The notes beneath the pieces are model-generated. The model ran no database searches. It was not told the origin of the DNA and saw only the letters and a program-made list of their open reading frames with translations. A stretch of DNA of 35,212 bases from a virus. Numbering within the stretch: the first letter of the stretch is position 1; each line of letters opens with the position of its first letter. The translations under genes and the position numbers were made by a program. This document shows positions 1 through 35,212 of the stretch, in pieces. The stretch is from the IMG/VR virus record IMGVR_UViG_3300025289_000016, one strand, 5' to 3'.

Positions 1-75
1 AAAGGTGATAACAATTTAGAATAAAAAGGTGATAACAATTTAGAATAAAAAGGTGATAACAATTTAGAATAAAAA
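1..75 (+). repeat. Tandem array: 3 copies (+3 nt) of the 24-bp unit AAAGGTGATAACAATTTAGAATAA; identical to the last 75 nt of the window
   Basis: Read directly: units at 1-24, 25-48 and 49-72. Bases 1-75 equal 35138-35212. Confidence 0.95.
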
Positions 76-82
76 GGGAAAA

Positions 83-286
83 ATGATTAAGAATTCTATG
101 TGGATAGTTTTTGATAATTATCATTTCCGACCCAATTGTTTAATTTTAGGGTGGGATAATCCACAAAAAAAGCTCAAAATTAATAAAACTATTAAATCCT
201 TGTGGGATAAAGAATCTATGGGATGGACAATATTTAATTTAAAAGGGAATTTTTATGAAAATAAAAAGATCGTGTTCTTTAACTAA
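83..286 (+). CDS. hypothetical protein, first gene after the tandem array
   Basis: ORF track. A-rich SD-like AAAGGGAAAAATG context. No recognisable motif. Confidence 0.4.
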   Translation: MIKNSMWIVFDNYHFRPNCLILGWDNPQKKLKINKTIKSLWDKESMGWTIFNLKGNFYENKKIVFFN

Positions 287-304
287 TACGGAGAATGTTT
301 TAAA

Positions 305-1051
305 ATGGGCTTAAAAACTGGTGGACATAAAACATTGCAGCCAAGAGATATGATTATTAAACCAGATAACTGTGTCTTAGCTTGTTTTTTTCAGACTCAG
401 GCGGAGATTACAAGAGATTATGGTAAATATAATCACCCACTTACAATTGTAGGAAATGTAACAGAGCAAAACCATGCTTTGTTGGGTGATGCTATGTTTT
501 TCCCTGTTGGTGCTGGCTATCCTGAGGATGTCGGTAATAATTATATAACAATACCACACCATTCCAGTTTAGCAATTACAGGTGATTTAACATTGTATAC
601 TGAATGTTTATTTACTGATACAATTGCTAATGGGGAGGTAATGGGGAAGGTAAACCTAAACGGATTAATAGCTGGTCCCTACCGTTTTACTGTTGATGTT
701 GAAGATTATGGATGGTCAGCTTCGCTTATTCGTGGAAACGGAGTAAATTTTCATAATGTGGTTGAAACTCCTTGGTTTGGTAGCGATTATGTTTACAATA
801 TTAAACATAATATTGTTTATAAAATGGAGGGGATGACTATAAAAATTTTCATAGGCGATGCTCTTAGAGTAACTGGAATATTAGATATGATGGGTTATTC
901 TATGACAGATGTTGGAACAGATGTTTGGATTGGGAATGTAAAAAACCTGAGCGACCCTATGCAGTATAGAGGCTATCTGAAAAAACTTGTTTTATGGGAT
1001 ATTGCACTTCCAGATGAGGAGTGTTTAAGAATTTCAAAAGGTGGTTTGTGA
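305..1051 (+). CDS. virion protein with LamG/concanavalin-A-like jelly-roll domain (possible receptor-binding or accessory fibre protein)
   Basis: NYITIPHHSSLAITGDLTLY and the C-terminal YRGYLKKLVLWDIALPDEEC resemble the start and end strands of LamG-type lectin folds. It lies in a fibre gene cluster. Confidence 0.5.
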   Translation: MGLKTGGHKTLQPRDMIIKPDNCVLACFFQTQAEITRDYGKYNHPLTIVGNVTEQNHALLGDAMFFPVGAGYPEDVGNNYITIPHHSSLAITGDLTLYTECLFTDTIANGEVMGKVNLNGLIAGPYRFTVDVEDYGWSASLIRGNGVNFHNVVETPWFGSDYVYNIKHNIVYKMEGMTIKIFIGDALRVTGILDMMGYSMTDVGTDVWIGNVKNLSDPMQYRGYLKKLVLWDIALPDEECLRISKGGL

Positions 1052-1091
1052 TGATAAATAAAGGAGAATCAGTCTTACATAGGAGGATTTT

Positions 1092-1370
1092 ATGGATGAT
1101 ACTTATCAATATGGCATGTTTTATACAGAGGCAGATATATCTGGGGGGGTAACTACTGTGTATAAAGAATTAACATTACCTTTTCAGCCAAAGTATTGGG
1201 AATTAAATAATAACCATGGAACTAACTATCTTGAATATTCCAGAGATGGAAAAGAAAGATTAGGAAAGCTTTTAGCTGGATCAGTAAAAGAAGATAGTTT
1301 AGTATTAACAAAATTCTTTATAAGAGGTCAGGCAGGTTCTGAAACATTTGAACTTTGGATATATGGGTAA
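1092..1370 (+). CDS. hypothetical protein
   Basis: ORF track; AGGAGG lies 6 nt upstream of the ATG. Confidence 0.45.
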   Translation: MDDTYQYGMFYTEADISGGVTTVYKELTLPFQPKYWELNNNHGTNYLEYSRDGKERLGKLLAGSVKEDSLVLTKFFIRGQAGSETFELWIYG

Positions 1371-1386
1371 CTAAAAAGGATGGAAT

Positions 1387-1638
1387 ATGAAAAGAAAAAA
1401 GAGATTACCTTACGAACAGATAGAAAAACTGTTTGAACTAAGAATCAAAATGGAAGCTTATGAGGATTTTTTAAATACCCTTCAGCAGGTAGTAAACGAA
1501 AAGGTTGTAGATTTGCAAGCTAAGGTTAGAAACATCTCTGGATTCGTAGATGTTCCACTTGATAAGAGAATAGACTTTGACTTTGAGAAGTCTACAGTTA
1601 TTTGGGAGGACGAAGATGCCACTAAGAAAACCAAGTAA
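1387..1638 (+). CDS. hypothetical K/E-rich (coiled-coil-like) protein
   Basis: ORF track; AAAGGATGG upstream of the start. Confidence 0.4.
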   Translation: MKRKKRLPYEQIEKLFELRIKMEAYEDFLNTLQQVVNEKVVDLQAKVRNISGFVDVPLDKRIDFDFEKSTVIWEDEDATKKTK

Positions 1639-2113
1639 TTTTTTAAATATGGATTTAACCTTTACTGTCGCTGGCAAGGGTATAGTTAATAATGCAGGAG
1701 ATTTAAAACTGGACGCAGCAGCGGGTTATTTTATCGCTCCACAAAAGGGAATTAAGTTTGGGAGTTTAGGAGCAAGCGCGAAAGCGATTGATTTCTCTGG
1801 GTCAGGCATAGATGTTAATGGAAGCTTTCTATATAAGAACTCCGAGAATTTCTGGAGAGGAGATGGATACTTACAGGTTGGGGTTCTTGTATCTAGTAAC
1901 TATGTATCAACTGTTTATTTTAGGCAGACAGGTGACTCTGCCCTCCCATTTATTTTGACAAAATGCACAGTAGCAGTCACTGCGCCTGGAGCAGGAAAAT
2001 TTTGTATCCGTGCAGAAGTTGGCACAAACCCTGGGACATTAAAGTTGGTGAGTTATGCTGGGACATCTACAACTGGGGCTGTGCTTCAAGATAATGTTGG
2101 AGCAGGGAATTAA
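1616..2113 (+). CDS. hypothetical structural protein
   Basis: In-frame ATG at 1616 preceded by GGGAGGA. The 1577 start in the track would overlap the previous gene by 62 nt. Confidence 0.45.
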   Translation: MPLRKPSNFLNMDLTFTVAGKGIVNNAGDLKLDAAAGYFIAPQKGIKFGSLGASAKAIDFSGSGIDVNGSFLYKNSENFWRGDGYLQVGVLVSSNYVSTVYFRQTGDSALPFILTKCTVAVTAPGAGKFCIRAEVGTNPGTLKLVSYAGTSTTGAVLQDNVGAGN

Positions 2114-2114
2114 T

Positions 2115-2285
2115 ATGAAGCTTAAGTGTCCATACTGTTTTAATGCCTATACCTCAAAAGAATGTGGTTTTACTCCTGCTACTAGTCTGCAAGCTACTAT
2201 TGTTTGTAGGTGTGGAAAGTGTTTTGATGTAAGTGTTAAAAGGGGTTGGTTTAAGAATAAAGTTAAAATAAGGAGAAGAGTTTAG
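2115..2285 (+). CDS. small zinc-ribbon-like protein
   Basis: ATG 2115 lies 1 nt after the previous stop. CPYC...CRCGKC gives a four-Cys pattern. Confidence 0.4.
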   Translation: MKLKCPYCFNAYTSKECGFTPATSLQATIVCRCGKCFDVSVKRGWFKNKVKIRRRV

Positions 2286-3409
2286 TGCCTACGATACAGG
2301 TAAGTCAAACCTACCATGGAGATATTGCTCCCAATGGATCTAGCCCTGCGGAGCTGGGAGCAACTTGGTATGATACAGTTGCAAGTGCTTTAAAAACTCT
2401 AACTTCAAAGACTCCTTATACCTGGGCTTCTGTAGGCGGTGGGGGTGGAGGCGAGACCAATACTGCTAGCAATGTAGGAATAGCAGGAGTAGGAGTATTC
2501 AAACAGAAGGCAGGAGTAAATTTAGAGTTTAAAAAGGTAAATGCAGGAAGCTCAAAAGCTACGATTACAGATGATACAGTAAATAATGAAGTTGACATTG
2601 ATATTGTGGAAGGAAATATCAATCATAGTAATATATCAGGAATAGGGACAAAGACTCATGCTGTAATTGATACTCATCTTGATTCAATTAGCAATCCTCA
2701 TAGTGTTACTAAAGGACAAGTAGGATTAGGGAATGCAGATAATACTGCAGATTTGAATAAACCAATTTCAACAAATACACAAACAGCATTAGATGGCAAA
2801 GCTGCAACTACTCATAACCAAGATGCTTCTACTATAAATGCTGGAACATTTGATGGTGATAGATTACCATCAATATCAGACACAAAAAAAGGTGGAGTGC
2901 CAGCTACTGGAGCACCAACTGGATTATATTTGAAGGATGATGGCTCTTGGGCAATGCCTGCAGGTGGAGGTGAAGCTGAGAATATTGTGAGAATTACAGC
3001 AGATGTTACTAATAATACAACTACTTTTGCAAATGTCACAGGGCTAAGTTTTGCAGTAGCTGCAAATAAAGATTATCTCTTTGAAGCATTTATTATATTT
3101 CAATCTACTGCGACAGCTACAGGGATAGGATTTGGAGTTAATGGCCCAGCATCTCCAGTAGCGTTAGCATTAGAGACGCATATTCCAATCTCACTTGTAG
3201 CAACCACACACGGCTCTGCAAGAGCTTATGATATTGGAACAGCTTCTGCAGGTGTGGATACTGCTAATGCTAATTTACTTGCAAAAGTTGAAGGAATATT
3301 TAGAAATGGAGCTAATGCTGGAAATCTTATTATTAGGTTTAAAGCTGAGACTGCAGCTACAGTAAAAGTAATGACTGGAAGTATTTTGAGATGGAGATTA
3401 TTAAATTAA
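2285..3409 (+). CDS. tail fibre protein
   Basis: GTG start 9 nt after AAGGAGAAGAG. Contains a Gly run (GGGGGGE) and NPHSVTKGQVGLGNADNTADLNKPIS, a fibre-type repeat seen in many phage fibres. The C-terminal domain is Ala/Thr-rich. Confidence 0.6.
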   Translation: MPTIQVSQTYHGDIAPNGSSPAELGATWYDTVASALKTLTSKTPYTWASVGGGGGGETNTASNVGIAGVGVFKQKAGVNLEFKKVNAGSSKATITDDTVNNEVDIDIVEGNINHSNISGIGTKTHAVIDTHLDSISNPHSVTKGQVGLGNADNTADLNKPISTNTQTALDGKAATTHNQDASTINAGTFDGDRLPSISDTKKGGVPATGAPTGLYLKDDGSWAMPAGGGEAENIVRITADVTNNTTTFANVTGLSFAVAANKDYLFEAFIIFQSTATATGIGFGVNGPASPVALALETHIPISLVATTHGSARAYDIGTASAGVDTANANLLAKVEGIFRNGANAGNLIIRFKAETAATVKVMTGSILRWRLLN

Positions 3410-3429
3410 GAAGGAAAGGAGACACTAAT

Positions 3430-3723
3430 ATGAGTATATTATTAACAACACCAGTTACAAAAAGTTACGAAAGGGTAAGAATAGTTAGCTTAATTTTCAA
3501 CGATGTTGGAAAATACATTACCATTGTTTATTATACTTCTAAGAAGTTGAATGGCACTTGGGAAGATATGCAACCAACTAATGAAGTTAATGCAACTCAA
3601 GTAGAATATAATAGTTTTTTGTCTCAGCTAGCAGATGGAACTAAAACAGTGAGACAAAATCTTTTTAACAGAGCAGAGCAATATTTGATTAACAAAGGTT
3701 ATGTAGTTGGAGCTGTAGAGTAA
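3430..3723 (+). CDS. hypothetical protein (possible fibre-associated)
   Basis: ATG 3430 preceded by AAGGAAAGGAGA. The track start at 3391 overlaps the fibre gene. Confidence 0.45.
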   Translation: MSILLTTPVTKSYERVRIVSLIFNDVGKYITIVYYTSKKLNGTWEDMQPTNEVNATQVEYNSFLSQLADGTKTVRQNLFNRAEQYLINKGYVVGAVE

Positions 3724-3734
3724 AAGGAGGGAAT

Positions 3735-3950
3735 ATGGAGAGTGGAATCAAAATAGAGAATGAAAAACAAGCTGAAGATAAACACTCAATGCAGTCGGTT
3801 ACAGCACGCCGACAAGGTCACAATAAGTTAGTCTATGATAAGACAAAGAAAACGATAGTAACTGTTTCGACAGCAGGTTATACAACTGAACCAACTAAAC
3901 CAAAGCTAGTGATACAAGCGACATACTATGTTGACGGAACTGTAAAATAA
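3735..3950 (+). CDS. hypothetical small protein directly upstream of the large terminase (small terminase candidate by position only)
   Basis: AAAGGAGGGAATATG start context. Its stop lies 3 nt before the terL ATG. No motif recognised. Confidence 0.35.
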   Translation: MESGIKIENEKQAEDKHSMQSVTARRQGHNKLVYDKTKKTIVTVSTAGYTTEPTKPKLVIQATYYVDGTVK

Positions 3951-3953
3951 ATT

Positions 3954-5561
3954 ATGAATAACATTGAAAATAAAGTAACAATAAATAATATGGACTTCTC
4001 ACCTATTCCCGGTGTGAAATATGCTCATAATTATGTAGCAATAGTTAAGGATATAAAAGCTAAAAAATTAGATGAAATGTCTATATTCAGATCCTTAATT
4101 TTAAATGATTTATTTTTTATTATTTATTTTGTTATGCGTATAGAAATAATGAATCGTCCCTTTATTATTCAGACATGTCAAGAGGTGGAAAGCGGTCCCA
4201 AAGATTTTACATTAGATGTCTGGGCTAGAGAACATGGGAAAACATCTATTATTACGATAGCAGAAACTATACAAAACGAATTAAAATATCCAGAAAAATC
4301 AACAATGTTACTTTCCTATGTTAAAGCGATTAGTAAAAAATTTTTATTTGAAATTAGAAACTATTTTGAAAATTCGGAGTTCTTAAAAGCTTGTTTTCCT
4401 GATGTTTTATATCAGGATCCATGTATAGAATCTAGATTGTGGAATTTAGATGATGGCTTAATTTTAAAAAGAAAGACAGGAAGAAAAGAACCAAATATAT
4501 ATGCTGCTGGGCTTATTGAAGGTATGCCTACTAGTTTACATTGTGAATTTTTGGTATTTGATGACATTGTTACAGAAGACATGGCTAAAAGTCTTGATAT
4601 AATGAATGAAGTAAAAAACAAGTTTGATTCTGCTCAAAATCTAGGTGCTGACGGTGGTTCACATAGAGTTTTAGGGACTTATTATGCTCATAATGATCCC
4701 TTAACATATATCAGAGATAAGGTAGATGCAAATGGAAAGCCATTATATTTACTTAGACTTAAACCAGCTACCAATGATGGTACTGAAAGCGGTCTACCTG
4801 TATTTTTATCTCAAAAAAGATTGAATGATTTAAAATTTACTAAAACTTTTTATTGTCAGCAATTACTGGATCCTACTCCAAGAGGGGTTCGTAAATTTGA
4901 TAGTAAATTTCTTCAAGAAATAGAACACAAAGATATTCCTACAAATGTATATAGATTTATGGCAATTGATCCTGCTGGTGATATAGGAAACGACCCACTA
5001 GCAGAAGACTCCTGGGGAATAATGGTAATAGGGATAAAACCCGAAGACGAAAATATATCTATGAGCAATATTTATATCATGGATGCTACTATATGCCCAT
5101 TTAGAAGAGTTGAGGCGTTAGAGGAAATTTGTAGAATGTATATAAGAAACCCAGAGATATTGCAGGTTGGAGTTGAAAAAATAGGGCTTTCTACTATGGA
5201 AATACATGTTGCAGAGACACTTTTAAAATATGGAAGAAGAATATCCCTTGAAAACAAAACATTATTTTTATTGAGACCTAAAGGAAGAAATAAAGCAGTC
5301 CGCATTGAAGATGCTATTTCTAAACCATTATATGGTTCTAAATTGTTTATATCTAAAAACATAGATAATGTTTATAGACAACGAATAAAAAACGAATTGG
5401 ATATGTTTCCTAGATGGAAGGATGATGCTCTTGATGTGCTTTCTTATTTCTATGATATGATAATTGAAAATAAATATTGGTTAAAACCTAAGCAAAAAAT
5501 AAATTATAATTTATTTAAAAAGACTACATATCCTAGAAACGAATCTTGGATGGTAAGTTAA
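3954..5561 (+). CDS. terL: terminase large subunit
   Basis: 535 aa. Walker-A-like AREHGKTS, Walker-B-like FLVFDDIVTED, and a C-terminal RNaseH-like nuclease segment (MAIDPAGD...). The portal gene starts 1 nt downstream. Confidence 0.85.
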   Translation: MNNIENKVTINNMDFSPIPGVKYAHNYVAIVKDIKAKKLDEMSIFRSLILNDLFFIIYFVMRIEIMNRPFIIQTCQEVESGPKDFTLDVWAREHGKTSIITIAETIQNELKYPEKSTMLLSYVKAISKKFLFEIRNYFENSEFLKACFPDVLYQDPCIESRLWNLDDGLILKRKTGRKEPNIYAAGLIEGMPTSLHCEFLVFDDIVTEDMAKSLDIMNEVKNKFDSAQNLGADGGSHRVLGTYYAHNDPLTYIRDKVDANGKPLYLLRLKPATNDGTESGLPVFLSQKRLNDLKFTKTFYCQQLLDPTPRGVRKFDSKFLQEIEHKDIPTNVYRFMAIDPAGDIGNDPLAEDSWGIMVIGIKPEDENISMSNIYIMDATICPFRRVEALEEICRMYIRNPEILQVGVEKIGLSTMEIHVAETLLKYGRRISLENKTLFLLRPKGRNKAVRIEDAISKPLYGSKLFISKNIDNVYRQRIKNELDMFPRWKDDALDVLSYFYDMIIENKYWLKPKQKINYNLFKKTTYPRNESWMVS

Positions 5562-5562
5562 A

Positions 5563-7344
5563 ATGAATGAAAAAGAAATATTAGAACAAGCTCTTGAAGA
5601 TTTTAAAGAAGCTGAAACAGCTGGAGCAGATAATAGAAATATAGCTCTAAAATGTATTAAATTCGTTGATGGAGATCAATGGGACGATTCTATAAGAAAA
5701 GAAAGAGAACAAGATAATAGACCCTGTTTAACTTTAAATAAATTACGAAAATTTGTTAAGGAAGTGTCTGGTGATATTAGGCAGAATAAAATATCTCCAA
5801 AGGTGAGACCTGTGGATGATAATGCAGATGTTGCGGGAGCAAAAGTGAGAAATGAATTAATAAGACATATTGAACAAAACTCTCTTGCAGACGATGCCTA
5901 CGATAATGCTGTTGAGCAAGCCCTTGATGGTGGTTTCGGATATTGGAGAATTATAACTGAATATGCAGAAGATGGTTTTGAACAAGATATTAAAATAAAA
6001 CGAATACCTAATAGATTTACTGTTTATTTAGATTGCTCCTCCCAGGAGTATACTTGTGAGGATGGTAGATATGCATTTATAAGTAATGTAATGAAGGAAA
6101 GAGAATTTAAAACAAAATATAAAAGTAAAATTCCTGCTGATTGGTCTATGCAAAGCGTTGGAGAAGGAAAAGAAGGTTGGTTCCTGGATAATAAAGTTAG
6201 ATTAGTAGAATATTTTTGGAAAGAACCAACAACTAAGGAAATTGCTCAATTGTCAGATGGTAGTATTGTTGATTTTAATAAAAAAATAGAACAAGCCATT
6301 GAAGGAACAGGTTTAGAAATAATTAAAAGGAGATCTGTTAAAACTCATAAAGTAATGTGGGCAAAACTTAGTGGTGATAAAATATTAGAGGGTCCTAATG
6401 AAATCCCCTCTAAATATATTCCTATAGTCCCCGTCTATGGTCATGAAGTAAATATTGAAGGTAAACGATATTATAGGGGATTAATATATGATGCTCTGGA
6501 TGCCATGAGAATGTATAATTATTGGAGAACTCATGCAACTGAAATTGTTGCTCTTGCCCCAAAAGCACCATTTTTAATAACCCCTGAACAGATACAAGGG
6601 CATGATGCCATGTGGCTGGATGCTAATAAAAAGAATTATCCATATTTACTCTATAATCAAATTCCTGGGTTAGCTAAACCCACTAGAGAAGGACAAACAC
6701 AAATACCAACTGCGGTAGTAAATGAATCTAATTTTGCCAATCTGGATATTAAAGATACTATAGGTATGTATGAAGCTTCTTTGGGGCAGGTATCTAATGA
6801 ACGGTCTGGAAGAGCTATTTTAGCAAGACAATCAAGATCCGATACTATTACTTATACATTTATTGATAATTTTGCGAAATCAATTACTTATACCTCTAAA
6901 CTATTATTAGATATGATGCCTAAAGTCTTTGATACGGAAAGAGTATTGAGATTATTAGGAGAAGATGGAAAAGAACTTATGTTACCTCTTAATAAAACAA
7001 TTAAAGATGCTACAACAGGAGAGAATATAATTATAAATGATTTGTCCCAGGGGAAATATGATTTAGTACCTACTAGCGGACCAAAATATCTAACTAGACG
7101 ATTAGAGGCTGCTGCAAGTATGTTAGATTTCTTACAGATGGTTCCTGTGGCTGCACCTGTAATTGCACCAAGACTTGCTAAAATGATGGACTGGCCGGAG
7201 GCTGTTGAAATAGCTCAAGAGTTAAATAAACTATTTGGGGCAACTAAAGAACAGGAAACTACACCAGAAGAAAAAGAGGAGATAGGGGGATCTAGTTCAC
7301 CACCCATGCAGGGGAGCGAAAGAACTAGTGAATATATAAAATAG
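5563..7344 (+). CDS. portal protein
   Basis: 593 aa. The N-terminal IALKCIKFVDGDQWD...RPCLTLNKLRKFV pattern is typical of P22/SPP1-class portals. It sits between terL and the scaffold gene. Confidence 0.85.
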   Translation: MNEKEILEQALEDFKEAETAGADNRNIALKCIKFVDGDQWDDSIRKEREQDNRPCLTLNKLRKFVKEVSGDIRQNKISPKVRPVDDNADVAGAKVRNELIRHIEQNSLADDAYDNAVEQALDGGFGYWRIITEYAEDGFEQDIKIKRIPNRFTVYLDCSSQEYTCEDGRYAFISNVMKEREFKTKYKSKIPADWSMQSVGEGKEGWFLDNKVRLVEYFWKEPTTKEIAQLSDGSIVDFNKKIEQAIEGTGLEIIKRRSVKTHKVMWAKLSGDKILEGPNEIPSKYIPIVPVYGHEVNIEGKRYYRGLIYDALDAMRMYNYWRTHATEIVALAPKAPFLITPEQIQGHDAMWLDANKKNYPYLLYNQIPGLAKPTREGQTQIPTAVVNESNFANLDIKDTIGMYEASLGQVSNERSGRAILARQSRSDTITYTFIDNFAKSITYTSKLLLDMMPKVFDTERVLRLLGEDGKELMLPLNKTIKDATTGENIIINDLSQGKYDLVPTSGPKYLTRRLEAAASMLDFLQMVPVAAPVIAPRLAKMMDWPEAVEIAQELNKLFGATKEQETTPEEKEEIGGSSSPPMQGSERTSEYIK

Positions 7345-7370
7345 TGATAACAATTTAGAATAAAAGGAGA
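7343..7370 (+). promoter_or_regulatory. Single copy of the conserved cassette (A)GTGATAACAATTTAGAATAAAAGGAGA upstream of the scaffold gene
   Basis: 27 of 28 nt identical to the copies at 8211 and 34662. It overlaps the portal stop run TAG-TGA-TAA. The ATG follows 9 nt after GGAGAG. Confidence 0.7.
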
Positions 7371-7379
7371 GAAATAAAT

Positions 7380-8210
7380 ATGGAGATAGAAAAAAATACA
7401 GAGGAAACTCAAAAAGATGTGAATAAGACGATAGAAACGAGGGATCCTTCTGCAGAGTCCGTAAAAAGTGAGACCCAGGACACCTCACAAACCGAATCGG
7501 ACGATCCTGCCGCAGCTACTACTCAAGAAACAGAGGAAGTAACAGAAGAAATCAAAAAAAAGAGTGGAGTAGCAAAAAGGATTGATAAATTGGTCAAGGA
7601 AAGAGAAACTCTTAGGAGAGAACGGGATGAATTATTAAAACAACTTGAAACTACAACAAAACATCCTGCGGGTAAACCAATAGTCCAAGATTTTGAATCG
7701 TATGACCAATATGTAGATGCTCTTACAGAGTGGAAAATAGAGCAAAAAGAAAAAGAAAAGATACAGCACCAAATAGCGATAGATAGAAAAGAACATCATC
7801 AAAGGTTATTGGAGGAATTTAAAGAAAACTCAACACATTTCAAAGAGAAGAATAAGGATTTTGATGAAGTAGCTTTCGCAAAAGAAGTTCCTTATACAGA
7901 AGAAATGGCAGAATTAGTGCTTACTTCTAAAAAGGGACATGAGATAGCTTATTATCTTGGGAAAAATATAGATGAAGCTACACGAATGGCAGCTTTACCA
8001 CTTCACTTATTAGCTCGTGAAATTGCTAATCTTGAGATAAAATTTTCAATTCCAATATCACCTAAGAATATATCGCAAACTCCGGCTCCCATTTCACCAT
8101 TAGGCAGTTCAGGCGAAACTCTCAATAAAGAGCTTTCAGATAAAATGTCTACTGAGGAATGGATAAAGGAGCGTAACAAGAAACAAAATAAAATTCTAAG
8201 AATAGTATAA
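7380..8210 (+). CDS. scaffolding protein
   Basis: Acidic, K/E-rich, coiled-coil-like 276-aa protein located between portal and coat genes. Confidence 0.7.
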   Translation: MEIEKNTEETQKDVNKTIETRDPSAESVKSETQDTSQTESDDPAAATTQETEEVTEEIKKKSGVAKRIDKLVKERETLRRERDELLKQLETTTKHPAGKPIVQDFESYDQYVDALTEWKIEQKEKEKIQHQIAIDRKEHHQRLLEEFKENSTHFKEKNKDFDEVAFAKEVPYTEEMAELVLTSKKGHEIAYYLGKNIDEATRMAALPLHLLAREIANLEIKFSIPISPKNISQTPAPISPLGSSGETLNKELSDKMSTEEWIKERNKKQNKILRIV

Positions 8211-8238
8211 GGTGATAACAATTTAGAATAAAAGGAGA
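8211..8238 (+). promoter_or_regulatory. Single copy of the cassette GGTGATAACAATTTAGAATAAAAGGAGA upstream of the major capsid gene
   Basis: Starts at the base after the scaffold stop codon. The ATG is at 8247. Confidence 0.7.
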
Positions 8239-8246
8239 AAAATTTT

Positions 8247-9443
8247 ATGCCAAATACACTTTTAACATCAACTATCGTTACTAGAGAGGCTTTGAGAATT
8301 TTACACGAAAAACTCTCTTTTATCGGTACAATTAATCATGAATATAGTAAGGAATATGCCATGACAGGAGCAAAAATAGGTTCAAGTTTGAAAATCAGGA
8401 AACCAAATAGATACACAATTAGGAACGGAGCTTCTATGACTCCTCAGGATATTACTGAAACTTCGGAAACTCTTACCATGGCTACCCAGAAGGGCATAGA
8501 CCTGGATTTTACATCTGTAGATCTAACCTTATCGTTGGACGATTTTTCAAAACGGATAATTCAACCTGCTATGGCTGTCCTTGCAACAAATATAGAAAAA
8601 GATGTATTTAATGTCTACAAGGAGGTATATAATCTTGTAGGAAGTCCAGGAACTACCCCTAGTACTCTCAAGGTATTTCTAGATGCAAGAACTAAATTGA
8701 ATCAGTTTGTAGCTCCAAAAGATAATAATCGCTGTGTTCAGATTGATTCTGTTGCTGGGGGGGCAACAATAGATACCTTGAAGGGGTTATTTCATTCAAG
8801 TCAGCAGATTGAGGAACAATATAGAGAAGGTATGATGGGGAAAACCGCTGGATTTAACTTCTACGAAAATGATGTAGTCCCGGTTCATACAAATCTATTA
8901 CAAGCAGGAACTCCTCTTGTTAATGGACCTAACCAAACAGGAGCAAGTCTTATAACAGATGGGTGGACAGCTAGCACCACAATAGCTCAGGGAACTGTAT
9001 TTACATTAGCAGCAGTATATGCGGTTCATCCAGAAACACGAGTTGCTTACCCCTTCTTACAACAGTTTGTAGTAACTGCGAATGCTACTGCTGATGGTTC
9101 AGGTAATGCAACATTATCAATTAGTCCATCTATAACCACTAGTGGGGCTATACAAACTGTTAATGCTTCACCAGCGGAGAATGCAGCTTTAACTTTAGTA
9201 GGAAGTGCAAGTACTGCATATACACAACATCTAGCTTATCATAGAGACGCTTTTGCTTTTGTATCAGCTGACCTTGAAATGCCTCAAAATAGAGATTTCT
9301 CAGCAAGAGAGGTATATGATGGTATCAGTATGCGAATTGTTAAGGATTATGCAATATCAACTGATACATTTCCTTGTAGAGTAGATGTTCTGTATGGATA
9401 CAAATGTATTAGACCAGAATTAGCGGTTAGGATTATAGGATAA
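8247..9443 (+). CDS. major capsid (coat) protein, P22-coat-like
   Basis: 398 aa, immediately after the scaffold gene. The N-terminal TREALRILHEKLSFIGTINHEY..GAKIGSSLKIRKPNRY resembles the gp5-type coat N-arm as I remember it. Confidence 0.8.
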   Translation: MPNTLLTSTIVTREALRILHEKLSFIGTINHEYSKEYAMTGAKIGSSLKIRKPNRYTIRNGASMTPQDITETSETLTMATQKGIDLDFTSVDLTLSLDDFSKRIIQPAMAVLATNIEKDVFNVYKEVYNLVGSPGTTPSTLKVFLDARTKLNQFVAPKDNNRCVQIDSVAGGATIDTLKGLFHSSQQIEEQYREGMMGKTAGFNFYENDVVPVHTNLLQAGTPLVNGPNQTGASLITDGWTASTTIAQGTVFTLAAVYAVHPETRVAYPFLQQFVVTANATADGSGNATLSISPSITTSGAIQTVNASPAENAALTLVGSASTAYTQHLAYHRDAFAFVSADLEMPQNRDFSAREVYDGISMRIVKDYAISTDTFPCRVDVLYGYKCIRPELAVRIIG

Positions 9444-9451
9444 AGTAAATT

Positions 9452-9763
9452 ATGAATTTATTTACTTGCAAAATAGATAGATGGGGTATTGTATCTATCG
9501 CTCTAAATATAGCTTCTGTGGCAATTAATACAACAGCGGAACAGACTTTTACCATCCAGGGGTTGCAAACAGGAGATATGGTTTTTGTAAATAAACCTTC
9601 TCTTAATGCGGGACTTGGAATAGTTAATGCAAGAGTAAGTGATGCAAATACATTAGCAATTACTCTTGTTAATGCAACAGGGGCCGCAATAGATCCTGGA
9701 TCAGAAACTTATCTTGTGTTGTGGATAAGACCTGAGCGTACTCAAAGTATTGCACAGGAATAG
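9452..9763 (+). CDS. small capsid-associated protein (possible decoration protein)
   Basis: Follows the coat gene by 8 nt. All-beta-like sequence (TFTIQGLQTGDMVFVNKPS...ANTLAITLVNATG). Followed by a terminator. Confidence 0.4.
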   Translation: MNLFTCKIDRWGIVSIALNIASVAINTTAEQTFTIQGLQTGDMVFVNKPSLNAGLGIVNARVSDANTLAITLVNATGAAIDPGSETYLVLWIRPERTQSIAQE

Positions 9764-9787
9764 AGCTAGGTAGATATGAATATTATC

Positions 9788-9821
9788 TGGTAGGGGATAT
9801 AAAATTCCCCACCAACTTTTA
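9788..9821 (+). terminator. rho-independent terminator after the capsid gene pair
   Basis: TGGT-A-GGGG / CCCC-ACCA stem around a 10-nt loop, followed by ACTTTT. Confidence 0.6.
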
Positions 9822-9845
9822 ACTAAAGGATAAGGAGAAAATCTT

Positions 9846-10208
9846 ATGGGAAAAGTGTTTATGTATCATCTGAATTACAAGAAAGGTAAGATATTTGAGG
9901 AAGAAGAAATTAAAGGTTTAGATTCTGATTGGGTGGATACTCCCGCAAAACTTCTCTCAAATACTATTGCTTCTCTTGAAGAAAGTCCTGATTGGATTGC
10001 AGCAAACAAACTTTTATCATCAGAAAAAGGTTTAGATGTAGAATCTCTTTTACAAGAATTAAATTTGAAACCAAATGTGATAAATAGGCAGCTGGGTAAT
10101 CGCATTCTAAAACATGTTTTAGAAAAATATAAAGAGAAAATCAGGGAAGAGGATGGAAGATACTACTTTAAAAGTAATGATTTAGAAAATCAATCAACTT
10201 TCTTATGA
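9846..10208 (+). CDS. hypothetical protein
   Basis: ORF track; AAGGAGAAAATCTTATG start context. Confidence 0.4.
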   Translation: MGKVFMYHLNYKKGKIFEEEEIKGLDSDWVDTPAKLLSNTIASLEESPDWIAANKLLSSEKGLDVESLLQELNLKPNVINRQLGNRILKHVLEKYKEKIREEDGRYYFKSNDLENQSTFL

Positions 10209-10216
10209 GGTGATAT

Positions 10217-10930
10217 ATGTCAGTAATGACTGCTGAAAATATTATTAGACAGGCTCTATTAAAAATTGAAGCGGTAGGATTTAATGATATAGTATCCACC
10301 CAATTAAAAAGTGATGGATTGATAGCATTAAATAACCTTATAAGTTCATGGAGCGCAGAGGGGTTAAATATACCCTATATAACTCTATATAATTCAGTCC
10401 TAACTGTGGATAAAGCTTCTTATACAATTGGAAGTGGTGGGGATTTTAATACTACTAGACCCATTCAAATAAGAAATGCCTTTATAAGAGATTCATCAGA
10501 TAACGATTATCCTGTGACAATAAAATCAATACTTGAATATGCTAAAATTGTGGATAAAACAGTTACAGGTAGACCCTATTGGCTATTCTATAATCCAGAA
10601 TGGACTTTAGGTAAGATTTATCTATATCCTGTTCCAGATGATACTGAAAGCTTACATCTTGATATGTTTGTTGCATTATCAGAAATTAGTGTAGTAACCG
10701 ATAATGTTAATCTTCCAAATGAGTATAAACGAGCATTGATATATAATTTAGCAGTAGAACTTTCGTCAACCTTCAATACAGAAAATTTGTTGATAATTAA
10801 AAATATAGCAGATGAATCAAAGAGAATAATTAAGGCTTTAAATATTAAACCATTACCAGTACTATCAGTAGATAATGCGTTAATAGGTAGCGGGGCTAGA
10901 TATAATATATATACGGATAGCTACAACTAA
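10217..10930 (+). CDS. head-tail adaptor / DNA-stabilisation-type protein
   Basis: Assigned by position between head and tail-hub genes and by size. GAGGTGA SD. Confidence 0.45.
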   Translation: MSVMTAENIIRQALLKIEAVGFNDIVSTQLKSDGLIALNNLISSWSAEGLNIPYITLYNSVLTVDKASYTIGSGGDFNTTRPIQIRNAFIRDSSDNDYPVTIKSILEYAKIVDKTVTGRPYWLFYNPEWTLGKIYLYPVPDDTESLHLDMFVALSEISVVTDNVNLPNEYKRALIYNLAVELSSTFNTENLLIIKNIADESKRIIKALNIKPLPVLSVDNALIGSGARYNIYTDSYN

Positions 10931-10933
10931 ATT

Positions 10934-12499
10934 ATGAGACTAATATCTGTTTATCAAATACCCTGTAATCAAGGTGGATTAAACCATAATCCAAATATTG
11001 ATATGATACCACCAGTTGTAATGGTGCATCCTTCACGGAATATTAATCTAAATGAAGGTGGTAGAGAATCTAGAGGTGGAACTTCTAAAGTAAATGCAAG
11101 TGCTGGTTATGGTGGTGCTAGAATTATGGGTACTTATGATTTTAGATTACAAAATGGTAATCAGTTTCAAGTCGTTGCTACCGCAGATGGAAAGATATGG
11201 AAAGATACTACAACCACCATAAAAACAGGTTGGACTATTGATAAACATGTTTCTTTTTCAGTAATGAACAATATTCTATATATTTGCAATGGTGCAAATA
11301 GACCCCAAGTGTGGAATGGATCAGCAGCTTCTACCTCAGATTTAACTAATATTCCAACTGATTGGGCAGGAGCTAGCTTCCCATTTCAGATGATAGTTCA
11401 TGGGAAAGGTGCTTCTGAGAGAATGTGGGCAATTGGTGCAAAGCCTAATACTATATATGCCTCTAAACTTAATAATGGAATAGCAGAGGCAGATTTTTCA
11501 GATGCAAATGTGCTTACTTTTTATATAGAGACAGGTGATAATAAGGGTATAGCAGGGGGGGTAGAATTTGGTGATAGGTTAATAGTTTTTAGTAAAAGAC
11601 AGGCATATATTATAGATGATACATCAACAAATACTGCCTATTGGGGATATTATAAGGCTCCATGGACTGGTGGGTTAGCTAATTATAACCTTATTGTTAA
11701 AACTCCAAATGATTTAATTGCAATGACCGATGATGGAGATATATATTCTGTTGTGGCAGTAGAATCCTATGGAGATTATAAGGCTGCTTCTATAGTTCGC
11801 CCTGCTTTTTTGGATAGGTGGATACGAGAATATATTAATTTAACTGAAATAGATAATTTTCACGCAGTTTATAATCCAACATTAAATTATATTGATTTTT
11901 TTATGGTTTATGAGAAACCAGGAGTTACTAATAATAATTTAGCGTTGCGTTATTTTATTGATCTTGGCCCCTTAGGGGGTTGGATGCCACAAGATAATCA
12001 ATCTCATGCTTCTGGATATGATGCCTCGTGTTCCTTTTTATGGAAAGTTAGTGAAGGGGAATATGAAATACGAACAGGAGATTATAGTGGACATATTTGG
12101 AAATTGGGAACTACAAGTAAAAATGATGATGGTAATGGATATTATGCTGGCTTTAAAACCCCACATATGACCTTTGGTGATGCTAGAACCACAAAACATT
12201 ATAAACGAGCTAGAGTTATATGTGAGCCCAAGGGTAATTGGAATATTCAAGTGAAAACATGGATTGATGGTAATGATAAAGGAGCTCAAAATATATCACC
12301 AGGTGATATTGGTGTGGTTTTAGATGAATTTGTATTAGATACTGATGTTTTAGGTGGACAGGAACTAACTGATACCTCTTTTGAAAATGAAAATATTGGT
12401 AAAAGAGTGCAATACGAAATATATAATTCTACTGTAGGAGAGAGTTTTTTTATCTCTAATATAATGGTTGATTTCAAACCTGTAGGAATTAGACTTTAA
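10934..12499 (+). CDS. tail hub / beta-propeller-like tail protein (P22 gp10-like by position)
   Basis: 521 aa with recurring beta-strand/Trp-Gly blade-like segments (ILYICNGANRPQVWNG, RMWAIGAKPNTIYAS). Translationally coupled to the upstream gene. Confidence 0.45.
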   Translation: MRLISVYQIPCNQGGLNHNPNIDMIPPVVMVHPSRNINLNEGGRESRGGTSKVNASAGYGGARIMGTYDFRLQNGNQFQVVATADGKIWKDTTTTIKTGWTIDKHVSFSVMNNILYICNGANRPQVWNGSAASTSDLTNIPTDWAGASFPFQMIVHGKGASERMWAIGAKPNTIYASKLNNGIAEADFSDANVLTFYIETGDNKGIAGGVEFGDRLIVFSKRQAYIIDDTSTNTAYWGYYKAPWTGGLANYNLIVKTPNDLIAMTDDGDIYSVVAVESYGDYKAASIVRPAFLDRWIREYINLTEIDNFHAVYNPTLNYIDFFMVYEKPGVTNNNLALRYFIDLGPLGGWMPQDNQSHASGYDASCSFLWKVSEGEYEIRTGDYSGHIWKLGTTSKNDDGNGYYAGFKTPHMTFGDARTTKHYKRARVICEPKGNWNIQVKTWIDGNDKGAQNISPGDIGVVLDEFVLDTDVLGGQELTDTSFENENIGKRVQYEIYNSTVGESFFISNIMVDFKPVGIRL

Positions 12500-12540
12500 T
12501 ACTGTATAAATATACAGTAGATTGAGTATGAGGAGAATTT

Positions 12541-13707
12541 ATGGGACTTTTAACTAGAATTAAAATTTGGATTTCAGGAGAGAAACTTTATGCCTCTGAT
12601 TTGAATGCAGAATTTAATAATATTTTAAATAATTTAGACCACACTAAAATAGAAGACGAATCTACCAATATAACTGCCATGAGAGCACTTGCGGATCCCT
12701 ATCCCGGTGGAGCAGAAAGTTTAGCAACCGATTCACAAGACGAAATTCATAGATTACGATACCTCTTAAAACAATTAACACAAACTACTCAATGGTATAT
12801 ATATCCCGATTTAGTCACTAAAACAGCTGCATATACTGCTACCCTAAACGATAAAATAATTCTCTGCGATGCTACAGCTGGAGCTTTTACTATAACCCTA
12901 CCGACTGCGGTAGGTAATAGAGATAAACGATTTATTATTAAAAAGATAGATTCTTCTACTAATACAGTAACAATAGATGGGAATGGTGCTGAAACTATTG
13001 ATGGTGTAGCAACAAAGATATTACAGTATCAGTATCAAAGTATAGATATTATTTCAGACAATGCTAATTGGATAATTGTTTATAATATCAATGTAAATGC
13101 GTTAGAAGATTCTGTTGTCACTAAAACAGCTGCCTATACTGCTACCCTAAACGATAAAACAATTTTATGTGATGCTACAACTGCAGCGTTTACCGTAACC
13201 CTACCGACTGCGGTGGGTTGTAAGGGGAAAAAGTTTATCATTAAAAAGACAGATTCCACTATAAATACAGTAACAATAGATGGGAATGGTGCTGAAACTA
13301 TTGATGGTGTAGCAACAAAAATATTAACAAATCAATATTATGGTGTTTCAATTATTTCAAATAATACTAATTGGATAATTGAACAAAGCATATTTTCTAC
13401 TAATCTAGTTGCATCTGGTAATATACTTGTTCTATCGAATTCAGTACAAGATATTACTATTTCTACCACAAAAGGAGAGCTTCATTGTTTTTATCTTCAT
13501 TCTATTTGGTGCTCATCTGCTGCTACTCAATCATATACCTATGGTGTTGATGTTACAGGTGGTGAACTAGTGAGTCCAAGTGTTCACTCTTATATAATAA
13601 GGACAGGAACAGTAGGCGCCGAAAGTGTATACCTTAGGATTGTTAATGGACATACTGTTAATTCTTTTACTATTGAATATAGAGTATATGAGATAATTTT
13701 ATTTTAA
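12541..13707 (+). CDS. tail fibre/spike protein with an internal tandem domain duplication
   Basis: GAGGAGAATTTATG start. Two ~101-aa repeats (VVTKTAAYTATLNDK...NWII). Confidence 0.6.
   Translation: MGLLTRIKIWISGEKLYASDLNAEFNNILNNLDHTKIEDESTNITAMRALADPYPGGAESLATDSQDEIHRLRYLLKQLTQTTQWYIYPDLVTKTAAYTATLNDKIILCDATAGAFTITLPTAVGNRDKRFIIKKIDSSTNTVTIDGNGAETIDGVATKILQYQYQSIDIISDNANWIIVYNINVNALEDSVVTKTAAYTATLNDKTILCDATTAAFTVTLPTAVGCKGKKFIIKKTDSTINTVTIDGNGAETIDGVATKILTNQYYGVSIISNNTNWIIEQSIFSTNLVASGNILVLSNSVQDITISTTKGELHCFYLHSIWCSSAATQSYTYGVDVTGGELVSPSVHSYIIRTGTVGAESVYLRIVNGHTVNSFTIEYRVYEIILF
12814..13381 (+). repeat. Direct tandem duplication, period 303 nt (12814-13078 vs 13117-13381), inside the fibre gene
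   Basis: Aligned by eye. Long identical runs such as ACAGTAACAATAGATGGGAATGGTGCTGAAACTATTGATGGTGTAGCAACAAA. Confidence 0.9.
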
Positions 13708-13749
13708 TAATAATTATAATTAATTAAATTATAAAAAAGGAGTAAATAT

Positions 13750-14757
13750 ATGGCAAGACCAGGCGAAGGGTTATCAAGTAAAATAGATTGGGGACAACAG
13801 GGAGAAGATGCAGAGGCACAGATACAACGATATATATTAGAAAACCTCAAACGACAAGATGAGCTTACTCAATTATTGATGCCCTACCTTATGGAAGATT
13901 TAGGTTATAGAATTGTAGAAATTGATGGAAAGAGAACACTTGAACGGATTCCATGGGAAGCCCAATATGCAAAGATGACGCCTTCACAACAAAAACAATG
14001 GCAGATGGAACAAGCATTTATCAATCAGCAGATGGTATTTTCAGGTATCAATCCTGATACTTTTAAGAGATTTCGGAATGAAGAAGAAATGATGGGGTAT
14101 ATGACTCCAGAGCAACAGAGAACATATAGTCTACAAAAAGAAACCTCAGAATACCAATTAAGAGCATTAAGGGGTGAATTACCTGTATCTCCTGGACTTG
14201 AACGAGCACTTGGAAAACAGGAAGAAATGACAAGAGAGGAATTGTCTGCTAGATTAGGTTCCCAATATGAGCAAACTACTGCTGGTATACAAACTCTTGG
14301 TCAAGCTAAAGAAAGTGCTGAGATTACTAGAGAAGAAGCAAGAAGGGGTATGTTAACTACTGCTGCAGGAATAAGGGGTGCATTAAGTGGAGAGATGATG
14401 GGACAGCAACAGATGGCTGGACAGGGATACGGTCAAATGGTGGGTGTTAGAAGTGGATTACAACAACAAAGGTTAGCTGGGCTAGGTGGTGCGCCTGGAA
14501 TGTATGGCAATTTAACAGGTCAATATTTAGCTGCATTACAACCATATCAACAAGATAGATGGCAGCGAGCACAAATAGCAGCTATGAAGGAAGCAGGGCA
14601 AATGCAGTTAATGGGACAGATAATAGGAACAGGGATAGGAATAGCAGCTGGAGGGGATTATGTTAATGTTCCAGAAATTATTTATACACCAGATATACAA
14701 GAATTGGTAAATAAAATGTTAATGATTGATATAACTAATTATCAAGAGGGGGTATAA
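13750..14757 (+). CDS. internal virion / ejection protein candidate (Q/M/G-rich)
   Basis: Lies after the fibre gene. Low-complexity GQQQMAGQGYGQMVG region. AAAAGGAG SD. Confidence 0.4.
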   Translation: MARPGEGLSSKIDWGQQGEDAEAQIQRYILENLKRQDELTQLLMPYLMEDLGYRIVEIDGKRTLERIPWEAQYAKMTPSQQKQWQMEQAFINQQMVFSGINPDTFKRFRNEEEMMGYMTPEQQRTYSLQKETSEYQLRALRGELPVSPGLERALGKQEEMTREELSARLGSQYEQTTAGIQTLGQAKESAEITREEARRGMLTTAAGIRGALSGEMMGQQQMAGQGYGQMVGVRSGLQQQRLAGLGGAPGMYGNLTGQYLAALQPYQQDRWQRAQIAAMKEAGQMQLMGQIIGTGIGIAAGGDYVNVPEIIYTPDIQELVNKMLMIDITNYQEGV

Positions 14758-14758
14758 T

Positions 14759-15697
14759 ATGCCAAATTTTCAATATCAAGATCCGTATAGTGCATTTGGT
14801 GGTGGGTTAGCAGGTGGATTTCAAATGGGAACCCAAATCTGGGCTATGAAGGAAGAAAGAGCTAGAAGAAAGCTAGAAGGAGATATTCAGAAATTAAATA
14901 TATCTCTAAATATTATGCAAAACGATAATTTACCCGATGCAGCAAAAACGGATGTATATAATAATACTTATATTCCTATTATGAATAGATTAAACCCACA
15001 AACTCAATATACTCCAATGTCATCTTGGGAAACAGACGCCTCTAAATCTATGAGAAGACTCAAAAATATAATGGATGATAAGGATATGTCCCTTCCTAGC
15101 AAATTAGGTATGCTGAACGAAATGGAAACAGAAACAAGTATGATAGGAAAGAAAATAGATATTTCTCATTATAGAGCTGGAATAGAAAGAGATACAAGGG
15201 AAAGAGAATTAACAACCCCAGAAGGGTTAACGGGGCTTGGGCAACAGATTAAATCTCAATATGGAGAGGCTGGTATAGCAGGTTACCGAGAAAAGGGAAT
15301 TTCAGGAATTGGGGGTTTACCAACAACAGAGGATTCAGTTGGAAAAGCTGGAACTACTAAAAAACAGATTGAAGATAGAGTTGTGGAAATTAGTAAAGAT
15401 TCTCAAGAATACGCCTTAAAACTTTTAGGATTAAATAAAACAGCAATTACCTACTATTTACAAAATCCCGATCAAATTACTAGCCCAACAGAAGGAATTA
15501 CTCCTAAACAACTTGAAAAATTTTGGGAATATTATTGGACTAGAGCATCACAACTTGCCGATCCTAATATTCTTAAAATAATGAGAGAGAGAGCAGAGCA
15601 ACCTGTTACATATCCAAAAACTACACCTACTCCTGGTACTCCTATTCCTGGCACTGCCGAAGATTATATCAATAAATATAAGGGTGGATTGAAATGA
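14759..15697 (+). CDS. internal virion / ejection protein candidate
   Basis: Assigned by position. GAGGGGG SD. Overlaps the next gene by ATGA. Confidence 0.4.
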   Translation: MPNFQYQDPYSAFGGGLAGGFQMGTQIWAMKEERARRKLEGDIQKLNISLNIMQNDNLPDAAKTDVYNNTYIPIMNRLNPQTQYTPMSSWETDASKSMRRLKNIMDDKDMSLPSKLGMLNEMETETSMIGKKIDISHYRAGIERDTRERELTTPEGLTGLGQQIKSQYGEAGIAGYREKGISGIGGLPTTEDSVGKAGTTKKQIEDRVVEISKDSQEYALKLLGLNKTAITYYLQNPDQITSPTEGITPKQLEKFWEYYWTRASQLADPNILKIMRERAEQPVTYPKTTPTPGTPIPGTAEDYINKYKGGLK

Positions 15698-18600
15698 ATG
15701 GATTACCAAGTTGGGAATCAATAATAAAGACTCCCGATTGGCAACAAATTACAGATGAAGAAAAAAATAATGTTTTTAAATCCTATCTAAAAAACATATC
15801 ACAGCTCCCAGATTGGAGACAACTGTCTCAACCTGAAAAATTTAATGTTACTAGAACAATGGAAAAGCAAGGGGGACTTTATGAGGAACCCAAAAGACCA
15901 TCCATTATTAAAGAATTAATAGTCCCTACCATAAAAGAAATACCAGAAAGAACAATTAGTGGAGTTAAACGATTAGGTAAAGATATTAGCATAGGTGCAA
16001 GGCAATCTTTTGCTAATATGTATCATTTACTTGCTAATATCCCAGGACTGGAAGCTAAAATTGTAGATAAAGTTAGTGCAATAACAGGTCTTCCTAAAAG
16101 TGATTCATTTAAAATCGCTGAAAAATATTTAAGAGATGCCGCAGAACGAGTTGCACCATCTATTGAAGAAGTTAAGGATTATGATAGTTTACTGGATAAA
16201 TTTACACAGGGCATAGGTGCTCTGCCCGGAACCCTAGCTGAGTATGGACCCATAGTTGCACTAAAGGGACCTACCATAGGAATGGCTGTAGTGGATGCCT
16301 TAAGAGAATCTGATAAAGGACTTGTGAATTCCTTAATAGGTGGATTTAGAGGGGCTATAACAGGAAAGGGGTTAGAATTGATAAGTGGTCTGGGACTTCC
16401 CCCTACTAAAAAAGCAATTGCAACAGGTGGATTATTTGCTACAGAACCGCTTGCAAAAGGAGAATATAAAGAAGCTGTAACAGCAGGTGGGCTAGGTATT
16501 GTTCTTGGGCGTATTGGTGGTAAAGAAACAAAAGGAATACGATATGATGCCGAAGCTATTAAAAAGCTTGAGGCTATAGAAAAAGCAGAACGGTATGAAG
16601 TATCTCCCCCCGAAGGTGGGAAATTTATCGACATTAAAAAAACCCCAGAGCCTATAAAAGAAGAAATATATAAGACTGCTGGTGAAGAATATTATAGAGT
16701 AGATAATGCAAAAAAACCCTTTAGAGATTCTTATATATATGGGGGTCCAAAAGCTAAAGAAACTGCTGAAGCCATGGCTAGAAAAATAGCAACATCGTAT
16801 AACAAGGATCAAATAGTATATAAAGTTGATCCTAAAGAAATAGAAAAAAAAGGTGGTAAAGTAACCGGGGTATGGGAAGAAGGAACAGTTGTTATTAAGA
16901 CAGAAAAAGAAATGTCTCCAGAAGCTCTTACCCCCATTAGTGAGCCAATTAAATCATTTACACCAGAACAAGCACGATCCATCATAAGATTAAAATCTCT
17001 TGAGACCCATCCCAAACATACAGAATTTGTTGCTCTTGAAATCTCTAAAAAATTAGGGAAGGAAATAACATCAAAGGATATATTAAAATCAGCAAAGGAA
17101 ATTGAAAAGAACAATATACCTGCTGATGATATTCAAAGAGAATTAGTTAAAATGGCATATACTGATAAATTAAATAGATATGCAGCTATGTCAAAGGAAC
17201 AAGCTGAAAGCGAATATGCCAAAACTGTAGTAGAAATGAGAAGAAAGGCTGAAGAAATTCCTATTGAGAGGGATATTCTAAAGTTATCCGAATCTCATAA
17301 AAAGACCTTAAATATGGTTAGGAATGATATTATACAGGGTGAAGCTGGGAAAAAAGTAACTAACGAAGAAGGAAAATTTATATCAATCCCCTCTACCTTT
17401 CCTAAATATTTTCAAGATAAGGGGTATCTTAAAAAAGAAACACTAAAAACAATTGATAAAGCATTAAGAGATGAACCCTTAACTCAAAAACAACAAGCTA
17501 TTATTCAAGATTTGAATAGTGGTAAAAGGCAGGAAATATTAGAGCAATATAAATTTTATAAAGAAGGTGGCGTGCCGGGTGGAATATCAGCCATTGCTGA
17601 TATGGGAGATTATGCGTTAAGGGAAATGGAATTACCAGCTAAACCATTTATTCCTCAGAAATCTATATTACCTATTTCTGAATTACCTGAAATTGTTGAA
17701 TTATCAGCAAAAATCTCAAAAGGAGAAGTTCCTACAATTGTAAGTAAATTAAGAGCTGGAATGGGAAAAGCTCTTGGGCAATATAGAGAAGGTAAAACAT
17801 ATTTAAAGGCAGAAACAGCCAAAACTCCAGAAGTTGCAAAAAAGACTTTGGCTCACGAAATAGGACATCATGTTGAAAAATTACCACAGGATTATCAAAT
17901 ATTAGGAAAAGCTATCAAATGGACATCTGATATATCTTCTCCACTTTTAAAAAAACAAATCATGGACGAATTGAAAGTTGTATCTCAAATATGGAAACCT
18001 TTTAATGAGGCAGAGAATATTAGATTTACACGATATAGATATTCTCCAGACGAATTATATGCAGATGCATTTAGTGTTCTCATAAATGAACCTTCCTTAC
18101 TATTAGAAAAAGCTCCTATTTTTGTGGATAACTTTTTTAAGAATATAGATAAAAAACCTGAATTTAAAAAGGCGTATGAAAATATACAAGATAGATTAAC
18201 AAATGAAAATACAATAATAGAAAGTAGACATAACGAACTTACTAAAATGATGCAAGAGGGAACCAAGGCATTATTTGAATCTCCAGAAAAGGGCATAAAT
18301 GTATGGGAAGCTATTAAAAGAGAATTTATAACAAAAAATGGTGGTATAATAGATGCAATAAAAAGGGTAGAAAGAAAAACGGGGCAGAAGATTTCAAATG
18401 AAGAAAATCCCTTATATCTTATAGAGGAAATGCCTTATATTAGTGGTCAATTTTATCAACATCTTAGAGATATAACAAACAATATTCTAAATCCCGCATT
18501 GAAAAATAAAATATCAATAGATGATGTTGGAATGGTAGAATTTGCTAATAGAGTTATACATGAACGAAGTAATATTTTTAATCCAAAGGGGCATACCCCC

Positions 18601-20709
18601 GAAACTGCTTTAAAGGAATTAGAATTTCTGAAAAATAAATTTGGTGAAGAAAAATATAGCCAGATATTAGATTACATAGATAAAATAGTTGAAGCCAGAG
18701 TAAAGAATATAATACCTGTTTTAGAGCAATCTGAAATGTTTACACCAGAACTAATATCAATAATTAAGGATAATAAATATTATGCCACATTTTTACCTCA
18801 TAAATATATAGAGAGAACTTATGGAAAAGGAGTATCCGGGCAGATATTTAAACAGATAGGAACTTTTGAAGATATTATAAATCCCTTTACTGCTCTTATG
18901 ATGAAAGATTTTGTGCTTTTAAAATCTGCTATAACTAAAATGGTTAAAAAGGGTAGCATGGATTGGCTTAAAAATAATGGTTTTCAAGATCAGATCCTTC
19001 TAGCAGAATATAAATTCAATGGCAAAGTTAATGTCCCGATAGAACCAATAAATCCAAAGGTAGGCATGGTATCATATCTACATGAAGGCAAAGTAGAAGC
19101 TTTTTATGTTCCTAAAGAAATTGCTGAAAGTTTTAATAGAAGCCCTCATGAGGCCAGCCTAATTATGCGAACCCTTGAAACGCTAACTGTTCCATTTAAA
19201 GACTTGGTAGTTGGTAAAAATCCACCCTGGGCTATTTGGAATTTATTTTACCGTGATATATCAGCAACAGCAAAACAGTTACCTGATGCAAGCTATTGGA
19301 AGATTTTGAAGCTAGTACCTAAAGCCTTACCTCATGTATGGAAAGATGTAATGAGGGGAGAGTCTACTGAGTTAATGCGTGAAATGTATGAAAAGAGGAT
19401 GCTTACTCCTTTACGATTCTGGAGAGGAAGGGATATACCACCAGAAATAGCTATGGCAAGCGAAATATTAAGTTTAGGAAAACCTAACCCTAATACCCCC
19501 ATATATTATGCAACTCTACCCTTTATAAAGTTATGGAATGCTCTTGATAAGCCCGGTAGAATATCAGAAAGACTTACTAAGGTAGCTGGAAAAATATATT
19601 TAAAAGAAACTATGCCAGGAACCACAGCTCATAGGGTAGGACACCTAATTAGAACTAGAGTAGGAACTCCCGATTTATTGGAAGGTGGAATTAGAACAAG
19701 AACTCTTAATACTCTATTTGTTTTTTCAAACGCTGGTATTCAAGGAATGAGAGCTGCAATTGAGTCTGCAAAAGAAAATCCGCTATCCTATGCATGGAAG
19801 ACTGCAAAATACGATATATTGCCAAAAACGATAATGCAGATAGCAAAATTAGGTTTCTTGGGAACTGGAGTAGCTACTATAATGAGCAAGATTCCAGATA
19901 GAGATATGGAGAATTATGTAGTTTTTCCTCTGGGATTATCTGTAAGTGGTAAGGCAGTATATTTTATTAAGCCACACGATTTCCAGGGACAATTAGTAGG
20001 TGGTATATTTTATAATGTTATGAATTCTAGGAAATTAGAAGATTATCAATCCTTACTTGATTTTGCAAACGGACAAATGCCATATTCTAGCCTAAATCCA
20101 TGGATACAAGTTGGTATTGATTGGTTATATTATATGACAGGTAAAAATCCGTATGATGCATGGAAGGGGAGTTATGTCCTACCCGAAAAAATGTATGAGG
20201 CAGGTGGAAAGGGGGCATTAATAGCAATGCTAAAGCATACTGCTAACTCTATGGGTGGATCATCTATATACAGATTTAGAGGCGATAATCCTCAAGCAAT
20301 TAAAGGTGAATTAGAAAAAATATATAAAGTTCCATTTTTAGAACCTGCATTAAGTAGATTTATTAGAGTGTCTGATTATGGCATACAAGAAAAGGCTAGA
20401 GAAGATATTAAAAAAGTTAGAAAAGATAGAGCCATACAATATTATAAGAATAAATCTATTCTATTAAGATTGATGGAAGGCGAGGAATTAACCCAAGAGG
20501 ATATTTCAACCCTTTCTGAAAGTGTAAATATTGATAATCAATTGATGTCCCTGTTGGTAGCTAAGCATGGTTCAGCTCTTGGAAGAGCATTATTCCATGC
20601 ACATTCCACTGAAGGAAAAGTAGCAATAATACAAGGATTTCAAAAGAGGGAAGAAAAGATAAAAAAGAGAAGTGAATTTTTGGGGGGATTAAAGGAAGCA
20701 TTACAATAA
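15694..20709 (+). CDS. 1671-aa large virion (ejected, polyvalent-type) protein with a zincin HExxH motif
   Basis: Largest gene in the window. Gly/Ala-rich hydrophobic segments at about aa 170-280. LAHEIGHHVEK is encoded at 17848-17880, with DELYADAF about 70 aa downstream. Confidence 0.55.
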   Translation: MNGLPSWESIIKTPDWQQITDEEKNNVFKSYLKNISQLPDWRQLSQPEKFNVTRTMEKQGGLYEEPKRPSIIKELIVPTIKEIPERTISGVKRLGKDISIGARQSFANMYHLLANIPGLEAKIVDKVSAITGLPKSDSFKIAEKYLRDAAERVAPSIEEVKDYDSLLDKFTQGIGALPGTLAEYGPIVALKGPTIGMAVVDALRESDKGLVNSLIGGFRGAITGKGLELISGLGLPPTKKAIATGGLFATEPLAKGEYKEAVTAGGLGIVLGRIGGKETKGIRYDAEAIKKLEAIEKAERYEVSPPEGGKFIDIKKTPEPIKEEIYKTAGEEYYRVDNAKKPFRDSYIYGGPKAKETAEAMARKIATSYNKDQIVYKVDPKEIEKKGGKVTGVWEEGTVVIKTEKEMSPEALTPISEPIKSFTPEQARSIIRLKSLETHPKHTEFVALEISKKLGKEITSKDILKSAKEIEKNNIPADDIQRELVKMAYTDKLNRYAAMSKEQAESEYAKTVVEMRRKAEEIPIERDILKLSESHKKTLNMVRNDIIQGEAGKKVTNEEGKFISIPSTFPKYFQDKGYLKKETLKTIDKALRDEPLTQKQQAIIQDLNSGKRQEILEQYKFYKEGGVPGGISAIADMGDYALREMELPAKPFIPQKSILPISELPEIVELSAKISKGEVPTIVSKLRAGMGKALGQYREGKTYLKAETAKTPEVAKKTLAHEIGHHVEKLPQDYQILGKAIKWTSDISSPLLKKQIMDELKVVSQIWKPFNEAENIRFTRYRYSPDELYADAFSVLINEPSLLLEKAPIFVDNFFKNIDKKPEFKKAYENIQDRLTNENTIIESRHNELTKMMQEGTKALFESPEKGINVWEAIKREFITKNGGIIDAIKRVERKTGQKISNEENPLYLIEEMPYISGQFYQHLRDITNNILNPALKNKISIDDVGMVEFANRVIHERSNIFNPKGHTPETALKELEFLKNKFGEEKYSQILDYIDKIVEARVKNIIPVLEQSEMFTPELISIIKDNKYYATFLPHKYIERTYGKGVSGQIFKQIGTFEDIINPFTALMMKDFVLLKSAITKMVKKGSMDWLKNNGFQDQILLAEYKFNGKVNVPIEPINPKVGMVSYLHEGKVEAFYVPKEIAESFNRSPHEASLIMRTLETLTVPFKDLVVGKNPPWAIWNLFYRDISATAKQLPDASYWKILKLVPKALPHVWKDVMRGESTELMREMYEKRMLTPLRFWRGRDIPPEIAMASEILSLGKPNPNTPIYYATLPFIKLWNALDKPGRISERLTKVAGKIYLKETMPGTTAHRVGHLIRTRVGTPDLLEGGIRTRTLNTLFVFSNAGIQGMRAAIESAKENPLSYAWKTAKYDILPKTIMQIAKLGFLGTGVATIMSKIPDRDMENYVVFPLGLSVSGKAVYFIKPHDFQGQLVGGIFYNVMNSRKLEDYQSLLDFANGQMPYSSLNPWIQVGIDWLYYMTGKNPYDAWKGSYVLPEKMYEAGGKGALIAMLKHTANSMGGSSIYRFRGDNPQAIKGELEKIYKVPFLEPALSRFIRVSDYGIQEKAREDIKKVRKDRAIQYYKNKSILLRLMEGEELTQEDISTLSESVNIDNQLMSLLVAKHGSALGRALFHAHSTEGKVAIIQGFQKREEKIKKRSEFLGGLKEALQ

Positions 20710-20727
20710 AAATTAAAGGAGAATAAA

Positions 20728-21186
20728 ATGGGCATAATAAGTTTAGACATTTTCAAGGGTTTATTTGGTGATAAAGGTTTAGCTGGCGGGGTTGTTGATG
20801 TTCTTCAAAAAACGGGTATATTAAAAGACAATGAGATGATAGAGAAGACAGCAAAAGCCTTACAGGATTATGAACTTTCTCTCAAGGGTAAACAAAACGA
20901 ATTAGAGCAAATTCTATCAGAAGATAGAAAATCTGCCAGGGAAAGAGAAATTGCAACAAAAGATAAAACTCCTCGCAATTTAGCAATAATTGCAATCACT
21001 GGATTTTTTGGTATTCTAATCACTTTAATTTTTGTTACAGTTCCTCCTACAGCCAAAGATGCATTATTGATAATGTTGGGAACGCTTGCAGGTATGGTTA
21101 CTAGTGTAGTTCAATATTATTTTGGAAGTTCATCTGGTTCTTCACAGAAAAATCAGATGATAGATAGACTCTTGAAAGAAAAGTAA
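20728..21186 (+). CDS. holin (3-TM, GTA-holin-like)
   Basis: The charged N-terminal part with SEDRKSAREREIA is followed by hydrophobic segments (LAIIAITGFFGILITLIFV, ALLIMLGTLAGMV). It lies upstream of the endolysin. Confidence 0.5.
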   Translation: MGIISLDIFKGLFGDKGLAGGVVDVLQKTGILKDNEMIEKTAKALQDYELSLKGKQNELEQILSEDRKSAREREIATKDKTPRNLAIIAITGFFGILITLIFVTVPPTAKDALLIMLGTLAGMVTSVVQYYFGSSSGSSQKNQMIDRLLKEK

Positions 21187-21245
21187 AATATTAAGGGTAG
21201 AATTTTTAGAAATGGTGAATGGGTTACATTTAAAATCTTTTGGAA

Positions 21246-21259
21246 TTTTATTCTAAATT
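21246..21259 (-). promoter_or_regulatory. Inverted 14-nt half-copy (AATTTAGAATAAAA on the - strand) of the conserved cassette
   Basis: The + strand reads TTTTATTCTAAATT in the 97-nt gap after the holin gene. Confidence 0.5.
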
Positions 21260-21282
21260 TTGGGTATGGAAGGATAGAGGAT

Positions 21283-21519
21283 ATGAAAGAGATATTTATG
21301 AGGGCGCACATTAAAGCATTGTTGGAGAATTCAAATAGTAGTGCAAAAGAATTTTCACCGACAGAGCCATGTTCTATTGAATGGAATACAATGTGTTATA
21401 AATGTAAAAAAACTAATGCAATTCTTCTTCAATGTTTTGAGGATGGGAACCCAACAGAGAAATTCATATGTCAGGAATGTTTGGACAATAGGAAAAAAAA
21501 TGAACCCAGAAAAAAATAA
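21283..21519 (+). CDS. small zinc-ribbon protein
   Basis: CYKC...CQEC pattern. Overlaps the endolysin start by 20 nt. Confidence 0.4.
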   Translation: MKEIFMRAHIKALLENSNSSAKEFSPTEPCSIEWNTMCYKCKKTNAILLQCFEDGNPTEKFICQECLDNRKKNEPRKK

Positions 21520-22054
21520 ATATCTAAAAATTAAACCAAGCTGTTTTAGAACACCTATTACCGATACTGTTATAGCCCGATTAGAACATTATTTTGAAAA
21601 GTATAAGCATTATGTCTGGGTAACATCTGTAAGGCGGGATTCACAGGGGCAATTAAATGTAATTAGAGATTATGCAGAGAAAAAAGGAATAGACAAAGAA
21701 TTTTCAGAGATAAAAACTTGTCAATTTAACGATACAATAATGTATGAAGGAAGAGAAATATACTCCTGGCAAAGAACATGGTCAAAACTATTAAGTGTTG
21801 GAATACTTATAAATCCACCTATGCCCGCAGAGGTTTTGTTTGATTATATCAGATATGGGGTGAATAAAAAGGGTGAAACAATACAACCATCCTCACATTT
21901 CTATGGAAAGGCATTTGATATTGGGGGAGGGACAAATTTAATAAATGACGAGGTAGAAATTGTTTCAGAAGCGATAAGTGATGATAGTGGATTAGGAATT
22001 AAGAATATAGTTATAGAAAGAGAGAATAATTGTTTGCATGTGAATTGTTTATAA
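21500..22054 (+). CDS. endolysin, peptidase M15 (VanY / D-Ala-D-Ala carboxypeptidase-like) fold
   Basis: In-frame ATG at 21500. VTSVRRD...SSHFYGKAFDI...NCLHVN matches the (S)xxR...SxHxxGxAxD...H zinc-ligand pattern of M15 peptidases. Confidence 0.6.
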   Translation: MNPEKNKYLKIKPSCFRTPITDTVIARLEHYFEKYKHYVWVTSVRRDSQGQLNVIRDYAEKKGIDKEFSEIKTCQFNDTIMYEGREIYSWQRTWSKLLSVGILINPPMPAEVLFDYIRYGVNKKGETIQPSSHFYGKAFDIGGGTNLINDEVEIVSEAISDDSGLGIKNIVIERENNCLHVNCL

Positions 22055-22061
22055 TTATAAT

Positions 22062-22364
22062 ATGGACATAAAAAATATTATAGAGTTAATTATTTTGGGA
22101 GTTGTTATGTTATCTGGAGTTTTTGCAATTTTTAATTTTTCTGAGAAAATTAAAGAAATAAGAAATTCGACTGTTAATAGAGAGGTTTTTGAACTTAATG
22201 CCCTTCACACAGTCAACAACATGGAGAAGATATATAAGCACCTTGAGAAAATAGATGTTAAAATAGATACAAATCAAAAAACAACAGATGATAATTTTAA
22301 GGCTATTCAGAAAACAGTAGACGACAACTTTAAGCATATAATTTCAGAACTTATAAAAAAATAA
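22062..22364 (+). CDS. membrane-anchored protein (spanin / lysis accessory candidate)
   Basis: N-terminal TM segment (IIELIILGVVMLSGVFAIF) followed by a coiled-coil-like tail. Lies after the endolysin. Confidence 0.4.
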   Translation: MDIKNIIELIILGVVMLSGVFAIFNFSEKIKEIRNSTVNREVFELNALHTVNNMEKIYKHLEKIDVKIDTNQKTTDDNFKAIQKTVDDNFKHIISELIKK

Positions 22365-22377
22365 AGAGAGAATTATT

Positions 22378-22536
22378 ATGCCTTACGCAGTACATAAACA
22401 CGGTAACAGATGGGCAATAATTAATAAAAAAACAAAGGAAATTGTAGGTTTTTCTGATACAAAAGGTAAAGCAAAATCCAGCGTCCGGGCTCGGATGGGT
22501 GCAGAGCATGGATGGAAACCTACAAGAAGAAAGTAA
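22378..22536 (+). CDS. 52-aa basic protein (not in the ORF track)
   Basis: ATG preceded by AGAGAG. MPYAVHKHGNRWAIINKKTKEIVGFSDTKGKAKSSVRARMG resembles a small conserved phage protein type. Confidence 0.4.
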   Translation: MPYAVHKHGNRWAIINKKTKEIVGFSDTKGKAKSSVRARMGAEHGWKPTRRK

Positions 22537-22556
22537 TGGAAAAATAAGAGAAATAG

Positions 22557-22793
22557 CTACATATACTCCTTTTTTTCTGGTAATAAATCACTGATAGAAA
22601 TTTCTAATTTATTAGCCAACACATAAAGTTTTTCTACAGTAATATTTTTCCTTTTCTTTTCCATAATGCTAATAGCCTGCCTACTGACCCCAAGCACATC
22701 AGCCAATTCTTGTAGTGTATATCTTTTTTTCTTTCTCCAGTAACGTAAAGTAGCAGGAAAGGAAGAAGGCAATCTTATCTTTTTTCTCTTCAT
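22557..22793 (-). CDS. XRE-family helix-turn-helix repressor (CI/Cro-like)
   Basis: YTLQELADVLGVSRQAISIMEKKRKNITVEKLYVLANKLEISISDLL is a canonical HTH_3 pattern. It is divergent from the early genes and has no SD (see promoter 22801..22829). Confidence 0.75.
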   Translation of the reverse strand: MKRKKIRLPSSFPATLRYWRKKKRYTLQELADVLGVSRQAISIMEKKRKNITVEKLYVLANKLEISISDLLPEKKEYM

Positions 22794-22800
22794 AAATATT

Positions 22801-22829
22801 TACTTAACATACTAAAAATCAAATGTCAA
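22801..22829 (-). promoter_or_regulatory. Promoter for the repressor gene: -35 TTGACA, 17-nt spacer, -10 TAAGTA; predicted near-leaderless transcript
   Basis: The - strand reads CTTGACATTTGATTTTTAGTATGTTAAGTAAATATTTATG. The -10 ends 7 nt before the ATG. It shares a 17-nt core with 34031-34047 and 34073-34089. Confidence 0.45.
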
Positions 22830-22943
22830 GAAAAATCTTTGACAAATGTAAAAAATAACTTGACAAGTAATTTTGGATATGATGAAATAGAAAAGAAAGG
22901 AGGATAAAATGGAAAATACAAAAAATGAAAGGGAGTGGAAAAA

Positions 22944-23150
22944 ATGAGAAAAGTATATTCTATGGAGATAGAAGAAAGCATAATGGAAGATATGGTGAGG
23001 TTGCATGGAAAAAGAGAGAGGATGTATACAGAACATCCTGAGTCTCTTGATAGATATATTGAAACCGCATTGTATCTATTTATAGGGATTGTAACTTATC
23101 AAGAATTCATTAGATACAAGACAATTGGCACATTTGAAAAAGATAATTAA
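22944..23150 (+). CDS. small early protein
   Basis: ATG 22944 overlaps (ATGA) the stop of a 12-codon upstream ORF that has a strong AAGGAGGA SD. The track start is GTG 22935. Confidence 0.4.
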   Translation: MRKVYSMEIEESIMEDMVRLHGKRERMYTEHPESLDRYIETALYLFIGIVTYQEFIRYKTIGTFEKDN

Positions 23151-23176
23151 CCAAAAACTAGAAAAAGGAGAATAAT

Positions 23177-24115
23177 ATGGAAGATACAAAAATAGCATTA
23201 GTAAAGCATGAAGAAATGCCCTTGACGGCGGTGGAGATAAGGGAGCAGGTTAATCTCATTCAAGAAGTAATGAAGGCAGTAATGAAAGGGGGACAACATT
23301 ATGGGATCATACCTGGATGTGGAGACAAACCCGCACTATTTAAATCTGGAGCGGAGAAGATTATGATGACTTTCAGATTGTCAGCAGATCCTCAAGTAGA
23401 AGATTTATCTACTGTTGATATAATCCGTTATCGGGTTAAGTGTAATATGCTTACTCAATCAGGGATTTTTAAGGGAGCTGGGATTGGGGAATGTTCGTCA
23501 GAAGAAGAAAAATATAAATGGCGGACTGCTATATCAGAGGCCGAGTGGAATGAAACTTTAGAAACACAAAAAAGACTAAAATATAAAAAAGATGGTGAGA
23601 TAAAGCAGGTAAGGACTAATCCTTACGATCTCGCAAATACCATTCTGAAAATGGCAAAGAAAAGGGCACTCATAGATGGCATTCTCACAGTAGTGGGTGC
23701 ATCTGATATATTCACTCAAGATATAGAAGATATGTCTGATGAAAATATAAGCCATGATAAATCTCCCATTCAACCTCCACAGGCAAAACCACAAACAAGT
23801 CAACCAGCAGAAAAAACGAAACAAGAAACAGCTACAGAAAACAAGTTAATTATCACATATATTAAAGATGTAACAGAAAAAACAGGTCAAAAAGATAATA
23901 AGCCCTGGAAGAAATATACTATTTTAGGAAGTGGTATTAACGATGAGTATAATACCTTTTCTGAAAATATTGCCATGGAGGCTCAAAGAGCTTTAGAAAT
24001 AGGTTTGCAAGCGAAAATTGAATATAAAGTAGGGAAATATGGAAATGATATAATATCTCTGGAAGTTATAGAACCGACGGATAAAGAATTAAAAAGTAAG
24101 GGTATTCCATATTGA
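23177..24115 (+). CDS. single-strand annealing (recombination) protein, RecT/Erf/Rad52-like; family unresolved
   Basis: The NTILKMAKKRALIDGILTVVGASDIF segment resembles the conserved helix of phage annealases. It neighbours a nuclease, and SSB is nearby. Confidence 0.5.
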   Translation: MEDTKIALVKHEEMPLTAVEIREQVNLIQEVMKAVMKGGQHYGIIPGCGDKPALFKSGAEKIMMTFRLSADPQVEDLSTVDIIRYRVKCNMLTQSGIFKGAGIGECSSEEEKYKWRTAISEAEWNETLETQKRLKYKKDGEIKQVRTNPYDLANTILKMAKKRALIDGILTVVGASDIFTQDIEDMSDENISHDKSPIQPPQAKPQTSQPAEKTKQETATENKLIITYIKDVTEKTGQKDNKPWKKYTILGSGINDEYNTFSENIAMEAQRALEIGLQAKIEYKVGKYGNDIISLEVIEPTDKELKSKGIPY

Positions 24116-24138
24116 TGTAACATAAAAGGAGAAATAAA

Positions 24139-24291
24139 ATGGACGAGAGAGAAAAACAAGACGATTTAGATAGAATCTGGGTCTGTCTAGATAAAATCTT
24201 TAACGAGACAATGTCTATTGATGAAAAAAGGAGAGATAGAGTGATTTATTTCATCAACAAGATAAAGGGCTTAATAGACGATTTAAGATAA
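24139..24291 (+). CDS. 50-aa hypothetical protein (not in the ORF track)
   Basis: AAAGGAGAAATAAAATG start context; fills the gap exactly. Confidence 0.35.
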   Translation: MDEREKQDDLDRIWVCLDKIFNETMSIDEKRRDRVIYFINKIKGLIDDLR

Positions 24292-24296
24292 TTAAA

Positions 24297-24557
24297 ATGT
24301 TTAAATTTATCAAAGAGACACATAAATATTCCTATAATGATATTGAAATTCCAGGTGTAACTTCTATATTGCCTTATAATTTTTTTGGCAACGATACGGA
24401 ATATAATAGAATTAGAGGACAATATGTTCATCAAATGATATATCTTTATAACATGAAAGTTTTAGACGAGAAAATACTTGATCCTGTGTTGAAAACATAT
24501 CTTGTCGCCTATGAGAAATTTATAAAGGATTTTAAACTATCATATGATAATTATTGA
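24297..24557 (+). CDS. PD-(D/E)XK (Cas4/RecB-like) exonuclease, N-terminal fragment
   Basis: HKYSYNDIEIPGVTSIL and GQYVHQMI match the HxY..G...PSVT.IL / G..vH start of phage PD-(D/E)XK exonucleases. The ORF ends in a frame break. Confidence 0.5.
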   Translation: MFKFIKETHKYSYNDIEIPGVTSILPYNFFGNDTEYNRIRGQYVHQMIYLYNMKVLDEKILDPVLKTYLVAYEKFIKDFKLSYDNY

Positions 24558-24924
24558 TATTAAAAGCGGTTCAAAAAATCCTTGCACGGAACTTCAACTA
24601 GCTGGATATTCCCTACTAGTAAAAGAAGGCATAGATGAGCAGGGTAATAAATTTATTGAAAGACAAAATAAAACTGCTTTTGAAATCACTCTTTTCCATC
24701 CAATATATTTTTATGGAGGCACGATAGATATAGTATATGATGATGGTAAATCTACAATAACCTGTTATGCCCTATATCTCAATGAAGATAGCACATATAA
24801 ATTGGATGATCACACAGAAAAATTAAGACATAATCAACAAGTTTTCTTGAGTTTTTTAACAGTCAATAATTGGAAAAAAGAGAAGGGAGTCTTAAATGGA
24901 AAAAATAACATCAGAAGCAATTAG
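24544..24924 (+). CDS. PD-(D/E)XK exonuclease, C-terminal fragment (+1 frame relative to 24297..24557)
   Basis: IIDIKSG...LQLAGY (DxK and QLxxY motifs) and, downstream, YGGTIDIV (GxxD motif). Confidence 0.5.
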   Translation: MIIIDIKSGSKNPCTELQLAGYSLLVKEGIDEQGNKFIERQNKTAFEITLFHPIYFYGGTIDIVYDDGKSTITCYALYLNEDSTYKLDDHTEKLRHNQQVFLSFLTVNNWKKEKGVLNGKNNIRSN

Positions 24925-25549
24925 TAAGGCATTAACAGTTCCAGAGGCAGCAAGGGCAATCTTGATTATTAATAATATTACTTATCAGCAAGCTTGTAAC
25001 ATATTATTAGTAATTAAGGATTTGAGAAAGGAAATTGAAAATGTCTTTAAACCGATGAAAAGGAAAATGGATGAGGCAAAAAAAGAAATATTAGAGCAGG
25101 AGAGAAAAGCCGATATACCTTTACAGGAAGCAGAGGCATTTTTAAAACCACAAATTAGTAAATATCTTGCTGAGCAGGAACGAATTAAAAGAGAAGAAGA
25201 AGAACGATTAAGAGAAATAGCCCATAAACGAGAAGAAGAAGAACGATTAAGAGAAGCCCTAATATTGGAAACAGAAGGCAATAAAAAAGAGGCAGATGAG
25301 TTACTCGCTGAACCTCTCTATGTTGCCCCTATAATATTAACAGATTTCACGCCAAAGGTAGCAGGTATATCAATGCAAAAGAGATGGACATTTAGAATTG
25401 TGGATGTTACAAAAATCCCTCCCCAATATCTTATCCCCAATGAGATAGCAATTGGGCAAGTAGCCCGAGCATTAAAAGATAAAGCAAATATTCCAGGTAT
25501 TGAAATTTATAGTGAAGATATTGTGATGGCGGGAAGGAGACAAATATGA
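24896..25549 (+). CDS. coiled-coil early protein (Gp157-like?)
   Basis: E/K/R-rich central coil with a duplicated REEEERLRE. The C-terminal region reads KVAGISMQKRWTFRIVDVTKIP. Confidence 0.35.
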   Translation: MEKITSEAISKALTVPEAARAILIINNITYQQACNILLVIKDLRKEIENVFKPMKRKMDEAKKEILEQERKADIPLQEAEAFLKPQISKYLAEQERIKREEEERLREIAHKREEEERLREALILETEGNKKEADELLAEPLYVAPIILTDFTPKVAGISMQKRWTFRIVDVTKIPPQYLIPNEIAIGQVARALKDKANIPGIEIYSEDIVMAGRRQI

Positions 25550-25794
25550 GATTTACAAAAAGTCAAAAAGAAGGGCTATTAAAGAGATTTGACTACTCAA
25601 ACAGAGTATTAGATACAAGTAGGGGTCATTGTATAGCGTGTGATAGGACTATCTATGATTATTATAAATTGGAGGGAGCTTGTCTGTTATGTCTAAAATA
25701 TACTAAAAGCTTTTGTGAAGTATGTATGACCACACACCAAGCAGAGCTCCAAAATATACGCAATGCAATCCAAGATGCTGAGGAGATGATATAA
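25546..25794 (+). CDS. small Cys-rich (zinc-binding) protein
   Basis: CIAC...CLLC...CEVC pattern. ATGA overlap with the upstream gene. Confidence 0.4.
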   Translation: MRFTKSQKEGLLKRFDYSNRVLDTSRGHCIACDRTIYDYYKLEGACLLCLKYTKSFCEVCMTTHQAELQNIRNAIQDAEEMI

Positions 25795-25851
25795 TTAAAA
25801 ATACAAAAAGCAAACGAATTAAAAATTGACTCAAAGAGAAAGGAGAATAAA

Positions 25852-26202
25852 ATGGATTCAATGAATGTCTATTATGAAGATGTTAAAGTTAAAGAAGTCC
25901 AAAAGTTTATGGGAATAGCAAGGAAAGTTTTCAATGTTATAACTTTCTTAATTGTTTCATCTCTGGCTATTTATTATTACCTTGCTTATTCAGATTTAGT
26001 TTCTCAAAATCAACAATACCTCGCAGAGATAAAAAACTTACAAGAAACATCACAAAGTCTTTATAATAATAATGAAAAAGCAAAACTGATAATTGGGGAT
26101 TATGATGGGCTAACAAATAAGTTGGTAGCTGAGATTAAGAGATTAGTTATCTACCAAAAAAACTTGGAAACAAAAATCAAAAAAATGGAGGGTAAAAAAT
26201 GA
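25852..26202 (+). CDS. membrane-anchored coiled-coil protein
   Basis: TM segment VITFLIVSSLAIYYYLAY. AAAGGAGAATAAAATG start cassette. Confidence 0.4.
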   Translation: MDSMNVYYEDVKVKEVQKFMGIARKVFNVITFLIVSSLAIYYYLAYSDLVSQNQQYLAEIKNLQETSQSLYNNNEKAKLIIGDYDGLTNKLVAEIKRLVIYQKNLETKIKKMEGKK

Positions 26203-26657
26203 ATGAAAGAAATAAAATGGTATATACAAATAAAGAAATAGAATCATATATATTGAGTCAAGGAATTAAAAATGACATAGAATATATTATTATTAATTGT
26301 AGGGGGAATCACCCTTGTTGTTATTTGGGAATTCCTATAGATCATCCATTAACTAAAATAAGTTATAATGATATTCCTTTAATATGTCATGGGGGTTTGA
26401 CTTACGGAGGAATAGGAGGATATTATCCTAAAGATTTGCTTCCGCCTGAAAAGTATTGGTTAGGATGGGACTATGGTCATTCTGGGGACTATGATAGATA
26501 TTCATCTCAATTCAATTCTTTTTTTGCTTCTGAAAAATATTTACCTTTGGAAGGTAAAAAATGGGTGCTGAGTGAACTTGAAGATGAAGTTTGGGAAGTG
26601 TCATATTGGTTGAGAAAATTACTAAAATTACTTTCTAAGATAGAGGAGAACAAATAG
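26199..26657 (+). CDS. hypothetical protein
   Basis: ATGA overlap with the upstream gene. HGGLTYGG...WLGWDYGHSGD pattern recurs in phage proteins of unknown function. Confidence 0.45.
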   Translation: MNERNKMVYTNKEIESYILSQGIKNDIEYIIINCRGNHPCCYLGIPIDHPLTKISYNDIPLICHGGLTYGGIGGYYPKDLLPPEKYWLGWDYGHSGDYDRYSSQFNSFFASEKYLPLEGKKWVLSELEDEVWEVSYWLRKLLKLLSKIEENK

Positions 26658-27007
26658 TGATAAAAAAAGTAGATATACATAAAATCACAGAGACACAGAT
26701 CAAAAAGCAGATTAAGGAATGGTTGAATATTAATCACATATTCTGGTGGTATAATTTGCAGGGGCTTGGTTCACAAAAAGGGCTTCCTGATTTATTTGCA
26801 ATTCATAATGGAATTTTATGGGCAATAGAAGTTAAGACCCTATTTGGAAGATTATCTCAATATCAAGCTAATTTTTTAGATAATTTTATTAGGGCTGGGG
26901 AAAAAGAAGGTTTGAAAACAGATATAATAGTAGCAAAAAGCGTAGAAAATGTAATAGAGAAATTTAAGAAGGAGAATAAAAATGACAAAGAAAATAAAAG
27001 AAGATAA
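26657..27007 (+). CDS. VRR-NUC domain nuclease
   Basis: GTG start 7 nt after GAGGAGA. GLPDLFAI...WAIEVKT...LSQYQANF matches the PD..(D/E)xK..Q pattern of VRR-NUC. Confidence 0.65.
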   Translation: MIKKVDIHKITETQIKKQIKEWLNINHIFWWYNLQGLGSQKGLPDLFAIHNGILWAIEVKTLFGRLSQYQANFLDNFIRAGEKEGLKTDIIVAKSVENVIEKFKKENKNDKENKRR

Positions 27008-27353
27008 AAAATCCATTTCCTTAAAACCAAAGGAGAATAAAAATAACAAAAATAATGCTGCCTTTAATATATTTTCTGAGACTATAAAAGAAATAATAAA
27101 AAATTATTTAGTAAAATATGGATACAACGGATTATTTAATGCTGACATTGGATGTGGATGTGTAATAGAAGATATTTGTCTTGACGATAGTAATAGAATC
27201 TTGGGTTGTGAACCAGCGTATAAAGTTGTTTGTGATAGAGAAAGATGCCCAAGAGTTAACGATGATGAAATTGGTTGTGGGGGTGAAACGGGGGGTAATT
27301 GTTTCACTACAATAAAACCAAAGGAGAATAAAAATGAACACAGAAAAGATTGA
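26982..27353 (+). CDS. Cys-rich protein flanked by an internal 22-nt direct repeat
   Basis: ORF track. CGC...C...C...C..C...CGG..GGNC pattern. KPKENKN occurs twice. Confidence 0.4.
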   Translation: MTKKIKEDKKSISLKPKENKNNKNNAAFNIFSETIKEIIKNYLVKYGYNGLFNADIGCGCVIEDICLDDSNRILGCEPAYKVVCDRERCPRVNDDEIGCGGETGGNCFTTIKPKENKNEHRKD

Positions 27354-27570
27354 AGAAAAAATAGCATATTACAAAGACACAAGAATTGATATTATGAGAG
27401 AAGGTTGGGATACCCTGGATTTTCCAGAGATACCACAACTAGAAGAACTAGAAAATAAAACTTATGAAGAAATTATTATAATTTTAAATCAGATTGAGGA
27501 AGACATAGAGGCGTGGAAAGATATGATTGAATATGAAGAACCCTATGAGCCGATGGATAGATATAGATAA
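27334..27570 (+). CDS. small acidic protein
   Basis: ORF track; AAAGGAGAATAAAAATG start cassette. Confidence 0.4.
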   Translation: MNTEKIEEKIAYYKDTRIDIMREGWDTLDFPEIPQLEELENKTYEEIIIILNQIEEDIEAWKDMIEYEEPYEPMDRYR

Positions 27571-27635
27571 TAATAAAGAAAACAATAGAATTCCTAAATT
27601 AAGTAAAAAATAGAAAGGAAGGAAAATAAAAATAT

Positions 27636-28034
27636 ATGAAGATAAATTTTTATAAAAGCACAACTGTATCTTATATGAAAACACAATTAAAAGTAGATCA
27701 ATTACTTCGCACATTTGAAATTACAAATACCCGCTGGACAAATTTAGAAGATCAATTAATTTTTGAATTTAATAAAAAAATTGAAAATAAATCTATAGGA
27801 ATTAGAATTATAATAAAAGGCATAAATGATAAAAACAGGAATCAGATGTATAGAATTTTATTCCACTATCTCAAGACTAAATTAGAATTTATCTCTTGCG
27901 GTTTGGTAGAATTTCTACAAGAATTTATGCCACATCTGGTTGTTTATAACGATAAAAATGAATCTATAACATTATATCAGCAATTAGAATGTGTGAATGG
28001 GAAAATACTTATAGGGACAGGAATGGAAAGCTAA
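27636..28034 (+). CDS. hypothetical protein
   Basis: ORF track; GAAAGGAAGGAAAA upstream of the start. Confidence 0.4.
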   Translation: MKINFYKSTTVSYMKTQLKVDQLLRTFEITNTRWTNLEDQLIFEFNKKIENKSIGIRIIIKGINDKNRNQMYRILFHYLKTKLEFISCGLVEFLQEFMPHLVVYNDKNESITLYQQLECVNGKILIGTGMES

Positions 28035-28078
28035 AAAAATGAAAATACATTGAAGGAATTAAAAGGATATGGAAATAA

Positions 28079-28477
28079 TCCCCATCAGCCCAGGGGCATA
28101 AATTTTCTATTGGATTACAAGACAATCAAAAACTTATAGGGGTAGCTACCTGTGGAAGACCCATAGCACGATTGGTCATTGCCTTTAGGGAATAAGGACT
28201 AAGTATGGATGTAAACCAGAACTCTCTTAAGAGCTATACAAGTATAAAGCAAATAGCTCGATGGACACCGCATAACGAAGGTAGAGAGTTCCTAATTTCT
28301 GCCTCTTAAGAGGCAAATAATAGAGATATGTAATTAGTTTTGCGGGGAGATTAATTACCTGTCCGCAGAATAGGCCTTCATATCTATGAACAAGTGAAAT
28401 TAGAAAATTATGGGGTCTTTTGTAGGTGTGCAGAAGACTCTGTTCCTTATAAACCAAAACCGAGAAAAAGGAGATAA
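28079..28477 (+). pseudogene. Possible decayed gene remnant (GNAT-like GVAxxGRPxAR motif) and/or structured RNA in a 447-nt non-coding gap
   Basis: One frame reads ...HKFSIGLQDNQKLIGVATCGRPIARL... with in-frame TAA at 28193, 28307, 28331 and 28352. It also contains nested complementary segments and a repeated palindrome (see findings). Confidence 0.3.
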
Positions 28478-28480
28478 ATT

Positions 28481-28843
28481 ATGTCAAGCATTAACAAAGT
28501 AATTTTAATAGGTTATGTTGGAAAGGATCCTGAAACACGATACACACAACAAGGATTGTGTGTTGCTAATTTTAGTCTTGCTACGAGTGAGACTTGGAAT
28601 AAAGTTGAAAAGACTGAATGGCATAAGATAGTTGCTTTTGGAAAGCTTGGGGAAATCTGCGGAGAATATGTTTTTAAAGGAAGACAGGTTTATGTTGAAG
28701 GAAGGATACAAACTAATACTTGGGAAGATAAAGATGGAAATCAAAAACAAGATAAAAAAATTATTGCTTATATAATGCAAGTATTGGGAAATAAAGATTT
28801 TGAGGAAAAAAACGATGTAGAACAAGAAGATATACCGTTTTAA
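28481..28843 (+). CDS. ssb: single-stranded DNA-binding protein
   Basis: [18 protein letters not shown]...W(H)[10 protein letters not shown]...[18 protein letters not shown] is a canonical OB-fold SSB sequence. It ends in the acidic tail motif DIPF. Confidence 0.9.
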
Positions 28844-28873
28844 AAAGGAGGAATGTGGTCAATCTTCAATTTA

Positions 28874-28901
28874 GAGGCAAACTCCAACGGATTTTTGCCT
28901 C
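28874..28901. terminator. Hairpin between the convergent ssb (+) and 28906..29136 (-) genes
   Basis: GAGGCAAA (28874-28881) pairs with TTTGCCTC (28894-28901) around a 12-nt loop. No strong T tract on either side. Confidence 0.45.
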
Positions 28902-28905
28902 ATTG

Positions 28906-29136
28906 TCAACCTGCTGAATCTTCTTTTTCGGTTCTTTCTATTATAATATCAAATGTCACTATAAATTTCTTTGAACATTCCTCACATTTTTCAGGTATTT
29001 TCCCGCCGGGTCTAATGTTTTCTTCGGGGTAACAATACATCTCTATCTGTTTTTTCTCCATATTGATATATATATCTACATCGTTGATGAATTTTACTTG
29101 TCCACAAGGTAATATTATAATTTTTCCACCGTTCAT
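28906..29136 (-). CDS. small zinc-ribbon-like protein
   Basis: ORF track; AAGGAGAAC SD on the - strand. Cys pairs are PCG... and CEEC. Confidence 0.4.
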   Translation of the reverse strand: MNGGKIIILPCGQVKFINDVDIYINMEKKQIEMYCYPEENIRPGGKIPEKCEECSKKFIVTFDIIIERTEKEDSAG

Positions 29137-29177
29137 ATTAGTTCTCCTTTCTTTACGTATTGCAACATAAAAACTCC

Positions 29178-29594
29178 TTATTTATAAATTTTTTCCCTAT
29201 CGAATTTTTGTTGTGTACTCCTCGCATATTCCTCGCTTCTTATATCACAAATATCTCTATCAATATCGTGATGAGCTGCTTCATGAACAAGCATCCTAGC
29301 TTTTTCTTCTTTTGTGAGGTTTTCTACAACATAAATTGTCCTATAACAATATAGATGAACCATTACATGTTCACACTTAAAACAAAATTCATATTTGGCA
29401 TAACCCCACTCATTTTTACCAAGGTATCCTGGCTCTACCCATTTTATCTCGTCAGCTCTTATCAATATCCATTGAGTCCAATATTTTCCAAGAACTTCTT
29501 GGACTTCTTGAGGAATCTCTTTAGTTGTATCAGTGGGACAGGAACAAGAAATTAGCATTAGAAATATAAAATATCCTATTATAAGTTTTTTCAT
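29178..29594 (-). CDS. lipoprotein with HExxH metallopeptidase-like motif
   Basis: MKKLIIGYFIFLMLISC gives a signal peptide plus lipobox L-I-S-C. MLVHEAAHHDID lies near the C-terminus. ATGA overlap with the upstream gene. Confidence 0.55.
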   Translation of the reverse strand: MKKLIIGYFIFLMLISCSCPTDTTKEIPQEVQEVLGKYWTQWILIRADEIKWVEPGYLGKNEWGYAKYEFCFKCEHVMVHLYCYRTIYVVENLTKEEKARMLVHEAAHHDIDRDICDIRSEEYARSTQQKFDREKIYK

Positions 29595-29878
29595 TTAATT
29601 TTCCTTTCCTTGCAATTTTCACAGGATAAAAACCCATCCCCAAAAACTTCTTCCTGCCTAATTTCACATTGTCGCAATTGGATAATCTCTCCCCTCTCAT
29701 ACCATTTCTTACATTTCACTCTCATTGTATTCTCACTAAATATTCTATTCCCAACTTTTTTTCCTCCTTGATATCTCGCTTCCATACACTCATCACAAAT
29801 ACCATGTGAAATATCAGGATCCGAAAGTGGTTCTTTCTCACCTATTTCTTTTTTGCAATACATACAAATTACTCTCAT
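29591..29878 (-). CDS. small zinc-ribbon protein
   Basis: CMYC...HGICDEC...CENC pattern. GAGGAGGCGATTATG start. Confidence 0.45.
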   Translation of the reverse strand: MRVICMYCKKEIGEKEPLSDPDISHGICDECMEARYQGGKKVGNRIFSENTMRVKCKKWYERGEIIQLRQCEIRQEEVFGDGFLSCENCKERKIK

Positions 29879-29929
29879 AATCGCCTCCTCTTTTTCTCCG
29901 CCCCCGCAACCGTCCGCAGGTGGCAGGTA

Positions 29930-29965
29930 ACAAAAAGAGGGATAACAACTATATGTTGCTATCCC
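29930..29965 (-). terminator. rho-independent terminator (- strand)
   Basis: The - strand reads GGGATAGCAAC-ATATA-GTTGTTATCCC followed by TCTTTTTGTT. It overlaps the stop codon of 29959..30147. Confidence 0.65.
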
Positions 29966-30147
29966 TTAAATTTTACTCGTCTGTATCTCTCGGCATTGCC
30001 TCTGCTATCTCCTGTCCAATGTCCACGGCGTGCTGAAACACCCTCCCCCTGTGGGTATAGAAATACGAGGTTACATCTACCAACAAATCCCAAATCCGTA
30101 ATCTCTTTACACTTCTCTGTTATTCTATTTTTCGTTTTTATATTCAT
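29959..30147 (-). CDS. hypothetical 62-aa Arg-rich protein (weak call)
   Basis: The ATG lies 1 nt after the radC-like stop, with no clear SD. Unusually GC-rich for this genome. Confidence 0.25.
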   Translation of the reverse strand: MNIKTKNRITEKCKEITDLGFVGRCNLVFLYPQGEGVSARRGHWTGDSRGNAERYRRVKFKG

Positions 30148-30148
30148 T

Positions 30149-30565
30149 TTAATGAGATAACTCACTCTGTAAACTATAATACCCATTCCAGGTAATTATA
30201 ATAAAATCCATAACGGGGATCCCCAAAATCTTTCCTGCCTCAACTAATCTTTTCCATAGTGTAATATCATCTTCCGAGGGGGTATTTTCCCCCGACGGAT
30301 GATTATGAACAACAATTATTCCTACCGAGCCATTCATAATTGCCTTTTTAAAAGTTTCTCGTGGATGCACTGGGCAACTATTTACGGTTCCCATTGCCAC
30401 AAGCTCCTTTTCTATAATTTTATTTCTTGTATTGAGGTGAATAGCCCATAGACATTCCCTATCTGCCCTAGCTTCTGTGGGCATTATTTTGAAAATATCC
30501 TCTGCGGTTATAATCTTCTCCCCTTTTGCTTCCTTAACCTCTAATAATTTTATTTTCATCTGCAT
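30149..30565 (-). CDS. radC: RadC-like JAB/MPN-domain protein
   Basis: HNHPSGENTPSEDD is an intact JAMM HxHx7Sx2D motif. The start is set at MQMKIK (AAAGGGGA SD). The track's 50-aa N-terminal extension has no support. Confidence 0.8.
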   Translation of the reverse strand: MQMKIKLLEVKEAKGEKIITAEDIFKIMPTEARADRECLWAIHLNTRNKIIEKELVAMGTVNSCPVHPRETFKKAIMNGSVGIIVVHNHPSGENTPSEDDITLWKRLVEAGKILGIPVMDFIIITWNGYYSLQSELSH

Positions 30566-30854
30566 TTCCCCTTTTTTCCAGCCTGCCCTCTCGGGTCGGG
30601 TCTTACAGGATTTTTTAATTTTATTCTTTTTATATTGCAAGTTCCGTGCCAAGTTTTCAAGAACCAAAAAATAACACAATTTCAATGAGTTAGCCTTCCG
30701 CAAGGACATACGCAATTATCAATCAGGACAGAAAATTAGCCCCCACTTTTACCATATTTGAGAAAAATCACCACAAACCCTTGAATTATCTACTCTTTTT
30801 GAAAGGCTAGAAAACTGTCCTCTGGAAGCCAACTTCTTAATATGGTATAGAATG

Positions 30855-30894
30855 GACAGGATATGACAGGATATGACAACATAGGACAATAATC
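30855..30894 (+). repeat. 10-bp iterons GACAGGATAT x2, then degenerate GACAACATAG and GACAATAATC
   Basis: Read directly. Confidence 0.85.
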
Positions 30895-30930
30895 TAATAC
30901 TCTTGATATATCTTAGTATGTCTATATTCC

Positions 30931-30970
30931 TATACAACATTATACAACATTATACAACATTATACAACAC
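30931..30970 (+). repeat. 10-bp iterons TATACAACAT x3 plus TATACAACAC
   Basis: Read directly. Confidence 0.95.
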
Positions 30971-30983
30971 AGCACAGGACAGG

Positions 30984-31003
30984 TTATCAACAGGTTATCC
31001 ACA
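30984..31003 (+). repeat. TTATCAACA and TTATCCACA, 11-bp phasing (ACAGGTTATC[AC] units)
   Basis: Read directly. TTATCCACA equals the consensus DnaA box. Confidence 0.85.
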
Positions 31004-31094
31004 ACCTTTCAATACAGGACAGTAGAAGAGGACTAAACAACAACGGTAGAACAAGATAGGATAGGAGTTGGATCCACCCCTTTTATGTTTCTAC

Positions 31095-31125
31095 TTATCC
31101 ACAGGTTATCCACAGGTTATCCACA
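31095..31125 (+). repeat. Three head-to-tail TTATCCACA boxes at 11-bp spacing (TTATCCACAGG units)
   Basis: Boxes at 31095-31103, 31106-31114 and 31117-31125. Confidence 0.95.
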
Positions 31126-31381
31126 GCTAGGAAATGGTTTACATAATACTAGTTATGGGAAGCAAAACAAGTAACCCCCTAGAAAATAAGAGAAAATTCA
31201 ACGATACTTAATGACTTTGCTCTCCCAATGGCGTAATAATTACCCAATATTCTCCTTTCACACAAACAAGAGGGGGGGTGGGGCCGGGTCGTGGAGTGAA
31301 TTATAATATATCCAACCGTTCTTTGGTTGCGAAATAAAAATTGAGAATTTTGCGATCTTCTATTTTCTGTTTCAATATTTA

Positions 31382-32268
31382 TCACAGGCTTAATTGTAAA
31401 CTACCCAATATTTCTTCTTGAATGGATTTGTATCCTAAATCTATTCCTATGCCAATTCTACCCAATTCTTCTGCAACTTTAATGGTTCTTCCACTACCAC
31501 AAAAGGGATCCAATACTATATCTCCTTTTTTTGTGGAACATAATACCATTCTTTCTACCAACTTTTCTGGAAACATAGCATTTGGTTAGATATAAACCAG
31601 GTATCTCCGGGATTTTTACCCTTATACATTTTATCAATGATATATCTTTTCCCTTCATCGTAATTATCCATTTCTTTTTGAGATGCTTTATGTTCCCTTG
31701 TTTCTTTATAAGGTTCTCTCACAGCGTCCAGATTAAAATAATAATCTTTGTTTTTTACAAACATAAAAACAAACTCAAACTTTTTTGAAAATCGGTTTTT
31801 GACTGATTCTGGAAGGCAATTGGGTTTTATCCAAACAATATCGTTTCTCAACGACCATTTTCCTTTATCAACCAAAGCTATAGCTATTCTGTGAGGTAAA
31901 AGATTTTTACACCCGGGAAGATACTTTTTATCTCCACCTCTTAAACAATGTATATCATTTTTACCACCATATTTAGATTTATCTTGCCTTCCAATTATTC
32001 CTATTCTATTATTCCAACTATCACCCAAATTAAGCCAGAAAATACCATCCTTTTTTAATACCCTATATGCTTCTTTACACCACAGTAGGGTATGTTCAAT
32101 ATAGGAATCAATGTTAGATTCTAATCCATATTGACCTTGCCAACCATCTATCACTACTTCAGGTATATCATATCGCCGAAGGCTCCAATAGGGGGGACTT
32201 GTAGTAATCGCTTGGACGCTTTCATCTTCGAGGGGCCATTTTTCAAAACTTGACTGATGGTATATCAT
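31382..32268 (-). pseudogene. beta-class (N4-C/N6-A) DNA methyltransferase interrupted by a 1-nt frameshift
   Basis: Motif IV TSPPYW is in ORF 31555..32268. Motif I VLDPFCGSGRT and FPEKL are in ORF 31382..31576. The frames change around 31586-31587. Confidence 0.75.
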
Positions 32269-32410
32269 AATTTAGTTTTTTCCTTAAAAATAGTCTAGTG
32301 ATGGCATTCAAACACCCCCAAATTTTGCGTTTCCGTTGCTTACCACAAACTTTTTGATATTCATGCCATATTTCCTTCCAAGCACTTTAAAAAATCTCGC
32401 CATACCGCTT

Positions 32411-33628
32411 CTAATCACAAAAAAGGTCTAAAATTTTAGGGACATCTTTAATATTGATCTTAATCTTTTTATTCTCTAAAATCTTCATCGTTTCCTCAGC
32501 TTGGCGGTTCTGTTTTTCTTTAGCCTGTTCTGTAGATAATTCTTGAATTTCTTTATAACCTAATTCTTGTGATTTTTGTTTCCGTTTCTCATACCTCTCA
32601 TCTCTTGCTTTCCTCTGCTCTGGAGTCAATGGCTTAATGGGATCCCCATTGTAATTATAAATCACATCGGGGCCGGTGAAAGTTTTCTGAGTTTTAATTT
32701 TCGTCCAATTGAGGTAGTTTTGGAATTTCTCGCTATAAAGAGTAGTAGGATTGAGGTTATGCTTCATTTTTGGATCCTTATACCATGCTTGGATCATATT
32801 AGTATGAACGGTTTTATACTGCTCAATTTCACGGTATCCTTCTTTCCAACGGTCCCGGATTAGTCGCTTAACAGCTGGAATGGGTTTATAATCAGTGCCT
32901 AATTTGGAATTGAGGTCAATAAGAATATCCCGGCAGTAGGCAGGTAACCATTCTTTAGGAAGTTCTTGGGGCATATCTTGGGTTGAAATCTTCACAGGAA
33001 GTTCACAAGAAGGTTCTTGAGAAAATGAAGGTTGGTAAGAATAGTCTTCAAGACTATCTTCTAGCTCATCGGTAGGTTCTTCTGTAGAAAGGTTAGGTGA
33101 ATTTATTGGTTCTTGAGAATTTGGTGGTTCTTGGGGGGGTGGGGGTTGGTTTTGGGTTTGGATTGGATTAGAAAAAAAAGGACTTTCTTTTTCTTTATTA
33201 ATTTCTTTTTCTTTATTATTACTATCTTCTTCTTTATTACTAGTACTATCTATATTACTATATGATGACATTTTAGCAGAATGGCGTTTTAGCACATTGG
33301 GACTTTGGCAGATTGGGATTATTGCAGATTGCGGTTTTGGTGAAGTAAAATTTCGGTTATATCTGATATAATATTCCATTTTCCCATCTTGTCTTTTTTG
33401 TCGTTTTAAATATCCGTTTTTTTCTAATTCCTTTAAACCTTCTCTAGTTGCTCGGATTCCATCTTTACTTTCTTTTACTATTCTATCAATTGCAAAATTC
33501 CAATCATCAGGTTTGGAATAAAGATAAAGAAATAAACCCTTTGCTTTCCATGATAAATTTTTATCAATTGCAATCTCATTTTTTATTTGCGTAAATCCAA
33601 CTTCTTGCTTTCTAAGTATTTGTTTCAT
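32411..33628 (-). CDS. replication organiser / initiator (N-terminal winged-helix, Pro-rich linker, C-terminal Phg_2220_C/DnaD-like domain)
   Basis: GFTQIKNEIAIDKNLSWKAKGLFLYLYS...GIRATREGLKELEKNGYL fits a wHTH. ILIDLNSKLGTDYKP...RLIRDRWKEGY...W..DPKM..NLNPTTLYS.KFQNYLNW matches the conserved phage C-terminus domain as I remember it. AGGAGG SD. Confidence 0.65.
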   Translation of the reverse strand: MKQILRKQEVGFTQIKNEIAIDKNLSWKAKGLFLYLYSKPDDWNFAIDRIVKESKDGIRATREGLKELEKNGYLKRQKRQDGKMEYYIRYNRNFTSPKPQSAIIPICQSPNVLKRHSAKMSSYSNIDSTSNKEEDSNNKEKEINKEKESPFFSNPIQTQNQPPPPQEPPNSQEPINSPNLSTEEPTDELEDSLEDYSYQPSFSQEPSCELPVKISTQDMPQELPKEWLPAYCRDILIDLNSKLGTDYKPIPAVKRLIRDRWKEGYREIEQYKTVHTNMIQAWYKDPKMKHNLNPTTLYSEKFQNYLNWTKIKTQKTFTGPDVIYNYNGDPIKPLTPEQRKARDERYEKRKQKSQELGYKEIQELSTEQAKEKQNRQAEETMKILENKKIKINIKDVPKILDLFCD

Positions 33629-33720
33629 GGTACCTCCTATTTTTTTATCTCAAAAAAACTATCCAATTTATAGATTCTAATGCAACATGTAATGTTCTAT
33701 GTAATGTTCTATATAAAATT

Positions 33721-33760
33721 AAAAACCCCACAGTATCTGGATCCAGCAGCGGGGTTTTTT
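33721..33760. terminator. Bidirectional-type terminator downstream of the tRNA (- strand)
   Basis: AAAAA-CCCC...CTGGATCCAG...GGGG-TTTTTT. U tracts are available on both strands. Confidence 0.6.
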
Positions 33761-33790
33761 GTTCTCTCACAAATTCATTCATTCAATTCT

Positions 33791-33866
33791 TGGTGGAGAT
33801 AACCGGGATTGAACCGGTGGCCTTCTGGTTGCAAGCCAGACGCTCTCCCAACTGAGCTATACCCCC
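33791..33866 (-). tRNA. tRNA-Ala (anticodon UGC), CCA encoded
   Basis: The reverse complement folds by hand into a 76-nt cloverleaf: acceptor GGGGGTA/TATCTCC with G3:U70, D arm GCTC/GAGC, anticodon stem TCTGG/CCAGA with loop CTTGCAA, T arm ACCGG-TTCAATC-CCGGT, then ACCA. Confidence 0.9.
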
Positions 33867-33883
33867 ATAATTAATTTTTTAGT

Positions 33884-33924
33884 CCCCCAGCTACCCCTTA
33901 AGTCCCTTTTGGGGTAGCTGGGGG
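33884..33924. other. Perfect 14-bp GC-rich inverted repeat (CCCCCAGCTACCCC / GGGGTAGCTGGGGG), 13-nt loop
   Basis: Read directly. It ends 17 nt upstream (in - strand sense) of the tRNA 5' end. No U tract on either strand. Confidence 0.85.
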
Positions 33925-34017
33925 TAGAACAGAAAGGCTTGCCATGTGAATGAGAATGCCTTCCTGTCTATTGATTATATTTATTTTTTTGAGATTTTTC
34001 ACATGGCATTTTTTTAC

Positions 34018-34046
34018 ATTATGTTATTCTAAAAATCAAAAGTCAA
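34018..34046 (-). promoter_or_regulatory. Promoter facing tRNA-Ala and the replication block: -35 TTGACT, 17-nt spacer, -10 CATAAT
   Basis: The - strand reads ACTTGACTTTTGATTTTTAGAATAACATAATG. Confidence 0.55.
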
Positions 34047-34073
34047 GTTCTTTCTTCATAACTAAAAAAACAC

Positions 34074-34102
34074 TTGACATTTGATTTTTGACATGATATT
34101 TT
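34074..34102 (+). promoter_or_regulatory. Promoter facing 34149..35137: -35 TTGACA, 17-nt spacer, -10 TATTTT; an extended -10 (TGGTATGAT) also lies at 34117-34125
   Basis: CTTGACATTTGATTTTTGACATGATATTTT. Its core is identical to the repressor promoter core at 22814-22830 (opposite strand). Confidence 0.5.
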
Positions 34103-34148
34103 TATACCACTACCAATGGTATGATGTTTATATCACACCATACACTGT

Positions 34149-34682
34149 ATGCCTCTGATGAAAGACTTAAAGGGGGATAATCGTATACCACAGATAGATT
34201 TTCAGGATGAGGACATTCAATCTCTCTCCCCAGTAGATAGAGCATATATTACCCTTCGGCGTCAGGGGTGGAATAAGAAAGAAATATCTCTTGCCCTTCA
34301 TATGAGTCATAATTATCTTATCACAAAAGAAAGGGACCTTTCAAAGAAGTATGATCTTACGGATCCAAAACTTGTCCGTTTAGCCTATCGGGCGCTTTTA
34401 AATATTTTACATGGCAAGACATGGGGGGGGATAGATAAAATCAAGGACTCTACAGTCCTTGGAGCTGTCTCGGAAATATATTCCAGAGCCCAGCCAGAAG
34501 TTCATCGGGAAGAAGTGTTTACCCATTCATTTTGTCATATAGCCCTAGACCAATATAAAAACAATAAGATAATTGATATTGATATTAATCAAGCAATTGG
34601 AAAGGGATATTGTTATCCCCTTGCATTATATCCACAAGACGAGATTGTATTGGCATTAGAAGGTGATAACAATTTAGAATAA
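34149..34682 (+). CDS. HTH protein with a sigma-70 region-4 / LuxR-like segment (candidate transcription regulator; small terminase is an alternative)
   Basis: LSPVDRAYITLRRQGWNKKEISLALHMSHNYLITKERDLSKK resembles a region-4-type HTH. The last six codons (GDNNLE-stop) are supplied by the conserved cassette. Confidence 0.45.
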   Translation: MPLMKDLKGDNRIPQIDFQDEDIQSLSPVDRAYITLRRQGWNKKEISLALHMSHNYLITKERDLSKKYDLTDPKLVRLAYRALLNILHGKTWGGIDKIKDSTVLGAVSEIYSRAQPEVHREEVFTHSFCHIALDQYKNNKIIDIDINQAIGKGYCYPLALYPQDEIVLALEGDNNLE

Positions 34683-34689
34683 AAGGAGA
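34662..34689 (+). promoter_or_regulatory. Single copy of the cassette GGTGATAACAATTTAGAATAAAAGGAGA
   Basis: 28 of 28 nt identical to 8211-8238. Confidence 0.7.
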
Positions 34690-34953
34690 ATGTTTCACGT
34701 GAAACATCGGAAAAAAGGAGTAACAAAATATAAATTGGCAGAAGATGGTGAGGGATTATTGCTTTGTTTTAAACCTAAGCAAAGAACATTTTATCATGTT
34801 CATGAGGACGAATTAACTGAAAAAGAGAAAGAAATAAGAGACTATCTTCTCTCACATAAAACAAAAAAAGCAGTCTGGTGTTATCCGAATCAATGTAGAG
34901 GAGTATGGTGGAGTCTTAAAAACCATAAAAAGCAAGAGATGACAACAGTTTAG
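34690..34953 (+). CDS. hypothetical protein (true start may be GTG 34699)
   Basis: ORF track. ATG 34690 abuts GGAGA with no spacing, whereas GTG 34699 has about 10-nt spacing. The start region is an 18-bp palindrome. Confidence 0.4.
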   Translation: MFHVKHRKKGVTKYKLAEDGEGLLLCFKPKQRTFYHVHEDELTEKEKEIRDYLLSHKTKKAVWCYPNQCRGVWWSLKNHKKQEMTTV

Positions 34954-34960
34954 AATAAAA
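34938..34960 (+). promoter_or_regulatory. Degenerate cassette copy GATGACAACAGTTTAGAATAAAA (no GGAG)
   Basis: 19 of 23 matches to the cassette. Its TAG is the stop of 34690..34953. The ATG at 34961 follows immediately. Confidence 0.5.
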
Positions 34961-35137
34961 ATGCCGGAATATAAAAGTAAAACCAAACATGGGGTTGTAT
35001 ACCAAGTTACAAAAGGTAAATCAGGAAATTATACTTGTGACTGCCCTGGTCATAAATATATAGGTGACTGTAGACACATTGCATTAGAAAAGCGGAAATC
35101 GGGTTATTTGGGGAAAGGTGATAACAATTTAGAATAA
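34961..35137 (+). CDS. 58-aa SWIM-type zinc-finger protein (not in the ORF track)
   Basis: CDCPGHKYIGDCRH fits CxCx(n)CxH. The ORF runs into the first array unit and ends GDNNLE-stop. Confidence 0.5.
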   Translation: MPEYKSKTKHGVVYQVTKGKSGNYTCDCPGHKYIGDCRHIALEKRKSGYLGKGDNNLE

Positions 35138-35212
35138 AAAGGTGATAACAATTTAGAATAAAAAGGTGATAACAATTTAGAATAAAAAGGTGATAACAAT
35201 TTAGAATAAAAA
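35114..35212 (+). repeat. Tandem array: 4 copies (+3 nt) of the 24-bp unit AAAGGTGATAACAATTTAGAATAA at the window end
   Basis: Units at 35114, 35138, 35162 and 35186. The last 75 nt equal the first 75 nt. Confidence 0.95.

Follow-up and report, generated by a model that had tools for sequence, protein, structure and literature searches.

A young, spreading repeat at the scaffold, coat and small-gene starts of an uncultivated P22-like phage, possibly an intercistronic translation-initiation cassette

Introduction

The scaffold and major capsid genes of phage T7 are directly preceded by the class III promoters phi9 and phi10, conserved sequences of about 23 bp that raise expression, and the leader of T7 gene 10, which lies before the major capsid gene, is unstructured, A/U-rich and endowed with a strong SD. 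In Bacillus, the STAB-SD of cryIIIA is an extra SD-like site located upstream, which holds a ribosome and thereby protects the mRNA. The SAS of Cluster K mycobacteriophages is a 13 bp repeat, GGGATAGGAGCCC, present in 11-19 copies at non-structural genes only and conserved across three subclusters; it consists of an SD core and conserved bases unable to pair with 16S rRNA, and a translational role has been proposed for it (Pope et al. 2011, PMC3203893). The T1-like phages Stevie and TLS carry asymmetric intergenic repeats of 21-22 nt, in 16-21 copies, about 76 nt before starts (PMC4319613, PMC11447400). The stoperators of phage L5, 13 bp long and numbering in the dozens, are bound by a known immunity repressor (PMC9283540), and the PeSLs of T4-type phages, each combining a strong sigma-70-like early promoter with a terminator stem-loop, delimit the indels and replacements of hyperplastic regions (Arbiol et al. 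2010, PMC2839356). Repeats at phage gene starts, such as SAS and those of the T1 type, have been catalogued for years without a mechanism.

Here we analyze a short repeat, denoted the cassette, in the 35,212-nucleotide virus record IMGVR_UViG_3300025289_000016 (the window). A sequence-only reading of this DNA had described single copies of the cassette before the scaffold gene, the coat gene and two small genes, and had suggested that it was either a booster promoter or a translation or RNA-processing element.

Results

Copies of the cassette

The 28-mer GGTGATAACAATTTAGAATAAAAGGAGA is identical (28/28) at 8211-8238 and 34662-34689, with a single mismatch in the copy at 7343-7370 (27/28) and a degenerate copy at 34938-34960 (20/23), all at the positions that the sequence-only reading had listed. 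The identity between the coat-gene copy and the one near 34660 extends to 31 nt (8209-8239 versus 34660-34690). The repeat is indeed far beyond chance, as had been claimed: 100 dinucleotide shuffles yielded 0 matches, and the next-best matches anywhere after the known copies contain 7 mismatches, which is the shuffle level. In this uncultivated P22-like phage, the cassette lies before the genes for scaffold and coat and before three small genes, the last of these preceded by a tandem array (see below). The relevant features of the window are the following:

7343-7370, plus strand: single cassette, 27/28, from the portal stop TAG (7342-7344) to the scaffold start ATG (7380), with the SD GGAGA at 7366-7370
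7380-8210, plus strand: scaffolding protein gene (phrog_8865, 3.7e-47), served by the 7343 cassette
8209-8239, plus strand: single cassette, 28/28, from the scaffold stop to the coat start ATG (8247)
8247-9443, plus strand: P22-type major coat protein gene (PF11651), served by the 8211 cassette
21246-21260, minus strand: possible partial inverted core AAATTTAGAATAAAA, inside a 96-nt gap
34149-34682, plus strand: ORF177, which opens the rightward operon and has a weakly matched N-terminal LuxR/sigma-region-4-like HTH; candidate binder of the cassette in the rival DNA-level readings only
34660-34690, plus strand: single cassette, 28/28, closing ORF177 and preceding ORF87
34938-34960, plus strand: degenerate copy GATGACAACAGTTTAGAATAAAA, 20/23, overlapping the end of ORF87 and running into the ATG (34961) of ORF58

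Every full copy (0-3 mismatches) lies on the plus strand, in the orientation of the genes, and the 3' end of the cassette is 0-9 nt before the start codon at every copy, with the SD GGAGA inside the repeat at three loci. The placement between an upstream stop and a downstream gene start is as previously described: the portal stop overlaps the opening base of the scaffold-gene cassette, the scaffold stop TAA (8208-8210) abuts the coat-gene cassette, and ORF177 terminates at a TAA (34680-34682) that belongs to the cassette itself. The likely start of ORF87, the gene after 34689, is GTG 34699 rather than ATG 34690, and no SD is located between the 34938 copy and the start of ORF58.

A tandem array of the same unit

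A 24-nt version of the unit, AAAGGTGATAACAATTTAGAATAA, also forms a perfect tandem array at both ends of the window, which had been missed in the earlier reading:

35114-35212, plus strand: tandem array of AAAGGTGATAACAATTTAGAATAA, 4.1 units, 100% perfect
1-77, plus strand: continuation of the array beyond the contig join, 3.2 units, just upstream of ORF 83-286

The first unit, at the 35114 end, encodes the last codons (...GDNNLE) and the stop of ORF58, and AAAAAGGGAAAA-ATG of ORF 83-286 comes after the last unit. The window ends overlap by 75 nt, so that the two stretches make up a single array of about 4 units, the genome having been assembled as a circle. In further assemblies of this phage (99.5-100% identical), the join is spanned by 2 or 3 units; the copy number of the array is thus 2, 3 or about 4 among contigs that are otherwise 99.5-100% identical. 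The assemblies break at differing places, as would be compatible with the genome being circular or permuted. An assembly artefact was rejected because the cassettes and the array are reproduced in the JGI, ENA and Logan assemblies.

The sister lineage and the spread of the cassette

The cassette, which occupies five loci of the window including the array, was found only in the window species and in a sister lineage that is about 96% identical. In the sister lineage, the coat-gene cassette is kept 28/28, a conservation that is not statistically significant at a background divergence of about 3%. At the ORF177/ORF87 junction of the sister, the 23-nt cassette is absent as a clean indel, which sits exactly between the microhomologies AAGG and AAGGAGAA; the 31-nt identity with the coat-gene copy spans exactly this interval. 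At the scaffold junction, the 5' 19 nt of the cassette are missing. The copy at 34938 differs in the sister at two core positions only (TAGAGTGAAAA), and these two substitutions are the sole differences over 101 nt of the ORF87/58 junction. The presence or absence of the cassette is therefore polymorphic between close lineages, which the earlier reading had not noticed. Given that scaffold and ORF87 of the sister lack the full cassette, any effect of the cassette would be dispensable. The coat leader, the only full copy common to both lineages, is the likely master copy.

Collections were scanned with a 20-22-mer of the cassette. The scan of viral contigs identified only the sister contig L001, that of GTDB genomes produced no match, and that of metagenomes retrieved three sister contigs and eight contigs of six unrelated kinds. 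The unrelated metagenome contigs (L065, L068/74/75, L069/72, L071 and L073) probably represent chance matches of an A/T-rich word, considering the mixed contexts of the matches, some of them coding, and the lack of protein similarity to the window. A ninth contig, L067 (19% GC), contains an array with a 19-nt period and the same core, an unexplained coincidence. Relatives with 59-67% coat identity showed no similar repeat. A search for RadC homologues and a scan of genomes for the exact tRNA-Ala fragment, both aimed at the host, gave nothing.

The cassette is a real, young, spreading repeat. It appears improbable that it has no function of its own, that is, that the coat leader was copied by homology-facilitated recombination and amplified by slippage into a young, harmless repeat. 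Confinement to a single species-level group, with nothing similar at 59-67% coat identity, would be expected of such a repeat, as would variation in both presence and copy number among genomes of very low divergence, indel boundaries within SD microhomology and an identity between copies no higher than recent events predict. However, the loci common, at least partly, to both lineages are precisely those of scaffold and coat, and the essential scaffold gene has a direct 28-nt repeat on either side, an arrangement prone to lethal deletions, so that useless copies should be counter-selected. Furthermore, the two substitutions in the window bring the degenerate copy closer to the consensus.

Anatomy of the cassette and its RNA

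In the 5' to 3' direction, the cassette consists of stops in three frames (TGA, TAG, TAA), the strong SD-like AAGGUGAU, about 16 nt of A/U-rich sequence and the genuine SD AAAGGAGA, which is 8-9 nt before the start codon. Only 4.7% of random 23-mers of the same composition have stops in three frames; with stops in all frames, a coding repeat was rejected. The unit opens and closes with nearly the same octamer (AAAGGTGA ... AAAGGAGA), and the sole part that is invariant at every locus, including the truncated scaffold junction of the sister, is TAGAATAAAA.

In RNA folding, single units and their junctions are no better than shuffles (MFE 0 to -5 kcal/mol), and the array has z = +1.46 against shuffles; Rfam contains no match for the cassette even at E<=10. 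With neither spacers nor structure, a CRISPR-like or solitary-repeat RNA was rejected. Another kind of RNA element, either an endoribonuclease processing site or a decoy or antitoxin-like (ToxI-type) RNA produced from the array, is very unlikely. In its favor, transcription crosses the short direct repeats of the array in sense, AAUUU, being single-stranded and A/U-rich, is similar to RNase E-type sites, and the unit, like ToxI, starts with AGGTGAT and ends in a TAGAA-like sequence. However, the unstructured 24-nt unit is well below the 34-45 nt of structured type III antitoxin units, the neighbouring ORFs include no ToxN/AbiQ-like gene or domain, the Rfam search was negative, and a decoy leaves the single copies at the capsid genes unexplained.

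Duplexes with a generic anti-SD, from which that of the host may differ, are predicted at -9.9 kcal/mol for AAGGTGAT and -8.7 for AAAGGAGA; on the same generic anti-SD, the SDs of TerL and portal are weak (-3.5 and -6.9), as is the one after the last array unit (AAAGGGA, -5.3). Because the copy at ORF58 has no SD and the array precedes a weak one, the cassette is not always paired with an optimal ribosome-binding site. The sequence GAGGTGAT also acts as the real SD of gene 10217, and the genome carries other stereotyped ribosome-binding repeats of 14-23 nt.

Fit to promoters

No plus-strand terminators were found between 286 and 7343, so read-through transcription should already reach scaffold and coat. 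A booster promoter, as suggested by the sequence-only reading, does not hold in its sigma-70 form: the promoter scan left the cassettes uncalled, there is no -35 hexamer, and the start site implied by TAGAAT would be located inside or after the SD. More precisely, TAGAAT ends 4 nt before GGAGA, so that a start about 7 nt downstream is predicted to fall inside the SD.

A rather unlikely alternative is a late or booster promoter of a different build, in which TAGAAT would be the -10 element and GGTGATAAC (about -25 to -17) a box for a phage activator that replaces the -35. In P1, late promoters of the Lpa type have an activator box in place of the -35. ORF177, which is LuxR/sigma-r4-like, is a possible activator; the array would form the principal late promoter region before the structural operon, and the extra copies would boost scaffold and coat. 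This would account for TAGAATAAAA being the sole element invariant at all loci, even at the truncated scaffold junction of the sister, and for the location of the array between three small genes (with a canonical promoter at 34074-34102) and the long structural operon, and it parallels the placement of the T7 promoters phi9 and phi10. ORF177, the first gene of its operon, belongs to a family with LuxR-type HTH and sigma-region-4 matches, and the homologues known from other contigs likewise stand at the front of small-gene runs. The geometry, however, is unfavorable. On the plus strand, neither the cassettes nor the array are called by the sigma-70 scan, the -35 position reads AATAGT or TATATA, with neither a -35 hexamer nor TGn, and the canonical promoters of this phage look different (TTGACATTTGATTTTT...TGnTA). 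A start near the A of GGAGA leaves leaders of 6-12 nt that lack the visible SD of the genes, and transcripts for ORF58 would begin no earlier than its ATG. In addition, copies have been gained or lost between close lineages that retained the downstream genes.

Pfam and/or PHROGs searches detected no RNA polymerase and no complete sigma factor among about 50 of the approximately 53 major ORFs, each compared with at least one library; for the 1671-aa protein, the Pfam, PHROG and PDB-sequence searches were all negative. A T7-type promoter, for which a repeat of about 23 bp before late genes (here 23-28 nt, before scaffold and coat) would be one sign and a phage polymerase the other, is thus unsupported.

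ORF177 and DNA-site readings

The profile of the ORF177 family matches NarL/EL222 LuxR-type HTH domains (E=0.003), and family members match Sigma70_r4_2/GerE; BLASTP of ORF177 against GerE found nothing, and its AlphaFold model (pLDDT 48) is unusable. The family gives weak matches to both regulator and small-terminase PHROGs, and its members head small-gene operons, without being adjacent to TerL in the contigs seen. Neither ORF177 nor ORF248, an ORFan, has relatives in the viral contigs. One Cro/CI-type HTH (HTH_3) protein is encoded at 22557-22793. No integrase or other lysogeny module was found among the searched ORFs.

It is doubtful that the cassettes are DNA sites of a phage protein other than an activator, such as a stoperator-like roadblock or repressor, a pac/cosB-like packaging protein or another loading factor, in which case an oligomeric HTH protein, for example, ORF177, would bind co-operatively to the cluster of 34662, 34938 and the array as its main site. 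Asymmetric repeats in one orientation, in short gaps overlapping stops and starts, recall the L5 stoperators and the T1/TLS repeats; protein-binding arrays are typically tandem direct repeats; 4-6 sites fall within 550 bp adjoining the HTH gene ORF177; and a few members of its family match small-terminase PHROGs. Yet, there are five loci only, not dozens, and silencing has no obvious use in a phage with no detected integrase or lysogeny module. A pac site or a repressor leaves the outlying sites at scaffold and coat unexplained, the homologues of ORF177 are found at the head of small-gene operons rather than beside TerL, and LuxR-type HTH proteins usually bind inverted repeats, of which the cassette has none. 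The repeats of the replication origin also lie elsewhere, at 30855-31126.

A replication origin at the array itself was considered and rejected: repeats, DnaA boxes and an AT-rich region are found at 30855-31126, near the initiator gene (32411-33628). The array lies past the divergent promoter region and within the rightward operon, with about 1.5 kb between it and the far (5') end of that gene.

It is also conceivable, if unlikely, that a dedicated phage factor, for instance, ORF177 or ORF58/ORF87 (the latter two being small Cys/His proteins flanked by cassettes), uses the cassette as a cis site to coordinate the expression of virion genes. If so, this would be a new late-control system with a site that is joined to the ribosome-binding region, multiplies into arrays and moves from one gene start to another over micro-evolutionary times.

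A proposed intercistronic translation-initiation cassette

The explanation we tentatively prefer, over a promoter in particular, is that the cassette is an intercistronic translation element anchored on the SD, which has spread through slippage and short-patch gene conversion; we assign this somewhat less than an even chance. The alternative of a translation or RNA element in the sequence-only reading best fits the anatomy of the cassette, and that reading was also correct in that the cassette sits at the two genes needing the most protein; in P22, scaffold and coat are required at roughly 20-30 times the copy number of portal. The analysis establishes the anatomy, the unstructured RNA, the indel and copy-number polymorphism and the poor fit to promoters; the effect on translation and the mechanism of copying are our inference.

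The cassette would act in cis on a long rightward polycistronic mRNA. Its three-frame stops would release ribosomes coming from the weakly initiated terminase and portal cistrons, and the open A/U-rich leader with the extra SD could provide a standby, tethering or protection site, such that initiation on scaffold and coat would be raised. Either short-patch gene conversion or template switching, with the SD as anchor, might copy the unit onto other ribosome-binding regions, and slippage of the unit would yield the tandem array of 2-4 units; in this model, the near-identical octamers at the ends of the unit (AAAGGTGA and AAAGGAGA) would enable both the SD-anchored copying and the slippage. Several observations count against the translation model. 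The array is not required by it and needs slippage as an explanation, the invariant TAGAATAAAA resembles a -10 element, some copies are paired with a weak SD or with none, and the sister does without the full cassette at scaffold and ORF87.

Discussion

The cassette offers three handles on phage repeats of this kind: a natural pair with and without the cassette at two gene junctions, provided by lineages that share about 96% identity elsewhere; a tandem array with a copy number that varies inside a population; and the step from portal to scaffold, where one operon must jump sharply in protein output. If the cassette raises translation, it would show that a capsid-gene leader can be copied to other genes via SD-anchored gene conversion, and might be a compact portable part comprising a three-frame stop, a standby site and an SD. 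If, instead, it is a promoter or a protein site, it would define a new late-control motif. Since the phage is uncultivated, these findings carry modest practical weight.

Among the described systems, the PeSLs are similar to the cassette in being short repeated intergenic elements, the presence of which varies between close relatives. The sequence-only reading had drawn this analogy, which does not extend further, given that the cassette contains no stem-loop (MFE 0 to -5 kcal/mol, at the shuffle level) and no called promoter. The related suggestion that the cassette marks module boundaries fared no better: in the comparison with the sister lineage, a single HSP (3947-9452) spans both the scaffold-gene and coat-gene cassettes, and no cassette is located at the breakpoints 3947 and 9452/9767, the latter coinciding with the ORF103 insertion. 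The T7 class III promoters differ in that they need a single-subunit RNA polymerase and leave a long leader, whereas here no polymerase was detected and the repeat enters the SD. The T1/TLS repeats and the stoperators are, like the cassette, phage-specific, asymmetric, intergenic and oriented with transcription; unlike the cassette, none are reported to form tandem arrays. The T7 gene 10 leader and STAB-SD, to which the cassette may be likened for its A/U-rich leader and its extra SD-like site, are single leaders rather than dispersed identical repeats or arrays.

The comparison with SAS is twofold. The cassette is longer (23-28 nt), unrelated in sequence to GGGATAGGAGCCC, present at five loci including scaffold and coat rather than in the copy numbers and with the cluster-wide conservation of SAS, organized in part as an array, and polymorphic between near-identical lineages. 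It shares with SAS the character of a short asymmetric repeat, nearly always in one orientation and a few nt before starts, with an SD core and sometimes with a stop inside.

Genome context

The window holds the circularly assembled genome (~35.1 kb, 34% G+C) of an uncultivated podovirus-like phage, in which nearly all genes from 34149 through 1 to 22536 lie on the plus strand. Coat identity to deposited phages is at most 41%, and megablast of window positions 1-25000 against deposited phages returned no match. Pfam and/or PHROG searches with about 50 of the roughly 53 major ORFs turned up neither an RNA polymerase nor a complete sigma factor or integrase, and a 1671-aa protein had no match whatever.

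Principal genes
3954-5561, large terminase (TerL)
5563-7344, P22-type portal
7380-8210, scaffold
8247-9443, P22-type coat protein
29178-33628 (-), block with RadC, DNA methylase and a replication initiator with HTH_36 and Phg_2220_C domains

Dispersed copies and a tandem array

The repeat reported in the sequence-only reading is borne out: the 28-mer has perfect copies at 8211-8238 and 34662-34689 and a 27/28 copy at 7343-7370, where chance would give none, and, as that reading also held, every copy occupies the interval from an upstream stop to the next start. The copies before the coat gene and between the small genes ORF177 (34149-34682) and ORF87 have 31 nt in common, and a degenerate copy (20/23) at 34938-34960 precedes ORF58; cassettes flank both ORF58 and ORF87. 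The next-best matches in the window have at least 7 mismatches, the level of shuffled sequence. Correct as to dispersed single copies, the earlier description missed a perfect tandem array of AAAGGTGATAACAATTTAGAATAA at both window ends.

Perfect units of AAAGGTGATAACAATTTAGAATAA
1-77, 3.2 units
35114-35212, 4.1 units

Given the 75-nt overlap of the window ends, these form a single array, about four units long, that separates ORF58 (34961-35137) from the ORF at 83-286. Other assemblies of this phage, made independently and 99.5-100% identical, read across it with two units (four ENA contigs, four assemblies) or three (two JGI contigs) and themselves break elsewhere in the genome. It follows that the array exists in the phage, does not mark a physical genome end and differs in copy number; assemblers may have collapsed some units. 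That the cassette is a DNA site for a phage protein, serving as a roadblock or in packaging, appears improbable.

Directly 3' of the ORF87 cassette, a perfect 18-nt palindrome, ATGTTTCACGTGAAACAT (34690-34707), covers the ORF87 start; it occurs once in the window, L094 of the sister lineage retains it, and it could act as an operator or as a hairpin occluding that start. ORF58 encodes a SWIM-like CxC...CxH zinc motif, YTCDCPGHKYIGDCRH, and paired Cys/His residues occur in ORF87 too; no Pfam match was found for either. The minus strand has a single occurrence of the cassette core AAATTTAGAATAAAA (21246-21260), in the 96-nt gap between 20728-21186 and 21283-21519. An unrelated metagenome contig of 19% G+C, L067 (Ga0154020_10059758), carries ~17 tandem 19-nt units, GATTTAGAATAAAGATRMC, at 500-840, which match the cassette core over 19-20 nt, as well as a separate 25-nt x5 array. 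It shares no protein similarity with the window, and the likeness is either a coincidence without explanation or a distant relation.

Gain or loss between near-identical genomes

The sister lineage (~96% identical; contigs L001, L066, L070, L076 and L094) was compared at four junctions, which document gain or loss of the cassette between near-identical genomes. At the scaffold-coat junction, all 28 bases of the cassette agree and the flanking bases differ on both sides. At the portal-scaffold junction, the sister has TAGAATAAAAGGAGA alone, the 5' 19 nt of the cassette being missing. At the ORF177/ORF87 junction, it has GCATTAGAAGGAGAATGTTTCACGTG, where the cassette is cleanly missing over 23 nt; the sister ORF173 terminates at a TGA overlapping a GTG start, so GTG 34699 is the likely ORF87 start. 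The 101-nt ORF87/ORF58 junction shows two differences only, both in the cassette core (TAGAATAAAA vs TAGAGTGAAA).

The 23-nt indel has AAGG on one side and AAGGAGAA on the other, and precisely this interval is covered by the 31 nt shared with the coat copy, as expected after SD-anchored template switching or short-patch conversion. In the reading favored below, the coat leader would be the source from which the cassette spreads by gene conversion, and slippage into arrays would follow from its two ends being near-identical octamers. No comparable repeat was seen in relatives at 59-67% coat identity (nine fetched contigs among them), whose coat leaders are unrelated. A young repeat devoid of function would be a rather doubtful explanation.

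The lineages differ in gene content at 3947, upstream of TerL, and by a 314-nt ORF103 insertion (9453-9766) directly 3' of the coat gene, located, relative to L001, between AGTAAATT and AGGTAGAT with no cassette involved. Neither difference has a cassette at its edges, and the suggested PeSL-type module shuffling failed on the defining features tested.

Anatomy of the cassette as RNA

Each unit contains TGA, TAG and TAA, one stop per frame, an arrangement found in 4.7% of composition-matched random 23-mers. Its 5' end, AAGGTGAT, has a predicted pairing energy of -9.9 kcal/mol with a generic anti-SD, and the same motif is the actual SD of gene 10217. The 3' end of the single copies, AAAGGAGA, gives -8.7 kcal/mol (generic anti-SD) and lies 8-9 nt ahead of the start; the SDs of terminase and portal are weak. 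We tentatively favor, as the best-supported reading, an SD-anchored intercistronic translation cassette. It would combine release in every frame, a standby leader that is open, A/U-rich and equipped with an additional SD, and the actual SD, and would thereby raise output between portal and the scaffold and coat genes inside a single transcript. The cassette RNA is predicted to be unstructured, the array folds worse than shuffles, and an Rfam search with the cassette gave no match; another RNA role is very improbable.

Other stereotyped 14-23-nt ribosome-binding repeats occur elsewhere in the genome, and its start regions are unusually stereotyped. A second near-identical family comprises TAAAACCAAAGGAGAATAAAAAT and AAAGGAGAATAAA(A)ATG.

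Second ribosome-binding-region family
27022-27044
27313-27335
also 20715, 25839 and 26969

Promoter readings

An activator-dependent late or booster promoter is unlikely, with evidence on both sides. The ORF177 family (~100 small phage proteins) matches NarL/EL222 LuxR-type HTH domains in profile comparison (E=0.003), some members match Sigma70_r4_2 or GerE, and ORF177 homologues stand first in small-gene runs. The sigma-region-4-like HTH of ORF177 itself is weak, and PHROG matches of the family are divided between regulators and small terminases. A plus-strand sigma-70 scan called no cassette. With TAGAAT taken as the -10, transcripts would start inside GGAGA or, for ORF58, at or past the ATG. 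The evident promoters of the phage are canonical, TTGAC(A/T)TTTGATTTTT, with a TGn extended -10 in two of three copies.

Copies of TTGAC(A/T)TTTGATTTTT
22814-22829 (-)
34031-34046 (-)
34074-34089 (+)

These are probably early promoters and possibly share an operator; the one ahead of a Cro/CI-like gene would yield a nearly leaderless mRNA. One of the three is located 60 nt ahead of ORF177, which means that a promoter is already available to ORF177, ORF87 and ORF58, and no plus-strand terminator was found between the operon start and scaffold/coat. On the minus strand, 17 nt separate the cassette TTGTTA from a TAGAAT or TACAAT within the end of the upstream gene, giving weak antisense promoter-like calls (9/12) at two copies (8193-8221 and 34644-34672, both -), probably by chance. 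A T7-type promoter was rejected, as its tested defining features failed.

Other features of the genome

Four kinds of short tandem repeat are closely packed at 30855-31126 (GACAGGATAT x2.4, TATACAACAT x3.9, ACAGGTTATCA x2.3 and TTATCCACAGG x2.9, the last containing the DnaA-box consensus); this stretch, at a distance of ~1.3 kb from the initiator gene, probably serves as the replication origin. A tRNA-Ala(TGC) gene (33791-33866, -) lies inside the divergent regulatory region; exact search with a 37-nt fragment gave 0 matches in 185,579 reference genomes. The tail-fibre-like ORF 12541-13707 contains a 303-nt internal tandem duplication (12814-13381, 1.9 copies, 84% identity), and a similar one of ~291 nt occurs at 18028-18470 of L090, a more distant relative (65% coat identity). 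The L090 large terminase (4281-6743) carries an intein-like insert with Hom_end_hint and LAGLIDADG matches and has 820 aa, vs 477 aa in the otherwise matching L091 (3542-4975).

Comparison with known systems

The tandem array, the scaffold/coat placement and the gain or loss between near-identical genomes are not found in the literature compared on such repeats. The closest described elements are the start-associated sequences (SAS) of Cluster K mycobacteriophages (PMC3203893) and the oriented 21-22-nt repeats of T1-like phages, whose function is unexplained (PMC4319613, PMC11447400). The cassette departs from both in sequence, length, copy number and distribution and so belongs to neither family; in looks at least, SAS are its nearest likeness.

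What the first reader, a model, noticed from the sequence alone, without database searches (positions are those of the whole stretch)
30855..31125. Origin-like region with three helically phased iteron families, including five consensus-type DnaA boxes
The region lies between the radC-like and methyltransferase genes, about 1.3 kb downstream of the replication-organiser gene. It contains GACAGGATAT x2 (plus 2 degenerate units, 10-bp period) and TATACAACA[TC] x4 (10-bp period). It also contains TTATCAACA + TTATCCACA (11-bp period) and TTATCCACA x3 head-to-tail at exact 11-bp spacing (31095-31125). An AT-rich stretch (about 30885-30930) lies among them. TTATCCACA is the textbook high-affinity DnaA box, and three perfect boxes one helical turn apart would be an unusually dense DnaA platform for a phage. 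They could recruit host DnaA to a phage origin, as plasmid and P1-type origins do, or titrate DnaA in a datA-like manner. Caveat: the boxes arise from the iteron unit ACAGGTTATCC, which is related to the ACAGGATAT iterons. They may instead be sites for the phage initiator that merely contain the 9-mer.
Basis: partly seen in the sequence, partly recalled or inferred. Interest (0 to 1): 0.65.

Follow-up and report, generated by a model that had tools for sequence, protein, structure and literature searches.

The report
Host DnaA landing pad in phage
In the largest non-coding gap of its replication genes, this phage carries tight rows of perfect binding sites for DnaA, the bacterial replication starter protein; the same rows occur at bacterial chromosome origins and in hundreds of unrelated viruses, so it is a real, recurrent device for capturing the host protein, but whether it starts phage replication or only soaks up DnaA is not settled.

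Summary
The genome has 8 perfect TTATCCACA boxes where 0.45 are expected, and five boxes (four perfect) sit co-oriented within 142 bp at an 11-bp period. Perfect triple arrays occur in at least 120 unrelated IMG/VR contigs at an 11-bp period and at least 120 at 12 bp. There are none at 10 bp, 3 at 13 bp, and 1 for a reversed control 9-mer. In bacteria the same arrays lie next to dnaA and dnaN. So the site is a DnaA platform, and it is not unusual for a phage.

The "origin" reading is only partly supported. A better lambda-type origin lies inside the rep gene: five 16-bp iterons, then an 83% A+T tract, at a position that also carries non-triplet repeats in two of three relatives examined. The finding's AT patch is weaker (74%) and lies on the wrong side of the boxes for oriC geometry. 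Similar arrays also occur in T7-like and T5-like phages and in microviruses, and they are rare in plasmids.

Best reading (0.4): a DnaA-capturing helper or secondary initiation site. Main rival (0.3): a DnaA sink. For this window it is a new member of a known kind. The virus-wide array pattern is the more interesting result.

The parts
30560..31381 (.). Largest non-coding gap of the genome (822 bp), between the methyltransferase and radC in the leftward replication operon. It contains everything listed below up to 31296.
   Evidence: Independent JGI and ENA gene calls leave it empty. Gap ranking and 63% A+T are. There is no Rfam family. Promoter-like and terminator-like sites are not above shuffles.
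30855..30894 (+). 10-bp direct repeats: GACAGGATAT x2, then the degenerate units GACAACATAG and GACAATAATC.
   Evidence: A 1-mismatch search finds no other tandem copies in the genome.
30880..30940 (.). Local duplex-stability minimum (74% A+T), between the two 10-bp repeat families.
   Evidence: The 40-bp nearest-neighbour dG is -42.8 against a genome mean of -48.9 +/- 3.7, in the lowest 0.8%.
30931..30970 (+). TATACAACA[T/C] x4, 10-bp period. One other assembly of the same phage has 3 copies.
   Evidence: An exact three-unit array was found only once in IMG/VR, in an unrelated AT-rich contig.
30984..31003 (+). DnaA-box pair TTATCAACA-GG-TTATCCACA (11-bp period), preceded by the partial units ACAGGACAGG (30974-30983).
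31095..31125 (+). Three perfect DnaA boxes, TTATCCACA-GG-TTATCCACA-GG-TTATCCACA, head to tail at an 11-bp period.
   Evidence: The same array occurs in at least 120 IMG/VR loci and at least 120 bacterial contigs.
31270..31296 (+). G-rich tract GAGGGGGGGTGGGGCCGGGTCGTGGAG (18% A+T) about 145 bp 3' of the triple array. It shares the 12-mer GGGGGGGTGGGG with 33133-33144.
   Evidence: Whether it belongs to the element is uncertain.
32411..33628 (-). Rep / replication-organiser gene: N-terminal HTH_36, a low-complexity linker, and C-terminal Phg_2220_C.
33265..33344 (+). Rival origin, part 1: five 16-bp direct repeats inside the rep linker-coding region (ATGACATTTTAGCAGA, ATGGCGTTTTAGCACA, TTGGGACTTTGGCAGA, TTGGGATTATTGCAGA, TTGCGGTTTTGGTGAA). 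The period is not a multiple of 3.
   Evidence: Other rep genes carry repeats at the same position: L252 has 23 bp x3 perfect, and L127 has 16-bp repeats.
33126..33262 (.). Rival origin, part 2: an 82.7% A+T tract (33182-33262) followed by a G-rich tract (33126-33160), immediately downstream of the in-gene iterons in the direction of rep transcription.

Best explanation
The five co-oriented boxes form a high-affinity, cooperative landing pad for the host initiator DnaA. It is an oriC-like DnaA-box array placed in the non-coding spacer of the phage replication operon.

Shown:
- The sequence, its spacing and its statistical excess.
- Identical arrays recur with the same tight spacing rule in many unrelated viruses and at bacterial oriC.

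Inferred:
- DnaA binds here head to tail.
- No helicase, primase, polymerase or helicase loader was recognised in this phage, so it probably uses the bound DnaA to draw the host helicase-loading pathway onto phage DNA.
- The region would then act as a DnaA-dependent helper or second initiation site beside the 10-bp repeats and the weak AT patch.
- The phage Rep would fire its own lambda-type origin inside the rep gene, about 2 kb away.
- Holding DnaA on a multi-copy phage genome would also take it away from the host origin.
For: - Excess: 8 perfect boxes against 0.45 expected, with 4 in 150 bp. There are 5 boxes per 300 bp here and at most 2 elsewhere.
- Spacing rule in IMG/VR for perfect triple arrays: 0 at 10 bp, at least 120 at 11 bp, at least 120 at 12 bp, 3 at 13 bp, and 1 for the reversed 9-mer at 11 bp.
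- The 120 period-11 viral loci share nothing with this window except the array.
- In bacteria, 40 of 140 ORFs flanking such arrays are DnaA, 30 are the beta clamp and 7 are RecF. Viral and bacterial arrays share the same extended flanks, aaAG|box..box|GG.
- Viral arrays sit beside replication-initiator genes on the 3' side: REP_ORF2-G2P 7, HTH_36 3, Rep3 1 and Bac_DnaA_C 1 of 103 flanking ORFs. On the 5' side there are 2 of 108.
- 25% of viral arrays have another tandem repeat within 250 bp, mostly of period 10-12 or 20-24. Random control sites in the same loci show 4.5%.
- In this phage the array lies inside the Rep-MTase-RadC operon, in the largest non-coding gap, next to a local stability minimum.
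- Only Rep, SSB, an exonuclease and a VRR-NUC nuclease were recognised. No helicase, primase, polymerase or loader was found.
Against: - A more convincing Rep-dependent origin lies inside rep: five 16-bp iterons plus an 83% A+T tract. Relatives L252 and L127, which have different N-terminal domains, carry non-triplet repeats at the same position.
- The AT patch here is only 74% A+T. It lies 5' of all five boxes, whereas at oriC the unwinding element lies 3' of 5'-TTATCCACA-3'. That orientation comes from my recollection of E. coli R1 and the DUE.
- No DnaA-trio-like run follows the boxes: the longest run is 2.
- The same arrays occur in T7-like and T5-like phages and in microviruses, which by established knowledge do not need DnaA to replicate.
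- The arrays are rare in plasmids.
- The boxes are about 2.1 kb from the in-gene iterons, which is far for one composite origin.
- No DnaA binding or replication data exist for this phage.
Confidence: 0.4

Rival explanations
1. DnaA sink or hijack without initiation. The arrays only hold DnaA. As the phage genome multiplies, they withdraw DnaA from oriC, or use DnaA as an anchor or architectural protein. This blocks new host rounds and frees replisome parts. No unwinding happens here.
For: - The boxes are perfect consensus at cooperative spacing. Perfect boxes are about 17-fold over-represented genome-wide, including 4 inside structural genes.
- Neither viral nor bacterial arrays show a consistent AT-rich element on either side.
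- Array orientation relative to neighbouring genes is close to random: 21 same-sense, 17 antisense, 12 divergent, 6 convergent.
- Arrays occur in phages with their own replisomes, namely T7-like and T5-like phages, and in microviruses.
- Per base they are much rarer in plasmids, which cannot afford to poison host initiation. PLSDB has 1 record at E<=0.01 in 7.3 Gb. INPHARED has 142 records at E<=1 in 2.3 Gb.
- Chromosomal titration loci such as datA and the B. subtilis DnaA-box clusters are precedents (own knowledge).
Against: - I found no experimental precedent in phages in the searched library.
- Five boxes per genome copy titrate little until copy number is high.
- T7-like and T5-like phages destroy host DNA anyway, so this cannot be the universal role.
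- The association with initiator genes and iteron-like repeats fits an origin role better.
Confidence: 0.3
2. Transcription-linked element. DnaA bound to the arrays acts as a roadblock or attenuator between the Rep-MTase genes and radC. Alternatively it represses a rightward promoter that overlaps the last box (TCCACA-16-CATAAT, 31120-31147). That promoter's G-rich transcript across 31270-31296 could form an R-loop.
For: - The array sits inside an operon, about 260 bp downstream of the methyltransferase stop and 430-570 bp upstream of radC.
- There is a 9/12 promoter-like match at 31120-31147.
- The G-rich tract lies 145 bp downstream on the same strand.
- All 8 perfect boxes read TGTGGATAA on the local sense strand.
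Against: - Promoter-like matches are not above shuffles: 9 found against 6.1 +/- 2.8 expected.
- Across viruses, array orientation relative to transcription is close to random.
- The association with C or G runs is only about 3-fold after dereplication.
- Three of the four coding-region boxes are explained by V-D-K/N codons.
Confidence: 0.1
3. Slippage-generated repeats with no selected function. The 270-bp region is a decaying microsatellite-like expansion of one 10-11-bp unit that happens to contain the DnaA 9-mer.
For: - The three families are related: ACAGG-TTATCC, ACAGG-ATATG and TTAT(A)CAACA.
- The TATACAACAT copy number differs between isolates, 3 against 4.
- No relatives are available to show conservation.
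Against: - The reversed 9-mer control gives 1 array against at least 120 for the DnaA box.
- Periods of 10 and 13 bp are almost absent, which slippage alone cannot explain.
- The boxes are perfect and unchanged in all assemblies examined.
Confidence: 0.1
4. One reading: the 11-bp units are iterons for the phage's own initiator and contain the DnaA 9-mer only by coincidence.
For: - The unit ACAGGTTATCC resembles the neighbouring ACAGGATAT units.
- Rep has an N-terminal HTH domain.
Against: - The identical unit, with the same GG spacer (197 of 269 spacers), occurs in more than 100 unrelated viruses with unrelated or no Rep proteins, and at bacterial oriC.
- Rep-family genes carry their own variable iterons inside the gene.
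- Distant relatives sharing the Rep N-terminal domain have no such arrays.
Confidence: 0.05

Closest known systems
DnaA-box clusters of bacterial chromosomal origins (oriC), including the tandem co-oriented boxes of the basal unwinding system (BUS; PMC8287927, PMC6669920)
   Same: Perfect TTATCCACA boxes, co-oriented, with 2-bp spacers. The identical triple array lies next to dnaA and dnaN in many phyla and has the same extended flanks.
   Different: There is no dnaA or dnaN here and no DnaA-trio run after the boxes. The AT patch is on the 5' side of the boxes, and the element is on a phage.
Iteron-type plasmid and prophage origins that need DnaA (P1 oriR, F oriS, pSC101, RK2 oriV; reviewed in PMC4980987)
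   Same: DnaA boxes, an AT-rich patch and tandem direct repeats lie close to a rep gene, in an element that depends on the host replisome.
   Different: The repeats here are contiguous 10-mers rather than spaced iterons of about 17-22 bp. Rep is 1.3 kb away with a methyltransferase gene in between. Rep-family iterons appear to lie inside the rep gene. Tandem perfect triple arrays are rare in plasmids.
Lambda-type origin inside the initiator gene (ori-lambda in gene O; established knowledge)
   Same: This applies to the rival site at 33126-33344: iterons, then an AT-rich tract, in the linker-coding part of the initiator gene. Iterons differ where the N-terminal domain differs.
   Different: It is not the region of the finding. 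The period is 16 bp and no P-like loader gene was found.
DnaA-box pairs in the injection-stop (iss) region of T5-like phages (bioRxiv 10.1101/866236)
   Same: Multiple consensus and TTATCAACA-variant DnaA boxes in a repeat-rich non-coding phage region that is thought not to be an origin.
   Different: T5 has pairs separated by 3 bp, inside large inverted repeats of the terminal repeat. Here there is a 2+3 arrangement with 2-bp spacers, internal to a circularly permuted genome, inside the replication operon.
datA and other chromosomal DnaA-titrating loci (own knowledge; PMC4585315)
   Same: A cluster of high-affinity boxes outside an origin that could lower free DnaA.
   Different: datA has dispersed boxes plus an essential IHF site and acts by DnaA-ATP hydrolysis. 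Here the boxes are strictly tandem. The single IHF-like core at 30985 is no more than chance, with 6 per genome.

Membership tests
Chromosomal oriC / BUS-type unwinding module | Cluster of DnaA boxes, with at least two co-oriented boxes separated by at most 3 bp | tested here: met
   Boxes at 30984 and 30995, and at 31095, 31106 and 31117. All are on the + strand with 2-bp spacers.
Chromosomal oriC / BUS-type unwinding module | At least 3 DnaA-trios (NAN repeats, consensus 3'-GAT-5') starting within about 16 bp of the boxes (PMC8287927) | tested here: not met
   The longest in-register run after either box group is 1-2 triplets with spacers of 0-8 bp.
Chromosomal oriC / BUS-type unwinding module | AT-rich unwinding element on the 3' side of 5'-TTATCCACA-3' | tested here: not met
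   Downstream of the boxes A+T is 55-68%. The only low-stability patch (30880-30940) is upstream. The orientation rule comes from my recollection of E. coli R1 and the DUE.
Chromosomal oriC / BUS-type unwinding module | Location beside dnaA or dnaN | tested here: not met
   The neighbours are Rep, a methyltransferase and RadC.
Iteron plasmid / P1 oriR-type origin | DnaA box or boxes adjacent to an AT-rich region and tandem iterons | tested here: met
   Layout: 10-bp repeats, then the AT patch, then 10-bp repeats, then DnaA boxes.
Iteron plasmid / P1 oriR-type origin | The iterons are bound by the element's own Rep | not testable with these tools
   Indirect evidence points elsewhere. Rep-family genes carry their own repeats inside the gene. 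The 10-bp units share no clear core with those repeats.
Iteron plasmid / P1 oriR-type origin | The fragment supports autonomous replication when Rep is supplied | not testable with these tools
   This needs cloning.
Lambda-type origin within the initiator gene (rival site 33126-33344) | Direct repeats of non-triplet period in the linker-coding region, followed by an AT-rich tract | tested here: met
   Five 16-bp repeats plus an 82.7% A+T tract.
Lambda-type origin within the initiator gene (rival site 33126-33344) | The same position holds different iterons in relatives with different DNA-binding domains | tested here: met
   L252 has 23 bp x3 perfect. L127 has 16-bp repeats. The C-terminal domain is highly conserved in L252 and L253 while their N-terminal domains do not align with the window's. 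L253 has only a 12-bp (triplet-period) repeat at that position.
datA-like DnaA-titration / DDAH locus | High-affinity box cluster plus an essential IHF site | tested here: inconclusive
   The boxes are present. One WATCAANNNNTTR match lies at 30985, but there are 6 such matches in the genome. The host is unknown.
T5-type iss DnaA-box region | Box pairs 3 bp apart, embedded in large inverted repeats of a terminal repeat | tested here: not met
   Spacers are 2 bp. There are no long inverted repeats around the boxes. The genome assembles as a circle with variable break points.

The most novel reading that the evidence does not exclude
Tandem perfect DnaA-box arrays with 2-3-bp spacers are a widespread, convergently acquired viral device for capturing the host initiator. 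They occur in tailed phages, T7-like and T5-like termini and microviruses, but are largely avoided by plasmids. Their primary role would be host takeover or DNA anchoring (a 'DnaA sponge'), not origin firing. This window would be one internal, replication-module example.
Probability: 0.3. Interest if true: 0.75.

Novelty: new member of a known kind. Interest (0 to 1): 0.55.

Why it matters
For this phage, the result relocates the likely Rep-dependent origin into the rep gene. It also marks a separate site where the host initiator is probably captured. That gives two separable, clonable elements to test.

More generally, the survey shows that perfect DnaA-box arrays with a sharp 11-12-bp spacing rule recur in hundreds of unrelated viruses. 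These include cultured T7-like phages, Arthrobacter phages and microviruses. I found no paper on this in the searched library. If these arrays sequester or exploit DnaA, that would be a DNA-encoded, protein-free host-takeover device. It would be directly testable in existing phage-host pairs, and it is relevant when phage origins are predicted from DnaA boxes.

Tried and rejected
- Relatives of this phage, to test conservation of the region. Rep in IMG/VR gave none. RadC in IMG/VR gave none. The Rep alignment in JGI metagenomes returned only the known 1.9-kb contig. Megablast and blastn against GenBank phages matched only the array.
- Distant relatives sharing the Rep N-terminal domain (L126, L127, L129) have no box arrays in the fetched stretch. 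No conservation test was therefore possible.
- Meta-profile for an AT-rich element or DnaA-trios next to arrays. It was flat in the viral set and also in the bacterial oriC set, so it does not discriminate.
- Poly-C and poly-G runs next to arrays looked striking in raw hits. After dereplication the enrichment is only about 3-fold within 150 bp.
- Promoter and terminator scan: not above shuffles.
- Rfam found only a tRNA elsewhere.
- PDB and NCBIfam added nothing on Rep.
- The TATACAACAT array as a recurrent host-factor site: one unrelated hit only.
- The IHF-like core at 30985 is at chance level.
- GC skew follows gene orientation only.
- Host identity was not resolved. The portal is P22-like and its nearest cultured relatives infect Gram-negative hosts. 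Shine-Dalgarno-like GGGG/GGAGG motifs precede genes, and G+C is 34%.

Full report
**What is there**

- GACAGGATAT x2 at 30855, followed by two degenerate units.
- A 74% A+T patch at about 30880-30940.
- TATACAACA[T/C] x4 at 30931-30970.
- TTATCAACA-GG-TTATCCACA at 30984-31003.
- TTATCCACA x3 at an exact 11-bp period at 31095-31125.
- All five boxes are on the + strand.

The region lies in an 822-bp stretch, 30560-31381, that independent gene callers leave empty. It is the largest non-coding gap of the genome. It sits inside a leftward operon: tRNA-Ala, Rep (HTH_36 + Phg_2220_C), a split N6/N4 methyltransferase, the gap, RadC, then small ORFs.

The window is a complete genome of about 35 kb that assembles as a circle, from a phage with a P22-like portal. 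Recognised replication and recombination functions are Rep, SSB, an exonuclease and a VRR-NUC nuclease. No helicase, primase, polymerase or helicase loader was recognised.

**Is it more than chance?**

Yes.
- Dinucleotide shuffles give 0.45 +/- 0.65 perfect boxes per genome (maximum 3 in 1000 shuffles). Eight are observed.
- No shuffle has more than 2 boxes in 150 bp. Four are observed.
- Counting boxes with up to 1 mismatch, the region holds 5 per 300 bp and nowhere else holds more than 2.
- The same phage was assembled from at least four independent samples. The region is identical in those assemblies that cover it, except that one carries three TATACAACAT units instead of four.

**Are the 9-mers DnaA sites or the phage initiator's own iterons?**

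Comparison answers this. The 120 loci share nothing with this window except the array.

The scans for perfect triple arrays gave:

| Pattern | IMG/VR loci |
|---|---|
| 10-bp period | 0 |
| 13-bp period | 3 |
| Reversed 9-mer, 11-bp period (control) | 1 |

- The spacer is GG in 197 of 269 cases, as it is in this window.
- After dereplication into 128 flank clusters, the arrays share an extended signature, aaAG|box...box|GG.
Of 140 ORFs flanking those arrays, 40 are DnaA, 30 are the beta clamp and 7 are RecF. The array is therefore a genuine component of chromosomal origins across phyla.
- ORFs flanking the viral arrays include no DnaA ATPase and no beta clamp. They do include terminases, portals, microvirus Rep and scaffold proteins. 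The viral hits are therefore not mis-binned bacterial origins.

A motif that is identical in unrelated viruses and at oriC, and that is confined to 2-3-bp spacers, is best explained by the one protein they all share, host DnaA. DnaA arrays in E. coli oriC also use 2-bp spacers (my recollection).

**Is the region the origin?**

Some evidence favours it.
- It lies in the replication operon, in a large non-coding gap, with two phage-specific 10-bp repeat families flanking a local stability minimum in the lowest 0.8%.
- The phage appears to depend on the host helicase.
- Across viruses, replication-initiator genes are more frequent next to the arrays on the 3' side: 12 of 103 flanking ORFs, against 2 of 108 on the 5' side.
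- A quarter of viral arrays have another tandem repeat within 250 bp, mostly of period 10-12 or 20-24. Random control sites in the same loci show 4.5%.

Other evidence goes against it.
- A better origin candidate lies inside rep. Five 16-bp direct repeats at 33265-33344 have a period that is not a multiple of three, so they act at the DNA level rather than the protein level. They are followed, in the direction of rep transcription, by an 82.7% A+T tract (33182-33262) and a G-rich tract. This is the layout of ori-lambda inside gene O (established knowledge).
- Other rep genes carry repeats at the same position. Relative L252 shares a highly conserved C-terminal domain but has an N-terminal domain that does not align, and it carries three perfect 23-bp repeats there. 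Relative L127, which is related through the N-terminal domain, carries 16-bp repeats there. L253 has only a 12-bp, triplet-period repeat at that position.
- The AT patch of the finding is only 74% A+T (genome 66%). It lies 5' of all five co-oriented boxes. At oriC and in the basal unwinding system, the unwound DNA and the DnaA-trios lie 3' of 5'-TTATCCACA-3' (PMC8287927, plus my recollection of E. coli R1 and the DUE). No trio-like run follows the boxes.
- Arrays like this one occur in phages that by established knowledge do not need DnaA to replicate. In Shigella phage A7 (T7-like) the boxes are within the first 130 bp. Klebsiella phage FBKp16 has seven perfect boxes in a non-coding stretch about 4 kb from one end of the record. 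Other carriers are T5-like phages (left terminal repeat), Arthrobacter phages (within about 95 bp of an end) and several microviruses, including Microvirus mar39 with four boxes.
- A T5 preprint argues that the T5 boxes are not origin elements (10.1101/866236).
- The arrays are rare in plasmids. PLSDB (7.3 Gb) gives 1 record at E<=0.01 and 72 at E<=10. Of those 72, 47 belong to one Neisseria plasmid family and some are chromosomes. GenBank phages (2.3 Gb) give 142 records at E<=1. This is a rough, BLAST-based comparison.

**Mechanism I commit to**

The element is an oriC-like landing pad that assembles host DnaA head to tail. I put the probability that DnaA binds here at about 0.75.

For its use in this phage:
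- 0.4: it brings DnaA, and through it the host helicase-loading pathway, onto phage DNA. It would act as a helper or second initiation site beside the 10-bp repeats, while Rep fires the in-gene origin.
- 0.3: it is a DnaA sink or hijack element with no unwinding. This fits the plasmid/phage contrast, the genome-wide excess of perfect boxes, and the lack of any consistent unwinding element next to viral arrays.
- 0.1: a transcription-linked role.
- 0.1: functionless slippage product.
- 0.05: Rep iterons.

The sequence facts and the comparative statistics are shown. DnaA binding and everything downstream of it are inferred.

**Comparison with known systems, and novelty**

DnaA boxes in phage and plasmid origins are familiar (P1, F, pSC101, RK2), and they are routinely used to annotate phage origins (for example PMC11512268). 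As an object, this window is a new member of a known kind.
- It is not a member of the oriC/BUS class: the trio, unwinding-element side and gene-context features were tested and not met.
- Membership of the iteron-origin class cannot be settled without binding and replication assays.

Less familiar is the virus-wide recurrence of perfect tandem arrays with a sharp 11-12-bp rule. I found nothing on it in the searched library. It includes viruses in which an origin role is implausible.

Noticed in passing
window 1-94 and 35114-35212: Both ends of the window carry a perfect 24-bp tandem repeat, AAAGGTGATAACAATTTAGAATAA (3.2 and 4.1 copies). Other assemblies join the ends, so the genome is circular or circularly permuted. 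The repeat is a single non-coding array between ORF 34961-35137 and ORF 305-1051. Its role is unknown; a pac site, a regulator site or another iteron set are possibilities.
   Followed up: partly
window 33126-33344 (inside rep, 32411-33628 minus strand): Five 16-bp direct repeats, an 83% A+T tract and a G-rich tract lie in the linker-coding part of rep. This is a lambda-type origin-in-initiator-gene layout. Other rep genes have different repeats at the same position (L252: 23 bp x3 perfect; L127: 16-bp repeats).
   Followed up: yes
window 31382-32268 (minus strand): The N6/N4 DNA methyltransferase is split into two overlapping ORFs (31555-32268 and 31382-31576). The split is present in the independent assemblies that cover it (L122, L123, L125). 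It is therefore a real frameshift, either a pseudogene or programmed, and not an assembly error.
   Followed up: partly
window 9720, 10405, 10549, 18123 (minus strand): Four more perfect TTATCCACA boxes lie inside structural genes. All read TGTGGATAA on the sense strand, and three encode V-D-K/N. Together with the region they make 8 perfect boxes against 0.45 expected.
   Followed up: partly
window 31272-31283 and 33133-33144: The 12-mer GGGGGGGTGGGG occurs twice in this 34% G+C genome. One copy is 145 bp 3' of the triple DnaA array. The other is next to the in-gene AT tract. All six G7+ runs of the genome are on the + strand.
   Followed up: no
window 33791-33866 (minus strand): tRNA-Ala (anticodon TGC) lies just upstream of rep.
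   Followed up: no
window 12814-13381: A 303-bp tandem duplication (1.9 copies, 84% identity) lies inside ORF 12541-13707, a tail or baseplate-like protein.
   Followed up: no
L374 1-130 (Shigella phage A7), L376 1500-1680 (Klebsiella phage FBKp16), L375 48-95 (Arthrobacter phage Tiff81), L001 1505-1570 (Microvirus mar39): Cultured phages that do not depend on DnaA for replication carry clusters of perfect DnaA boxes. In A7 and Tiff81 the clusters lie within about 130 bp of a genome end. In FBKp16 they lie in a non-coding stretch about 4 kb from one end of the record. In mar39 they lie next to the microvirus rep gene. INPHARED holds 142 records with similar tandem boxes.
   Followed up: partly
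L298 (Candidatus Pantoea edessiphila plasmid pSOE2, 3.8 kb) and L257 (Binatia MAG chromosome, 649-745): These are extreme arrays. A 3.8-kb symbiont plasmid has four overlapping triple matches, meaning at least 12 boxes. A bacterial chromosome has 10 perfect boxes in one uninterrupted 11-bp-period run.
   Followed up: no
window 30985-30997: The variant box plus spacer, TATCAACAGGTTA, matches the IHF core consensus WATCAANNNNTTR. Six such matches occur in the genome, so this one is not significant on its own.
   Followed up: yes

Follow-up and report, generated by a model that had tools for sequence, protein, structure and literature searches.

Bacterial and phage minisatellites, or variable-number tandem repeats (VNTRs), arise by slipped-strand mispairing; their units are repeated perfectly head to tail, and populations differ in how many they carry. 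The stoperators of mycobacteriophage L5 and Cluster A are repressor-binding DNA sites that also occur as an operator at the early promoter. In the Cluster K mycobacteriophages, a short asymmetric motif was described at the ribosome-binding site (RBS) of a subset of genes, termed SAS/ESAS, and was set against the stoperators (Pope et al., 2011; PMC3203893). Furthermore, the 5' mRNA stabiliser STAB-SD was found to act as a non-initiating Shine-Dalgarno (SD) sequence that stabilises mRNA (Agaisse & Lereclus, 1996; reviewed in PMC4113751). In T4-type phages, PeSL cassettes combine a sigma-70 promoter with a stem-loop terminator (Arbiol et al., 2010; PMC2839356; PMC4122927).

Herein, a viral DNA stretch of 35,212 nucleotides (IMG/VR record IMGVR_UViG_3300025289_000016), referred to as the window, was analysed because of a 24-bp tandem array at both of its ends. 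The reading that we prefer, with roughly even confidence, is that the array represents a variable-number tandem amplification of an intercistronic cassette of 23-26 nt, GGTGATAACAATTTAGAATAAAA, which, judging from its sequence and position, would act on the mRNA. The features discussed below are collected in Table 1.

Table 1. Positions of the array, the cassette copies and associated features in the window.
Feature	Position	Strand	Description
Array, 3' part, as cut by the assembler	1..77	+	Three units AAAGGTGATAACAATTTAGAATAA plus AAAGG
Array, 5' part	35114..35212	+	Four units plus AAA; 35138-35212 duplicates 1-75 (assembly overlap)
67-aa gene	83..286	+	Immediately downstream of the array; first of the long same-strand block
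Empty site, 92-aa/83-aa junction	1373..1389 (elsewhere given as 1371-1389)	+	Reads CTAAAAAGG, then ATGGAATATG
Cassette copy, portal/scaffold junction	7343..7365	+	AGTGATAACAATTTAGAATAAAA, one mismatch; SD 7363-7369, ATG 7380
Cassette copy, scaffold/coat junction	8211..8233	+	GGTGATAACAATTTAGAATAAAA; followed by SD AAAGGAG 8231-8237, coat ATG 8247
Origin-like region	30855-31126		Two sets of 10-nt iterons and five same-strand DnaA-box 9-mers
Initiator gene	32411-33628		Beside the origin-like features
Best sigma-70-type match of the region	34074..34102	+	TTGACA, 17 nt, TATTTT with TG; ahead of the 177-aa gene
177-aa protein gene	34149..34682	+	N-terminal LuxR/GerE/sigma-region-4-type HTH, then long helices
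Cassette copy, 177-aa/84- or 87-aa junction	34662..34684	+	Encodes the DNNLE* tail of the 177-aa protein
Cassette copy, old and diverged, 87-aa/58-aa (SWIM) junction	34938..34960	+	GATGACAACAGTTTAGAATAAAA, three mismatches; in both lineages
58-aa Cys/His-rich gene	34961..35137	+	SWIM-like by eye, no Pfam match; ends inside the first array unit

By means of Tandem Repeats Finder, a period of 24 with 100% matches was found over positions 1-77 (3.2 copies) and 35114-35212 (4.1 copies), corresponding to three (1-72) and four (35114-35209) perfect copies of the unit AAAGGTGATAACAATTTAGAATAA. When up to three mismatches were allowed, the 24-mer had 10 matches in the window, and none of 100 dinucleotide-preserving shuffles contained any. 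The array at the window ends reported in the initial annotation was thereby confirmed, and its position between small genes (encoding the 177-aa helix-turn-helix (HTH), the 84/87-aa and the 58-aa Cys/His proteins) and a long same-strand structural block was upheld. The 58-aa gene runs into the first unit, from which it takes its final codons (GDNNLE) and its TAA stop, and the last AAAGG(G), at 73-78, forms the weak SD of the 67-aa gene, whose ATG is at 83. Bases 1-75 are identical to 35138-35212, and this terminal overlap lies wholly within the repeat. The periodic run measures 77 nt at the window start and 99 nt at the window end, and the only terminal overlaps possible (1, 2, 3, 27, 51 and 75 nt) are a product of the 24-nt period alone. 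The 75-nt overlap is thus that of an assembly walk starting and ending on the same 75-mer inside the repeat, which is the cut point of a circular assembly graph. Collapsing the overlap leaves four units plus AAAGG. Because a de Bruijn walk would pass a collapsed loop once only, four copies would be a lower bound for this sample. The earlier estimate, at least four copies if the 75 nt are an overlap and seven if they are not, therefore stands for at least four, while seven copies are without support.

Further assemblies of the same phage were located by exact-protein look-ups, and the copy counts span seven JGI and ENA contigs. Three MEGAHIT k141 contigs (L075, L076, L077) carry two units each and a JGI contig from sample 3300025312 (L074) carries three, with the array internal in all four, while two others (L078 and L079) end after three units plus AAAGGTGAT, which gives at least four copies. 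By de Bruijn logic, the two- and three-copy alleles should be real rather than collapsed, because the k-mers used exceed the 53 or 77 nt of the periodic stretch. The source samples include JGI 3300025312 and 3300025165, ENA ERZ27254803, ERZ27254860, ERZ27254862, ERZ27254863 and ERZ27254867, and SRR3969907 and SRR3989306. Copy number, already considered doubtful for this contig, thus also differs between samples (2, 3 and at least 4). The array accordingly has the properties of a VNTR, namely identical head-to-tail units present in two, three or at least four copies between populations. It differs from ordinary minisatellites in that its unit is a copy of a dispersed junction motif and in that the whole array is missing in a sister lineage.

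The other assemblies read straight through the array and are cut near window positions 1734 and 31885 (positions obtained by arithmetic). Since contigs are cut at other genome positions, the assembly is circular and the array is not a fixed end. The initial annotation had described the genome as circular or terminally redundant; the circular assembly holds, and the physical terminal repeat is at odds with the contigs that pass through the array and are cut elsewhere. It is hardly credible that the array is an assembly artefact or a physical direct terminal repeat. The contig does start and stop in the repeat, and its 75-nt overlap is composed of repeat units only, but arrays of two and three units are internal in contigs of four other assemblies, obtained with k-mers longer than the array, and the contigs cut at other positions reveal no fixed end here. 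In addition, the portal and coat proteins are P22-like. The P22-like group is characterized by headful packaging with circular permutation, and these two proteins suggest, by analogy, the same mode for this phage, which likewise argues against a terminal repeat.

The array is not the only place where the unit occurs. Three of the 10 matches to the 24-mer lie outside it, at 7340, 8208 and 34659, and a more diverged copy is located at 34938; all of these are absent from the initial annotation. The 23-nt core is positioned directly 5' of the SD at the portal/scaffold, scaffold/coat and 177-aa/84-aa junctions. All copies are on the coding (+) strand, AAAGGAG follows directly after the three undiverged dispersed copies, and the start codon is found 7-17 nt past the end of the motif in these copies. 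The last array unit leads into the weaker AAAGGG, and no SD precedes the ATG that follows the diverged copy at 34938. For portal and scaffold, the stop of the upstream gene falls shortly before the motif; elsewhere the terminal TAA of the motif serves as that stop, and in the latter arrangement the 177-aa and 58-aa proteins consequently share the cassette-encoded GDNNLE end. The cassette occurs at five window loci and at two loci of the sister lineage, always on the plus strand. The six cassette-bearing junctions across the two lineages are all within one transcription unit, and no copy is present in the early and minus-strand blocks, although the same AAAGGAG SDs are used there.

Judged by this arrangement, the nearest analogue of the dispersed cassette is the SAS of Cluster K mycobacteriophages. 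Both are asymmetric, occur at several gene junctions in one orientation, overlap or abut the RBS and, in some cases, the stop codon of the upstream gene (PMC3203893). Both are also lineage-specific, being present or absent per gene between related phages, and a role in translation initiation is suspected (PMC3203893). The initial statement that no described phage element has this architecture was therefore too strong with regard to the dispersed copies. The resemblance, that of an asymmetric one-orientation repeat adjoining the RBS at several starts, is one of analogy and not of homology, and the SAS consensus, GGGATAGGAGCCC, is unrelated in sequence to the cassette (PMC3203893). Furthermore, the SAS lies 3-7 nt from the start and contains the SD, whereas the cassette is situated 5' of the SD and ends 7-17 nt, or by another count 15-17 nt, from the start; the SAS belongs to the non-structural half of the genome, and the cassette to the structural/late unit (PMC3203893). 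Unlike the SAS, the cassette has a second SD-like element and stops in three frames, and it forms copy-number-variable tandems, an arrangement not reported for the SAS in PMC3203893.

The composition of the unit would agree with an action on the mRNA. Every reading frame is closed within a unit, one by TGA and TAA, the second by TAG and the third by TAA, and the unit begins with an SD-like head, AAGGUGAT. Duplex energies were calculated against the anti-SD tail GAUCACCUCCUUUCU, an assumed generic 16S 3' end, and amounted to -9.9 kcal/mol for AAGGUGAU, -9.3 kcal/mol for AAAGGAG and -7.2 kcal/mol for the AAAGGG of the 67-aa gene. The unit is AU-rich and has neither ATG nor TTG; its only GTG is inside the SD-like site, with none downstream of that site, and an AUU-UAG start-stop is present at optimal spacing after GGUGAU. 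It is flanked by short direct repeats, formed by its own AAGG head and the resident SD. In the copy at 7343 the SD-like head is weakened to AGUGAU (-5.3 kcal/mol), and in the sister's older copy the head varies (TGAAAC, TAATAAC), so the SD-like part is not strictly conserved. With respect to RNA structure, shuffled sequences folded at least as well as the scaffold, coat and array contexts (z-scores +0.35 to +1.27), and no Rfam family matches the junction RNA.

In having an SD-like site that can pair with a generic 16S tail and no start codon at initiating distance, the unit resembles STAB-SD and standby sites. As in STAB-SD, a non-initiating SD-like site capable of pairing with the 16S 3' end is placed upstream of the real RBS of a highly expressed gene. 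The cassette differs in being intercistronic, multi-copy and tandem; a STAB-SD-type effect would need RNase J in the host.

The window was compared with a sister lineage recovered from other JGI and ENA samples, which has the same gene order. Its contigs L001, L065 and L067 are 96.7% identical to the window over 7.1 kb, and for L086-L091 the identity across the small genes is roughly 95%. Between these lineages (~95-97% identical), the cassette is present or absent at four junctions. At the portal/scaffold junction, L001, L065 and L067 are short of 19 cassette nucleotides (TAAAATAGTGATAACAATT), and this is the only indel of 10-100 nt in the 7.1 kb. The 177-aa/84-aa junction of the window has 23 extra nt bracketed by AAGG, where the sister reads GCATTAGAAGGAGAATG and its protein ends in GECFT. 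Between the 58-aa and 67-aa genes, the window has an extra n x 24 + 6 nt bracketed by GGGAAA; the sister reads TTATTTGGGGAAAAATGATTAAG, with no array, and its counterpart of the 58-aa (SWIM) protein has 54 aa and an 8-nt overlap with the 67-aa gene. At the 92-aa/83-aa junction it is the window that is empty, and the sister (L086, 2134-2200) has two tandem copies right after AAAAAGG, the first of them diverged.

The two remaining junctions carry a copy in both lineages. At the scaffold/coat junction, the cassette is unchanged in the sister while both immediate flanks differ. This is the sole copy common to both lineages in unchanged form and may be the oldest, and its preservation beside diverged flanks is a hint of constraint on the sequence. 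The 87-aa/58-aa copy, on the other hand, is more diverged in the sister than in the window; as both lineages share the diverged copy at 34938, the motif predates the lineage split. Taken together, these alignments indicate that the cassette is gained or lost precisely, at a resident SD, and that tandem duplication arose independently at two junctions. In IMG/VR scans no outgroup for gain versus loss was retrieved, the profile being too variable to use, and all relatives of the 67-aa protein fall into a single 90% cluster; because the databases searched hold no outgroup, each event may have been a gain or a loss.

A megablast search with 25 kb of the window against GenBank phages gave no match. 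When IMG/VR, JGI metagenomes and GTDB genomes were scanned for exact 20-mers, these returned only the sister lineage and three unrelated sequences, whose six single matches were judged to be due to chance. The motif is therefore neither widespread nor a host element. Among 64 coat-protein relatives, only L001 carries it upstream of the coat gene, and analogous junction repeats are absent in L003, L004, L018 and L019, which are more distant P22-coat relatives.

A promoter function had been proposed for the array on the basis of the hexamer TAGAAT. This hexamer, a five-of-six match to TATAAT, is indeed present in every unit, and its lack of a conserved -35 was upheld, with none at 16-18 nt; there is no TG extension either, the bases before TAGAAT being AATT. 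The further step, from TAGAAT to a -35-independent late promoter, is not borne out: a sigma-70 consensus scan called no plus-strand site in the array or the dispersed copies, the TG is lacking, transcripts starting there would lose the SD, and a better promoter lies upstream. In single or last copies, the end of TAGAAT is 4 nt upstream of GGAG and 10-18 nt upstream of the start codon. With transcription beginning about 7 nt past TAGAAT, the first base would be inside or beyond the SD of the last or single copy, leaving a leader of 5-12 nt without SD. The upstream sigma-70-type match, the best of the region (Table 1), is on its sequence the likely start of the transcription unit holding all cassette copies.

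We consider it unlikely that the cassette is a promoter module through which the RNA polymerase of the host, by itself or aided by some phage factor, boosts transcription of the scaffold, coat and first structural-block genes, the tandem units serving as tandem promoters. Such a role would fit the TATAAT-like hexamer and the placement of copies ahead of the two most abundantly needed virion proteins, and if GGTGATAA were taken as a -10-like element, the leader would be about 25 nt long and include the SD. The absence of -35, TG and plus-strand sigma-70 sites from every copy, the position of the expected start in or past the SD of single copies and the canonical alternative at 34074-34102 argue against it, as does the sister phage, which has the same gene order without the array. 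Moreover, a scan of ORFs against Pfam or PHROGs, a protein search that was not exhaustive, revealed neither an RNA polymerase nor a sigma domain, although a phage factor could hide among the unknown ORFs.

Several more specific candidates were rejected. With respect to a T4-type late promoter, TAGAATAA agrees with TATAAATA at only 5/8 positions, and no sigma-like late-factor domain was found in the scanned ORFs. By eye, a sigma-28-like reading (TAAC-N15-GGTGATAA) fits within the array only and fails at single copies, the likeness to an SP6-type promoter (AGGTGA...TAGAA) has the wrong spacing and no single-subunit polymerase to go with it, and Fur, LexA and IHF boxes match poorly. Minus-strand antisense promoter calls (TTGTTA-17-TAGAAT or TACAAT) depend on the flanks and are missing at other copies. 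Membership of the PeSL family was likewise discarded for want of a promoter call and of structure. The cassette does share with PeSLs the nature of a short intergenic repeat, a large part in the indel difference at about 96% identity and, probably, the recombination between copies (PMC2839356); it differs in having no detectable promoter or stem-loop (z-scores of 0 or above) and in being several-fold shorter.

Roles as a DNA site were also evaluated. A pac site is normally a single conserved locus. The motif here is dispersed, and the array is missing in the sister phage (~95-97% identity, same gene order); therefore, the array cannot be indispensable as a pac site, origin or partition site, nor can it be the only late promoter. 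The pac site or partition-like centromere suggested in the initial annotation was abandoned for these reasons, and the small-terminase gene (terS) itself was not identified by profile or structure searches. An iteron-type origin at the array was rejected as well, as the origin-like features are located elsewhere (Table 1).

A broader version, in which the asymmetric unit is a stoperator-like or small-terminase/pac DNA site recognised by a terminase small subunit, by the 177-aa HTH protein or by the repressor-like protein of 78 aa, and the array is a multimeric platform, seems to us very unlikely. Direct-repeat arrays are typical binding platforms, and an HTH gene is located 450 nt upstream of the array. 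The array and two dispersed copies are, however, missing in the sister, whose 177-aa protein is 94% identical; no copy overlaps a predicted promoter or operator, the dispersal of the motif is at odds with a single pac locus, and Foldseek and profile searches returned generic HTH matches only. The resemblance to L5-type stoperators lies in asymmetry, in location within short intergenic gaps, in a single orientation relative to transcription and in the presence of many sites per genome (for the comparison with SAS, see PMC3203893). Unlike stoperators, the cassette has no evident binding protein or operator copy, and its copies are dispensable between close relatives.

The preferred reading, that of an intercistronic cassette acting on mRNA, can be formulated as a stepwise mechanism. 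The AAGG...AAGG bracket, of a kind classically associated with such events, would promote slipped-strand duplication and deletion, together with ectopic copying (template switching) between SD regions. Such a slippage-prone bracket would thus account for the tandem array, the copy-number polymorphism and the differences from junction to junction. Within the polycistronic mRNA, the cassette would stop and uncouple upstream translation and would give 30S subunits at least one additional place to land or be held immediately upstream of the genuine SD. The downstream cistron could thereby gain in de novo initiation, or be protected, in a standby-site, STAB-SD-like or enhancer-like manner, and copy number would either tune this effect or be selectively neutral.

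The evidence leans in both directions on whether the cassette is functional. Its position ahead of scaffold and coat, the retention of the coat copy amid diverged flanks and the confinement to one transcription unit lean toward function. Its dispensability at several junctions, its restriction to one narrow lineage and the weakening of the SD-like head at 7343 and in the sister's older copy lean toward neutrality. Three of the copies are missing from the sister, so that the phage can do without whatever benefit they bring, and the element may be neutral.

A neutral, selfish or mutational by-product is a rather unlikely reading that still carries some weight. An AAGG-bracketed sequence lacking any role, beside the ubiquitous AAAGGAG SDs, would be duplicated, deleted and miscopied from one junction to another, and would be tolerated as it restores a stop and an SD. 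Such an origin agrees with the dispensability at four junctions between near-identical lineages, with the perfect identity of the units, suggesting recent origin, and with the variation of the head motif in older copies. It is also consistent with the occurrence in one narrow phage lineage, with no comparable repeat in more distant P22-coat relatives. Chance processes would be less expected to place all six carrying junctions in one transcription unit and none in the early or minus-strand blocks with the same AAAGGAG SDs, or to leave the coat-gene copy unchanged between diverged flanks. In addition, four motif-related indels at ~95-97% identity represent a high rate for 4-6-nt microhomology alone. 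Alternatively, the cassette might be an active SD-targeting micro-element of 23-26 nt that copies itself into the SD sites of late genes. It would then be a portable expression module, either a ribosome landing pad or a phage-factor site, with copy number as a heritable, fast-mutating rheostat; we regard this stronger proposal as improbable.

Three properties of the cassette seem to be novel: stops in three frames joined to a decoy SD, the gain and loss strictly abutting the SD, and the copy-number-variable tandem form. If the preferred reading is true, the phage would possess a small and very simple means of rearranging operon expression. With all-frame stops and an extra ribosome site in about 23 nt, insertable before any SD, precisely removable and amplifiable, the cassette would be nature's equivalent of the insulator and RBS parts of synthetic biology. 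Furthermore, the start-associated repeats of other phages, which have long lacked an explanation, could be studied on it as a tractable model. For metagenomics, the completeness flag of this contig is based on a terminal repeat made only of this minisatellite, so that copy number and the apparent length of the direct terminal repeat are not reliable at face value.

With regard to the 177-aa protein, no direct Pfam or PHROG match was obtained, and Foldseek against the PDB returned HTH-domain matches only, with E above 1. No link between this protein and the cassette was observed. Its AlphaFold model has a pLDDT of 74, and its predicted fold could be that of a regulator or of a small terminase. 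About 100 remote homologues of 130-180 aa were found.

Comparison of the phage with its sister lineage (contigs about 95-97% identical) revealed differences in gene content as well as at gene junctions. The window carries two entire small genes, encoding 248 and 103 aa, that the sister contigs (L086/L088 and L065) lack. In both cases the edges of the indel fall at gene junctions, which suggests moron-like indels. Furthermore, the start of the 84/87-aa gene, located next to the 177-aa HTH protein gene, has been remodelled between the lineages (window 34690-34730 versus L086 1180-1230). The two versions differ by an indel of 16 nt, and AAGGAGTAACAAA serves as Shine-Dalgarno (SD) plus spacer in one lineage and is coding in the other. 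This remodelling is a second sign of SD-mediated junction shuffling.

The cassette, an intercistronic motif 5' of the SD, also varies in the sister lineage, whose older tandem copy reads TTTATTCTAT in place of the consensus TTTAGAATAA. Its central segment is thus inverted, suggesting a quasi-palindrome template-switch mutation, and its head differs by sample (TGAAAC, TAATAAC or TGATAAC). In addition, two contigs from short-k Logan assemblies, L095 and L096, end at locus position 2359, exactly within the scaffold|coat cassette copy, indicating that the dispersed repeat breaks up assemblies of this phage. An unrelated tandem repeat occurs in L003, a more distant P22-coat relative.

The transcription unit holding all cassette copies likely starts at a near-consensus extended promoter (TTGACA-17-TATTTT, with TG before TATTTT), which is kept in the sister lineage. 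A phage-borne tRNA-Ala is located where the replication block and the 177-aa gene diverge, in the intergenic region separating them. Immediately 5' of the minus-strand replication genes, an intergenic direct repeat could represent an operator. The replication-initiator gene adjoins an origin-like cluster, in which direct repeats (GACAGGATAT x2.4; TATACAACAT x3.9) are combined with five DnaA-box 9-mers, all on one strand (TTATCCACA x4, TTATCAACA x1).

Within the structural block, an ORF of 1671 aa had no match in Pfam and nothing better than E = 0.004 in PHROG. The ORF at 12541-13707 encodes a tail or baseplate-like protein, in which an internal tandem duplication doubles a protein domain.

Features of the window phage and its relatives
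Feature	Location	Strand	Details
248-aa gene	305-1051
103-aa gene	9452-9763
Tandem duplication	12814-13381		303 nt, 84% identity
1671-aa ORF	15694-20709
Origin-like cluster	30855-31126		direct repeats, DnaA-box 9-mers
Replication-initiator gene	32411-33628	-	Phg_2220_C, HTH_36
Direct repeat	33687-33716		ATGTAATGTTCT x2.5
tRNA-Ala	33791-33866	-	anticodon TGC; ARAGORN, Rfam
Extended promoter	34074-34102	+
Older tandem cassette copy, sister lineage	L086 2134-2160; L088 1989-2011; L090 1775-1797
Tandem repeat	L003 488-554		21 nt, x3, CCATTGGACAAAATGTCTCAG
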